Assembly: GCA_004764695.1 (NCBI GenBank)
Contig: SMSO01000037.1
Location: 720,747-784,746 of the forward strand
Length of the DNA: 64,000 bases
Reading direction: 5' to 3'
Source of the DNA: Schizochytrium sp. TIO01
Lineage: Eukaryota; Protista; Bigyra: Labyrinthulomycetes
Each line of letters opens with the position of its first letter. Position 1 is the first letter of the stretch. Below the pieces are notes generated by a model. It was not told the origin of the DNA. It saw only the letters and a list, made by a program, of their open reading frames with translations, and searched no databases. The position numbers were made by a program, and so were the translations under genes. This document shows, in pieces, positions 1 through 64,000 of this stretch.

Positions 1-136
1 AAAGAAACTAAAAGAAACTAAAAGAAACTAAAAGAAACTAAAAGAAACTAAAAGAAACTAAAAGAAACTAAAAGAAACTAAAAGAAACTAAAAGAAACTA
101 AAAGAAACTAAAAGAAACTAAAAGAAACTAAAAGAA
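1..136. repeat. 10-bp minisatellite (AAAGAAACTA)n, 13 full copies, truncated by the window edge
   Basis: Perfect tandem copies read directly at 1-130, plus a partial unit. Confidence 0.97.
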
Positions 137-849
137 GCTCGACTACCTATTTTTAAAAGTTAAAGCTTAGAGGAGAAGAAAGAGGTTTCCTGCGGCGCCG
201 AATCCGCAGCAGAGGTCACCCCGCTCTTGAAAAGATAAACATAGCTATTAATATACGAAATCATAACTTAGCGAAGCAAGTTACTAACTTAAAAAAAGTG
301 CCGGCGGCGCCTCGAAACAGAACATGAAGAAGCCTCAGGTTCGACTTCCTTTGCAGAGCCTTGCGAATGCTTTGGACTCCGTGACGAGGGCACTTCAACG
401 CAGCATACGCTGTCCATCCGCCCACGCATTCCTCCGTTTGTCCGCGTATCCATAAAGTAAACTCGCGAGCCATCGAGGCGAAAGAGGAGTCCGCAAAAGG
501 GTTCTCACTGCTAGCCAGGCCCGTAGGCCCTGCTACGGTGATGCACGCGTGCTTTTCCCAGCTATGTTCAGACTTCTCTTTTTATTTTATTTAAAACAAG
601 TTTTTCTTTCTAAACTTTGTTTTTTAAAGCGTTAAAACATTGGTTGTTATTCTGGATCTTTCTCTCTTTATAAAGAGAGAAAAGCCTGTGGCGAAAGAGG
701 AGGAAAAGAGGGCTTTCAGTTCGCCTGTCCATCGTTTCGAATGATTCGATGGCGTCATGGACGCCCAAACGAGCAATTCAGAGCGCCGCGAGAGGAAAAG
801 GACGCCTTGCTTTCTTTATTTCTTTCTTGCTCTCTTGCTCTCTCCACGC

Positions 850-850
<1 letters not shown>

Positions 851-884
<34 letters not shown>
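851..884. repeat. (GACA)n microsatellite
   Basis: About 8 tandem GACA units. Confidence 0.9.
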
Positions 885-1740
885 TGCTTTGACAAAGAGG
901 CCGCGCGTATCCAGCCTCGCAAAGGAGCGAGCGTTTGGAGCGAGCGTTGCGGAGCCCATCTGTAGGTAGGAATCCTTTCTTTTCTAAACTTTCTACTAAA
1001 TGGATGGTGACATTCTTTCGTTGTCTCGCTTACTCTTTCATTTGACTCCGGGCTGCCTACGAGCTTGCTAGCTGGCACTAGGGGCGCTTCGCTCACTTTC
1101 ATCTTCTTGCACTATGTGGAGCTAGCTGGCTGTGAAAACTTCTTTCAGAAGCAGTGAACGTTTTAAAGTGCGTAGGGCCACATAGGAGGCGCTAGCGAAG
1201 AGAGGTCGCAAGAGAAGTACCAAGTTGGCACACGGGCATCCTTTTAGGGCTCTTGGCACTTTCAACTAAAAGAATACAAAGGTCAAATCAAAACAATTAT
1301 AATCAAATAAGTTTATTTAAAACCAAAAGTTTTGAAAAGAGTTCAAAGTTTTGGGGAAACCAACCGATTTTTTAGGTGGTAATACAGCAAAACCAACCTA
1401 TCGTAGGCGCTCATTCTCTTCATCTCGAAGAGCGCTGAAAGAGCAAATGCCAAAGACCGACGAGTTGCTTCGAGTCTACGTGCAGGTCTGCTTATAATGA
1501 TCACCGTGGTATATGGACAGGCACCATCGCCATTGACGCAAGCGCATTGCGGAGCCAAGGCAGGGCAAGTGCGGCCTCGTGAACGTTATCAGAGGGTACC
1601 TCAGTGACACGTGACGGTGCAAGTGCCATTGGCGCTTCCTTCTTCTTGGCCAATATCGCGAAGATCTGACTTGAGCTGAGGACGACTCGATATCAGAGCG
1701 ACGCTTCGGGTCAGTGAAACCGACCGTTCGCAGACCGATT

Positions 1741-1896
1741 GTTTGTTTGTTTGTTTGTTTGTTTGTTTGTTTGTTTGTTTGTTTGTTTGTTTGTTTGTTT
1801 GTTTGTTTGTTTGTTTGTTTGTTTGTTTGTTTGTTTGTTTGTTTGTTTGTTTGTTTGTTTGTTTGTTTGTTTGTTTGTTTGTTTGTTTGTTTGTTT
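1741..1896. repeat. (GTTT)n microsatellite, ~39 units
   Basis: Perfect tetranucleotide run. It accounts for the spurious FVCL/NKQT ORFs. Confidence 0.97.
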
Positions 1897-2149
1897 GGCC
1901 TCAAAGAAAAGATCATTCATTACCTGCAAGGCTGACAAAGCGAAGAAATCGAGGCAACGCTCTGCAATCCCGTCTGTCGCGCTGATTGACCTGCCATAGC
2001 GGCTCCATCCGTTTCACTAAACCCTTCTTAACTCATGTGCCACGCATAACAGCCATCTTCACATCATGAGTATCACGTGAGGACATCTCGAGCTGACTTC
2101 TTTCCCAGAACAAGAGCTCTGATTATTCAATTAAGATACTGCGGACTTT

Positions 2150-2262
2150 CATCCCTTCATTCCTTCATTCATCATCCATTCACCATTCACCATTCATTCA
2201 TTCATCAAGTAATTAATCAAGTAATTAATCAAGTAATTAATTAATTAATTAATTGATTGATT
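2150..2262. repeat. Compound low-complexity repeat (CATT-like, TCAAGTAATTAA x3, TTAA/TTGA)
   Basis: Directly visible tandem units. Confidence 0.8.
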
Positions 2263-3431
2263 TTAATTTACAACAACGCTGAAGAGAATTGAAAGAGAAT
2301 TGAGAGAGACGGATTATACAACTAACAAGTAACAAACAACCTGGAAAGAGAAACTAAGTAAAGTACCCACAAGCGCGTGGTACCTGCGAGCACAAGAACC
2401 AAGAAAGATTGCAGCGACGATAGGACAGCCATTCGAGAGCACGCTAGCTCTCCAGGGAGCGGTCGCAGCGCTGTAGGGTCTGCGGCTCTGGGCCGAGCGA
2501 GGAGCTAGCTTCGGAAGCCTCCCGACCGACGCCAGACAGCCAGTGAGTGAGTGGGTGGGTCGAGGCGGCCTCCAGCTTTTCTGTTCCATCCCTCTCGAGC
2601 CTAAGGAAAGTCTCCTTTGTTTGCCCCTTTTCAATTTTACTTTTAACCGTATAACATTTTAAAAGTAAACAGAAGAAATATATCCACTTAAAATAAAATA
2701 TTCCAAGGAAAGTGTTGCTGTTCCGTGTTCTATTTTGTTTCATAAATTCGAAATTCTGGTGTACCGCAGCAGGGTCATTGCTGGCTACTACTATAGAACT
2801 GCATAGGCACCCACTGCTACCAGGGAGCAGAAAGAAGAGGACACTTGACCCATGGACAATGAATTAATTTGGGCAATTTGAGGCTTTCGCTCGAAAGCTC
2901 CAACGCGGAAGGGACCGAGAGGGACCGATACGCCCTGCGGCCGATCTTGGAGAGAGCACGGCGCTGATTCTGCGCAGTTTCCCGCGGCTGCCGCCATGCA
3001 TTCTCTGGCGAGGGTGGGCTCGGAATCAAGGAATTCGAGCGCCAAGGAAGGAAGATCGCCAACATCGTTTTGCATTCAATTAATGAATGAATTCATTGAT
3101 TAATTCATTCGACCCGGTCCCTTTTCCCTTGGATTCTATCTTTCCATTCAATCCCTCAAAATTAGAACTTCTCAATCCAAAACAGAAGAAGAAGAGGACA
3201 AAAAGAAGAAGACATAGATACGTAGGTACATATGATGGTCACAGAGAAGACGGGTGTTGGAGCCAATCTATCACTCGAAACGACGCTTCAACCGCTCAGT
3301 TCTGTGTATGTATGTATCGCATCAGACCCGTCTCCGCTCGCTAGCGACCTGGCTACGCGAATGCCTACGCCTCGCCAGGCCTTCGTCCTCCTCCTTCTCA
3401 GCAGTCTTCCCTCGAAAGGCCTTCGTTCTGA

Positions 3432-3434
<3 letters not shown>

Positions 3435-3467
<33 letters not shown>

Positions 3468-3566
3468 CTGCTATTGTCGCTGCCGCGTTGAAAGGCGCCT
3501 CACTCATCTCTCAAGTCTCATGTCCACGCGTGTCTGTCTGTCTGTCTGTCTGCCTGTCTGTCTGTC
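3435..3566. repeat. (CT)n and (GTCT)n microsatellites
   Basis: CT run at ~3435-3465 and GTCT run at ~3532-3566. Confidence 0.85.
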
Positions 3567-4039
3567 CTGAGTGAGCGATGCATGTGCCATCCATGGAAGC
3601 GCAAGGCCATCTGAAATCGATCCCAACTCCAACAGAGAACAGGCGAGACCCTAAAAAGAACAGCACCTTGGAAAAGAACAGCACATTGAACAAGAACAGA
3701 ACAAGAACAAGATCTTGGTCGTTTCCACGAGGACGACGGAGGGAGCGTCTGCGCGAGGCGAGAGGGCGCGGAGGCAGAGCAGGGCCAGGCTGCGGCTGCT
3801 CGTAGCTGCTCGCACGCACGCACGCTCGCTCGCTCGTCCACGCGGATTCCGAGCGGATTCCTGAGGTGCTGCTCGGCGCCTCAGTTCCAAAGTGGTTTCC
3901 AGGAATCGCGATGGCACTTCTTCTCTCTCTTTTTCTTCTCTTTCTCCACGAAGTGGTTCTTTCATGATGGTCGAATATTGATATTGAGAGAGAAATTGAT
4001 CTCTGTTTATCTGTCTGTTTAGTTTCCGCAGAGAATTGC

Positions 4040-4116
4040 AATGAATGAATGAATGGATGGATGGATGGATGGATGGATGAATGAATGAATGAATGAATGA
4101 ATGAATGGATGAATGG
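4040..4116. repeat. Compound (ATGA)/(ATGG) microsatellite
   Basis: Directly visible tandem units. Confidence 0.9.
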
Positions 4117-5867
4117 CAAATGATAATGATACCTTCGTACGTACAAATTTGAAAACCCCTTTTTACTTTAAATAAATACATAAATAAATTTAAAATAAAT
4201 AAACATGTTTGAATTTAGGATTTTGAGGAATATAAGTAGAAATGGAACTGGATATTAAAAGTGGAATTGATGGAGGGAATGGGCAAGATAAAAGGTCGAG
4301 CACATATTCCGTATCAGGGCGATGATGACGCAGAAACTGTCCCGCGCGAACAGGACTCGAGACTCCGAATCGAGTTTGTGGCATATTTGTTCGATAATAC
4401 ATCAATACATCAATACATCATCATCATAGAAAGAAACGGAAGCACTTGCACGGCATAGAAACCAGTTAACCTCAGTTCATAAGTAAATTTACTTTTATAA
4501 ATAACATAGGAAAGTAAGTGCATGATCATTTTGTGCAAAACAAAAGCGAAGAATTGGCGAATTCGACATCGCCTCAAAAACTGTCTTTTTTCTCCAAAAT
4601 AGAAGTTGACATTGGAGCAGCAAACAAAACCCTTCGAAGCTGCACAGCAATTCTGGAAAGGAGCCTTTGCAAGGATTGGACCGCAAGAGACGGATGGATA
4701 GAAGTACTGGCGCCAACTTTTGAGCAGTTTCCTCCTTTCGTCGCATCGGGAGCTTCCCAGATCTGCTTGTTTTTAGTATATAAAAGTAAATTTGCCGTGT
4801 TTTGGAATCAGCACAGACACGAGAGTTTTGACCTTTTTTACTTACTGACCCCTATGAATTAAAAAATAAAAAACTTAAAAAACTTTTAAAAAAACTTAAA
4901 AAAACTAAATATATAATTAAGAAACTTACTTTAAATTAAAAATATAGAATGGAAAGTAGAAAACGCCTCTTTACTGCGAAGCTTTTTTGGAAAGAACTAT
5001 TGAGTTGTTTGCGCAAGATACTCAACGATAGGAGGATCAACCATCTTCTTGACCGATAAAGGTATGCATGCATGAGCCATCATTGAAAAGTTGAGATTTC
5101 ATCGCAAGCTTGAAAAAGGAAGAGTGTGCTCGAATCAGTATTCTACTCTTAAAAACTGGCTAGACACCGAAGGCCGATCTATATAAGCAGTCAAGTAAGC
5201 AAACACTTTCTCTTTTTTTTTTTTCTTTTTTTTTCTTTTTCACAAAATTGAAATTGGAGGAGTAAGTACCTGCGAACTATGTCAGATTTCTTTCAGTCAA
5301 TGTTTGGAAGGAGTTGAACCAACAGACAATCTGAATGATATGAATTAAATAACAGGTATATGAGCTATTTTTAATCTCAAAAGAAGAAGGAAAAAAGAAG
5401 AAGGAGAAAGGTCTCTAGAGTATGATTTCCACCTTTTTCAAAATAAACTTTTTCTTCAGAATTAAAAAAAGGAGACACTAATTCTCATAGACTAAAATAG
5501 AAAAATTAAAAAGGACATGCCTGGGAAAAAGAAAGCGCATTGGAACTATGATCAGAATTGATCAATACTACCCGGTACAAATGTCACTAGAATTTCCGGT
5601 AGCGGCGTGCCAACCTCGAGGCTCTCGGCAGCTCGTGCGCCGCTCGTGCAGTGACAAGAGCAAATTCGAGGCGCCAGCAAATCCAAAACTCGAATCGCGA
5701 AACGAGCAAAACTCCAAGGAGCTGCAAATCTGCAAAGCACCCTACGGACTGGAATTCCCAGTTGCAAGGTGGGGGTTATCAATCAAACAGCATCGTAAGG
5801 CGAAACAATATATATATAGATATAGATATATTTGAAGCACGACTAAGAACCAAAGTACAAATTCAAG

Positions 5868-7526
5868 ATGTCCGATGAAACGCCACCCTTCGCCTTGGGC
5901 GGCAGCATGGCACTCGTGTCGTCGTTCTCGACGCTCTTCGTGTTCATGTGGATTGGACACATTATCCGCGAATACATCTCGTGCACACGCCGGTTCATGC
6001 TACCCGCGTCGCTCATTGGTGGTCTCTTGGCCCTCATGTTCGTACAGCTTTGTACTCTAAACGACACAGTTTATGCTGTTGTCGAGAGCGACTGGATCGA
6101 CGGATGGTCCAGCATGCCCGGTTTCCTCATCAACATCATTTTCGCCACGCTCTTCATGGGTAAGTCTGTGCCCAGCGTCCGTGAAATCTGGGACACTGCG
6201 GCTCCCCAAATTGCATATGGATGGGTTATCGCATGGGGCAACTGGTTCTGGGCGTGCCTCTTTTGCGGAATTCTCTTCATTCCTGCATGGCACACCAACG
6301 TTCTCTTTGGCTCCCTTGGCCCCGTTGGTACTCAGGGTGGTCACGGTACAGCTGCTGGTGTAACAAACTCTTACACGGCTCTTGGCTTCCCTGAAGGTGG
6401 TGATCTCGGTATCACTGCTGCCACAGTTGGCATTCTCTTTGGTGTCATTGTCGGTACGATCTTGTGTAACATTGCCAACTACATGGGTTGGTCGCGTATG
6501 TCATACCTTCTTCGTATGAAGGAGGAGGGCGACATTGAAGGCGACGCCCACATCGAAACCACCAGCAGCCGTAGTAGCTCTGCTGAGCAGATCAAGGATG
6601 CCCCCCAGCATGTGAGCCCGGAGACCAAGTCTTCAGGAAACCCAATGCACGACGAGAGCTTTGCCGAAAACGATTCTCGCCAGACTGTGAAAGAGGATGG
6701 TGTTGAGGTCCGCTCATGGCGCCAACGCGCTATGATTCCTGAGTCTGAGCGCGTCCCCGGTGCCTACATTGTCGTCTCCAGTGATGCCATCGAATCCCTC
6801 GCACTGCACTTTGCCTACCTTGGCGTAGTTTTGATGCTTGCATACTGGACCAAGCGTGCTTTGATTGCTCTTGAGACGCTCAACGACTGGCTTACCCAGT
6901 ACTCATTCTTTTCTGGGTTCCCGCTCTTCCCTATGTGTCTGCTCTGGGGTCTTGCCCTTCAGGTCTTCTTCGACAAGTACTGCCAAGGTAACTCCCCTCT
7001 TGATCGTGGCATGATGGAACGCATCTCTGGCCTCGCTCTTGATGTGCTCGTGCTCACTGCTGTTGCCACCACTAACCTTCAGGTTGTCGCAGATAACATT
7101 GCCCCTCTCATGATTGTGCTCTTTGTCATCCTCTTCTGGCAGCTATTCTGCTTCTTTGTGTTGGCACCCATGATGCTCCCGAACTACTGGGTCGAGCGTG
7201 CTCTCCCCGAGTTTGGAACAAGTACTGCTACCACTTCCATTGGTCTCATGCTTTTGCGCATTGTTGATCCTCAGTACGAAACCCCTGCCGCCAAGGCCTT
7301 TGCAGCCAAGCAGCTCATTACAGAGCCCTTCCTAGGTGGTGGTGTCTGGACTTCCCTTGCCCTTCCCCTGATCGTTTCTGTTGGCAACTTTGCTGTTATG
7401 GGTATCTCTGCCGGTGTTATGCTCTTCTTTATGGGCCTCTGGTTCTTCCTTCTTCGTCGTCAGAAGGAGGGTCCTATGCTTCGCTGGAAGTTCGATGCCC
7501 GCTATGACCGTCTTGAGGGCGAGTAA
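5868..7526 (+). CDS. gltS: Sodium/glutamate symporter, GltS (ESS) family, 552 aa polytopic membrane protein
   Basis: LPASLIGGLL, the GGHGTAAG re-entrant loop motif and GLMLLRIVDP...AFAAKQLITEPFLGGG, as in bacterial/cyanobacterial GltS. About 11-12 hydrophobic segments, a hydrophilic central insert and strong C/T-ending codon bias. Confidence 0.88.
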   Translation: MSDETPPFALGGSMALVSSFSTLFVFMWIGHIIREYISCTRRFMLPASLIGGLLALMFVQLCTLNDTVYAVVESDWIDGWSSMPGFLINIIFATLFMGKSVPSVREIWDTAAPQIAYGWVIAWGNWFWACLFCGILFIPAWHTNVLFGSLGPVGTQGGHGTAAGVTNSYTALGFPEGGDLGITAATVGILFGVIVGTILCNIANYMGWSRMSYLLRMKEEGDIEGDAHIETTSSRSSSAEQIKDAPQHVSPETKSSGNPMHDESFAENDSRQTVKEDGVEVRSWRQRAMIPESERVPGAYIVVSSDAIESLALHFAYLGVVLMLAYWTKRALIALETLNDWLTQYSFFSGFPLFPMCLLWGLALQVFFDKYCQGNSPLDRGMMERISGLALDVLVLTAVATTNLQVVADNIAPLMIVLFVILFWQLFCFFVLAPMMLPNYWVERALPEFGTSTATTSIGLMLLRIVDPQYETPAAKAFAAKQLITEPFLGGGVWTSLALPLIVSVGNFAVMGISAGVMLFFMGLWFFLLRRQKEGPMLRWKFDARYDRLEGE

Positions 7527-9058
7527 ATCTATTTATGATTCTACTACTCCATATTGCAAACTCAATCTGATGGGATTGAATGAGTGTTTCCCGCTCAGCT
7601 CAAATCACCAGTATTTTCAGGCTCATCTATCCTCCGTATCTTTTCTTTTTATTTCCATTCCAGTTCCAGACCTACATCACATGCATACCCACTTCACACA
7701 TCAAGCACTCCAGTTGTAATAATATCCATCCCAAAATTCGATGGTATTCCAATCACCCAAAGGTGCTGATATATCGTTCTGTAAACCGTTAAAATAACAC
7801 CAAATTATATCTTAATATTATGACTTGAATTACTCATGTTTGTTTATCTCTTCTCGAACGCGAACTCAGTCCCAGATCGAGAAATGCCTCATTTAGTCTA
7901 CAGGAAATAAAGGTACACCGGTCTGGTTTTTACATAGATACTTTGAAACTGTTGATTCCAGCATCCAGAATGTCTTCACACGGGTGACCTAAATGAACTT
8001 ACATTGCATAAACTGCTGGGTCGTGTCTTGCATGAGACCTAATTTCATGAAAGTGCAACGAACCGAACAGTAAATACTCATCAGTTTAACAAGAAAGCCG
8101 CATAAAACGTGTTTCCTAGGTCAAAAAATGATTGGAAGGACATGTTCAAAACGTGTTTTTTTTTTTTTTAATAAATCTCAAGAACAAAAGGCAGTTTCAG
8201 CCGCACTTATATCACAGTAAAAGCGAGAGATCTATAAGCTGAGAGTTGAAGTAGGAGCTAATACTCGGTGCTGCAAAGCTTATTGTTATTGTTGTTGTTG
8301 TTGCTGCTGCTGCTGCTCCTGTAAGGATACAAAACTTTATAGCCACGTTAGTGAATTACTATGGTTTTATAGTAGAGACTCTTGTGAAATTTGAAGCTAT
8401 GGTACCTTGTGGAAAACGGGGCTTTTTAATTTATTCAAAAAAATATCTCTTCGAACGTTTTTGTCACACTATATTTATCAATCGAATTTCGACGATTGTG
8501 AAAGTAGACAGGGATAAGCTTCATAGAGTGTATTTTATTTCATATATCACTAAATCCAGAGGAAGCTAGACTTATCTTCTTCTCATTCGACCACATAGCG
8601 CACCCTGCACCTAAAGTCACTTTAGACCTGAAACGAAGTCATATAAAACCCCTAAAATAGAACAATAAGAACAATAAGAACAACAAGAGATAAAAACCTC
8701 CTTTTCTTTTTAATGTTCTCTGTTCTTTTATAAATGATTGCATTTTTATAAAATTTTAAACCTCAAAAGTAAAAATTGTGAAGAAAAGGTAACATGCAAA
8801 AAAAAAAACACAAAAAAAATATTTGGAAAGGGCTCTGATTGAAGAAAGATAAATCATATTATACTTTTATACACGAAGATGCACTAATGTTCACACGGAC
8901 AATTATTTTACCTTGAAACCTTGTTTAAAAGCTTGGCATCTACTTCGTTTAACACATCACTATTCAAAACATTGCAAAGGACTACGTCCGGATAAGGCTC
9001 TCTACAAATTACAGAAAGAAAAAAATGGCAAAGAGAAACGTATTGGACCTCTGTTTAT

Positions 9059-10234
9059 TCAACGTCCGAAAAGTAGTACTGCATCTTGGGTAGAGCTTGG
9101 GTGAGATTCGATCTGCAAATCTCGTAGAAACCGAGCAAAATTACCCTCAAACTCAGATGGCCAGTTCACTAAAATTGGTCCCCCCCCGCGACATAGGGAT
9201 ATGAGAATACGAAGACAGTGGAAATGAAGGTCAACTGATACAGAGTGAAGGACGCCAAGACAAACCACCGCGTCGAAAGATTTATAAGGAAACTTTGTAA
9301 AAATTTCTGCAAGATTCGCATGCACAAACCCTGCACGTTCAAGTTCATCCTCTTCCTCCACACCAAAGGCTGCTGCAGCTTTCTCCAAGGTCGTTGCCGA
9401 CACATCAGCACTAGTTACATCGTAGGTTAGACTGCTTAAAGCAGCTCTTACAGGTGCATGCGGTCCACATCCCATTTCTAGTACCTTCATCCTCTGATCA
9501 GTGCTATTCGCAGAAACATCTGTTGTCCGCGATATGAGCCTATTCATGAAAGCTTTCCATGGCTCAGATTCTGCTGAGTAGCAGTGTGAAAATTCTAATT
9601 GCTTCAAATCTGACTCGCGGATCTCCTTGCGCTGGCCTGGTCTTAAAGGTGGTGGGACATAGGCATGGTGCAAACGTAGGGTATACTCCTCCAATGGCTC
9701 CATCTGAAGTAGATCTTGTGCAGGCTCTGTTTTGATATAGATAAAGCACGAGGTAGTCTGTTCGCAATCTTGAGAGTCTACTGTTGAAGTTTTAGCTGCC
9801 ATCCCCGACTTCTCATTTATAGAGGTTAGAGTCGAAGTTGAGCTTGATGTTTCTGCAGCTTGCGGACACGAATGTATTTTCACAAGCGTCTCGCGCCGGT
9901 GATAATGGTGTGGGACACCTTCAATGCGATCAAGTTCTGCCAAGGTAGGGTTGTCCACCTCATACACCTCTCCGCGTACAAGGCACGTCTTGGCCCCCGC
10001 TGGGTCCTGCATGAACGGGATCATGTTGGGGCCACCTACAGCCATGTGCAAGCGCTCCGCGCAAGTCGCACCTCCTACGAACCGAGCCAAGCTCGCGGCA
10101 GAGAGGAACTGATGGTTATAGAACCCCTTCTTCAAAGTTCCATACACAAATACCCGCGAAAGGCCGCCTTCTGCTGCCATTGTGCTCTCAGCTTCTTCGT
10201 TGTTGTCGAATTGATTGATCTTGAAGTTATGCAT
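9059..10234 (-). CDS. Fusion of an N-terminal gamma-glutamylcyclotransferase (AIG2-like/GGACT) domain and a C-terminal class I SAM-dependent methyltransferase
   Basis: RVFVYGTLKKGFYNH and VRGEVYEV...LDRIEG (GGACT fold, catalytic Glu). KVLEMGCG (motif I), VTSADVS and SFDAVVCLGVLH (methyltransferase motifs). First ATG is at 10234, with an alternative start MAAEGG at 10180. Confidence 0.85.
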   Translation of the reverse strand: MHNFKINQFDNNEEAESTMAAEGGLSRVFVYGTLKKGFYNHQFLSAASLARFVGGATCAERLHMAVGGPNMIPFMQDPAGAKTCLVRGEVYEVDNPTLAELDRIEGVPHHYHRRETLVKIHSCPQAAETSSSTSTLTSINEKSGMAAKTSTVDSQDCEQTTSCFIYIKTEPAQDLLQMEPLEEYTLRLHHAYVPPPLRPGQRKEIRESDLKQLEFSHCYSAESEPWKAFMNRLISRTTDVSANSTDQRMKVLEMGCGPHAPVRAALSSLTYDVTSADVSATTLEKAAAAFGVEEEDELERAGFVHANLAEIFTKFPYKSFDAVVCLGVLHSVSVDLHFHCLRILISLCRGGGPILVNWPSEFEGNFARFLRDLQIESHPSSTQDAVLLFGR

Positions 10235-10818
10235 TCGCCTTTTTTCTATTACCAATGTATCTACAAATCATATGGTTAAGTGAGGTAACAATAGTACATA
10301 TTCGAACGATGCGATGGCTTCTAGGACCGACAAGGCAACTAACTCAATTCCTTTCGCTTGCTACCTACACGGTAGCTAGGCATTTCATACTTTGATACTA
10401 AAGTAACCCACAAAAAACACAATGCCAGCCGTCATTTATTACCTTTGATACCTATGAGAACTGGGGACAACCTTAAAGGTCCTCTTCATGGTCAACCATT
10501 GCCGATCAACGTGCTCGTTCAAGTTGAAACCCAAAAGTTGAATAGATTCTCAGTAGTTCTGTGGTCATCCTTCCCTGCAGGGTACTGGCAACGAAGTGTA
10601 TCAATTTGAGCATCCTCAAGTTGCATCACTTTCTCGGTGTTTTGCAGCTCGACCTTGGGCGACAGAAACGAATATGTATGCTCGAAATACATCCTCAAAA
10701 CAAGGTCCTCGCATTCCATCCAATCGCCTCTTCAGCTGCATTGACCGCCACGTTGGTGTTCTACTCGCCAACCTCTGCTGTGGCTTGGTTTCGCTGAGTT
10801 TGCGTGCAATTGAGAGGC

Positions 10819-10833
10819 AGTAGGTACTACCTG
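10819..10833. promoter_or_regulatory. Candidate palindromic cis-element AGTAGGTACTACCTG in a divergent promoter region
   Basis: Identical 15-mer at 25140-25154 and the 13-mer core at 58496-58508. Core palindrome AGGTA-N-TACCT. All copies are intergenic. Confidence 0.35.
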
Positions 10834-11353
10834 TGCAGCTTACTTTGTCATCAATTCATTCATTGCACATGAATAAAAATGCGGACAAGAAACAAATTAG
10901 ATTGAAAGTACACTGTTTACAAAGTCTTTTACGATAATCGATTACAAAACATTATCATTGAAAATACACCAAATGCGTTCAGCGATTCGCAAAGATCGTC
11001 GAACCGGTAGTGGTCTATTTAGTAGAAACTGTAGCATATTGGTTGATTTCTAAAAATGGTTGACAACTCATCGATTCTCAAATAGTAATTCGCAGTACAT
11101 AGCGATAGAGAAAGGCCTAGCCAACAGGTGACATCTCAGCAGCAGCGACTTCTGTGACCTCAGCCATGGTAAATCGTGAACGCAGACGGTGCTGCGGAAG
11201 ACGCTCAGCTGCAGCTCGCACTGAGAAGAACAGCGCCACAGTATCTCTCGGTTGCTGTTCTTAAGGGGGAACTTCAAGGTGGATCTACTTCGAGGGCTCG
11301 GGTAGCAGATTGCCTTTGCATTGAGGGCAACTGAGGGCCCTTGGAGACGTGCG

Positions 11354-14300
11354 ATGCACCCTTTGGCGCCCTCAGAAGAGGAGCGAGCGCCACGAAGACT
11401 AGGCGAAGAGCAGGGAGATGGCCAGGATCAGAGCTGGGCATATAGCCAAAGCACAAACCAAAGGGTAGCTCAAGATGGTGGCTGGGGAGGCGGTTCGCAG
11501 AATCAACAGAACTATCACAATTCTCGTGGCGATGACTCGAATGTGCACGAAACTCATGTGGACGTAAACTTATCTACGCTCAACAGCGACAATAGACAAG
11601 ATCAAGAAGAACGAGAACAAGAGTTCGCTCGCCAACAGCATCGAAGGCATTATGCGGGACTCGATGACGAGGACGATGATGCATTTGCTATTGGGGTCGG
11701 GGCAGAGGCTGCAAGTCGAGGAGAGCGATGCTCCAGGTGCACTGGACGCTTTCTGAGAAGACTCGGAAGCTGTCTCTGCAGATGTTTGTTCTGTGGCTGC
11801 ATCGGGAAGCGGAGAAAATTTGAGGAAGGCTCCCGGAGAATCTATGTGAACGATGCTGAAAGCACCCACGAGCTAGGCGTACATGCGACGAACTTGGTTT
11901 CCACAACGAAATATACGTGGTATGACTTTGTGCCCAAGTTTGCAGTGGAAGCGTTCTCAAAATTTGCAAATGCATATTTCTTAGTGGTCTGCTTCTTGCA
12001 GGCTATTCCAGATATCTCAATCACAAATGGTGTGCCATATAACGCTATGCCACTTGCCACAGTACTCCTAGTAGAGGCAGTCGCGCTCATTTTGGAAGAC
12101 AGCCAGCGTCAAAAGGACGATATTATAGCAAATACCTCGAATGTCGTGCGGCTTGAGGCAGAAGGAAGCTTTCGCAGGTGCACCTGGGCAGACGTACGTG
12201 TAGGCGATATTCTCTGCATCAAGAATCGAGAGCCAATTCCTGCAGATTTAATGATCCTTGCCACATCTAATGAGAATGGTCAGTGCTTTGTGGAAACTAA
12301 ATCGCTTGATGGAGAAACTAATCTCAAGCTGCGTCAGGCTGTCTCTGGGCGTGGGATTGGCATGTCAGGCCTGGAGCTCCTCGCATTGCGTGGATCTATC
12401 GAATTTCAACAGCCTGATGCAATAATCGATTCTTTTGATGGCTTTGTCTCTCTGCAGACTGTTGACAACGTCACGGTGGAGCGAACTCTTACCATCGAGA
12501 ATCTCCTACTTCGAGGGTGTATTTTGCGTAACACAAATGTGGTTTGCGGAATCGTGTTAAATTGTGGTCATGATACCAAGATCATGATGGGATCAACAGG
12601 GACGCAAGCAAAGCTTAGTGACTTGGACATCAAGGTCAATCAATATCTCGTTCGCTTTCTTGCATTTGAGGTTATTATTAGTATACTCGCTGCTGTACTC
12701 AGTCGCCGATGGTTCATCATCAATGGTCAGAACGCCTATTATCTCGAACTTCAATCCTTTGCTGCGAAAAAGTTTGTGACTCAGATTTTCACCTTCTTCC
12801 TTCTTATCGCCAACATGATTCCAATTGCACTATACGTCGCCATGAAGTTCGCGCGCTTTTTTCAGGCACAAGTTATGATGATGGACTCAGAGATGTGGCT
12901 TCCTAACGAAAAGAACCCAGACCTCGTGACACCTATGCGCGTACGATCTATGGATTTAAATGATGCCCTTGGCCAAGTTGACCACCTTTTTACGGACAAA
13001 ACAGGCACGTTGACAACCAACTTGATGGAGTTCCGAAAGTGCAGCATTGCTGGCAAGTCATATGGTCTTGGTAGTACCTCGATTGGAATTAAATCGCTTG
13101 AGCGAAAAGGCCAAGCAGCGCATGCAGAGGAGCTTCGCAAACAAACCGAAGATCTGCCTGCACTACACGCGCAGTTCTTTCACTTCATCGATAACCCTGA
13201 AGACTCTCTTGTAAAAGCAATGCAGCAAGAGAACCAATTCGGAGAAGGTACAATGTATGAATTCTTCACGGCTCTGGCGTTGTGTCATGAGGTACTCTTG
13301 GAGCGTGTCCATGACGAATATGGACGCTTTACTGGTGAGATTCGTCTTTCTGCCGCTTCACCAGAAGACCAAGCTCTTGTTAGTGCTGCTAATGAGTTCG
13401 GGGTGGAGTTTTGCGGAAGGAATCATGAAGGCGATGCCGAGCTTATGGTACTATCGTATCGTGGCCAAAACTCTTCTCGGGTACGAACCTTTGAGATTCT
13501 TCAAGTTTTTGATTTCACATCGTCACGAAAACGTATGTCTGTAATTGCACGCGACGCAGAATCACACCGTGTTCATCTCATTTGCAAGGGCGGTGATGAT
13601 GTAATGTTTGCCCGGGTGCGTCGTCCATGTGGCCATCTTGGTGCCACCGAAGCCCATCTCAACCGTTATGCTGAAGAGGGTCTTCGTACTCTGGTGGTTG
13701 CGCAACGAGAACTTGAGTGGGAGGAGTACGAACGATGGCAATTTCGTTTCAATACGGTGAAGTCAGATCTTGATGAACTCTCGAAGCGAAAACGAAAGGA
13801 ACCTAACGCAATCGACTCTCTCATGGATGAGCTGGAAACAAACATGGATCTTCTTGGCGCCGTCGCTATCGAAGATCGTTTACAGGATGAAGTTCCTGAA
13901 ACCTTACAGCAACTCAGTGAGGCAGGTATGAAGATTTGGATGCTTACGGGTGATAAACTTGAGACAGCTCTCAACATTGGCTATGCATGTAATCTATTTC
14001 CAGATGAGCTGCAAGTCGTGAGCTTTGGAAATGCTGCTGCAGGAAATGTTGGACCTGAACTAGCAGCGCTTGCACAGTCCTCTGATGATCGGGAAATTGC
14101 GTTGGTTCTTGAAGGAAGGGCTATTGATGCAGCACTCTTTGACGCAACCGAAGCCTTTGCTAAATTAAGTTTAACGCGATGCCGAGCGGTTGTTGCATGC
14201 CGGAGCTCACCCTTGCAAAAATCTGCGCTTGTGAAATTCATCAAGCGCTGCAAGTATGCATTCCGAACCGGAGGTCAGACTCTTGCGGTAGGTGATGGCG

Positions 14301-15385
14301 CGAATGATGTTCCAATGATTCAGGCGGCACATATTGGCGTTGGTATCCAGGCAGCTGGAGGTATGCAAGCCGCCAATTCAGCTGAGTACTCAATTGCACA
14401 ATTTCGCTACTTGAGTCGTCTTCTCCTAGTTCATGGACGCTCCAATTATCGACGAATCTCAAAGTTGATTCTTTTTACTTTCTACAAGAATATCATGCTG
14501 ACTAGTGCTCAGTTTCTCTTCTCCTTCGCCAATGGATGGTCCGGGCAGAAATACTACTTCGAATTGGGTGTGCAGTCCTTCAACCTCATTTTCACTATGC
14601 TCCCTTCATTTCTCCTCGCTGTCTTTGACAAGGACCTCCCTGACTTCGTTGTATTGCGCTTTCCAGAGGTTTATGAGCTTGGATTGAAGAACCAAGTTTT
14701 TACTAGCAATGTCTTTTGGCAATGGATTTGGAACGCAGTTTGGCATGCGTTCATTATTTTTGCCTCTGTAGCAGGTTTGTGGCAAGCTCATAATCACGAT
14801 CTTTGGCAACAGGGCTGCATGGTGCTTTCGCTTGTTATTTTGGTAGCCAACTCCAAGATCTTTTTCGAGCTATCTCGCTGGACGTATGTTGATCATTGTG
14901 CATGGTGGCTTACACTCATCCTTTGGCCCTGCTGTGCGCTCGTCTTCGAATTGCCTATGTGGCTTCGTGCAGGAACAGAGTGGGGCTTCGTTTGGCTTGG
15001 GGTTTTCTCCTCCGTTGCATCTAATCCTACGAGTTGGCTGGTTGTTCTTTTCGCCTTTGTTGTTTGCTTCGTTCGAGATTTCACTGCGAAAGGATGGCGG
15101 CGTGCCTTTGACGCACGCATTTATCACGTTTTGCAAGAGTGTCTGGCGTTCAACAAATCGGTTCCTACCCGGGAAGAGTTTTTTGCGTCCCATGAGCGCG
15201 GCCCTCTTCCTTCAACGTACCTTCCTGCTACCGACATACCAACTAGACCTCCTAGACAGGGTGAAGAGCGCTTTCGCCAGTTACATCGTATGTCAACTTC
15301 TATTAGCTATGAGGATGAGCAATTTGAAAGGCGGGAGCGTCAAAACAGCCGTCGCGATGCTCCTTTGCATATTGAACTTACTTGA
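11354..15385 (+). CDS. P4-type ATPase (phospholipid flippase)
   Basis: NLVSTTKYTW, DGETNLK, PIAL (TM4), DKTGTLT phosphorylation site, FDFTSSRKRMSV, TGDKLETA and GDGANDV. About 10 TM helices. First ATG is at 11354. Confidence 0.96.
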   Translation: MHPLAPSEEERAPRRLGEEQGDGQDQSWAYSQSTNQRVAQDGGWGGGSQNQQNYHNSRGDDSNVHETHVDVNLSTLNSDNRQDQEEREQEFARQQHRRHYAGLDDEDDDAFAIGVGAEAASRGERCSRCTGRFLRRLGSCLCRCLFCGCIGKRRKFEEGSRRIYVNDAESTHELGVHATNLVSTTKYTWYDFVPKFAVEAFSKFANAYFLVVCFLQAIPDISITNGVPYNAMPLATVLLVEAVALILEDSQRQKDDIIANTSNVVRLEAEGSFRRCTWADVRVGDILCIKNREPIPADLMILATSNENGQCFVETKSLDGETNLKLRQAVSGRGIGMSGLELLALRGSIEFQQPDAIIDSFDGFVSLQTVDNVTVERTLTIENLLLRGCILRNTNVVCGIVLNCGHDTKIMMGSTGTQAKLSDLDIKVNQYLVRFLAFEVIISILAAVLSRRWFIINGQNAYYLELQSFAAKKFVTQIFTFFLLIANMIPIALYVAMKFARFFQAQVMMMDSEMWLPNEKNPDLVTPMRVRSMDLNDALGQVDHLFTDKTGTLTTNLMEFRKCSIAGKSYGLGSTSIGIKSLERKGQAAHAEELRKQTEDLPALHAQFFHFIDNPEDSLVKAMQQENQFGEGTMYEFFTALALCHEVLLERVHDEYGRFTGEIRLSAASPEDQALVSAANEFGVEFCGRNHEGDAELMVLSYRGQNSSRVRTFEILQVFDFTSSRKRMSVIARDAESHRVHLICKGGDDVMFARVRRPCGHLGATEAHLNRYAEEGLRTLVVAQRELEWEEYERWQFRFNTVKSDLDELSKRKRKEPNAIDSLMDELETNMDLLGAVAIEDRLQDEVPETLQQLSEAGMKIWMLTGDKLETALNIGYACNLFPDELQVVSFGNAAAGNVGPELAALAQSSDDREIALVLEGRAIDAALFDATEAFAKLSLTRCRAVVACRSSPLQKSALVKFIKRCKYAFRTGGQTLAVGDGANDVPMIQAAHIGVGIQAAGGMQAANSAEYSIAQFRYLSRLLLVHGRSNYRRISKLILFTFYKNIMLTSAQFLFSFANGWSGQKYYFELGVQSFNLIFTMLPSFLLAVFDKDLPDFVVLRFPEVYELGLKNQVFTSNVFWQWIWNAVWHAFIIFASVAGLWQAHNHDLWQQGCMVLSLVILVANSKIFFELSRWTYVDHCAWWLTLILWPCCALVFELPMWLRAGTEWGFVWLGVFSSVASNPTSWLVVLFAFVVCFVRDFTAKGWRRAFDARIYHVLQECLAFNKSVPTREEFFASHERGPLPSTYLPATDIPTRPPRQGEERFRQLHRMSTSISYEDEQFERRERQNSRRDAPLHIELT

Positions 15386-16083
15386 GCAAATGGGTATAGC
15401 ACTGTAACCAAATTCAGACTGATCGAAAAGAATTTATCTGTCTCATTTTTTCTAAAGTCAGGCCGACGATACATAGGAAGACACACACAAAGTAAAGCAA
15501 CTTAAGATGTTTGATCAAATGTTCATAAGATTGAGTCATATCACAGGCAGAGCGCAATTGCATGATTTGATGAGGGGCCACAAAGTACTACTGTATCTCC
15601 TTTCTTTTGCGAATAGTGATTGTGAAATACATATTGAACCCAATGATGTTTACCGGATGCAGAAGGAGAAAGAATGACAAACAATTTGAACCAACTAAGT
15701 TATTCGAATTCCTCAGACAAACCAAAATTTATCGATTGAATTTAAGCACAAGGGGCTACTGCTGGACCTATCCACAGGAACCAATGCACATGCTGCCGCA
15801 GCCTAAATGTTTTTTTTCGACATTCTAGCTGCGCAGCGCACTTTTTTCTTAGAGCGAAACTTCAGACGTCTCCGTTGCGATGAAGTTCTAGGGAATCATT
15901 CCCTCAACGGCGAGGATTGTAGCCCTCAAGCTACTACTTTGGAATTTTTTTTCTTTCTGTACCTGTTTCGCCAAAATTGAGGGGTCACGCATTTTATTTA
16001 TTTTGGCGTTTCAAGGACAATTAAAATATCTTCAAAAGGAGAATTTCTTAATTACTATTTTTTTAATGAGTTCCTAATGATCC

Positions 16084-16464
16084 TTACTTGAAAAGAAGAT
16101 GAAGAAAAGTATTGCCGTCGTTATCTTTGGCGTCAAGAACTGAAGAACGATATTTAGCTTCATTCAGGAGAACTTGGAGGCTAGCCAAGCTCTTGCTTTC
16201 AGCAGCACAGTGGAGCACTGTTTGTCCCTTACTGTTCGTTTTACTGATGCTGGAGTAAGAAAGGTCCTTTTTAAGCATTTCTGCAACTTGTCTGTCTCTC
16301 TCTATATGTTGCTTGAAACTGTCCAATCCGTCAGAGCTTTGCACGGAGATTGCATGTCGCAGCGCAAACTCCATATGGGCTCATTTTTCCTTGTCTGGCT
16401 GTGCTAGTACGTCTGCAAGCATGCCATCGATATCGCTCAAAGCTCGGGAGGGTGTAATAGACAT
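16084..16464 (-). pseudogene. Ankyrin-repeat gene fragment with an in-frame stop
   Basis: Ankyrin motifs GQTVLHCAA...LLNE and DNDGNTFLHLL. The frame extends upstream to an ATG at 16464 (MSITPS...PDKEK*AHMEF) across a TGA at 16381-16383, and ends at a GTAAG donor-like site. Confidence 0.6.
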
Positions 16465-17747
16465 GTTGCACGTGCCTTCAAAGCGGGTTTGGTCGTCTGT
16501 TCTGAAGAGCAGGATGTTTCGTGTTTGTTTGCGTATTATGAAGTAGGAGGAAGAGCAGGAGCAGGCTCAGTAAGATATATGATTAAAAGAGAGAGGGCGG
16601 GTTGGAGTGGAGATTTCTTATTCTTTTTTATCTTGTTAAACTGTTATCTTAGGACTTGAAATTCTCACTTTGATCAATTACATCTCGAACATGAGCCGAG
16701 CAAAAGGGGAAGGCGGAGGGGGGCTAAAACCTCAACTTGAACTTGAGGTCAAGAAGAAAAGTCAACGTCACCTGATGCAATATATTTACAATTCTTTAAC
16801 AACATATCACACCTCACTTTAAAGTATCTCGTCTTTTGCACACTTTTAGTGGGACATACACAAAGAAAGGCCTACCTTCTTGAACCAGTTCGTTGACCCT
16901 TTTAGCTCGTTCTTATGCGTTGAAGGCGGAGCAGACAAAGACAAATGCGTCTGCTTCAGACAATTCTTTTTGTGTAAGAAATTCTTCTGTTGTAAAATTG
17001 AGCAAGTAGACGTGATTTTCAGATGGGTTCGGAAGATATCGTAGTCATCAATCTCCCTGTGGTCGGCGCATATCGAAAATCAACTTGAACTTCTTTGTCA
17101 GTGACCATATCTTCCCTTGATTTCTGCCATTTGTGATTTGACGTACCTACGTTTTTTAATTGCTACTTTGGCAGGAAACATACCACATAGCCGAGTTCAT
17201 GTAACTACATATGAACTTTGTCACCCGCAAAATCATTTTAGGCTCTTTCTTTCTAATGCACGTGACCCCCAGCCAGTTAGTGATATCTATTCATCTTTTG
17301 TAAGTTGTTTCTATTGAAGTCCACCCAAATGTTTGTAACCCCACAATAAAAAAGGTTGCAGCGATTCCTTTGTGTTGACACAACATCCCGGAGTGATCAA
17401 AGCTATGTAAAATTTCAAAAAACAAAGAATACTCTAAAAACATAAAACAAAAGAACCCCTATCTGCTACTGTTGGAACCCGTGTTTTAAGATATTGAGCT
17501 GCCAAATTTATCAATACGTCACGGGCTTAATTCTATGAACCAGGCAATGTTGAAAACAGATCCAAACTTACTTGATAGATGAAGTTTCATCAATAATTCG
17601 ATCTCGCAACCGTTCATTTACAGGAAAACGGCTTGCATCACTGCAGCACATTAATTCCATGATTTTCTTTTGGAGAGATGTCATAATTTGGCCAAAGGTC
17701 AGTGTGAATTTGCCTCACGTCTTATCTTGAGACTAAGAAGGGGTGGA

Positions 17748-18941
17748 TCATACGTCAACGCTTGCCCGCTTGCTGGGAAGCACCGTTTCGTCCTTGTTTT
17801 CTAAATCGCGCTTAGAGCCTCCACTCTCAGACATGCGCATCAGAAGACTCGGAGCATCCTGATCAACATTGAAGTCAGAACCTTGCTGAACAGGGAATCC
17901 GTAGCCAGGTTGGCCAGTTTCATGGCTTGGCAAGCTATTGGGAGTGGGTACGAGTTCAGAATCCACAAAGGACCCGCCAGACACAGCGCGAAATTTGTAC
18001 TGCTGCCCCAGATTTTCGCGAATGCTCGAAAAGATGAAAATGAGCTTGGACTTTTGTTTCTGGTTTCGCGCTATTGATGCCTTCTGGAAACACTTCCTTG
18101 ATTCGTCAAAGCCCGGTAGGTCACGGAGAAGTAATTCGCCATTGCTCTGTTTTTCTGAGAGAAGGAACTGTTGTACAATAGTCTTGGCTTCAGTGTCCAT
18201 CACGTTCACCAGCACATTTGACATCGGAGCATCTTTCTTTGATTCTAGTATGAGCATATAGCACCCCTTGAACTCTGTAGGAGGTTTAATTTGTGCTTGG
18301 TTGCGATGATCTTCTGGGGCATTGACCATGGATTTCTTCGTGCCTTCCAGCTTAATGGTACCTTGAGCGTCTGTGTGTGAAGACCTTAAAGACGTTTCTC
18401 CACCTTCGGCATCAGTCGCCGAGTTCGAGTCACCATGGTCTTTGGTGACCTTCTCAGGTGTTACCTCAGCATTGTTGCCTGTTGCTTCTCTGTCCTCCTC
18501 CGAAGTCGGCACACTGCTTGACCATGCTCCATCCAAATGATGCACATTAGCATCATCACCGCTCATTGGTCCCTTTTCCGGAGAAATACTCCTACACGCC
18601 CACGGCTTTAACGCACAACGATAAGAATTCTTCGTAGAGCTTTTCGACCTGCTCACCCGATGACGATGACGATGACGATACACCGCCTGCCTCTCCAGTC
18701 CAGGGCTGTCACTGCCGAAGAACTTCTGCTTGCAGTTGCCGTTACCCTTGTCCCCAGACTCACAGTTCTTCAGTCCTTGTTCTGTTTCATGTTCTTGTTT
18801 TGTTTCATGTTCTTGTTCTGTTCCATGATCTTGTTCTGTTCCATGTTCCTGCTCTTGCACTGTTTCACGATTTTCGCGCTCTTGACTGTGGAGGGCCTTC
18901 TGCAAGGCAGCAGCTACATGGGATTCCTCCTGACCAGCCAT
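17748..18941 (-). CDS. Hypothetical protein (~397 aa) with a disordered acidic N-half containing EQEH(G/E)T hexapeptide repeats
   Basis: Long uninterrupted ORF. 18-nt in-frame repeats at ~18775-18856. The C-terminal half looks globular (CYMLILESKKD...FRAVSGGSFVDSEL). No family recognised. Confidence 0.7.
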   Translation of the reverse strand: MAGQEESHVAAALQKALHSQERENRETVQEQEHGTEQDHGTEQEHETKQEHETEQGLKNCESGDKGNGNCKQKFFGSDSPGLERQAVYRHRHRHRVSRSKSSTKNSYRCALKPWACRSISPEKGPMSGDDANVHHLDGAWSSSVPTSEEDREATGNNAEVTPEKVTKDHGDSNSATDAEGGETSLRSSHTDAQGTIKLEGTKKSMVNAPEDHRNQAQIKPPTEFKGCYMLILESKKDAPMSNVLVNVMDTEAKTIVQQFLLSEKQSNGELLLRDLPGFDESRKCFQKASIARNQKQKSKLIFIFSSIRENLGQQYKFRAVSGGSFVDSELVPTPNSLPSHETGQPGYGFPVQQGSDFNVDQDAPSLLMRMSESGGSKRDLENKDETVLPSKRASVDV

Positions 18942-19178
18942 GCTCAAAGACGTCTGACTGCAATTGGTGTTGACAGACCAAGCCGCGCAAGATGACCAAG
19001 ACTGGGAGTTCCCTTCCTTACTCCGCCACGGCTCCAGCTGCCAAGAGTACTCTAGTCCGAAGCAGAGGAGGCAATTAAGGCGAAGATTAACCTGATGAAA
19101 TCAGGTGTTCTGGATTTGCCTCCAATTCTTCAATTCAATTCCAGTCGAAGATTTTTCAGATAAACAAAGAAGGAGATA

Positions 19179-19262
19179 ATATATATATATGTATATGTAT
19201 ATATACATATATTTATTTATTTATTTATTTATTTACTTATTCATTTATTTATTTATTATTAG
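19179..19262. repeat. (AT)n/(ATTT)n low-complexity tract
   Basis: Directly visible. Confidence 0.8.
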
Positions 19263-21269
19263 TATATTTTTTAATATTGAAGTTTTATTTTTATTAAGTA
19301 TGATCAGTTTCACACTAATATGTGTTCGAATGTTCTCCAAGGCCTCAATATTAATAAAATACTCGAGGAGAAGCCGGGATAAGCACTAAGGAGCTTCAGG
19401 CCTGCATCTGCGGCTTCTAAACTCAGCATGAAGAACTTTCTGAACTTTTTTTGGGCTAAGCTTTACGTTTGATGTTCTCCGACCAAGCCCTAATATTTGT
19501 TCGCCAGAGGGAAGGGATACAAGTCTTATCTAACACTTATAATAGAAGTGATAGGGGTACACACCATTTATTATTATTAAATTATTTCCTTTTTTTTTCT
19601 CCTATTAACTTTATAATGGAGCAAAACCTAAAAGATGTTACCATTACTTCTCCGGAGAACATTGTTTCGCAGTTTCTACGGGTCAGGTCTTTCATAATTT
19701 TTTCTCCAAATATTGTGGAAGATCGTCTGGCACGGCCACCATGTGCCCTTAAACTGCGTTGGTTATCCGGAGCATTTTTCAGGGTTCTCCCCGTAAAGGT
19801 CTCCCTCATTGCGACCTTTCACGTTGATAGTGGTAAGACATCGACAGGTACATATGACAGTGGAGCTACCAAGGTCGAGCTGTATGGTCCAGCTAGAGGG
19901 TGTTGCGGTAGTAGATTGACATGATCTAGCATGAAGATTTAGAGTCTTGGGTGGAGTTGCAAAGCCTGCTCAATCATGGAGACTTCGTGAAAGTCAAGAG
20001 TTCTCTCAAAGGTCGCAGCAGTAAAAATCAAAACTTGCATTTCGTTTCAAAGAAAGAAACTCCATTTGGGGACGATTGGAGCTCAAGCAGATACAGAAAG
20101 AAATTTAACTTCTTTAAATTTCGCACCACTCGTAGCTACGAAACCTCGAAGTATGAGTATCGTGCTGTTATAAGGCATCGACGCTAAGCGACCGCTTGTT
20201 CCTTACTTGAATGTGCGTCTCCATGTTCCTTTGCCCCAAATTGTCGAAAAGGAGATTAAAATTAAGGGAGACAAAAAAGGTCTCTTCATACTCGCCAAAG
20301 CTCGCCATGGTGTATAAAATAGGACAGCAGGCAGCGTGCTCAGGCAACCTAGCGAGCTCTGGACTTTCTAGGGTTCACGTTTGCTTAAGCGGCGAATCGT
20401 CACGTTTTCCTTGAAACCTGCACAGAACCCGATCACCTTTGGCAAGAGATGCATTTCTTGCTGTATCATCAGCTTACGATGAGTCTGGTTCTCGACTTTG
20501 AATGCTTAACGTTAAGCTTCGCACTGTATTGAAAAGCTGAGCCCGCTCCAATGATGATAAGATATCGTCAATAACAAGAACTGATCCTCAAATGCGCGAA
20601 TGATAATAAATGGGCGCTGGTGTTTTGTCTCAATGTAGTCCAACGGGGCCTTAAAATACAAGATGTGTTATGGTTGGCGACCTGCCAACCTTGGATTTTG
20701 CATTTCATAGAGAAGGACAGCCTCAAGATATTTGTGAATCTTTAACGAATTATATGCAGTATGTGCGGACATTACAAGCAATCAGACTATAATCTTTGCC
20801 TTCGGCGGTTCGTTTTTGTTGAGGCTAGTCATGGTTCATCCGATTTCGTACATGTAACTTTTCTCAAAACTTGGTGGCATTCTTCGATCCCTCGCGACAG
20901 AGCCGAAGTGTTTTCATACGTTGCTTCGAAAGAAGGCCTCAAGCCCAGTTCCAGATGCTTCAGATGGTAGAGAAATAATATTTGTTTTGTATTTAAGCGA
21001 TGAAATTGTGCACAACCCAAGTGCCAGTTTTTGCAATTACATAGTAAGAAATGCGAGAGAAGATGTGAAAACAACTTCCCGCACATTGGTGTCTTGGTCT
21101 TGGTCTCAACCAACAAGTGAATACATTTTATACAATTGCCTCGCGGGCTGGTTTTGGTGTATGTACAAGAATGGCCATGTCTGTGGGACTTTATCCCACG
21201 TATTTATCTATCCATAACCATCACTTTGAGGGCATAATCCTGAGGGAGCTACACAACCATTCTAAAACG

Positions 21270-22570
21270 GATCTTAATGCTTCACCGGAATAAACGACTT
21301 CTTGCCGCAATGCAAATAACTGAAGAGGATCCCGTTGATAACTTAGAAAGCGAATGCTGTTAAACAATGAGGTCACCTTCGTAATCCATAAGGCTTTCCA
21401 AGGTGACAGGCTGGAGGTTGAAAGCTGGGTCTGGGAGTGTTTCGGTATTTTCGCCTGTAGTGGCAACAATCGAAAACCCAGAGAACTCTTGTTGCAGGTT
21501 GACAGCAACAGCAGTATCAATTTGAATGATGCGGATTGTGAGACCATCTTGTTCGCCGTCTTGATCAGCACTTTCCTCGGCCTGTGATATCTCATGGGAC
21601 GAGTGAAATGTTTGCAAGGCATCTAGGTGTGTACTTGGCCCTAGATAGTTATGGCAAGGGCATTTCTGAGGAATGCACTCCTGCAACTCGCTTGTCTTGT
21701 CGGGCTCCTCAGTGGTTAAGAACTGCTGCTGCACCTCAAGTTTCAGGTTTGTTTCGCCGCCCATTGATTAAAAGTTCTACGATTAGGTACGTCGGTAGAC
21801 GAAGGTATTACAAAACGCGCGCAATTACAATATGGTAGGTGGCACAAGAGCCCATGTAAGGTAGCTCGGCGAACTCAAGTATTCGGGTTTTGCTTTATAT
21901 AATTCTAAAACAAATTCTGTTATCTTTCCTTTTTTTCTTTTTTTTTCCCCAAAAGGGAAACAAATGTCTCTTGCCTTGTTGGAGACAACTCCAATTCGAA
22001 GTGGCTCCTTCTCGGCTTGCCAAGATCGCTTCACTTCAACGAACGTCGATCTTGAATCTTCCTCGGCTAGCCTGGCTGCAAGCAATTGGCTCAGCTTCCA
22101 AGTCCGCAACTTTCAATTAACTCCTCGCAAAGAAAGCATCGCCGGTTTACAGACACCGCCAGCCCATTTCCATTGCCAACCAAGCCTGCCTGAGCTTGAG
22201 CTTGAGCTTTGCAGGCTGAATGAAAATTTAGAACTAACTTCTCATGGCATCAAAATGGTAGCGCTAATCAAGTCAAAGGTCACAAAACTGGAAGTTGCTG
22301 TTCAGGATGATTGTTCTCCGACCTGCAATGAATGTTGTCAACTTTGTCTATTGGAGCCTAGCCTTCAGCTGGGATGGGCTCTGCTGCACAGTATAGAGAC
22401 AATCTGTTCGGACTCTATGTCGGATCACGGGACAGGAAGGTCCCTTGAGAAGCTGAAGTGCGATTTTATGAAGATTGGCTCTGGTTTCGCGCGCTTCGAA
22501 AGAGGTAGAGAAGATGGCAACCCAAAGGCCCGGTAGTACTTTGTTATGCGTTGCTAAAGAGGTACTATTG
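21270..22570 (-). pseudogene. Possible decayed P4-ATPase N-terminal half
   Basis: Fragments occur in the expected order across several frames: FEARETRANLHKIALQLL (~FEQFRRxANxYFL...LQ), GGETNLK (~DGETNLK), PVTLESLM (~LTIENLLLRG) and VVYSGE (~VVYTGHET). They are interrupted by stops and frameshifts. Confidence 0.4.
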
Positions 22571-24527
22571 CAAGTTGTCTTGGAGAACAAAACGAGAAAA
22601 TTGGTAAATCGATTTCGGCGTAAAAGTCTAAAGCAATTTAATGTTACGTCTGTTTTTCTTTTCTTTTCGTAAATGTTTTCTTTCATTTCATCGAAATAAA
22701 TTATAATCAAAATTATAAAAAAGGAGCCAACTTGAAGTTCGCAAACATAGATACAAAAGTTTCAAGAATGTAAATGCGTGTCAACTATAGATAGCCCAAA
22801 ACATTGCTTATTCATTGCACTGTAGCGCTTTCTTGAACCGAATATGCGGCCGCCAAAGCGCAGACAAGTGCAAGCAATCAATCTCCCTGGTCAGAAAGTA
22901 CAAGCCCTTCCAGTCCCTGGGAAACCCAAACCCAAACACCCTCCATCCGCTGAGACCAGGGAGGGCCTGGGGTTTCTAAAGCTAGGTGGCTCGACTTCAG
23001 AGCTCCGCCTGATTTGCTCGACGTCGCGTCTCAACTCCTGCGATTTGGGTCTAGCTAGGCTCACCGGAATGGCTTATTTATTTCGCACGCGCCGATTCAC
23101 TGTAAGCCCAAGTTGAACTTAAAGATTCTGCGCACGTGCAGAATGGGCGCAGCCTGCTTGGAGTTGCTGGAATTGCTCGATTGCTCTGCCATGCTGCCCC
23201 GTTTCGACGAGGGGGATCTTTGATCGCTGCAGTGAGCGGTCCATGGAAGCGCGAGCAACAATCCGGGATGACTGACCGCCGCGATCGATCGCCTGAACTT
23301 TGACGGGACGATTCCTACTGATATGAGCCGGCGCAATACCGTTTCCACGCAAGGCTTGACTCGACTCGACTCGACTCAACTCGTCTTTGAGTTATGGCCA
23401 GACATTCGCACGTGCCGCAAACGAATGCCAAACTTTCGCAGCAATTTCAAGCTCACTTTGGGCGCGGCGACGGCAAGCAATTCCTTGAACGCAAGCTCGA
23501 GCTGGTTGGGGTCTCAAGCGCCATTCTCTGCGAGTTTGCATGGAGGGTATTTATTTTCGAGAAGTGCTCCAGTTACCCGGCAAAGCGAAGGAACGGAAAG
23601 CAAGACACATGTTAGGAAGGGAAAACGTCGCACACTTATTGCAGTACGCATTTGAGTTGCTTGCAGTCGCCAAGGCAGTCGGAGTCCGTCCTACTCGTCG
23701 AGCATCATGCATTCCCGAGGGCTGCAATTCAGGCTGCCTCAACTTAAGACTGACTGAGTCCTACTCTGAAGCACGAAGGGATGCAGATGTATCCCAGACT
23801 GCCTTGCCTCGATAGTATACTTACTGACTCCCTGGAAAACCCGGAAAGCTCTTCACAGGTCTTGTCTGAAGGCTGTGAGAGAAGTGAAAACCTGGAAAAT
23901 GTCAAGCGTTAGCGTTGCAGAGTTATTCAAGATGGCGAATCTACCCGCAAATTGCGCTTAACGCTATCCAACGTCTCGATTTCGCCTAAAATCATTTGTT
24001 CGGTGGCATGATTTGGCGAAAACGACGACTTTGCTACTACGAGGAACCTGCTCACTACTTTTGTCCTTCTTTTGTTAAAACAAGATGTCGAAAGGGAAGA
24101 CTTCCTAAGATAGCACTCTCTGATTGTAATCATAACTGAATAGACAACGCCTACATGGAGCTTGAAGAGCCCAGCAGCCACCCTGACCAGAATGGCTAAT
24201 TCTATCAGGTCAGGCCTTCTTTGGCGTGGCTTGAACCTTGAGATCAGCAGCAAAGCAATCGCGGACCGGCCCCACCCTTCTCTGTTCCTTCTTGCTTGCT
24301 GCTCCCGGGCCTTTATAATTCATTCAAAAAAACGAAAAAAACGAAAAGAAAAAAAAAGCGCCGTAAATGCAAGTGCTGCTTGAGCACTGTAAATTGCACG
24401 CGCCAGAGAAAGTTGAAGGCTAAGCAAAGAGAAAGCTCAATGATAAAACATGTCACATGACCTCTGATTTCAGTCGATTGATCAGCCGTTTACACGCTGC
24501 TCTGGGGCAAAGCTCAGAGTCGAGGAA

Positions 24528-24885
24528 CTCTGTTTTTCAAAGTTTGGAACGTTTGCGATCAAGATCCAAAGGACTTCAGCTTGCTTCGAATCTGTCAAGA
24601 CCGCCGACAAACTAACTTGAAGTTTTAACGCTTTGGTCATTTGCATGACACGACACGCGGGGAAATGAAATGCAGCTAGACCTTGATCTGGAGACTAAAC
24701 GTTCGCTCTCTGTTTCTCAAAGCTGGGGGCGATTACGATGAAGACCCAAAGGACTTCAGCTTGCTTCGAATCTGTCAAGACCGCCGACAAACTAACTTGA
24801 AGATTTAACGCTTTGGTCAATTGCAAAACACGACACGCGGAAAATGAGCCGCATCTAGACCTGGATCTGGAGACTAAACGTTTGC
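24528..24885. repeat. Imperfect tandem duplication, 180-bp period, 2 copies
   Basis: aagatccaaaggacttcagcttgcttcgaatctgtcaagaccgccgacaaactaacttgaag at 24561 recurs almost identically at 24741, and the similarity extends on both sides. Confidence 0.92.
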
Positions 24886-27560
24886 GCTGCTTTTCGCATC
24901 GCAGGCCCGCTCTAGCTAGACCATCATGGGCATCAGCATCACCCTCCGAGCCATGACGAACTTCTTTGTTAATTTCATCATGGTATTTTTAAAAGCTGTC
25001 TAGGTCTCCTCGTCTGTGTTAGTGCTTGCATACTTAGCCAGTTTATAAGATTAAATAAAGTCTTTTCTTCTTCTTCTTTGCTTTACGAAATTGGCATAAC
25101 TTTGGAGATACTAGAACTAGGTACTATAGTAGTAGCAGTAGTAGGTACTACCTGCCCAGTAGAACCATCTTTCGGGTGTTTAGGTGATCGTAATAGATTG
25201 GACAGAACTCTGTGACCCTATGGAGGGAAACACCTACATAAAGGGTGATTCTTGAGTTAAGAGTTGACGTAATCGTAGTACTACGTACGTCCTGTGGACC
25301 TGTGCACTCAACATATAGTAATGCTAGAAAGTTGTTCAGGTTACAACGGCACAGTAGTCCCCCCCCACCTACATACAGTTATTTATTTCTCTTTCTTTAT
25401 TAAAAAATGAAATAAACAAATAAAATCGCAAGAATAATATTAATGTTATTAGGTGATGCTCTAGTCAGTTGCGTGTTCTAAGTCAAGACTGATACGAAGA
25501 GCGGTGTTGAAACTATCTGTGACTGAGCATCGCTGACTGAGTAGAGCTAATGGGGGGAACACCGAACGGCCTTGCTCAATATGTTCTGGAGTTTCGTACT
25601 ACCTTAGTATGCAGTACGAGATGTTTGAAGATAGTAAGTCAGAAGTGTTTTCATGAAATTTGCGATCTGACCCCCTTTGACGAAATTGCGGGGCTTAGCA
25701 CATACTGCTTGAAGCAAGTTATTTTATTTGCTTATCATGCGCGTATCCCTGAATTTCAACTCGATAGCATGAGTAGCATGAGCAGGTGAAGTACGCCTGG
25801 GCATAGATTAAGATTAGGGTTTAATTTTTAAAGATGAGGAAACAATCAGTCCCTAGAATGAGGTCGAATTTATTGCTTCAAAGACAAATAACCTCAAGTT
25901 GTGGAAGAGCTTGAAGCTCGAACTTCCCAGTCTCATTGTATAGTGTTGGTGCATGAATGTTTCTGGGAATAACTTCCTTCTCCTGACCACACCTCTCCAA
26001 AATCGGGAAGAAGGCCGATATTGTTCCTGACCAAATAAAGCTCTGAAGAGATATTGCAACTAAGTCAACCCAGCCATTAATGCTCGAGCGCCCATATTTA
26101 TTTTGCGCCCACGTAAAGCGTAGCAGGGCTTAGTCTTCTGCCTTTGTACGAGCGCACTTGGAATAACTTTTTATAGATTTATAAATGCTCGGTTGCTGCT
26201 CTTAATGCACGTCGTGGTATCCGTTAACAAGTTCTTCACGAAGGTATCTAGATTTCCTTACAAACTTGTGTGAAGAGCCCGAGCAACTCTTGATCTTTCT
26301 TCTAGAGCGCGCCGTGTACTGTTAATAAGGTCCAGCTAGACGATTCGATACTCTATAAATCGGATCATGCCAACACCAGCATTCGCTCGCACATAAATAA
26401 CGATGAAGGTTATGTTGTTACAGTTGTACTTCCCGGCACTGCTCCTGCAGGACCTATTGCAAACTTTCTTGCTCCGTATGGAATTTTGAAAGTCTGGATT
26501 CTCCTATGTGCAAACAGGGGGCTCGGACGCTAAACCAGCTTCCCAGGCTAGGGACAATTGTTCAGGTCGGCCCTGGCACAGCATCGCATGCTACTCTACG
26601 AAGAAGCAAAACATTAAACGGATATATTTTAAAACACACAAGAGATTGAACGAAACCGTGTACCCCTGAAAGGGCGGCTATACAAGGGTGCATGACATGC
26701 TGTGATTCGCTCGTACGTTGCTCTTCGATATCATCGCTTCTTTTCATGGGAGCAGCAACACCTCATCCATTTTCACAGCATGCAGAGCCCCTGCAACCGT
26801 TTTTACGTCTCTGTTTTCCATCTAATTCAAGAGAAATCAAGTTTTTAAATTCCTCTTTTATTACGGGAAGCTCATTCGTACTTCCCCCCTTGATGCTCAA
26901 GTTTCTGTAGGCACATTGATGCCTGGATTGCAGTGTGGATGAAGGATTGATGTTAGATTCATTGCCCATTGACCAAATATGGTGAAAAAACAGGAAACAG
27001 GAAAAAGAATGAGATATGCATTCAGATTGCGTTGCCAATAGAAAACAGCAGCTCAATGTGTGAAAATTCAAGTTTAAAAAAATAAACCCAACAGCAGAGA
27101 TAAGAGAGTTCGTTGTTTCTTACCCAAAGCTAGAAACTTTCGATAGGCTTGCGTTCGTATTTCTAGCTAGAGCGGTATTGTCTCTTTTTTGCTTTTTTAA
27201 TTTTTTTATTTTCTGGGGCTGCTTCAATCAACCAACTGTTTTCCTTACAGAAATTGCGCAAAATGCTAACTGTCAAGTACGCGAGGAGAACTTTCTGTAG
27301 ATTTGATACTAGTTATAGTAGTAGGTCACCACCCAACAGAATTCAGAAAACCAAAACACAGAATTGCAATGTTTCATGCAAAACCAGAATGCAAGCATAT
27401 CAACAAAAATAGTTGTAGTCTTTGCAGCTTTGCATTTCTCTAAAGGAAAAGAGAGACGATATACGAATACCAAAGCACAGCAAAAAGTTATGGCGTATGA
27501 AGATTAGGTATTGTATTTAGAAAGAAAAGAAAAGAAGACAAAAGCACTTGAATTTGTCAA

Positions 27561-28742
27561 ATGAGCAACGTGAGTAGTACTCTACTCTGCATCAACAGCT
27601 GTGGTCGCCATGGTACTTGCATCGATGATGCTTGCGTCTGCGATAGGTTTTGGACAGGAAAAGCAGATATGTTGTCATACGATGGGTATGACTGTACAAA
27701 CCTCGTGATTCTCGAGTCTTTCATATGGAGTATTGCGTTAGCTTCAATATTAAAACTTGTCTGGACTCATATACGAGCTTTTCGGGTTCAGCTTGCAGCA
27801 TATCGACGTGCAAAATCCAAGGTTGCAAGGAGGGGCCAAACACTTTACATGTGGCAGTTTACCCCGCTACGTCTGCTTGTTGCAGGCTTTTGCGCTATTC
27901 CAATCATGCTCACAGTGATCATTCCAAAAGCATTTTTATTAGAAGATCGTGAGCTAGGTCGCACGTGGAAGACAAGCGCAGCGTTCATAATTACAGTTCC
28001 ATTTGGTTTTATTGGAAATTTCATTGCGGAGATGTATTCGTTTGATACGCTTGCAAAAGGTTTACACAGCTCTCATCCGGAGCAAGCAGTTAAACTCCGT
28101 CGTCAGATTCTTTTTCAAAGTTCATTTGCAATAGGATCTTATGCATGCATAACAGCTGTCGCAGTAATATACGGCTGTACCCATACAATAACACACCCAA
28201 ACAAATCAGTCATGCGTTATATGCTTATTTTGCGAAATGGTGGCCTTATCTTGTATATGCAAGCAACGGGACTGATTGCCAGAGCCGCATCTAAGAATGC
28301 CAGAGCTCTGCTTCAAGGCTTATCAAATAGCGTACAAAGTGCCGAAACAATTAGAGCTCAAAATTTTTTGCGTCATTTTGAAGCTTTGAGTGCTGAGAAG
28401 ATAAAACTAGCAAAAGTTACGCTTGTACTTTACATTGTATTTTCGTTGCCGTGGCTCTGGCCATATCAAACATATCCTATTGCTCTGGTTTTTATTAAAA
28501 CCGGAGGCAAAGCTCATTTTGCGAACAGTTTTGCTGCTCCACGCCAGAAAAAGAATGGCAGTGTAAAGTATCAGAATGGTAACTCAGTTGCACCTTCATC
28601 TTCGAATGGTTCCGTCATTTCCATTAAGCAACCAGGAACTGACGCAGCATCTGTTGGGCCATCACACGACCCTGTCAAAACTTCTACTCTTGATCTCGAG
28701 AATCAAGGGAAGACTACCTCCATAGTTGGGGTTGAATCATAG
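27561..28742 (+). CDS. EGF-like + 7TM GPCR-like membrane protein, paralog 1 (393 aa)
   Basis: CINSCGRHGTCIDDACVCDRFWTG...YDGYDC, seven hydrophobic segments, FSLPWLWPYQT and a Ser-rich tail. Homologous to the three neighbouring genes. Confidence 0.85.
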   Translation: MSNVSSTLLCINSCGRHGTCIDDACVCDRFWTGKADMLSYDGYDCTNLVILESFIWSIALASILKLVWTHIRAFRVQLAAYRRAKSKVARRGQTLYMWQFTPLRLLVAGFCAIPIMLTVIIPKAFLLEDRELGRTWKTSAAFIITVPFGFIGNFIAEMYSFDTLAKGLHSSHPEQAVKLRRQILFQSSFAIGSYACITAVAVIYGCTHTITHPNKSVMRYMLILRNGGLILYMQATGLIARAASKNARALLQGLSNSVQSAETIRAQNFLRHFEALSAEKIKLAKVTLVLYIVFSLPWLWPYQTYPIALVFIKTGGKAHFANSFAAPRQKKNGSVKYQNGNSVAPSSSNGSVISIKQPGTDAASVGPSHDPVKTSTLDLENQGKTTSIVGVES

Positions 28743-29272
28743 TAGGAAAGTTAGCAAAGTTAAGACGCACGAGCATCAAATTAGTCTTTTAGGAGAAGCT
28801 TGAAAACTGAATATTATGGTTCGCTGAAGAGATAGCTTTCTCTGGAGGCTTTCTTTAGCTGTGTAGTGCGACTACACTCAAGTGCACCGTGCCTTGGATT
28901 GACACTGTCGCTGAAATAGACGTTAACTATTTTCCTTTCATATAGTAAAAAACAAGCATGTGATGACTAGCGAAATGAAGATAAACTTTTTTTTGTAGTA
29001 TCATTCCCCATAAATGCGCCACTTATCATTTAATTCTTGCTTTTGCTTGTAGTTGATTAGTAAATTTCTTGTACTGTTTATTAGAATTAACTCCCCAAGA
29101 TATGTTTCAGGCTACTATAAAATACAGCCTAGTCAAAGGATTAGTGGGCGTATGTTTAAGATAATACTTGAAGAACCTAAATCTATAATGTGCAAAAGAG
29201 AAGATTTTCACAGAATTTGTCTCTTGCTCCTGTAAATGCTGAAATCTGACAATATACTCGAAAAGAATGTGT

Positions 29273-30466
29273 TCATGGACATTGGCTGTGCTGAGATAAA
29301 TATTCGCTAGTATTTTGCAGTATAGAATTATTGGTGGTTTCAGCAATTACAAATGATTGTTCGCTAATCTGCGTTCTGTCATTCATGCTGCTTTCCTTGA
29401 TTGAGGAGAAGTGAAGACTATGTGGAAAACGTAATACAGACGCCAAAGGCGATACTGAGGGTAGTTTGGATGATCTCTTGCTGACCTTTTCCTGGGAGGC
29501 AAGAAACTGATTAATATAAAAGAATTTGGAAGTCAATAATAGAATTGCCAAGAAGGCCATTTGGATAGTTTGATATGGCCAGAGCCATGGCAAACTAAAC
29601 ACGATGAAAGAAATGGATACGCTAATTCCGGCACGAACTTTTTCTTTTGAAGAAGTCTCCAAATGTTCTAAAAGCGCAGCAATTTTTTTTGACGCGGGTG
29701 ATGTTCCTAGATCAGAGCTACCGCCTCGTAGACGCTTCACTTTACGAGCTACCTGCAGGGCAATTACGCCATGTGACATGAAGTATAAAACAACGCCTAG
29801 ATTTTTAAACACCAGCAAATATCTCATAGCCGACTTTTGAGGATTTGTAAGGTTCGCTTGAAAAAAGCATCCATATATCAATATAGGAAGCAGGATAATA
29901 GCATACATAATGTTTGCGAAACTTGTCTCCAGTATTAATGCTCGCCGCAAGCTTGCCGTGCTATGTTTTTGAGGGCCGAAGTCCAGTCCGGAAGATAACA
30001 CGTCAAAAGCTAAAAGCTCGGATTTGGAATTCCCGGCAAAATTTGCAGTACTGTATATCAAAAATGCTATTGACACGCCTATATCATAGCCAATTACTCG
30101 ACTTTCCATGTCAAAAACATGAAATATAGCAATCACGATTATAGAGCACAGTTGGAATTGTGAAATGAGGGAAAGCTGCAGGAATGGCGCGTCGCGATAT
30201 CGTAGTTTCTTTCCTTTTTTCGCAGCCCGATTTCTTTCATGTCGTAGTCGCGGAAGGTGTTTCACCATGACATATATGATTCGAAGCTGTGGTCTAAAAC
30301 CCACGAGCAGCACCACCGCCCACAATACACGCTCGAACGGCACATAAGTTACGCAATCAAAACCATCATAATTCAGAAAGTCTGTTTTCCCAGACCAGTG
30401 TTTGTCACAGACACAAGAATTGTCCATGCATTGCCCATGTGTGCCACAATCTTCGATGCAGACCAT
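29273..30466 (-). CDS. EGF-like + 7TM GPCR-like membrane protein, paralog 2 (397 aa)
   Basis: CIEDCGTHGQCMDNSCVCDKHWSG...YDGFDC, seven hydrophobic segments and FSLPWLWPYQT. Confidence 0.85.
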   Translation of the reverse strand: MVCIEDCGTHGQCMDNSCVCDKHWSGKTDFLNYDGFDCVTYVPFERVLWAVVLLVGFRPQLRIIYVMVKHLPRLRHERNRAAKKGKKLRYRDAPFLQLSLISQFQLCSIIVIAIFHVFDMESRVIGYDIGVSIAFLIYSTANFAGNSKSELLAFDVLSSGLDFGPQKHSTASLRRALILETSFANIMYAIILLPILIYGCFFQANLTNPQKSAMRYLLVFKNLGVVLYFMSHGVIALQVARKVKRLRGGSSDLGTSPASKKIAALLEHLETSSKEKVRAGISVSISFIVFSLPWLWPYQTIQMAFLAILLLTSKFFYINQFLASQEKVSKRSSKLPSVSPLASVLRFPHSLHFSSIKESSMNDRTQISEQSFVIAETTNNSILQNTSEYLSQHSQCP

Positions 30467-32218
30467 TCTGCGTCTCTAACTATAGCGAACTAAGTCGTGC
30501 GGGCCATCAATCCATTGATCTTAATCACGAATTTCCCTCTCAAAATTGTTTGATGTTTGCTGTACTTGCCCTAGTGAGTATTTGACCAAACCATGCTACT
30601 CCTCTCAGCTACGCAATATTATAGCCAACTCCAATCGCGTCCCCTCGCCATAGGGACTTCATTTCTAGTCGTGTTGCTTTCTATTTCTTTCATAATCAGA
30701 AAAGAATAATCGTTACCACAATTCGCAGTGTAGAACTCAAATTATCGAAACAGTTCATTTTTTTTTTTTTTTACGAATTGATAAAAGAAGGTATACCGTA
30801 GTCAAAGTCCTAGCTCCTTCTAAGCAGGCTCTGTCTTCCTTATGCATCAAAGTTGAAAATAGCATTCTGACGCTGTAGAAAAAAACAAACAAAAAAAAAC
30901 GATACGTAGCCAAGGACGCTCAGATCAACAAGCAGAGTTTGCCTGGCAGATATTTAAATCAGTGCAAAACCTTCTGGTTTTCTTATGGTCTCGCCTAATG
31001 AGTTTGTGATCTTTCTAGATTGAGTACAAAACGGACAAGATCTCGAAGCAGACGGGTAATCCGAGTGGGGTTCTGTATATTTATTAGATCCGTTTGCTTG
31101 TAAACCTAAACATTGAACCCTGATTATCTACTAGTATTTACTATAGCTATGAGTCCACACACCCATTACTTCTCATGGACGAATTGACACCAGAAGTAAA
31201 GTCCGAGCAGCGGGACAACATTGGATACTCGATTTGTCAAGTTGCTGCTCGTTGGCAAACGTAGTAGCTAGTGCCTACCTACTCGTATTAAGATCTATGG
31301 ATCACCTTAATCCGCTTAATAAAATTTGGTTCGATAAGTTGGCATTTTAACTGTTTCGTTGTTGCATATCTTCCAGCAAAGTCAACAGAATATCACTTCG
31401 ATCGGGAAAAGATGGCCAAACAGGGTCCAAGCTTTGTCCCAACCACCAAAAAAATGCAGGGAAGGGGGCGCCTTCACAGGTATCTTACTAACATCTATGA
31501 TATGAGTAAGTTCTAAGTCAGAAAGTATATATTTAAAACGGCATAGATTGCTATGCATAGCTTGAAATAACAACAACCGTACTTTGGTCAAACATATGGA
31601 AGACACCGAAGATTTATATGGTAGATATGATTTTAGTTACATTATTCTCAGAATTGCACAAAAGCCAATGTTTTCATTTTAATGAGAGAATGAACATTTC
31701 ATATTTTTTTTAATTGTTTTGATCATTTCTCACATCGACTGCTCGCACGTCTCTCAGGCGCACGTTGAAACGACCATTTGCTATCAGCTTCAGGAAGAAG
31801 TGGTATGTAAGGTCCTTGAGGTACAGTAATAAGAAAATGCCTACTGCGGACAGATACCATGTTATTCTCTTTCATTATCACAATGTGGACTTGCTACACG
31901 GCCAGTATACATCTATGTTTAGAAACAACAGTCAAATAAACAAACAACATCGCAAAGGAACAGTTAATTCACCCAATAATCGAGTAGTCTAATTCCTCAT
32001 ATCAGAAAATACAATCATGATCACAACATAAATAAACACCTGGACACTGTCCTTGCATCGACTGCGTGGCATCTTCTAAGCCGTTTTAACATCATCATGC
32101 AAGTTTGCTTGTTTGCTCTAATTGTGATCTGACTAAATACAAGTTTAGTCACTGTTAATGTATGGGTGTATGATAGTATATGGTATGGACAAATTTTATA
32201 AGCAACACGCGTATTTTG

Positions 32219-33853
32219 CTACTCGTCATCTAGCGTGGGGACTGACGAAGCTTTACCGCTGATCGCTGTATCCGTCATACCTCGAAGGAGCTGCGGAACG
32301 TTGGGCTCGAAGCGATGAAAAAAACGCAAACTTCTTGCTTTGGCGTGTAATAACCCATGCGTTTTATCAGCATCTTTGTGGATTTTAAGTTGTGAACTTG
32401 TGCCAACTGAGGCGCTTTCAGAATGCTGTTCGGATATGGCATCTATTGGGTCATGCTCTTCATTATTAGGCATAATTTCAGCCGTATCAAAAAAACTATT
32501 AGATTTCATGCTCGCATCGGAAAGAAACTGGCCTTGCATATAATTGATGTCATCCCGACTTGATTGCAAGTTTCCATGCAACACGTTGAATTTCGCCGAA
32601 AGTATACTGTCGTGAATTGTTATATGAGATTTGCCAGAGTTATGTTCGCTTAGCCAGTATGCACTTCTCGTGCTGCGGTCTAAAGTAGAGAAGCGTGGAG
32701 CATCAGACAATCTGGAAGGCAAAGCGGCAGCAGTTGCCTGGTCTCCATAATTTGACGATTGGCTTGATAAATCTGTCTTGGTAGGAATTTCTTCACTTTG
32801 CTGCCCTAAAACTTTCACAAGAGATATTGCAGGTAATGAAGAAAAAGCAGAAATTCTTGAAGTCTTGACCGTGGTTGAATCTGGTACCATAAACTGAAAT
32901 ATAAAATGCAACTTCGACGAAAAAATCTTAGTTACAGCAACGCTTACCAAGACAGTTTGGTAAGGCCATAACCAAGGTAAGGAGAAGATACTGTACAGAA
33001 TGAACGTAATGAGAGCAGTCTTTTTTTTCTCTTGGACAATTGTAGAAAGCCTGTCAAGAAATAGCTCAATCTGAACGGACGAGCCTTGAGAAGATTGAGT
33101 TTGCTGCAATTCATTTTGGAAAGCTTTAATTCGCTTTGAGGTAGCAATACTTTCTGCCAGATTTATAAACATATAGAGCTGGACACCGAAATTTTTCATA
33201 GGTATTGAAATTGCCACAAATGAATTGTTTGGGTTTGTATTCTCGGGAGCGTATGCAATACCGGCTATCAAAGAGACAGATGTCAAGACAAAGTAAATAA
33301 GCACGGATCCTCCAGTTGTTAAAATCATTTTCCACCGAATTTGATTTTTTGATTTTGATTTACCTGCTAGTTCTTCACCTCTGAATAAAGCATCAAAGCT
33401 GAGTACCTCTGCCCACATATTTCCTATAAAGCCAGCTAAACTTGAAATTAAAAAACAAATAGAAACAACAATGCCGCTGCCAATAAGAGAGTCGTCACTT
33501 TGAGCAAGTTTTTTTACAGCGACAACCATCATCGTGAGGGGTGAAATCTGAGCTATTATTCCAAGCTGAACAAATGGGTTCGAACGATAGTGAAGTTTCT
33601 TATGTTGCCTGGCAGCTGCTCGTTTTCGCCGCCAAAACTTAGGAAGCTGTATTGAGGCTGCACAGAAGATCCTGTACTGGAGCAGAATATTTGCAGCTAG
33701 TACAATTGCCCACAATGAAATGTTCAATGGTATGAAGTTGTCACAGCTCCATCCCTCATAGTTAATAAAGTCTGAGCGTCCAGACCATAACTCATCGCAA
33801 ACGCAACTCCCATCAATGCATGTGCCATGTTGGCTGCAGCTAATAAGGCACAT
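32219..33853 (-). CDS. EGF-like + 7TM GPCR-like membrane protein, paralog 3 (544 aa, long C-tail)
   Basis: CLISCSQHGTCIDGSCVCDELWSG...YEGWSC, seven hydrophobic segments, FSLPWLWPYQT and a ~220-aa Ser-rich tail. Confidence 0.85.
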   Translation of the reverse strand: MCLISCSQHGTCIDGSCVCDELWSGRSDFINYEGWSCDNFIPLNISLWAIVLAANILLQYRIFCAASIQLPKFWRRKRAAARQHKKLHYRSNPFVQLGIIAQISPLTMMVVAVKKLAQSDDSLIGSGIVVSICFLISSLAGFIGNMWAEVLSFDALFRGEELAGKSKSKNQIRWKMILTTGGSVLIYFVLTSVSLIAGIAYAPENTNPNNSFVAISIPMKNFGVQLYMFINLAESIATSKRIKAFQNELQQTQSSQGSSVQIELFLDRLSTIVQEKKKTALITFILYSIFSLPWLWPYQTVLVSVAVTKIFSSKLHFIFQFMVPDSTTVKTSRISAFSSLPAISLVKVLGQQSEEIPTKTDLSSQSSNYGDQATAAALPSRLSDAPRFSTLDRSTRSAYWLSEHNSGKSHITIHDSILSAKFNVLHGNLQSSRDDINYMQGQFLSDASMKSNSFFDTAEIMPNNEEHDPIDAISEQHSESASVGTSSQLKIHKDADKTHGLLHAKARSLRFFHRFEPNVPQLLRGMTDTAISGKASSVPTLDDE

Positions 33854-35097
33854 CGCATTACCTAAACAGATGTGATCATTGATTTTGCTGCAATCGATCA
33901 GGTGTCAATAACAAAGTAGCTACTTTTACTTTTAAGTTTACAGGATGTACTCCTTGTATCTCATTCTCACAAGGTCACTTGGAACGTTGTTCCTCGATAC
34001 AAGGCCTTACGCACAATCATATACAAAGAGACCGTACGATTAATCAATATCACTCGTATACAATAAGAATATAGTATAAGCAGTTTATCTGTTATAAAAA
34101 GCAGAACTATGGGGCAAAACAAAATAATGTGAATGTGTTTCAACGGCTCTCACGTTGACAATCACAATGATGCCGAAGGACGAACATGCCCCCTCTCTCA
34201 ATATAGAACGGAGATGTGCAACCAGCTAGGGCAGAGAGAAACTTATATTGATCGTGTTTCTGGAAATAATTAAGGGAAGGTTCTGGATACAAGTTTGGAT
34301 ACAAGTTTGAGTTCAATGTTGTCTTCTTCAACTCTCGGAACAGAACAGAACCAGCCATATTTTGATTCTTACCGCTAAATTTCTACCCTATGGTATGAAA
34401 AGGAGAAGCTTTTCTTTGACTGACTGACTAGCAGACGAATTCGCCAGCTCTGAAAGTAATCAAGTGACCCACAAATATGAGTAATCAATTTTATCTATGC
34501 GTCGTCACGGTCACCTATACTTAGGGTTAGGCTGAAAATTGTCGTTAAATAGTTTTTAATGATTAATGTTTACATGTAAACATTGAGCATTATTTTTGTT
34601 ATCTCATACAAACCATCATGCCAAATAAACGAACAACCTTAGCGAGAACCTTCTAACACGCATAGCGGCCTAACTACGCACTTTAAGATTATCTCTCCGA
34701 TGTTGCAAGGCTTCTTATTTACATGCCTGATATTTCATCTTATTGTTTTTTGTTTTCGTTTTTGTTTTGTCACTTTTTCTTAGTCAATTAATTTTAAAAT
34801 AGTTTTTTTTTTTTTTTAAATTGGATTACTCACTCTCAAAGCCAGAGATAGTAGGAAGCAATATGCCGTGGCATGTATTTGCATTTGGAAGTATTAGCCC
34901 AACTTTTCCGAAATTGGGCCCTGTCGGTAGACTTGCCAAAACGAGCATGCCCTTGGTAATGCAAGCTGCCTGCTTATATCTTAATTATCTTAACTAAAAA
35001 GACCAATGTAGCAACAGTCCTCGTGCCCCTAACAACGTTGAATGGACAAGAGCATTCAGAGAATACACAAAGTTTAAGAGATTAGTTCCTAAATAAT

Positions 35098-36330
35098 CTA
35101 GTTAGAATCTTTAACGGGCAATTCTTCACCAGTATTGGCATTAGAAACTGGAAACACTTCAATATTTCGCTCCTCTTCTACATTGTTATTAACTTTTGCA
35201 TGTTCCTCAACCGTAACGATGCTTCCTTTGTCTTCATTCTCTAATGCCAAAACAGAAACATCTGTTTGTTCGGGGTGTACAGATATAGAGCTTGGCGACA
35301 AGGACTTCCGAGCTAAGCTACTACTGAGATAACGCTGTTCTTGTTTATCTCCCTTGCTACGCTTGCTATAGTTACATACGTAGTGGGCTCGCGAGCTTCC
35401 TAACTTAAAAAGGAGGAAAGCCATTGGAATACCTTGATAAGGCCATGCAAATGGAAAACAAAATGTCCCGTATAAAAGACAAGCAACTACTGAGGTCTTG
35501 ATTTTTTCTTTTGCGTTTTGGCGCATGTGTTCTAAAAGAATTTCTGTTCGTGCGTTAGAAGCGTCGCTCTTATTTGCTGACGAGCGTTGATCAAGCAATG
35601 ATTTGGTAGCTTTTGTTGTCTGCTTTGCCAAAATCGCCATCCAAATTAAATAACATGTAATACTCAAGTTACGAAGAATCAGCAAATGCCGAACAACAGA
35701 TTCTCGCGGATCTGGAACCGGGTCTCCAATAACAAGACTGGAAAAAAATGCAGGCGCAGCACCAAGGCTGTAAAGAGTTACAGCAACATAAGCCTTGCGA
35801 AAAATGCTCTTTCGAAGTTTCTCTGCGTCAGATGGTTTAACTGATGTAACTCCTTGCATAAGCGTAATAAAACTGGACTCTTCAGCCATGATATTTCCCC
35901 AAAACTGTACAGAAGCTGCTAAGTAGAAGGTTATTGTTAAAAGAGGGTCATGTCCAATCACACGATATGGAGTGAGAGCCACCTTGAATGGAACTGAAAT
36001 ATACAAAATGGTTGGGGAGAATTGAGCGATCACAACAAGCAAAAGTGGCCTAAACTCCCACCACCGGAGCTTAGTTCCACGCTTTGCGGCTCTCTTTTTG
36101 AGCGTGGAAAAGTTACCCCATTGGTTTAGGAAAGCTTTGATGATTCGAACTTGAAGAATGCACATACCAACTAACGTCAGGCTCCAAAGGCTAACATTCA
36201 ATGGTTCAAATGCTGGACATGACCATCCATCATAATTTAAAATATCGGTTTTACCCGACCAAAATCGATCACAAACACAGACATTTTCTTCACAATGTCC
36301 ATGTTTTCCACAAAAAGATTCATCACACAT
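35098..36330 (-). CDS. EGF-like + 7TM GPCR-like membrane protein, paralog 4 (410 aa)
   Basis: CDESFCGKHGHCEENVCVCDRFWSG...YDGWSC, seven hydrophobic segments and FCFPFAWPYQG. Confidence 0.85.
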   Translation of the reverse strand: MCDESFCGKHGHCEENVCVCDRFWSGKTDILNYDGWSCPAFEPLNVSLWSLTLVGMCILQVRIIKAFLNQWGNFSTLKKRAAKRGTKLRWWEFRPLLLVVIAQFSPTILYISVPFKVALTPYRVIGHDPLLTITFYLAASVQFWGNIMAEESSFITLMQGVTSVKPSDAEKLRKSIFRKAYVAVTLYSLGAAPAFFSSLVIGDPVPDPRESVVRHLLILRNLSITCYLIWMAILAKQTTKATKSLLDQRSSANKSDASNARTEILLEHMRQNAKEKIKTSVVACLLYGTFCFPFAWPYQGIPMAFLLFKLGSSRAHYVCNYSKRSKGDKQEQRYLSSSLARKSLSPSSISVHPEQTDVSVLALENEDKGSIVTVEEHAKVNNNVEEERNIEVFPVSNANTGEELPVKDSN

Positions 36331-38353
36331 AATCTGTGACAGAAGGAAGCGGCCTCTATTCGATCTTGTGTTTCGTTCGAATGGTAAGCTGGAAAGCGAT
36401 TGTGCTCTTTAGTTCAGACTTTACTATTTGTTGTGTTAAGCCTTGAAGCGGCTCAGTTACACTCTATGTCTATTTTGTATTTAGACTCAAAGATTAAGTC
36501 ACCTAGTAATGTGCCTAGAGCTATGGATACGCAAATGACATTCCATAGTTCGGATTTTGCATGCTTCAGCTGTAGGCGAACGGAAGTCCTCCAACGCAGT
36601 TAAAAAAAAATAAAAATATTTATGTCTGTGTGGTCTCATTTTGGAAATCTTACAATAGCTAGAAAGTGGGGCGAAGAACATTTCTTTTAGGGCTGCACTG
36701 AACTCAACACTCATTAGATCCTCGTTTTGGTGTAGAATGATTACCAGCCTTGTATTTCTCTTTGGCTTGTCCGTTGCCGAACCAAAACTTGACTTGCAAT
36801 AGTGAAATAGCGTTTTGTCTCCATTTTTCTTGCCCTTCTAAACTAACATAGACAGAAATGACGGAGAATGCCTGAAACGGGTTCTGTGTGTTGAATGTTG
36901 GGGGGTGTTGACTTGGATATTCGTCAGAGAACCACATAATAAGGAGCTGTGCAATTATCTGGAGTACTCCCAATGGCTTTGTCATTCTTCCAATGCAGTC
37001 CAATTAGGATCAACACTAATTCATATAGTTTCTAAATTACCAATTAGGGCATTGTGCTGGAGTGGGAGATCATAGCCGCGAACTTAGCCGGATCCTTTAA
37101 AACTTTGGATAGGAAATCAAGTCGCTGGGAGGTTCGGCTGCAACATTCTAATTGAACAAATAGGGCACAGGAACAAGGCTGCCGGGCAAATTGAATGATG
37201 GATACTGTTCGAGGTTGTTTATTGATAGAGCACATATAAATTGTGTTTTCTGTGGATCACGAGGACAAGTGTCGGATATCCATGTACTTACCCTTGCTTT
37301 GCTATATTCGTGGAGGGGTCCAACTCGTTTCCCCAGTTTACACGGACAGAAACTCAAAAACAACGAATGGTACTTCTACGAATGATAGCAGAAATTGATT
37401 CACCACACATAGGTTCGACAGGGTTTCTCAGATCAAACATTTCGTGAATGAAAACACTTTTGAGTATTCCATAACGGATTTCTATAGATTCCTCGCTACG
37501 TTTCCTATCCCTCATTCCCTACTACTTCCCTTACTACTAATAGACCATCAGTGTAGCAAGGCAATGGGCTTCAACTTAGTGGAAATGCATGCAAGTATAG
37601 CTACATTTAATGCAACAACTGATAACCTTTGAATTACGTGACTTCACAATACTTTAGATTCTCTGAAACATTTTGAGAATATGAAAAATAAATCAGAAAC
37701 AAATTTGTAATTTTAAAAAATCATATCAAAAGACAAGACAATCTCATCATGGATACGCTGCTACCATGTGTGACATCGCTACTGATACGATTTGGTAGTT
37801 CGCCGCAGTTTGCAGAAGCTGGCCTCTTCATTTGCATATAAAGGAGACGAGAGTTTCTGATTTAGTTTTTTTTTTTTTAAATCATAGAAGGCAAAAGGAA
37901 ATTTGAAAAGAAAGTTGCCTAGTTCCACTCCGAGGTAGAATCAGGGAATACACACCTGTCCGTTAAATTATCTGTTCAAACAAAAATGTATTGAGAGACG
38001 CCAAAGGATATTTGGCATTATTGCAGAGAAAGAAAGAAAGCAAACAGCCACTAGTATGTATGCATACTGGAGTGAGTGGCCTACTAATCTATTGCACAAT
38101 ATATACTTGCAGTAGGGTGTGAGTTAGCATCAAGTTTTATCACTATATCTGTTCTAGTGGCATATTTTATGAATATTGGCAGCACGAATATAAATATATA
38201 TAGAGAGAGAAAGACCTAGCTTTGTTCTGCCAGGAAATCGAACAGCCTGTTTACTGACCAGTCTTGCTCCTTGAGGCATCTCTTTGCGGAACCAAACAAG
38301 CTCGCGTGGATGCTTTCTTGAGGTTGAATCGAGCAAGCGAGCACCAAATTACC

Positions 38354-41300
38354 ATGAGCCGACTTCTCCAAGAGTGGCTTGACCGAGATGTGCAGCTCAG
38401 TCGTTCAGTTGGTGGTTCTTCTCAAACTCTTGGTGCGGCATTTTCGAATGGCTATTTGCTAGGGGAGTTACTCTATCGACACAACCAGCAAGATGACTTT
38501 GACAAGTTTCACGACAGTGATCGAGTGCAAAAAAAGGTTGCTAACTTTATACGCCTCGAACGAACACTTTCGCGACTTAACATCAAGAACTTTGACGCTA
38601 GAGTCGCGCTGCGTATGATCAATGGTGATGATAAAACATGTTTTGATATTCTTTACAAAGTCAAAATGGCGCTTCAAAAGATTACGGTGACCGTCGGGCG
38701 TCATCGTGACGAGGGCCTAGTTCCCGGTAGTTTGGTTGCATTGACAAATCTGGCTCAGCAGACTAGAAAGCCAGCTTACGAAGAAGCAACATCTGATGTG
38801 TTTGCCAAGACTTTACGACAGCAGATAACCAGTCAAAATCAGATTGATATGGAGGAGCATTTGCAGCCGTTTTATGACGAACGTGCACGCCAAGACGCCT
38901 ATGTAGAATTCTGTAAGCGTGAAGACCAAGACATGCTTGCGATGTACTTCAGCGAGATTCGAAGACGCCGCATGATGGATAAGAAGGCAGAGCTCGAATA
39001 TCTGAATGATTGGAATGAAAAAGGTATTGGGATTTGGACGGAGAACCAGCGCCGGCGAAAATACATTAATGAGGTGCAAGCTCGATATGAAGAACGTGTT
39101 AGACTGGGACAAACTAGCCGAGCAGAGCTAGCTAGAGAAGAAAGCCGCGACTACACCTTTCGCGAAATCGCAGATATGGAGGAGCGAGTGGAAGCCCACC
39201 AACGTGATCTTGCTATTGTGAACGGCGGAGACATGAGCGGTGATACTAGCTCAGACAAAGTCTCTGGAGATGGCTGTCTTGTGGATCAACAAGGGTACAC
39301 AAATAATTGCTCAGAACCTAAAATTAAGCGCCGACGCCAAGAAACACAGGCAGAGAAAGAAACTCGTGATAGTCGTCGATCGCGATTTCTGGACCGTCTG
39401 GGCATTGAGAATGAGAATTTCCTTCACGACAAGCGCATTGAACTTCTACAAAATAGTATTCTTCGCAGATCGCATGCAGAAGAGCATCTCAAAGGTAGTT
39501 TACAAAAGCTGGAAAAATTCGAAACGGTCGTTCGAGACAATCGAAAGCATCGTGAAAAAATGGACAACGACCAAGAGGCCTTAGAAGAATCTAGATTCGA
39601 GGAGCGCAAGCTTGAATATGAATCTAACCTGGAAGCATCGGCCAAAAGCAACATTAAGTGGTTTTCAGCACAGTTGGAAGCTCTCAGGACGTCTGTACAT
39701 GCTGCCGCACATGCTGATGCGGTTCAGTTCTGTAAAGGTGTAGTGTTAGAACTCGTTGAGCTTTCACTATCTCAGATTGAACTTTCTCGGTACGAAGGAG
39801 TACCAACTAAACTAAACGAACGAAAGGTCGATGAGATTGTAAAATTTGTAGAAGGCTCTAAGGATGCAGCTGACTTGTATGACTACATCAATGACGAGCG
39901 TACTTGGGGGGGCATTCAACGGAATTCATGCTCAAGACTTATCGGCAATCTTCTCATCCCCTTGCGTACAGCTGCATTACCTCCGCCTCCTGTTCAACAA
40001 CCAGTTGTGCAACGGCGATTTCGTCTTCAACTTGCACTTGTGGGTCCACCCTATGCACATAAAACGACTATGGCTGTCCGGCTTGCTTCACGATATAGTT
40101 TACGAATCCTGCAGCCTGAAGCATTCTTGAGGTCTTATATCAATAAAGCTGAGAAGCTGGAAAACGGTGAGCCATTTACGGATGAGGACTACGTCGAAGC
40201 GTGTGCACAGGCAATTTTAAAGCTTGAAAAGGAAGTTGCTTTAGAATGCGCATTAAGTGAGGAAAGTGCTTCAGATGGATTCACAAACAATAGTGTCAGC
40301 TCATCAAGCAGTGCCCATGTATCGTTTATTTCTTCCGAAGATCGAGTCCGTCAACTCTTCGACCGATGGGATCTTGACAAATCAGGTGATCTCGATGCAC
40401 AGGAGCTGCTTAAAGCAACAATGCAAGCCCACTGCGAAGGTAAGTCCCAAGCCGACATCGAAGCTGAGGCTCTCGAAGCATTTGCACAAATGGATTTCAA
40501 TATGGATGGTAGCATCAGCTGGGAAGAATTTCAACAGTACTTTGCAAGCGTCTTTGGAGAACACACCCAACAAGTAGTTTTAAATTTGCTTCACCAATCG
40601 AATCAAGCCTCCAGAGAATGTCAAGGCTGGATTCTTGATGGATTTCCGTTCAACAAGAACCAAGCATATCTTCTTGAGGCTAGACTCTCTGGGAAGAATG
40701 CAGATGCACTAGAATACCAACCACCACCAGCTTTATCACTACCTTGCGATTCGCCAAGACCATTAGATAAAGCTCAATTCCAGGGAGCTAATGCGGGTGG
40801 GCTCGACCAAGTATTTTATTTAGCAAGCTCCTTGGAATCTACTTTCTACAAAGCCGCCCATGCTTCAACAAACCCACTCGAGCGCTTCCGAGTCGTGCCA
40901 AAAATCTATGTTACTGAACGTGACATCAAGGATGTGCAGCAATGGTATGACTGTTTTCAGATTTTCCAGACGATCAACACAAGTAACATTGACCCTGACT
41001 CTATTTTTGTGGCGCTTACGCATCATGTTGAAAGAACTCTCACACAAAAGCTCTCAATTGAAGCTGACGAAAAGGCAAAAGCTGATCACTTGGTCCACCT
41101 TGCTAAGTGTAGACGTATTTGCGATGACTGGCTTTCGGCTGTTTCACATCGACGACAAGAGATCTCGTCAGATACAGAGGGGTTTGGAGATGCTGGAAGA
41201 CCATTAGATAGTGACAATGGGGAGGCACCTCTTCCGAGAATTATTGATGTACCTCCATTAGATTTACACTCTCTTAAGGCCGCCAAGGTGTTACCTGATC

Positions 41301-42985
41301 ATGTGATGGAAGAAAACGTTGATCTATCCAATCCAGAGACTTTCATTGGCCTGCTCAGCATGAAAGTTGATGCATGCCTTGCTCAAGCCACAGCCTACAG
41401 AGAGACTAATTCTGCCCGTGCAAGAGGTATTGTTGAGTCCTATGCAAGCGCTTTGGCTTCAGAGGGTGTGGAGTGGGACTCTGTACAGCTATATGAACAA
41501 TTTAAAATCGCACTACCTGGAGATGGTGAAGCCCCAGAGGATTTGGATGGCACAGAACAGTATCAAAAGGCAGCACTCGAAACTGAGCTTCAAGACAACG
41601 ATGCAAAAGCGGATGAGGTTGAAGCGGAATCACTTGCAGCTGGCGCAGCAGCGAAAGCAAAGAGGCTTAACATGGAAAAGGCAGTTGTAAATCTACTTTG
41701 GCATGCCCAAAGGTACCAAAAACAGCAAGACTCAATTCAACAAGTATCCAAGGATGATCTTAGTAATGTTGGGGAGGAAACTGAAGGAAATTCCCAAGGG
41801 GAAAAGCAAGTTGATAAAGTTACCCATTTGGATCCTTTGACAATAGTTCTTAATCATCTTCAAGCTCACACTGATGAGCGCATTACGGCACATCGTACTG
41901 TTCTTCTTGAGCAGGCGAAGAAATCCAAACCCAAGGGAAAAGACACTCCAGTTAAGCAGACAACTCAACAAGATGAAACGACTACATCTCCACCCGTGGT
42001 ATCTCAGCTGAAGCTTAACGAGATAAATCAAGCTCTTGCCTCAAAACTAATCGCAGGAATTGACACTTCTGATACCAAATTTGCATCAGGTGCTCGAGAG
42101 CTTTTCGCAGAACTTAGAGAGATTAGAAACTACTGGGTAGAGTATTTCACTTTCGAACGGTCCTCACTTGACAAAAAGCTTCGAGATGTAGCTAGTGAAG
42201 AAGAACGATCCGAACTCGTTCAAAGTTTCAAAACGAATCTAAATTCTCTTGCAGAAGATGCGCGATATGATCCACAAACCAAAGCAGAACTCCATGTGAG
42301 AATTGAGGACCTTGTTCAAAAGCTGTGGCTCCAGTCAGAAACTCGCAAAACAGAACTTCTGGGTTCCATTGAGGCACTAGAAGAAAGTCAATGCGTGCCG
42401 ACTTTTATGGCTCTTGTTGAGGATGCGTTTCTTCAAATTTTACAAATTGAAGCTGTCCGATTTCAAGAAATGCATTATTATATCATCCAGACTGATCGTG
42501 TTCTTAAAGGCGAGGATGTCGGCGATGAACTATCTGGTCCTAGTCTTGTATGTATTTCCTCCATATTTCGTGGCATAGCTGATGAGCCTCCTAAGGGTAA
42601 GAATGCTGTACCAGAACCACGTATACCAAAGGCATTTAATGATGCACGACTCATTCTGCCTGCTCCTGAGGCATCAACTGGTGGCGGAGATCCACCTCAA
42701 GAAGCAGAATCAAATGAGTTGTCTGAGGCAATTATCCAGTTGCGACTTCGCTTCCATGAGAATGTGGACCGCTTGGAAAGGCAGCTGAATGAAAGTCTTT
42801 ATAAATTGGAGCTAATCGCAAAAGAGCAGCGCGAAGGTCATCGAATGCGCATAAATGAGCGCTTTGATGCTGAACAAGTTGCAGTCGAAGCAATGGTACT
42901 ATACATCTCAACTCAAGTTGAAAATTCTGACATCTTAGCAGATTCGATGACTCTGGAAGGCGTCTGCTTTTCAGCCCCTAAATAG
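38354..42985 (+). CDS. SPEF2: Sperm flagellar protein 2 / CPC1-like central-pair protein (CH domain, coiled coil, adenylate-kinase-like domain, EF-hands)
   Basis: MSRLLQEWL...AFSNGYLLGELL..HNQQDDF..F...NFIRLERTL matches the SPEF2 N-terminal CH domain. Degenerate P-loop GPPYAHKTT, GWILDGFP, TKAELHVRIEDLVQKLW and two EF-hand loops. First ATG is at 38354. Confidence 0.85.
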   Translation: MSRLLQEWLDRDVQLSRSVGGSSQTLGAAFSNGYLLGELLYRHNQQDDFDKFHDSDRVQKKVANFIRLERTLSRLNIKNFDARVALRMINGDDKTCFDILYKVKMALQKITVTVGRHRDEGLVPGSLVALTNLAQQTRKPAYEEATSDVFAKTLRQQITSQNQIDMEEHLQPFYDERARQDAYVEFCKREDQDMLAMYFSEIRRRRMMDKKAELEYLNDWNEKGIGIWTENQRRRKYINEVQARYEERVRLGQTSRAELAREESRDYTFREIADMEERVEAHQRDLAIVNGGDMSGDTSSDKVSGDGCLVDQQGYTNNCSEPKIKRRRQETQAEKETRDSRRSRFLDRLGIENENFLHDKRIELLQNSILRRSHAEEHLKGSLQKLEKFETVVRDNRKHREKMDNDQEALEESRFEERKLEYESNLEASAKSNIKWFSAQLEALRTSVHAAAHADAVQFCKGVVLELVELSLSQIELSRYEGVPTKLNERKVDEIVKFVEGSKDAADLYDYINDERTWGGIQRNSCSRLIGNLLIPLRTAALPPPPVQQPVVQRRFRLQLALVGPPYAHKTTMAVRLASRYSLRILQPEAFLRSYINKAEKLENGEPFTDEDYVEACAQAILKLEKEVALECALSEESASDGFTNNSVSSSSSAHVSFISSEDRVRQLFDRWDLDKSGDLDAQELLKATMQAHCEGKSQADIEAEALEAFAQMDFNMDGSISWEEFQQYFASVFGEHTQQVVLNLLHQSNQASRECQGWILDGFPFNKNQAYLLEARLSGKNADALEYQPPPALSLPCDSPRPLDKAQFQGANAGGLDQVFYLASSLESTFYKAAHASTNPLERFRVVPKIYVTERDIKDVQQWYDCFQIFQTINTSNIDPDSIFVALTHHVERTLTQKLSIEADEKAKADHLVHLAKCRRICDDWLSAVSHRRQEISSDTEGFGDAGRPLDSDNGEAPLPRIIDVPPLDLHSLKAAKVLPDHVMEENVDLSNPETFIGLLSMKVDACLAQATAYRETNSARARGIVESYASALASEGVEWDSVQLYEQFKIALPGDGEAPEDLDGTEQYQKAALETELQDNDAKADEVEAESLAAGAAAKAKRLNMEKAVVNLLWHAQRYQKQQDSIQQVSKDDLSNVGEETEGNSQGEKQVDKVTHLDPLTIVLNHLQAHTDERITAHRTVLLEQAKKSKPKGKDTPVKQTTQQDETTTSPPVVSQLKLNEINQALASKLIAGIDTSDTKFASGARELFAELREIRNYWVEYFTFERSSLDKKLRDVASEEERSELVQSFKTNLNSLAEDARYDPQTKAELHVRIEDLVQKLWLQSETRKTELLGSIEALEESQCVPTFMALVEDAFLQILQIEAVRFQEMHYYIIQTDRVLKGEDVGDELSGPSLVCISSIFRGIADEPPKGKNAVPEPRIPKAFNDARLILPAPEASTGGGDPPQEAESNELSEAIIQLRLRFHENVDRLERQLNESLYKLELIAKEQREGHRMRINERFDAEQVAVEAMVLYISTQVENSDILADSMTLEGVCFSAPK

Positions 42986-43261
42986 TAAATCAACATAACA
43001 TAAACATAGTTGAAGGTGTGTTAATTATGATCAGTCTGTATATAAATATGTGAATACATGAAGACGCTACCATGGGTTCTATAGTGATGTTGCTATGGTC
43101 AGTGTTTACTTCATAAATTCACAATGCAAAATTAAGTTAGGTGAAGAGGAAGGGGCCTTTCAAATTTGTAGAAAAGGTGTTAAAATCAAACATCAAGAAC
43201 GCGTAAACAAACTTAGAATGTGAGGGTATTGAATTCGATCTAGAGCTCTCAGAGATACGTC

Positions 43262-44653
43262 TTATATACCATCAACTGATGTAGCTAAAATGTGAGCTCT
43301 AATACAATTAAATCCTTCTTGCGAAAAATGAAGTGTTTCAGATTCAGCTGAAATAAATGCACGATGCCCTAGCATGCCAAGTGCATCACAAGTCGCCATT
43401 ATATCAGCCCCTTGTTTTGTATGAGCATCCTTGATTGCCTTTGCATAGGCTAAGTCAATATCTGCGTAACGCAGCCGTCCACTTCGAACGAGTTCACCAA
43501 CCCCACAATCGCGGCACATTTTGGCAAACCGAGCATTGGTGAGACACATTAAGCTACCCCGTTGCACAGCATATGTCTCAAACAGTGATCTGAACGCATT
43601 TTCTTGATCTCTTTGGGTCAATACTCGGTTTACCATCTCCTGAGTTTGATTTTGTCGGTGATGTGTTGGAGAGCATACTGACGAAAATATCCCAGCGCTG
43701 CGGTCAATTTTGGTCTCTAATAGGAAATCTCTTAATGAAAGTTGTGACTCAGTAGCCAATAAAGCAATAGCCTGTGAAAAGTTGTCTAAATTCAACCCGA
43801 GATGGCCCCCATAAATACGTGCGTAGTGTCGGAAAGCTCGAGTTGCCATGCGTAAATCCCACGCGTGCTCCCCTGCTATCTTCGACCATCCCGGCTGGTC
43901 TAGAATATGCGTACGTCCATCTGCAGCGCGATAGAAGCTGACCTCAAGCATTGTGCGATGTGCACTGGGTGCAGTACTATGGTACTGTGGAGCTCGGCCG
44001 CTTGACGCTATACTTCGTGTGGAAGACCTTTGCAGGTGAAGCAGCATATTTGGTTGACACGTGTTCTCAGAGGAAAAAGCAAAACTCTGAGCGTTGGAAT
44101 TTGGGTTGGATTTGTGCGATAGAGCTTCGTCGTCATCATCATCACTGCTGTTATCAGATGCATTGCAGTTCTCTAAATTGTCTATAGTGTTAGATTCAAA
44201 AGTTGCGACTTGCAGTTGCTTGTGGTCATTAGGAAACTCTGCAGCTGAAAGGTCTATACCCTCAGAACCCATGTCGACCTCATCTTTCTCAAGCTCATTT
44301 TGGTCTGAGCAAATTGATTCATTAAGGGTAATTTTTTCTGAGCAAAGCCTTTCGGATGAGGATAATGCCACTAACCTACAGTTGAGGCTTTCAATAATTT
44401 CTTCATGTCGATTCAATTCGTCGTTTAAAAGAAGGTCTTTATGGTTGTCCTTCCAGCGCTGGAAAGATCGATGTAGTGAGAGTAAGCGAGAAGATCTATT
44501 TGCCATAGAGATGGTTTGTGCTATAAATAAGTACCCTGCTGTTTTCATTGGTATGGAATTAGCTTGTTCTCGCCGACTCCGCGTGTTGGCGCTGCCTTGA
44601 TTTGGAGCATCATCTGGTCCAAACTTCGTCGTTTCAAGTCTTGTTCGCCGCAT
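43262..44653 (-). CDS. Protein with a C-terminal p25-alpha/TPPP-like (tubulin polymerization promoting) domain
   Basis: LFETYA...LTNARFAKMCRDCGV...LRYADIDLAYAKA resembles the p25-alpha core MDxxxFAKLCKDC...DVDLIFAKVK. The N-terminus has coiled-coil and acidic regions. The start is uncertain (first ATG 44653). Confidence 0.65.
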   Translation of the reverse strand: MRRTRLETTKFGPDDAPNQGSANTRSRREQANSIPMKTAGYLFIAQTISMANRSSRLLSLHRSFQRWKDNHKDLLLNDELNRHEEIIESLNCRLVALSSSERLCSEKITLNESICSDQNELEKDEVDMGSEGIDLSAAEFPNDHKQLQVATFESNTIDNLENCNASDNSSDDDDDEALSHKSNPNSNAQSFAFSSENTCQPNMLLHLQRSSTRSIASSGRAPQYHSTAPSAHRTMLEVSFYRAADGRTHILDQPGWSKIAGEHAWDLRMATRAFRHYARIYGGHLGLNLDNFSQAIALLATESQLSLRDFLLETKIDRSAGIFSSVCSPTHHRQNQTQEMVNRVLTQRDQENAFRSLFETYAVQRGSLMCLTNARFAKMCRDCGVGELVRSGRLRYADIDLAYAKAIKDAHTKQGADIMATCDALGMLGHRAFISAESETLHFSQEGFNCIRAHILATSVDGI

Positions 44654-45744
44654 CGCAAAATACACTATCAGAGCAAACGCCTTCTTCTGCTGCTTCTAAT
44701 TGAGAGCGCTACGATTTGCAGCAGGTACTCCAGCTTACCAGTCTTTTTCGGATTTACTCACAAGCCTGCTGCCACTAGGCTTTTCACTGGGCTTTTGTGC
44801 ATGCGAGTTGACACCGACTCACCTACAGACTCGTGTCATGCGAGCTCCTCGGGGTAGCGCAGCCTACTCTACACATCGATATTCTGCAAGTCTTTCCCGG
44901 CGGTGACTGCCAATTCCCTAGGTTGTCAGGTAGGAGTCACAACCCACCTTCATCGCTAAAACTATGCGCGAATTAAAAACAATTGAATCTATACCTGACC
45001 ACATATAAATTTTGATTCCAACGGATATCTTCTAGTTATGGTCATATTTGAGCTTTTATCAGATCCTTTTCATAATTATTATCAGATAGTGATAGTCTAA
45101 TGCTAGTTACCATGCGAGACAAATCCTAGCGATGCAAATGCCCTCATACTAGTTGGAAACATTCGAAAATTGACTTATTTGCCTCTTCGCAATTGTCCTG
45201 GCAAATAATAAAATAGCACGTTGAAAGCTAGTCTGTATAAACGATAACTAATTGAATTGAGGTGCAGGTGCTTGAAAGACTTCTCAACTAAATTTAAGGT
45301 ATGAAGCTGCCAATCAGTAGCTACACATATAATCCGACTCCTTTTGTTTTTTACTTCACTACCAAACAAGTATCGTCAGACTATGAAAAGGGCGTACCTT
45401 GCAACATTCTCAACATCCTCTGGGCAACACAAAGACCAACAGGGAAATGCGCAACAGATTAAAGTGTCCTTTTGTGAAATGAAGTGCTTTTATTATGACA
45501 GTATATGATATTTTAATTTTTTTTTATACAATAATACTAATAGTATTATTGAAAAAAAAAAAAAGAAACCAGTCGTTCAGATTGGACAGGAAAAACTGGT
45601 CTTCGACAAGGAAAGAAGCAATCATTCATGAACGCAAGCAATGCTTCTGCACCCAATGCATTGAAATATATTTTAGTTGCCGGAAGAATATATACAGTTT
45701 ACGTGCTGCTATAGGCTGTTTCTTCTTTGAGGATCAGGGAAACT

Positions 45745-46512
45745 ATGGAGAAGCGGAGAAGCGAACTCTGTTTGGCTGGTGAGGTCTTTCAACAAATTGG
45801 AGATTCGCAACATCAAAAGGCTTGCACGCCTCAAAATCAGCTCGTGGTGTTAATGAAAGCAGCTCATGAGGTGCTCCGAACCCCTGCTCTCGTAAGCTGT
45901 CTATCACTAATTATTCTGCATCGCTACCTTGCTTCTGTTACGAAAGGCCCACGCAGCATCCCAGAAACCTCTGTACAAATACAAACAGGGCCTGCTTGCA
46001 TCTCGCTTGCCTACAAATCTGAGGACTATCCATGCCGGTTCCGTGAGATTCTTCATGCCTGGTACCAGGCGAGCAAAGCTAATGGAGTACAATCGTATCC
46101 ACCAGCTAATGATGCTGCCCGTACTCAACTTTATTTATCTCTAGGAAGAAGTGAAATGATCATCATGGCACAGATTGGTTTTGATGTGCTAGGAGGGGAC
46201 GTCCACCCTCTGAAATTCCTTGTAGTTATGATCGAGTATCTTACCAGCGAAGCAGGGCAGAGAAAGAGGCTTGTCTGCCAGGCTGGGATGCTTCTACACA
46301 ACGCGATCGAGCGTGGATTGGCACTTCAATTTCATGCTCGTTGCCTTGCTTGTGGCACTCTTCTATCAGCCATTCGTAGGAAAAGTACGTCGGAGCAATA
46401 TGCATCTGAAATTACAAGCGCGATAGCGCAGGAGCCTTGGTGGAGCCTGGCTCAAGTTAACACTGAAAATGTGAAATTCGCAGCTCATGTAGTTGATGAT
46501 ATAACGCAATAG
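45745..46512 (+). CDS. Divergent transcriptional cyclin (cyclin L/K/T-like)
   Basis: IILHRY, ACISLAYKSEDYPCRFREIL (~ACLFLAxKVEE.PRRLRDVI), EMIIMAQIGFDV...HPLKFL, LACGTL and PWW, consistent with two cyclin-box folds. Confidence 0.75.
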   Translation: MEKRRSELCLAGEVFQQIGDSQHQKACTPQNQLVVLMKAAHEVLRTPALVSCLSLIILHRYLASVTKGPRSIPETSVQIQTGPACISLAYKSEDYPCRFREILHAWYQASKANGVQSYPPANDAARTQLYLSLGRSEMIIMAQIGFDVLGGDVHPLKFLVVMIEYLTSEAGQRKRLVCQAGMLLHNAIERGLALQFHARCLACGTLLSAIRRKSTSEQYASEITSAIAQEPWWSLAQVNTENVKFAAHVVDDITQ

Positions 46513-47003
46513 ACTCTTCGAAGGCCGACGCATTGCAATGGTACCTAAGGATTATGTATACATTTTTAAAATAGAATGACTGGATTCCATCATGACCAAA
46601 ACTTGCGCTCTGGCGTCATGTGGATCTCTAAATTTCTAGTACCCCGTGCAAGATGCCTGAGCGATTGGTTCTTACTTTCTGAATACAAAGTTTAAATGAT
46701 ATACCTTTCATATTGTAAGAAAATGAAGGTATTTCTGCTATGTAAGCAAACAGAATCTAATTTAAATACCATATGGTAAGAATGCAGACATTCAATACGT
46801 TCATCAGCAAACATGTCTCTTTCTTGTTTCTTTCATTCGATGATATAGTCGTGGCCTTGTCTTATTGCGCTTCATGCTCCAAAATATCCAAATAATATAA
46901 ATCAGTTATGCAACATTAAAACCAACACAAACCTTTCAAATTAAGTAGATTCTTCCCAATAAACCTGCTTTACTATAATTATAAGTAGTACGGAGCATGG
47001 TCA

Positions 47004-50000
47004 TTAGATGCGTGCTAACATGGGAAAATCAGCCACTGAAGATGTCGTGCTTGATGCTGTCGTGCCACGGTGAATACGAGGACCTCTTAAAGAGTCAACC
47101 CGTCTGACAAGTTCGTGAAGATGATCCCTACTGTTGAAAGGAGGAAGCAAAGTTACAAATGTTTCGATTTTGCGCTCCTGGCCAATTCGCTTTGGACATT
47201 CTTTGCGATGTGTTGTGAGAACTCCCCAATCCTTGAGGGTTTCAACTGCATTTTGCAGGGTGACCGAGGCACAACTTTCGTAGTGAACAATTATCTGGTC
47301 ATGATATAAATTTTCTGCGAGCGTGAGCATACGCTGGATTAATGTAGCTATCTCCACCTTGGCATCTGGAAGAAGAGCAAGAAGCGCAGACACTGCCACA
47401 AAATAACTATCAATCAAAGGCCATACCATGGAACACAAAAGGCTATAGACTCTTTCAGCATCTGAGTGCTCTCGAGCCACCCTCACTTTTCCATCTTTAG
47501 CAATCTCAATTATATTTCGATCTTGCAGATCTAGCAAGCTATCTCGAACATCCCGTGGAGTCCGAATAAACTCTCTACGTAGCAATGATTCCAGAAGTAG
47601 AGCATCTTCTTGTACAAACTCAAGGTCTGCGAGGCCAGTACTAGAATCAGTCCGAGCATAAAGGCCACATGCCCAAAACCCTTCCGAGGCAAACAAGTGT
47701 ATGATTTTGTTTCTATAATAACCCAAGATAACCATTTTATGATAGTCTTTGGTTGCGCTATCAACAGCAACTTGCACGACACGAGGAGATTGACGTCTTT
47801 GAATAGTATCGCCTAACAGATGCATAGCACGTTTGACCAAGTCTGTGCGATCCTCACCTTCAGCGCATGCCACATGACCACCTCGCCGCAGCACTTCCTC
47901 CCGAAGCCATTCAACACTGGATGCCAACTGGTCTAATGTAAGACCATGCCGATATGTTAATAATAATGTTGCCACGAGATGAATCGGCATGCAGACTGCC
48001 GCTCCTTGCATTGCATGTATAATCTGTAAGCCCAATGCTCGGGCTGGAGATACAGCAGGAGTAGCTCGTTGCAGCTCCTGTCGGGCCATAATATGTTCCC
48101 CAAACTGCACTGAGATATAGCCAAAACTTTTACCTAGACGAAGCATGGACTTGAGAAGGTTCTCGGTTGTTTCTGGCATCTTTGAGGAGCCAAGCATCTC
48201 ATGTGAATAAAGAGTTGCCTCTACAGGCTTTTCATAATCAATGGAAATCGGGACGAAAATAAGGTCTTGCAGCCGACCATCACGTACGGGCTCAATGCAA
48301 ATGCTAGTGAGGCCAGATTTTGGATCTAGGCATTTGCCACTGCGGCTTCGTGTACCCTCAATGTAATACTCGACAATTTGACGGTCCACGAGAAGTTGCT
48401 GTGTATAAGCCGTAAATACTGCTGCGTAAAGGGGATCCTTTTCCAAAGCACCTTGACGCCGTAGAAAGAATGCACCCGCGGACCGCAAGATTCCAGAAAC
48501 ACCGTTCATTTTTAAGAAATCTGTAGTTGATGCAATAAAGGGAACTGGGAGATTGAAAGCAAACATAAGAAAGGAGAGCATGACAAAATCGACATAGCTC
48601 CGGTGTGTAGGAACCAAAACAATTGGGTATTGCGCCGCAGCAGCTGCTGCACGTAAATGCTCGAGCCCCTCTTCATGCACGCGAATTCCATCATACATTT
48701 TGCGCCAGATCTTACGCAATGCCCACCCAAGCCAGCGAGGTGGACCATCCACCAAGGTGCTGGCTATTTCATCAAAAAGCGCATTGGCCCGAGCTAACAC
48801 TTTGGCTCTTGCAGATGATCGCGAACGCAGTGATGCATCATTTGTAGATGGTGAAGAGCCGCTTATTGTCTTCGAAGAGGACTTGCACTTTATTCGACTG
48901 AGCTCTGCCTTGAGTTCATCTTTGATCGCTGCTTTTACCTTGTTTGACCTCATCACAAGTGCGCGCATGGCCTCAGGCGAGCGTTTGGTAGAGCGAGGTA
49001 CATGCTTTGCTTCATGAGCGAGACCCTCACGCCAACCTGTAAGACCCATTAGCCGTCCTAAAACACCCGATCGAGTATATCCAGGCTTGCGACTAGAAGT
49101 ATAAGCCCACGAAATATCAGACATCATTCCAGGAAAGCTTATGCGGTGGTGGTCAGGATCCCACTTGAGTAGCCTGCCAAGGGTTAAACTCACGTCGTTG
49201 TGGGTGACTGCACTTTGGCTGATAGGAACAACATTTTCATTAAGAATAAAACGATCGAGACCGTAAGTGTAGTTTTCAATATATCGAGTCCATACGATGT
49301 CTAAAGCATTGACGCAGAGCTTATTGGTTCCATAGTCTATAGTTGGTACCATCGGTATAGAGCCAGGAGATTGTCCATCACGAAGAGTCTTATCTTCTAA
49401 AGACCAACGCTTAGCAGTGCTGCAGTCAAATATGTATTCGACAGTGGTAAAAGGCTCAAAGAGGCTAACGAGATACTCAGCACGGTCTTGCAACATTTGG
49501 AGCTTATTGGCAAGTTTTGCGGCATCACCACCACCGAATGCTGCTATTCGTCCATATGCCCAGGTGGGTAGTGAGTAGCGGAGTGCCCATTCTAAAGCAA
49601 ACTGCTGTCGGTTTTGCAGCATGCGAAATTTTACTGGACCAGGCGTAAGTTTCGACGCTGGCTGCTTGTTGCGATATGATGCAAGAACGCTATTGGAAAC
49701 AACACGCCAACGGCATGGGTTGAAGGCTGAAGAGCAGCTGTGCGATACTTGAAGATCGCCTTGGCGGTCCCACACCGATACACACGCGCGCAACATATGA
49801 TTTACGACAAAGTCCACTGGAATAAGAGCGGCTACACCTCTCGGATTTCCAGGGAGCATTGTGACAACTCCTAAAATAGTCCCCATGAAGACTGCCGATG
49901 CTGCACTGACAACATCCACCCAGCCTGGACATGGCTCGCGCCATGCAGCACCGACAATAGATGGACGTACTATTGCTAGGGGCACATCTCCATGGCGTCT

Positions 50001-50858
50001 CGAAAGCATAACCTCGCCCATGGCCTTTGTTAGCGTATAAGTGTTAGGGAATTCACCTTGGATCCGCAGCTGCATACGACTTAGGCCAAGCCCATCTGAG
50101 GATGATGGCACCTCTCTTTGCATGCTTTGGAGGACATCTTCAGGATCAAAATCCATCTCATGGATTTTCTCCGGAATCTTCTGGCCTGTTTTGATATTTG
50201 CTGCCACATATGCCGTAGATACATGAACCATGGCCCGAACCTTAAGCCTTCTCGCAACCTCAAGAGCTTCTAAAGCACCTTGTGTGTTGAGCTGTAAGGC
50301 TTGCTCGAGTGGGTCATCAAAGTTTACAGATGCCGCACAATGAAAGAAGATTTCTACATTCTCCATATCCATCCTCGCGAAATCCGCATCGCTGATCCCA
50401 AGTCTAGGCAACGTGATGTCACCATTCACAGCAACCAGAATTTCTTCACATCTTTCTATGACTTTCTCTCGACCCCAACTGCGTTCCAATGTTTGGAAAA
50501 TGGGCGAGTTTATAATCTCGAGTTTTACGCGTTCTGTTGCTAGCCTGCCCTTACCGGCCCTCACTAGCAAGAAAACACGCCGCACATCGCTGAAGCATCG
50601 GATCAGTTTTTCTACTAGCACCTTGCCCAGAAAACCTGTCGCTCCTGTCACCAAAACAGATCTTCCTCGCAAGAGTTCTCGTGCTGCAGCGCCGCCACAA
50701 GGCGCCTTTTCAACACTAGGTTTACCTTCATCAAACTCAGCATTATTTCCAGCATGGCCTAAATTCGCTTTGTGGCCACCCGAACCGAGGCCGACTCCAG
50801 CAACCCGCGTGTCAGTCGATTCGCTGGTTGCATCGAGGCCCGACCCAGTGGCCTTCAT
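47004..50858 (-). CDS. Bifunctional fatty acyl-CoA reductase / DHAP(G3P) acyltransferase fusion (FARAT-like), probably peroxisomal
   Basis: FAR part: VTGATGFLGKVLVEKL, HCAASVNF, HVSTAYV, YTLTK (YxxxK) and IVRPSIV. Acyltransferase part: PTHRSYVD (HxxxxD), GAFFLRR, IEGTRSRSG and FVPISIDYEK. The C-terminal -ARI is PTS1-like. Confidence 0.93.
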   Translation of the reverse strand: MKATGSGLDATSESTDTRVAGVGLGSGGHKANLGHAGNNAEFDEGKPSVEKAPCGGAAARELLRGRSVLVTGATGFLGKVLVEKLIRCFSDVRRVFLLVRAGKGRLATERVKLEIINSPIFQTLERSWGREKVIERCEEILVAVNGDITLPRLGISDADFARMDMENVEIFFHCAASVNFDDPLEQALQLNTQGALEALEVARRLKVRAMVHVSTAYVAANIKTGQKIPEKIHEMDFDPEDVLQSMQREVPSSSDGLGLSRMQLRIQGEFPNTYTLTKAMGEVMLSRRHGDVPLAIVRPSIVGAAWREPCPGWVDVVSAASAVFMGTILGVVTMLPGNPRGVAALIPVDFVVNHMLRACVSVWDRQGDLQVSHSCSSAFNPCRWRVVSNSVLASYRNKQPASKLTPGPVKFRMLQNRQQFALEWALRYSLPTWAYGRIAAFGGGDAAKLANKLQMLQDRAEYLVSLFEPFTTVEYIFDCSTAKRWSLEDKTLRDGQSPGSIPMVPTIDYGTNKLCVNALDIVWTRYIENYTYGLDRFILNENVVPISQSAVTHNDVSLTLGRLLKWDPDHHRISFPGMMSDISWAYTSSRKPGYTRSGVLGRLMGLTGWREGLAHEAKHVPRSTKRSPEAMRALVMRSNKVKAAIKDELKAELSRIKCKSSSKTISGSSPSTNDASLRSRSSARAKVLARANALFDEIASTLVDGPPRWLGWALRKIWRKMYDGIRVHEEGLEHLRAAAAAAQYPIVLVPTHRSYVDFVMLSFLMFAFNLPVPFIASTTDFLKMNGVSGILRSAGAFFLRRQGALEKDPLYAAVFTAYTQQLLVDRQIVEYYIEGTRSRSGKCLDPKSGLTSICIEPVRDGRLQDLIFVPISIDYEKPVEATLYSHEMLGSSKMPETTENLLKSMLRLGKSFGYISVQFGEHIMARQELQRATPAVSPARALGLQIIHAMQGAAVCMPIHLVATLLLTYRHGLTLDQLASSVEWLREEVLRRGGHVACAEGEDRTDLVKRAMHLLGDTIQRRQSPRVVQVAVDSATKDYHKMVILGYYRNKIIHLFASEGFWACGLYARTDSSTGLADLEFVQEDALLLESLLRREFIRTPRDVRDSLLDLQDRNIIEIAKDGKVRVAREHSDAERVYSLLCSMVWPLIDSYFVAVSALLALLPDAKVEIATLIQRMLTLAENLYHDQIIVHYESCASVTLQNAVETLKDWGVLTTHRKECPKRIGQERKIETFVTLLPPFNSRDHLHELVRRVDSLRGPRIHRGTTASSTTSSVADFPMLARI

Positions 50859-53800
50859 CGCAAACTAAGTCACGTGTTGACCAAGGTCAGTGCAAAAATC
50901 TTATTCTGCGGTCACAAGTTTCGTTGCGGTACTACAATTTTGTCTTCATGTTTTCTTCGAGTACCTATGTTTCTTTTTTGTTCCCACTTTGAAAATAGTT
51001 CATCTTATTTTATTATCTCCTTTTCTATGGTTTATGCTATCCACTTAGTTGCCAGCGCCTACTTTCAAAACACACAACATTTACTTTCGCCTGGATAACA
51101 CGTCCAAATCAAGCCTTTGGCATTTATTTCATGGATAAAAACTACACATTTTCCCTCTATTGCCACAACAATCGATCAATTATTGCTCGAAATTTTGAGA
51201 TATCAGAATTTGTTAAGAGGTGTTGCGAGACTCCAAGTATCGATTTGGGAAAAGAAAAAAAAAGTAGCTAAGGTACTCATTTTCCAGCGTGGCACAAAGG
51301 TAAAATTGAGCGAGGGTTGTTTCCTTAGGTTTAGGTCGAATTCAAAAAGATTTATCAAGTGAAAGAATGTATCGAAGACCTTTGCGTGTGAGTTGAGCTG
51401 AAGGTTGAGCACGATGTTGATAGATTTTGCAAACATGGAAGACTCAATCATACGAAAAACAAACGTTGTATTCTTTTGGGGAATCATATGTCGCAATGTA
51501 TATATACGTTTTATATGCCTCTTCTGCCCCCTACCTCTGACGAGGTCTGTCTGATCGCGTTGTATAATATACTATATAAGTTCTATTGATCAGAATACGG
51601 CAGGCTGGATACCGCTCAACATGTGTGCGGATAATTGGCTCCGGTCCGTTTTGACCAAGTGCGTGTTTTAGGCTATTCGCCAGATTTTAATATTGCTCTT
51701 CAGAGTATCCTAAATAGCAGAGAAAACAGACAGTAGCTACCAGCACGCAGCTTGTTTGCCGTTCACAGTAGGAAAACTGCAACAACAAGAGAAGTTTCTC
51801 GCTGTTTCTCTACGTGTTACAGGTTGGCACACACGTCCCTGGCCCTGACAGTCGGACAATCCGTGCAGGAGACACATAAGACCATTATGCCCGAAGCAGT
51901 TAAAGCTTATATTATGACTTGACTCATTCATCTTTTGAGGGTCTTGAACAGCTGTCCATAGAATACTTAATCATTTAGTCAGATCGAATTTACCAACACG
52001 TTATTTTATTGGTCAAAGCTAATGGCTCCGTTTGTTTAAAACCTAGTTGTGACTCCTTTTCATACAAGACAGCAACATCAAGACATCCTGATATCACTTG
52101 GTCCAGAGTGAACAGGTAGTATACTTGTCTTTGAATGTTGCCCCGTTCTACGAAGAGGATGGAATAGAACACAAAAAGACCTCAAATGAGCACGTAAGTT
52201 TATCTCAAATGGGTACATATATTTTATTTCAAACTTGTCGCAGTTGTGCAACCTAATTTCATTTTACATTCTAATAACCCATGATGTCAACAGAGTTATC
52301 GAATATCGAGATAACTCCTTTTCCGTAACCTTTATGGAATTATGATGACAATATTTAAGAACCAGTGCGAGTCAATTTTAACCTAAGTACAGCTAGCACC
52401 TGATCCCGTTTTGCAGATTACCAGGATCGCTGGACTGTCCAGTAGCAGCATCTGGCAATCTCCCCCTGAAGTCAGAGGTTTTGATCCCTTCTTTTTCTAA
52501 AAATATGAATAAAGTTCTCTCATCCTTTGGTAGATATTGCTAGTTTAGTCTCACATGCCCACCTTACCTTGCAAGTGGCAGTGCAACAAAATCCAATTCT
52601 TCGTCTCGGCGCACGCCATCTCCATATACAAGTACACAATTTAGCCCAATTTTGAGATCCACCGTTCATCGTCTTCTTCTAGCCTCTTTCCAAGTCAGTC
52701 CAACATCAAATCAATCAAACCGAGTTCAACATCGTCTGCAACGGCAAGCATAATGGCAATAGTATTGATATTGTTAAGGCTTGGGAAGCTCGTTTTTGCC
52801 TATTCATTCTCTCTGGAGCTCTCGTCGGCCAGTCTTCAACAACCTGAATTCACATTATCATAAATCGATGCTGCTGCTGCACGCGCTGACCAGACACTCC
52901 TACCTTATGGGATAATAGACACCGCTAGGACCGATAACTGAGAACGCCCGTGCACATCGATTCATCTCGCCAAAACCATGCTTGCGCCTCATTTCTGCAG
53001 TATTCCGCTCCACAAGTTGCTCAAATCGAACGACTTGCCTTTTCGGCCTGTCAGGAACAACGTTTCGGCCATTTCCAGCCGCGAGGTCCGCACGGGCCAA
53101 GCCCTTTGAAGGTAAGCGGAGCGCGCGCCGCTTTTTCATCTGCACTTTAGGAGTAGTGAAGTACTATGTAGGTAGGTAGGAAGGAGCCTACTACAGCAAA
53201 CACTACTACTACAGCTACAGAATTGTGACACCCAAAGTCAATTCTAACGCGTGAGTCTACGACTGAAGCGCTTAAACAGCATGATCTAAAGGCCACAAAG
53301 CCCACCATGGGATGAGTGTAGCCGTCCCGAGCTGCACCAAATGGGCTTGCGCCGCCATATCCCATGAGCTTGGGAAACACTGCGAATACGCTCCTCGAAT
53401 TTAAGACATAACAGCATCCGTGATTAATGCTTTTCCCTTCATAGATAATATATGTACTTAAATAAAATTTTATGAATATAGGTATATTTTAAAACTAGGT
53501 AGAATGAGTTTCTTTTTCTTCTCTCTCTTTTGCTTTATTTTATCGTATCAAGTTGAACCTCCTTTTTCTTATTTCCCGATTTTTTTTTCATTTTTTTTTA
53601 ATTTTAAAACATTTTTTTAAAAAATACATTTGAAACATTCTATTTGCTTTCATTGTATTGATTTATTGAAAAATAAAACATACAAATCAACATGTTACCT
53701 ATTATACCATGTATTAGTATTCTTTTGCATTCTCGCCAGTTGACCCATCCCTGAGAGCTCTTTTTCTTGGCTTAAAACTCAGGTCGAACGAAGCACATCC

Positions 53801-54779
53801 ATCTCTATTCACGAATCACGACTCTTTCAATAAGAAATCCACGGCAGAGTTAAGCACCTGCCGTACCTCGCACAGGTTTGCAAGTAAATGCAGAGCTTGG
53901 ACAATCGTATTTCTGAAAAAACAGAAAAAACTTGAGCGAGTACAAACAAAAACATGGCACTGATCGCAGATAACGGGGTCATCTCAAGCACTGGCCAATC
54001 GACACCCTTGTCGCACGAAGGGGAGCGCTAACCTACTTGAAGAATTGAGAATCAATCGACAAGACTCTAAACTCTGGAGCAGGTGCGCTGGCCATCGTTC
54101 CCCGATTGCGAGCATTTGCATAGCAGAAGGCGGCACTTGTCACGTCTGTCACAATGAGGCGCAAGTCGCCTCGGAGCTCCGCCCTGTAGAGCTCCGCAAG
54201 GTGCTCAGATGCAGCAACATATTGCACCACGATCAGGCGAGCAATCAGCTCAGCCCAAGCGAAGGTCTCTCTTGAGATCGCAAACGAATTGCTCCGCTTT
54301 TACAACTCCAAGCAACCGTTCCTAGCGCGACCTTGCACTGCACTAGAAAACGTGCCAACGCAACGCAACGCAACGCAATGCAGCAGCAGCAACAACAACG
54401 ACAGAGTGCAACGCAGTGCAGCTCACCATCATCGCTGCGAGTATTTTTCTTTAGAACCTCAATGACTGCAGACATTAGAAGCTTCATCGACATCGACATC
54501 GACATTGGGCATCTCTGCGTCCTTGAAGATCTCTAAGACCACGTCCTTTCCAGCCCGCCCATGGCGTCGCAGAGGACAGGAAGTACACGCAGGCAAGCCA
54601 CTGCTGCACTCGCTTCAGGTTTCTTCGACATTGTCCAGAACTAATTCCACAATCAATCGTTGGTCTCCCCAAAGCGAAGCGCTTTTGGGGTCTTTCCGCT
54701 CACTTCTTTCTCCAGGCTTTATCTGAATTGGAGCTCCTCAAATTGCGCTTTTCGCGAGGGTCCAAGCGGACTTGCAAAG

Positions 54780-54780
54780 C

Positions 54781-54824
<44 letters not shown>
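54780..54824. repeat. (CAT)n trinucleotide repeat, ~14 units (poly-Asp on the minus strand)
   Basis: Directly visible. Confidence 0.92.
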
Positions 54825-57800
54825 CGTTTGCAATCTGATTCCTCGCGATGTTCTTCAATCGACGGCCCAAGGGCTCAAGGGCCCAAGGGTCCTTCGCGAG
54901 GTTCTTGAGCTTACGCCATTAAGTTGACCAAAGCAGGTTCCAGAGCCATCAGTTTCAACTTGACAGAGCCCTCCCTCATTGGGCGCTGCCAACTCCTCCG
55001 TTGACTGCCTTTGTTCGATTAGTTGTCGAGATTCTTCGCTTATTTCGAGACCCTGTTGGATTTGCTCCACTTTCAAGTGCTTCCTCCTCTGTAAGGTGTG
55101 CGTGCCTTTGCTCCACCTCGAGTTCACTCAACTGCTCACGAAAACATAGTCATTCGTGAACACTCAAGACCCTTGTGTTGCCATGTAATGAGAGTCTGCA
55201 TTCTGCGCTTCTGTTTCCTCCCTTGGTATTATCTTATTATACTCTCCCCCCACCTTTTTTCTTCTCTTTTTAAGTTTTAAAAATTAGTGATTAAAATGTA
55301 AAATTTAAAACTAAACATTGAAAATACAGGTATGTAGCATATATTAAAAGTTTTACTCCTTTTTTCTGAATTAATTATGTTTTATTTATTTAAAAAATAA
55401 ATAAATTGTCTGGAGGGACAACAACGAAGGACAAAACGATGTCATGCTTCCTCGCAGGCTTAGAGATGCGCATCAAATCCTTCTCGCTCTCTTTCTAGCT
55501 GCACGGACTCAACTTAAATCTACTCGTGCTTGTCCTCAGAGGCGCTGCAGGCTCTGCTTTTGTCCGAGTTCCTCTGCCAGCTCTCTCCAGCCTTGGCAGT
55601 TTTGGAGATCTCTGATGCTAGCCGGTGCCTATATAGGTTCTATTGCGCCCTCATCGCTCTGCAACACCACTGTACCCCTCGTACTTTCCCGCAGTCGGCC
55701 TTTCCAGCTTTGCTTTTACAGAATATCCAACTTGCCGAGAGCTGAAAACGAATGTCGCGGAGCAACAGAACAATGTCATCGACGGGTTTTCGAAAGACAA
55801 CGGCTGACCAGGGACCTTGGTGTTGACTCTGCAGAGGTAGTAGGTACCATCCACGCCTGGAAATCGTACCTTGTTTTAAGTGATCTGCGACTCTGAAAGG
55901 AAAGCTTTGAACAATAGGAGATCAGGGAACAACATACTCGTTCCCCAAAGTTCTACTCATATTGCACTCAACATTCAGACTCTCTAACCATCTGCACTAA
56001 ACTATGCAGGGTATGATCTTTGCAGATTATTGCAAGATTGTAGCCTCGATTCCATTGAAGGGCCAAAAACGCACACTCTCGCCAACTCGCATGAAACAAA
56101 CAACCTGCCTGTTGAAGGAACTACGTACTTCTTAAAGCATAAGAGGTGCTTTTGTATAACTTTATCTTACTTTTGAGAATATAAAACATTTGATATACCT
56201 ACCTATAGTGTGTCATGTATAGCACTTTAAATTGTCCTTCCAAACCTAGAATCAAGATTAAAGCTACACTTTGACCAAAAGTTTTAGCACTCAAGAAAGG
56301 GTTCATGTTTACAATAACAATCGTTTTATATATAATATTTCAATTCAACAATAGCAACAACAGATTTTTTATTTTTATTATTTTTATATAAAAAATATTA
56401 ATTAAACAGAATTAGTCTGCCTATGCGGATTCTAAGAGACACTAACGCTCCCATGAAATTGCCAATTTCGTGAGCCGGTCCATCACTGTCACATGAAAGA
56501 AAGGAAAGTCACCACCAAGTAGGTAGTAGGTAATAAATACTATGTTGGCAGTTTCTAATATCTCGCCAGCAAGAATGGAGAGGACATGAATGATCCGTCC
56601 AGCACTTGAGTTAGTCAATTGGAGAGTTGAACAACTAACGATTGAGGACATCGCGGAGGAAGAGAGCAACGATAGGAACCATAGCTTGGAGCCAAAGAGA
56701 ATCATTCAATTCATGCTGTTGCAGTTGCAGAAGGTTTCTTTCAACGATAGGCAGCAACCGTGCCAAGCGAGTTGAGCAGGTACTTTTCTGTGATGTGTTG
56801 AAAAATGGGGAATCAGTGCGCTGCTTAAATTTGACGGTTCTGTCCCAGAATAGAATGGTTTGCAAATCAAGAACCTTGCAAGCTGCCCTCGAAGTTGTAA
56901 ACGTGCACGGCGAAAGGCAAATACCGCCACCAGCATGTTCGCCTGAGATTGCTGTGATGCACTCGGCAGTTACAGAATGAGCAGCTCGGGAGTTGCCTCG
57001 GAACCGAAGTACGAATCAAGACTGCCATACGAAGTTGATGCCGGACAGGAAACCTACTTGCTTAAAGGCGAGATAAACTCACACGAGTTCAGAATCGACC
57101 TGAGGGTGCGAGTGTGGTTATTGTTCCTGCGACCGATTGAGCAATGGTTTCTTTCTTCCTGCTTTTTCAAACAGGCAATCAATTTTACAGAGTGTAAAAC
57201 TCCTCTTTATATTTGCAGGTTTCTGCAACCCAGGATGTCTCAAGACTCAGATGAGGTAATCTAATCAAGCCACCACTGTTGTTTTATCCTCGAGTTATGT
57301 TTGCTGCCTTCTATTTCACAAGGAAGTTTCGTTTGGTCATCCGATTCCAACTTCGCTAATCAGCATTTGCGTGTAAATCCATAGATTTGTAAATTTGGAA
57401 CTGGCCCTATATATCGCTTCGTATGCTTTTTGTAAATACCCAGCGCCTAGTACAAACCTACACTGTATGCGTATTTTTTTCTGCACGCCTTGTAATTATT
57501 GTGACTCAGTGCAGTATTTCGTGTGCTTCATTATTTCAGGTATGCCCCTCCCGTCTATTTATACTGAAGATCTTACATTGATCTTCTGATATACCGAGCC
57601 TACCAAAGAACCACCTGCAAAGGGATGTCTCATTTTCTTGAACTGTGAAAGCTTGCTATCTAAACGGATGAACAATAAAATAAGATAATGAACATTGGCG
57701 CAAAACACCAATGGTAGACCAGCTCCAAGAGCAAAATCTTATGAGTCTATCCGTGCGACAACTTCACCCTTAACCCAGTGACTTGCGAATGAACGGTGCC

Positions 57801-60734
57801 TTTGCCCTTCTTCAAATCGGTCGGATAGTAAAGAATAAAAACCCAAATGGTGGAGTTTCAAAGATCTCAGAGTTTTCGTTTACTCGTCAATTCGGTTGTC
57901 AAGCACAGCATCTGCAAGGCCCCCAAGGAAGACAGACACCCACTCATATGTAATTATCATATGGTGAACTTTCTACGCTCTTTATTACTGATGCGGGTGT
58001 AAGGACATGATCCTTGCTAGGTAACCATCCTAGGTACTATGTCGGCCTAAAACTCTATCGCTCCAGCAGATCATAAAACTCGTCAAATCTAACAGCGACA
58101 AGAGACGATCATAACCTCATAATCGTCGAGAGCGGAGGAGAACGACCAGCTCTTACAGAAGCGTAGATACGCTGAGCATTGGCAACCGTGCCAATCAAAT
58201 GCCTGCAAATCGACCCATTCTACAACGTTGCCTGCTACTTATAGATTGGCAGGGAGCTCATCAGGTACCTGAAGTAAAAAAGGCACTGGAATTAGGAGGA
58301 GACAACAACTCTTTTCGCCTGTTACCTTCCTTTTGCCCGACTTGTCCACCCTTAGGAGGACTCTTAAGTACTCGTCTATTCACCGTTCTGTAACACTTGC
58401 TCTGTTCTTTCCTTCCTGCGTTCTTTCATATTCTCTGCTGCTCTCTTATTCCACTGTTTCTGCAAAAAGCAGACTTTCATCCACTATGGTTTTTGGTAGG
58501 TACTACCTAGGTACTACTTTTCTTTTTTGGTTTCAGGGACTCGCATTCCCACAGCTGAGTGTGAAAGTGTGCACCGTGAAAGTACGAGATCGCACGAATA
58601 TCGAGGACATGAAATCTTTATTACAACAACCGCAGAGCCTGTCTCTCAAGTAAGTTCACATCTTCGCAGCCCAACGGATCGCCGCAACTTTAGTCATATC
58701 TTGTGGTTTTAGTAGATATCCTTCGGTCGAATTCCAGGCTCTGTTCCTCTAGCGGAGCTGAGGCCTCTTACCCCTTTCTTTAGAGCTTGGCTTTGCTTTG
58801 CTCGGCTTCGTCAAAACCATCTTCTTTCACACAGGGGCTTTTTCACTATACATAGGTATGCATATTTATGAATACTTCTTCTCTTAAAAACTAAAACCCA
58901 ACATCAACATAATAATTTGCTTTCAATCTACTTTCTTAATTGAATTAAAAATTATAAAGAACGAAGCAAAAAACAAAATGACCGGAAGTTTAACTATTTT
59001 TCCCTTTCGTATACTTCTTTGTTTCTAGAGTCGTTAAAAAGCTACTTTGAAAGACCGCTCCTCTCTGTCTTCCCTTTCAATAAAACGTGTTCTCCATCTT
59101 CGAGTCCGCCTTCGCCTTCTTCGCTGCTCGCTTACCCAGGTCCGCCCAAAGCCTCTCTTCTGCACTAACCTGAGGCGTGTCTTCTGCATGTGCGTCTGTT
59201 GGTCTGTCTGACTCTCTGCGCTGCATCATACTTTGCATCACTTCGCAGTGAGTCAACTCCTCAAAGAGCAGCCTGAAACGAAGAAAAGGGCCCAAAAACT
59301 GGAGGAGACCCAAGTTTCCGCAGCTTTTCAAGTGCCTTTCTTTCTTTCTTTCCTTCCTGCGTGGTACCCAGATATGGAGGTCCCCAATAGTAGTACCCGG
59401 TGCGAGATGGATTTCTTCAGAGTGGATGTTTGAGGATAGATCGAGAAGGTACGATGTCAGAAATGCTCCTCTTAAGTTGGCCAACAACGAAGCCCGACCG
59501 GAATACAGGAATCTGGAACCTCAGCTCCTCTCGTCCTATGACGTCTTTCGTTTATAGCCTTCTTCGTTTGCGATGGTTTTGAAGAAGTGGATTTTACTGA
59601 GACATCGATACTTCAACTGTCACTATTTCTTGAAAGCTGCTGTTTGAGTTTTATTTTATTTTATTTACAAATAGAATAGAATAAGATAGAAACATGTTAT
59701 TTTTAATTTTAGAAACAACAATAAGTTAAATTGAAAATAATCATACTAATAATAAGGTACTTAGTGTTTTCAGAGATTGAAAATAATACAAAAAAAATAT
59801 GATGAAAGGCATTCTTCACACTCACACAAGGGCCCTCGAGGCCACTCGGCCGCGGCGGCCTTCAATCCTTCCAGCCTTACACTCGAATAGGATCTTCCGA
59901 AGAACATCACTCGAGGTCTCCTTGAGGAGGTCTGATCCATTTGTTTGTTTGTTCGCTTGCGAGCAAACTTGAAGGTCCGTGGATGCTGCTTGTTCTGCGT
60001 TCTTTTCGACTCTTGCGACGGAGAATAATAAGTGAACAAGGAGGACGAAGAAATGAGCACTTATCGACGGTCGTTCAAAAAGTCATCACAGTTCTCGCGC
60101 TCACCCGCAGTGTTCCATAGTTCTGCGTTCTGTGAATCTCTGAACAATTCCCACAGCCACTCTTTTCGCCTCTCAATCATGCTGTGTTAAGGAGTCAATC
60201 TTCCCTTACAGTTTTTTATGTTTGTTTTTTAACACATTTTGTTTTTGTTTGCATAGGTAACAATTATAAATTATTTATCCACAAAACAGACACACCCTTC
60301 CACCTCTGTTAAACTTTAGGTCTATCATTGCAGATACGCCAAGACCGGTTATTAAAGCGAGTGGAAAACGGAGCAGATTCTGAATATTGGCGGCCTATCA
60401 TTGCTCTGCCATCCTGGAGTTTTGATATGCGCGCGTGTTCACTTGTGTTGTTTACTTTGAGTGCGTGCACGAGTGTCGATGCACTCCAAATTCCTTTTCG
60501 TCTTGTTTTGTCACCTTGCTTTTTAGTGCAAACCTAAAAGCCTTTTGAAAAAGAAAAGAAATGATAGCATCATGACTGATCGAAAGGTTATTATAGTTTA
60601 TAACTTTCTTTTTTCTTTCTTTTCTTTGCTAATTACCTTTATGAGACAAGGAGTTATTGTTTCTAATTGAAACCTTAAAGGTTTTATCTAATTAGAATCA
60701 AAATTTACGAAAAGAAAACAATAAATATGTGCTT

Positions 60735-60942
60735 AAACAAACAAACAAACAAACAAACAAACAAACAAACAAACAAACAAACAAACAAACAAACAAACAA
60801 ACAAACAAACAAACAAACAAACAAACAAACAAACAAACAAACAAACAAACAAACAAACAAACAAACAAACAAACAACAAACAAACAAACAAACATACATA
60901 CATACATACATTCATTCATACATACATACATTCATTCATACA
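60735..60942. repeat. Compound microsatellite (AAAC)~39 followed by (ATAC)/(ATTC)
   Basis: Directly visible, ending ~135 bp upstream of the vWA gene ATG. Confidence 0.96.
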
Positions 60943-61076
60943 TGCATCCACAGATACTGGCACACAAACAAACATCAAACTGTACCACGCGAGACCAGCA
61001 AGAGTAGCAGCACCAGCGACAACAGCGGCAGAGAGGCCTAGCGCTTACCTTCCGCAGTCGTAGCAGGGTTTGCGCG

Positions 61077-63983
61077 ATGGCATCTCTTCCGCAGCCTCGC
61101 TCCCATTCCCGTTCACATTCGCGTTCTTCCTCGTCCTCTTCCTCGTCGCCGTCTTCTTCTTCTCCTTTTTCTTCTTCTTGGGTAGAGAAGAACCAGCATA
61201 AGCTAAACTCTGACGCCAACATGGAAACTATAAACACTAGCGACGTGGCACCCGGGACAGCCCGAGGAGCGCGCAGGGCATCGGCTCCGGCAGGAACGCT
61301 GGACATGCCAGAGGTGGGGCCTTCTCGAGGATTCGAAGAGATCAATTTTACAGTATCGAAACCATCATTTTCATTGAATTCTCAACTTGAATCAGAAACA
61401 GAGACAAACTCAAAAAAGAAGTCACCATCAGCTCATGCTAACGCTAGCTATCTTCATGTGAAGAATGAAGTTGATGGAGAAAGGGAATTTGATGGCCTTT
61501 TTGAAGATGATGGCGAATTGTCAACCGAAGCTGGACCGAAAGTTGGTTGCGAGGCAGTAGAGTACGATAACGATGAAGGGAAAAATCGTAGTGACTCACT
61601 GTCTTCATCTGAATCTTTACCATTTCCGATTTCGCAAAGGTCCCCAAGAAATGAAGAAGGTTCTACGACCACTGACAAAAGCAGTGGCGAAAACCTATAT
61701 GGGGAGTCACGCCTCAAGTTCACATGCACGCTGGTACAGACGAGGGAGTCTACCAAATCTAAGGTGCTGGTCACAGTGAGAGCCCCTGCAGTAGCAGCAG
61801 AAGACGAGCAGACACACCGGCGCAAACGTAAGCCCATTGACCTTGTGGCAGTCCTTGACACGAGTGGGTCTGTGGCAGGAGCGCCGGAAGAACTTTTGAG
61901 GAGATCTCTGGGATTCCTCGTACAGCAACTTTGCGCAGATGAGTCTACCAACATCTGCGAGGGTGACAGACTTGCGGTTGTCACTTTTGCAGACGAGGCT
62001 AAAGTTATCTTGCCACTCACTAGAATGAATTCTGATGGTAAATCCATCGCAGAGACTGTGATTTCAAGAATTAAGGCTGGCGGTGGAACAAATCTCAGCG
62101 CTGGTGTTTTCCGTGGACTTGACATTGTTGAAACGCGAACAGATGCTCGTCCTGTAACCAGTGTACTTCTGCTCACCGACGGTCTCTCAAATAGAGGTGT
62201 GCTTGACGCATCGCGACTTAAACTCGGCGTGGAAATGGCTCTCCAACGCATTGGTGCTCCTACAAGTTTATTCACATTCGGCGTAGGGGATACGCATGAT
62301 GCGAACGGTCTAGTGGAAATGGCACGTGCAAGTGCTGGTGGTGTCTACTCTTTCTTGGAGGGTGCAGAAGAGATCCCGGCATCTTTAGAAAAATGCATTG
62401 GTGGACTGTTCTCTGTGCTTGCACAAAATGTCCGCGTTCACTACGACCCTCTTAAATTTACTCCTCTTGAACCCTGGCGTGCCCATGTACCAGGTGTGCT
62501 TGACATCGGAGACATGTATATGGCTGAGCAAAAGCGTTTTGTATTGGTTAAACGATCCAGCTCTTCGCAGAGCAATCAGCAACGGAAACAAACTCGTCAA
62601 AGTCTTGTTAGTCCCAGCAGGAATCTCAAACAGAAGAAACAGAAGCTCTCACCTTCCAGTACTCATTCAAAACATAGCAAAACCACAAGAATACAAGACG
62701 AGGCTAATCCAGGAGTTGGCGTGCAGTCTGCATTTCGTCTTGAATATTTAGATGTAGCTACTATGTGCCCTTGCGCCGTAGAGCAGATTGCCCATCCGCC
62801 AGCTACAACTGCACAAGCTGCAGAGGTCGCCATGCACGTGGCTTCGCTTTCTAATCTTGCATTGGCACTGCAGGCAATGACCAAGGCAGCACTTCAGACA
62901 GGGCTTCATGCTCACCAAAGTGCTTTAGATGCGTCGTTGTCCACAATCAGGAATTCATCAGCGTTTGAAGCAGGAGACCCTATGAGCGGACGCCTGGTTG
63001 CCCAGCTTGAATTTCTCTCCGCACAAACGCAAAATGAAAAGAAGCATCGAAGGGCACTCTTGTCACTTTCGAACCAGTATGAACTGCAACGGGTCCTGAC
63101 AACTTCTCTTACATCTTCTTCTTCCTCATCATCAAACCCTCCTTTTGTAACCCCACACATAGTGGCTCAGCCTCCAGTTCCCACGGCTAGTGCATTGACC
63201 GTTTCCGAAGTCGCGGCTGCACTTGAGGCCTGCAGCGTTCACACTAATCGTTCGATGCCTTCATCGCAGCATTCTTTTGAGCATGGCAGTTTGCCAAGTT
63301 TGATCAGCACAAGCGACTTCCCGCACGATCTCGAGCGAACGTCGCGTACTGCTTTACCTTCAATGTCGCAGTTTGACTTTCCAGTTGCACATGAAATTCA
63401 TCGCAGCTCAACTGCTCCAGTACAAGCCTCATATGTGACAATTACACCTGCGGATATGTCTACATCAAATCGCCGCCACAGTTCATCCTCAGCAGACTCC
63501 GCAAGGGGCTATGGCTCTGCATCGTCGGATGGAGGCTCACCCACTGCATCGCGCTGGCGTCGTCATACCGGCCGTCTTTTCAGATCCTCCTCAGCCCGGT
63601 CCGCGCCAACACCTTCCGACACAGCACCGCACGAAAATGAGCAACCCGCTTCATTGCAAATTTTGCAGCAACACGAACCGGAAGTAGTGATGCAGCAGCC
63701 AGTAGCTGATAACCAATCTCGTTTTCCTCGTTTTCAGGGCGTGACAAGCACGTCACTTTCATCAAATCAGTCTTTGCAGACAGCACACAGAAGTTTTGTT
63801 CTTGGCAGCCCTCCTTCGTCTGGTTCATTGCCTTCTCCGCCTCCACTCGGCAACGCATCTCAGGCAAATGCTTCTGAAGCCATTCCTGCACGATCTCGGA
63901 GATCTTCTGCAGAAACATCTTCGAGTCGCACATCTGGCGTTCATTCTCTTCGCAACCTCATGGCATTTTTCAAACCCAAGTAA
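61077..63983 (+). CDS. von Willebrand factor A domain protein with long Ser-rich disordered termini (968 aa)
   Basis: PIDLVAVLDTSGSV (MIDAS DxSxS), DRLAVVTF, GGGTNLSAG, VLLLTDG, LFTFGVG and GGLFSVLAQNV, as in plant/fungal vWA proteins. No RING domain seen. Confidence 0.88.
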   Translation: MASLPQPRSHSRSHSRSSSSSSSSPSSSSPFSSSWVEKNQHKLNSDANMETINTSDVAPGTARGARRASAPAGTLDMPEVGPSRGFEEINFTVSKPSFSLNSQLESETETNSKKKSPSAHANASYLHVKNEVDGEREFDGLFEDDGELSTEAGPKVGCEAVEYDNDEGKNRSDSLSSSESLPFPISQRSPRNEEGSTTTDKSSGENLYGESRLKFTCTLVQTRESTKSKVLVTVRAPAVAAEDEQTHRRKRKPIDLVAVLDTSGSVAGAPEELLRRSLGFLVQQLCADESTNICEGDRLAVVTFADEAKVILPLTRMNSDGKSIAETVISRIKAGGGTNLSAGVFRGLDIVETRTDARPVTSVLLLTDGLSNRGVLDASRLKLGVEMALQRIGAPTSLFTFGVGDTHDANGLVEMARASAGGVYSFLEGAEEIPASLEKCIGGLFSVLAQNVRVHYDPLKFTPLEPWRAHVPGVLDIGDMYMAEQKRFVLVKRSSSSQSNQQRKQTRQSLVSPSRNLKQKKQKLSPSSTHSKHSKTTRIQDEANPGVGVQSAFRLEYLDVATMCPCAVEQIAHPPATTAQAAEVAMHVASLSNLALALQAMTKAALQTGLHAHQSALDASLSTIRNSSAFEAGDPMSGRLVAQLEFLSAQTQNEKKHRRALLSLSNQYELQRVLTTSLTSSSSSSSNPPFVTPHIVAQPPVPTASALTVSEVAAALEACSVHTNRSMPSSQHSFEHGSLPSLISTSDFPHDLERTSRTALPSMSQFDFPVAHEIHRSSTAPVQASYVTITPADMSTSNRRHSSSSADSARGYGSASSDGGSPTASRWRRHTGRLFRSSSARSAPTPSDTAPHENEQPASLQILQQHEPEVVMQQPVADNQSRFPRFQGVTSTSLSSNQSLQTAHRSFVLGSPPSSGSLPSPPPLGNASQANASEAIPARSRRSSAETSSSRTSGVHSLRNLMAFFKPK

Positions 63984-64000
63984 ATATAGACCTTATTCCC

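Follow-up and report, generated by a model that had tools for sequence, protein, structure and literature searches.

The window analysed here, a stretch of 64,000 nucleotides from Schizochytrium sp. TIO01, carries a cluster of four paralogous genes (Table 1). Each encodes a protein with an N-terminal EGF-like module and seven transmembrane helices (7TM). An earlier note on this DNA had described four intronless open reading frames (ORFs) of this EGF-7TM architecture, one on the plus and three on the minus strand, and our analysis confirms them at the coordinates listed. The four proteins share 30-34% mutual identity over approximately 330 aligned residues. Their alignment contains 48 invariant columns, including the six cysteines of the EGF module. 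The motif F-x-G-N-x3-E-x2-[SA]-F, pointed out earlier, lies in invariant columns, and both [RK]N and EK-x-[KR] are found in the same alignment. Likewise present in the four proteins are the basic loop after the first helix, which in gene 3 reads RRKRAAARQHKKL, and the Ser-rich, divergent tails. The tails permit no alignment among the four proteins; that of gene 3 comprises approximately 220 aa. The motif F-[SC]-[LF]-P-[WF]-x-W-P-Y-Q is also present. Its interpretation as a proline kink of TM6 did not hold, since in the AlphaFold2 model of gene 4 the segment F-S-L-P-W-L-W-P-Y-Q runs from the last part of helix 6 through outer loop 3 into helix 7 and is extracellular. The RN motif sits in the outer third of helix 5 in this model.

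Table 1. EGF-7TM genes of the window and regions of the gene 4 product.
Feature	Position in window	Strand	Evidence and remarks
Gene 1, EGF-7TM protein, 393 aa	27561..28742	+	ORF, alignment, tree
Gene 2, EGF-7TM protein, 397 aa	29273..30466	-	ORF, alignment; convergent with gene 1
Gene 3, EGF-7TM protein, 544 aa	32219..33853	-	ORF, contigs, tree support 98/90
Gene 4, EGF-7TM protein, 410 aa	35098..36330	-	ORF, models, contigs, tree support 100/100
Gene 4 residues 1-40, six-Cys EGF-like module	36211..36330	-	Conserved Cys, Pfam and PDB EGF matches, model
Gene 4 residues 42-312, predicted seven-helix bundle	35395..36207	-	AlphaFold2 model, fold matches, positive-inside rule
Gene 4 residues 313-410, cytoplasmic tail	35101..35394	-	Low pLDDT, unalignable, strain differences

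The EGF cysteines of gene 4 are C2, C7, C13, C18, C20 and C38. Their spacing (C-x4-C-x5-C-x4-C-x-C-xn-C), together with the profile match, is that of an EGF-like domain. The loop between the fifth and the sixth cysteine is unusually long (17 residues) and bears G-W-x-G-x-x-D. Among 122 relatives the cysteine columns are 85-100% conserved. For single window proteins the matches to Pfam EGF_Teneurin and EGF_2 are only borderline; at the family level the six-Cys module at the extreme N-terminus (residues 1-40), as first proposed, is clear by Pfam and PDB profiles. EGF_2 and EGF_Teneurin are matched by 42 of 54 relatives at E up to 10 (best E 2e-7) and, at E<=0.01, by 35 and 31 of the 54, respectively. 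Solved EGF modules in the PDB are recovered by the family profile with E 2.6e-9. AlphaFold2 places beta-strands at residues 11-14 and 17-20 of gene 4 (pLDDT 94-96). The module joins helix 1 almost without linker, with approximately three residues after the last cysteine in the gene 4 model, and the ectodomain comprises just 40-90 residues in the family.

An EGF module of the disulfide type must face outwards. A signal peptide is absent from most family members, and helix 1, after which comes a strongly basic segment in the cytoplasm, serves as a reverse signal anchor. Lysine and arginine average 18.3 on the predicted inner side versus 5.3 on the outer side, and the positive-inside rule is obeyed by 121 of 122 sequences. 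The gene 4 model (mb09040ce8ae3; pLDDT 84, pTM 0.78) has seven helices (residues 42-83, 94-117, 129-160, 166-201, 213-250, 256-289 and 293/300-312). The predicted helices and the positive-inside rule bear out the previously suggested 7TM topology with an outer N-terminus. The tail is cytoplasmic, disordered and Ser-rich: in gene 4 the pLDDT drops below 55 from about residue 330, and the tail is predicted to be disordered and is not conserved.

Structure searches with the gene 4 model returned 7TM proteins exclusively. The best Foldseek matches are nearly all GPCRs, with E values of merely 3e-3. Class D Ste2 (7ad3), class T TAS2R14 (8xql) and class A PAR1 (9d4z) and AT2R (6jod) are among the best structural matches, as are the microbial rhodopsins 7ytb and 9jtq, and no GPCR or rhodopsin class clearly outscores the others. 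With seven helices, an outer N-terminus, an inner C-terminus and superposition on solved 7TM receptors, the model predicts a bundle of the GPCR/rhodopsin type. The GPCR-type fold anticipated by the earlier note is therefore borne out at this general level.

Three sequencing runs are of transcriptome size. Contigs of these likely RNA runs cover the gene bodies only and show no splice joints; the intergenic regions 30650-31650 and 34050-34850 yielded no contigs in the three runs. A 3366-nt contig of run X1 ends at 30536 and was matched over 30450-30536. Its span, approximately 27171-30536, follows from its length, by which we infer that it should cover genes 1 and 2. At gene 2, contigs of runs X1 and X2 end at 30536-30537, approximately 70 nt upstream of the ATG. 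Gene 3 contigs span 31764-33907 only, and gene 4 contigs extend from 34885 to past 36449, both without joints. No hidden upstream exon encoding a signal peptide was found: gene 3 contigs, free of joints, stop 42-54 nt before the ATG, and the sequence preceding gene 4 offers no plausible coding ORF. A complete MMETSP transcript and one paralogue share 99% identity. Very probably, then, the four genes are transcribed. Regarding differences between strains, all six in the core (codons 1-320) are synonymous, whereas eight of twelve in the tails are non-synonymous (one-sided Fisher p ~0.011, calculated by hand). The EGF module and 7TM core are under purifying selection.

An exhaustive HMMER search identified 313 representatives of the family in public data at E<=1e-3. 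Word-indexed searches with gene 4 or with a 54-sequence profile returned almost nothing, which reflects a limit of the word index. In the source genome the family has at least 20 genes, most of them tandemly clustered, and is the second-largest 7TM family found there, behind class C. Full-length members occur in Hondaea, in one dinoflagellate and in Paulinella, and the latter two contradict the earlier view of a lineage-specific family. A local expansion is contradicted as well. Gene 3 is orthologous to the C-terminal half and gene 4 to the N-terminal half (47% identity) of Hondaea GBG27494.1; both thus have Hondaea orthologues in the same tandem order, and the cluster is therefore old. Genes 2, 3 and 4 form a clade that excludes gene 1, which has diverged furthest among the four. 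The four genes are old paralogues and not the product of a recent local expansion. Ten long relatives contain no domain beyond EGF, save for one Durusdinium model with a WS/DGAT acyltransferase, a fusion that probably stems from the merging of gene models. Borderline single-protein Pfam EGF scores aside, nothing lends support to the view that the ORFs are chance reading frames or dead genes; it is refuted by the 313 homologues, the syntenic Hondaea orthologues, the gene-only contigs in three runs, the synonymous-only core differences and the confident model. Pfam, profile and PDB profile searches gave no match to a characterised family, in agreement with the earlier proposal, and a full-text literature search found no description of the EGF-7TM family, for which a curated description is likewise lacking. 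This is a real, undescribed 7TM family.

Several known 7TM systems resemble the family in part. Seven helices, an outer N-terminus, an inner C-terminus and a basic inner face are common to GPCR and rhodopsin bundles, and long extensions of helices 5 and 6 and a Ser-rich tail are shared with many GPCRs. In contrast to GPCRs, the 7TM part has no sequence-profile match to any class. Adhesion EGF-TM7 receptors (EMR/CD97, class B2) also combine an outer EGF with a seven-helix bundle, but members of the present family have a single EGF joined straight to helix 1 and mostly lack a signal peptide. Neither the window proteins nor their relatives match the GAIN/GPS domain, 7tm_2 or any other 7TM Pfam family, and lacking the GAIN domain and a 7tm_2 match they are distinct from adhesion EGF-TM7 receptors, as had been supposed. 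In the source genome 7tm_2 is matched strongly by a single gene, which is cAMP-receptor-like and lies elsewhere, and weakly at one further locus; both are outside the EGF-7TM family. THH1/TOM1/TOM3, GPR137 and PRRT3, plain 7TM proteins known from protists and plants, are of similar size, and a protein-language-model atlas gave feature scores of 0.77-0.87 for TOM1/GPR137/PRRT3, which count as a lead only. This lead was rejected: profile-profile comparison (hhalign) with the TOM1/TOM3-like family of the genome gave probabilities of 4.5% and 0.3%. The THH1/TOM1/TOM3-GPR137 families lack an EGF module, hmmscan found no PF06454 match among family members, and the source genome has its own TOM1-like genes elsewhere. 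TMEM8/PGAP6, of the CREST superfamily, combine an EGF-like module with a 7TM hydrolase domain behind it; conserved His, Asp and Ser residues mark the membrane core of CREST proteins. The EGF-like module directly ahead of seven helices is a common feature, but the EGF-7TM family shows no conserved polar core residues and no Pfam match to them. Finally, in the class C receptors mGlyR/GPR158 and GPR179 a Cache domain rests on an EGF-like module just above the 7TM part (bioRxiv 10.1101/2025.04.15.649019). The EGF-like module directly above the seven-helix bundle is shared, whereas the family described here has no Cache domain, no 7tm_3 match and no large ectodomain.

The residues conserved across the 122 relatives all lie in the extracellular half. 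These are the cysteines of the EGF module, the outer ends of helices 1, 2, 3, 4, 6 and 7, and residues in outer loop 1 (R-x-G-x-D) and in outer loop 3 (P-x-L-W). The family is thus conserved on its outer face, in contrast to GPCRs, which are conserved in the core and on the inner face. On the cytoplasmic face, where G-proteins or arrestins would dock, no family-wide motif was found among the 122 relatives. Analogies to class A GPCRs drawn earlier (an acidic residue at the end of TM3, EK-K before TM6 and a proline in TM6) are confined to the subfamily of the window, in which lower TM3 carries E and the inner end of TM6 E-K, and do not extend to the 122 relatives. With E values of up to 10 admitted, neither the four window proteins nor 54 relatives match 7tm_1 (PF00001); PDB chains of class A score just E 0.04-0.9, and the alignments contain none of the motifs E/DRY (inner TM3), CWxP (TM6) and NPxxY (TM7). 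It is hardly credible that the proteins are retinal-binding, opsin-like photoreceptors that use a lysine of helix 7. Three of the four window proteins do have a lysine near the middle of helix 7 (K309 in gene 4), but gene 2 lacks it, and among the 122 relatives this column is mostly L, A, I or V, lysine not being one of its six commonest residues. Furthermore, there is no Pfam rhodopsin or bacteriorhodopsin match, and neither an aromatic pocket nor counter-ion residues appear among the conserved positions.

Taken as a whole, the data are best explained, with a probability of roughly 0.5, by an undescribed seven-helix family of SAR protists whose members are EGF-capped cell-surface receptors. 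Because the conserved residues are all on the outer face, the EGF module may form a fixed cap docked onto the outer loops, a suggestion that draws on conservation and model confidence. Such a cap could bind a conserved external partner, or it could function as an integral lid or as a tethered ligand. On the inner side, the variable extensions of helices 5 and 6 and the phosphorylatable tails would report the movement of the bundle. The proteins are probably surface receptors, their location in the plasma membrane being assumed. Coupling to one of the approximately 13 G-alpha proteins encoded in the source genome would be the most obvious candidate output. Co-folding residues 1-340 of gene 4 with a single G-alpha from this organism gave 0.12 (mark 0.34), which speaks neither for nor against binding. 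The role in zoospore chemosensing suggested earlier may be regarded as a candidate function. A more far-reaching version, in which the family is a new GPCR class widespread in stramenopiles, alveolates, Rhizaria and perhaps haptophytes with the docked EGF as lid or tethered ligand, is rather doubtful. If it were true, activation by an EGF lid or tethered ligand would follow a principle other than the GAIN/Stachel mechanism known from adhesion GPCRs.

The source genome also contains at least 37 class C GPCR genes, which are separate from the EGF-7TM family and considerably larger (800-1300 aa). They could already serve its G-alpha proteins, which counts against the receptor reading, and once they had been found the argument from many G-alpha proteins and few receptors fell. 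The lack of a profile link between the 7TM part and GPCRs and of a conserved cytoplasmic-face motif points in the same direction.

Two other functions have been weighed against that of a receptor. The proteins might be non-signalling 7TM proteins of the endomembrane system, i.e. cargo receptors or lipid or ion handlers like TMEM87, GPR107/108 or Wntless, with the EGF module in the lumen. This is unlikely, even though the conserved face would then be lumenal rather than cytoplasmic, no GPCR family profile matches, and several paralogues end in acidic residues and Y-V, which resembles an ER-export signal. TMEM87 and GPR107/108 are GOLD-domain 7TM proteins whereas the family lacks this domain, and TMEM87A scores no better than GPCRs. 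Moreover, large tandem families that diverge quickly and have phosphorylatable tails are found more typically among surface receptors than among housekeeping proteins of membrane traffic, and orthologues in the sister genus are just 47% identical, versus 66% for a TOM3-like 7TM protein. Alternatively, the proteins could act in surface adhesion or recognition, the EGF module binding matrix, substrate or cells and the 7TM part serving mainly as anchor. The closest sequence relatives of the module are indeed extracellular structural proteins (stramenopile tubular mastigoneme proteins, reelin and teneurin), and the conserved outer face suggests a conserved partner. A lone 40-residue EGF lying flat on the membrane would, however, make a poor adhesion arm, and a seven-helix part under purifying selection exceeds the needs of an anchor. 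We consider adhesion improbable as the main function; it overlaps with the receptor reading and does not exclude receptors.

Pfam 7TM families are the basis on which GPCR evolution in protists is surveyed, and a family without a profile therefore escapes such surveys. Marine sequence data contain hundreds of relatives of the EGF-7TM proteins, including members from dinoflagellate coral symbionts and from Paulinella. If these proteins are receptors, they would represent a sizeable unknown sensory repertoire in ecologically important marine protists, with a compact architecture in which one EGF module would be fixed on the bundle. Aurantiochytrium is genetically tractable, which makes localisation and knock-out tests feasible.

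Genes 1-4, the four intronless EGF-7TM ORFs of the window (see table), belong to an undescribed family that falls within the 7TM receptor-like fold and has a minimal EGF ectodomain of an unusual kind. We class the family in this way because it could not be assigned to class A, class B2 or class C GPCRs, to microbial rhodopsins or to CREST/TMEM8 hydrolases, because it does carry an EGF module and the general 7TM fold, and because no account of such a family came up in a full-text literature search. Nor could it be placed in TOM1/GPR137 (hhalign probability 0.3-4.5%). A recent survey of protist GPCRs mentions EGF in class C ectodomains only.

The four ORFs were found exactly where the earlier note had placed them. 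Their proteins are 30-34% identical and alignable across the N-terminal ~330 residues, with 48 invariant columns. Among these are six Cys within residues 1-40 and all four motifs named previously; the basic stretch that follows helix 1 was likewise confirmed, as were the tails, which are Ser-rich and do not align. Even though single-protein Pfam matches of genes 1-4 are borderline (EGF_Teneurin 24.4-24.6 bits, cut-off 24.3), the EGF module is clear at the family level. EGF_2 and EGF_Teneurin were matched by 42 of 54 relatives at E up to 10 (best E 2e-7), and at E<=0.01 by 35 and 31 of the 54, respectively. Against solved EGF modules, the 122-sequence family profile reached E 2.6e-9, with a stramenopile tubular mastigoneme protein as top match, followed by reelin and teneurin. 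The EGF module is the sole part recognised by Pfam: at E up to 10 no 7TM family was matched and, as had been claimed, no GAIN/GPS domain.

Features of the window and family loci of the genome (positions are those of the window; C33 and C34 are contigs of the same genome)
Feature	Location	Strand	Basis
Gene 1	27561-28742	+	ORF, 393 aa
Gene 2	29273-30466	-	ORF, 397 aa
Gene 3	32219-33853	-	ORF, 544 aa
Gene 4	35098-36330	-	ORF, 410 aa
Family cluster of four (genes 1-4)	window	one +, three -	broad family profile
Family cluster of four	C34		broad family profile
Head-to-head family pair	C33		broad family profile
More divergent family cluster of four	C33		broad family profile
Several single family loci	elsewhere in genome		broad family profile
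Gamma-glutamylcyclotransferase-methyltransferase fusion	9059-10255	-	Pfam GGACT (6.6e-18), Methyltransf_11/25
CPC1/SPEF2-type flagellar central-pair protein	38264-42985	+	CH_2, EF-hand, SPEF2_D5 domains
Fatty acyl-CoA reductase (NAD_binding_4) + GPAT/DHAPAT-type acyltransferase fusion, 1284 aa	47004-50858	-	domains

Genes 1-4 are very probably real, expressed genes. The assemblies of three public runs are the size of a transcriptome (35-41 Mb, as compared to 62-66 Mb in DNA-sized runs). Their contigs cover 31764-33907 (gene 3) and 34885 onwards (gene 4), leaving 30650-31650 and 34050-34850, both intergenic, without any contig. Since coverage is confined to genes across three studies, we infer that these runs are RNA, which would otherwise be a tool's guess. 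No splice joints were found in these contigs. Gene 3 contigs end 42-54 nt upstream of the ATG, which argues against a hidden upstream exon encoding a signal peptide. For gene 4 a contig extends at least 500 nt upstream of the coding start, and this stretch (~36331-36832) holds no convincing ORF and nothing coding-like. In run X2 a contig goes 383 nt past position 36449, so the 5' leader of gene 4 measures at least 500 nt unless the gene abuts another transcript. Within codons 1-320, the EGF-7TM core, all six strain differences are synonymous, whereas 8 of the 12 in the tails are non-synonymous (one-sided Fisher p ~0.011, calculated by hand on few differences). A complete MMETSP transcript matches a paralogue from another contig at 99% identity. 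Another protein of the genome has a 100% identical counterpart among the transcripts of MMETSP0960, presumably Aurantiochytrium limacinum; this makes the organism a thraustochytrid and probably that species. The public header of P0156, a transcript of that sample, reads TAXON_ID=87120, a number that belongs to the fungus Rhizopogon burlinghamii; two digits of 87102, the number of Aurantiochytrium limacinum, were probably swapped.

With an alignment of 13 paralogues the gene 4 model reached pLDDT 72, and with 122 relatives pLDDT 84 (>90 over residues 10-320) and pTM 0.78. It comprises two beta-hairpins forming the EGF module, helices at 42-83, 94-117, 129-160, 166-201, 213-250, 256-289 and 293/300-312, and a disordered tail. 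7TM proteins made up 50 of the 50 matches listed in both VIA-align searches. Foldseek, proposed earlier as a check of the fold, listed GPCRs almost throughout with weak E values (best 3e-3). The proposed N-out 7TM topology also held: mean K+R is 18.3 on predicted inner segments versus 5.3 on outer ones, and the positive-inside rule is obeyed by 121 of the 122 sequences. The EGF module, being of disulfide type, must likewise lie outside. Hence the predicted topology is well supported.

The earlier statement that signal peptides are lacking applies to members with 40-65 residues ahead of helix 1, in which none was found. Members with longer N-terminal extensions (paralogues L005, L011 and L012) have clear signal peptides. 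A reverse signal anchor suits short N-termini in membrane protein insertion, and since signal peptides occur in the longer but not in the short members, helix 1 may take this role in the latter.

Positions at which a single residue is shared by 55% or more of 122 relatives lie on the outer face. They include the EGF module (its six Cys and G-W-x-G-x-x-D), the tops of helix 1 (W49), helix 2 (P107, K116), helix 3 (T132, F135) and helix 4 (P194), outer loop 1 (G126, D128), and the top of helix 6, outer loop 3 and the top of helix 7 (Y287, F290, P293, L295, W296, Y301). The cytoplasmic half has no such position. This pattern, which reverses what class A receptors show, suggests that the EGF module and outer loops form a single conserved unit. 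Analogies to class A drawn previously, an acidic residue in lower TM3 and an E-K preceding TM6, stand for the window's subfamily but not across the 122 relatives, and the supposed TM6 proline motif lies instead in outer loop 3.

Our best reading is that the family are cell-surface receptors with a fixed EGF cap. Output could run via one of the ~13 G-alpha proteins of the genome or via other partners of the variable inner face. A strong GPCR claim is weakened because there is no profile tie to any GPCR class, because the inner face has no conserved motif, and because class C (7tm_3) receptors, with at least 37 genes (800-1300 aa, many tandem), two class A-like genes and one cAMP-receptor-like gene are already present in the genome. 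A single co-fold of the gene 4 protein with one G-alpha of the genome spoke neither for nor against binding. Rival readings take the proteins for TMEM87-like 7TM proteins of the endomembrane system or for adhesion or recognition proteins. A third rival, an opsin-like photoreceptor, was prompted by a lysine in helix 7, a residue not conserved family-wide. The signalling repertoire is large for a protist, and several of the ~13 full G-alpha genes cluster at C30:1577709-1603772.

In an exhaustive profile search 313 cluster representatives passed E<=1e-3, and 101 of these also passed E<=1e-10; most of the representatives come from unnamed marine and environmental assemblies. The taxon range is based on four named species. 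Two proteins of the dinoflagellate Durusdinium trenchii and one of Paulinella micropora, absent from the sequences building the broad profile, match it at full length; haptophyte, ciliate and oomycete clusters from a protein atlas are leads only. The Hondaea fermentalgiana relative, GBG27494.1 (P0003, a 760-aa 'hypothetical protein'), consists of two merged tandem EGF-7TM genes; in this model the second copy is without the EGF module. A maximum-likelihood tree joins its first half with gene 4 as sisters (support 100/100), joins its second half likewise with gene 3 (98/90), and places gene 1 outside the gene 2/3/4 clade. The tandem order gene 4 to gene 3 is common to both genera. Sisterhood and shared order indicate an old, fast-evolving cluster and not a recent local expansion. 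Orthologues of Hondaea and the window are 47% identical, as compared to 66% for a TOM3-like 7TM protein.

In the 64-Mb genome the broad profile detects 20 or more members. One (C30:4359431-4360460) is matched as two fragments, each in its own frame (profile positions 5-193 and 189-340), and may be a frameshift, a pseudogene or the sole intron-bearing member. Six second-clade paralogues (L008-L013; C34:3117070-3164662, C33:4043309-4051404) carry at their extreme C-terminus an acidic run and then [E/N/G/D]-Y-V (e.g. EEYV, DDGYV), an ending absent from genes 1-4 that might serve for ER export or for PDZ binding. L005 lies head-to-head, at ~2.4 kb, with a short class C-like 7TM gene of 413 aa without large ectodomain (L019, 527-1768; C31:8100026-8101267, minus strand). 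The window also carries ordinary eukaryotic genes, e.g. a P4-ATPase. The domains of the reductase-acyltransferase fusion suggest a role in ether-lipid synthesis. The CPC1/SPEF2 gene adjoins the EGF-7TM cluster in position and is consistent with a flagellated zoospore stage.
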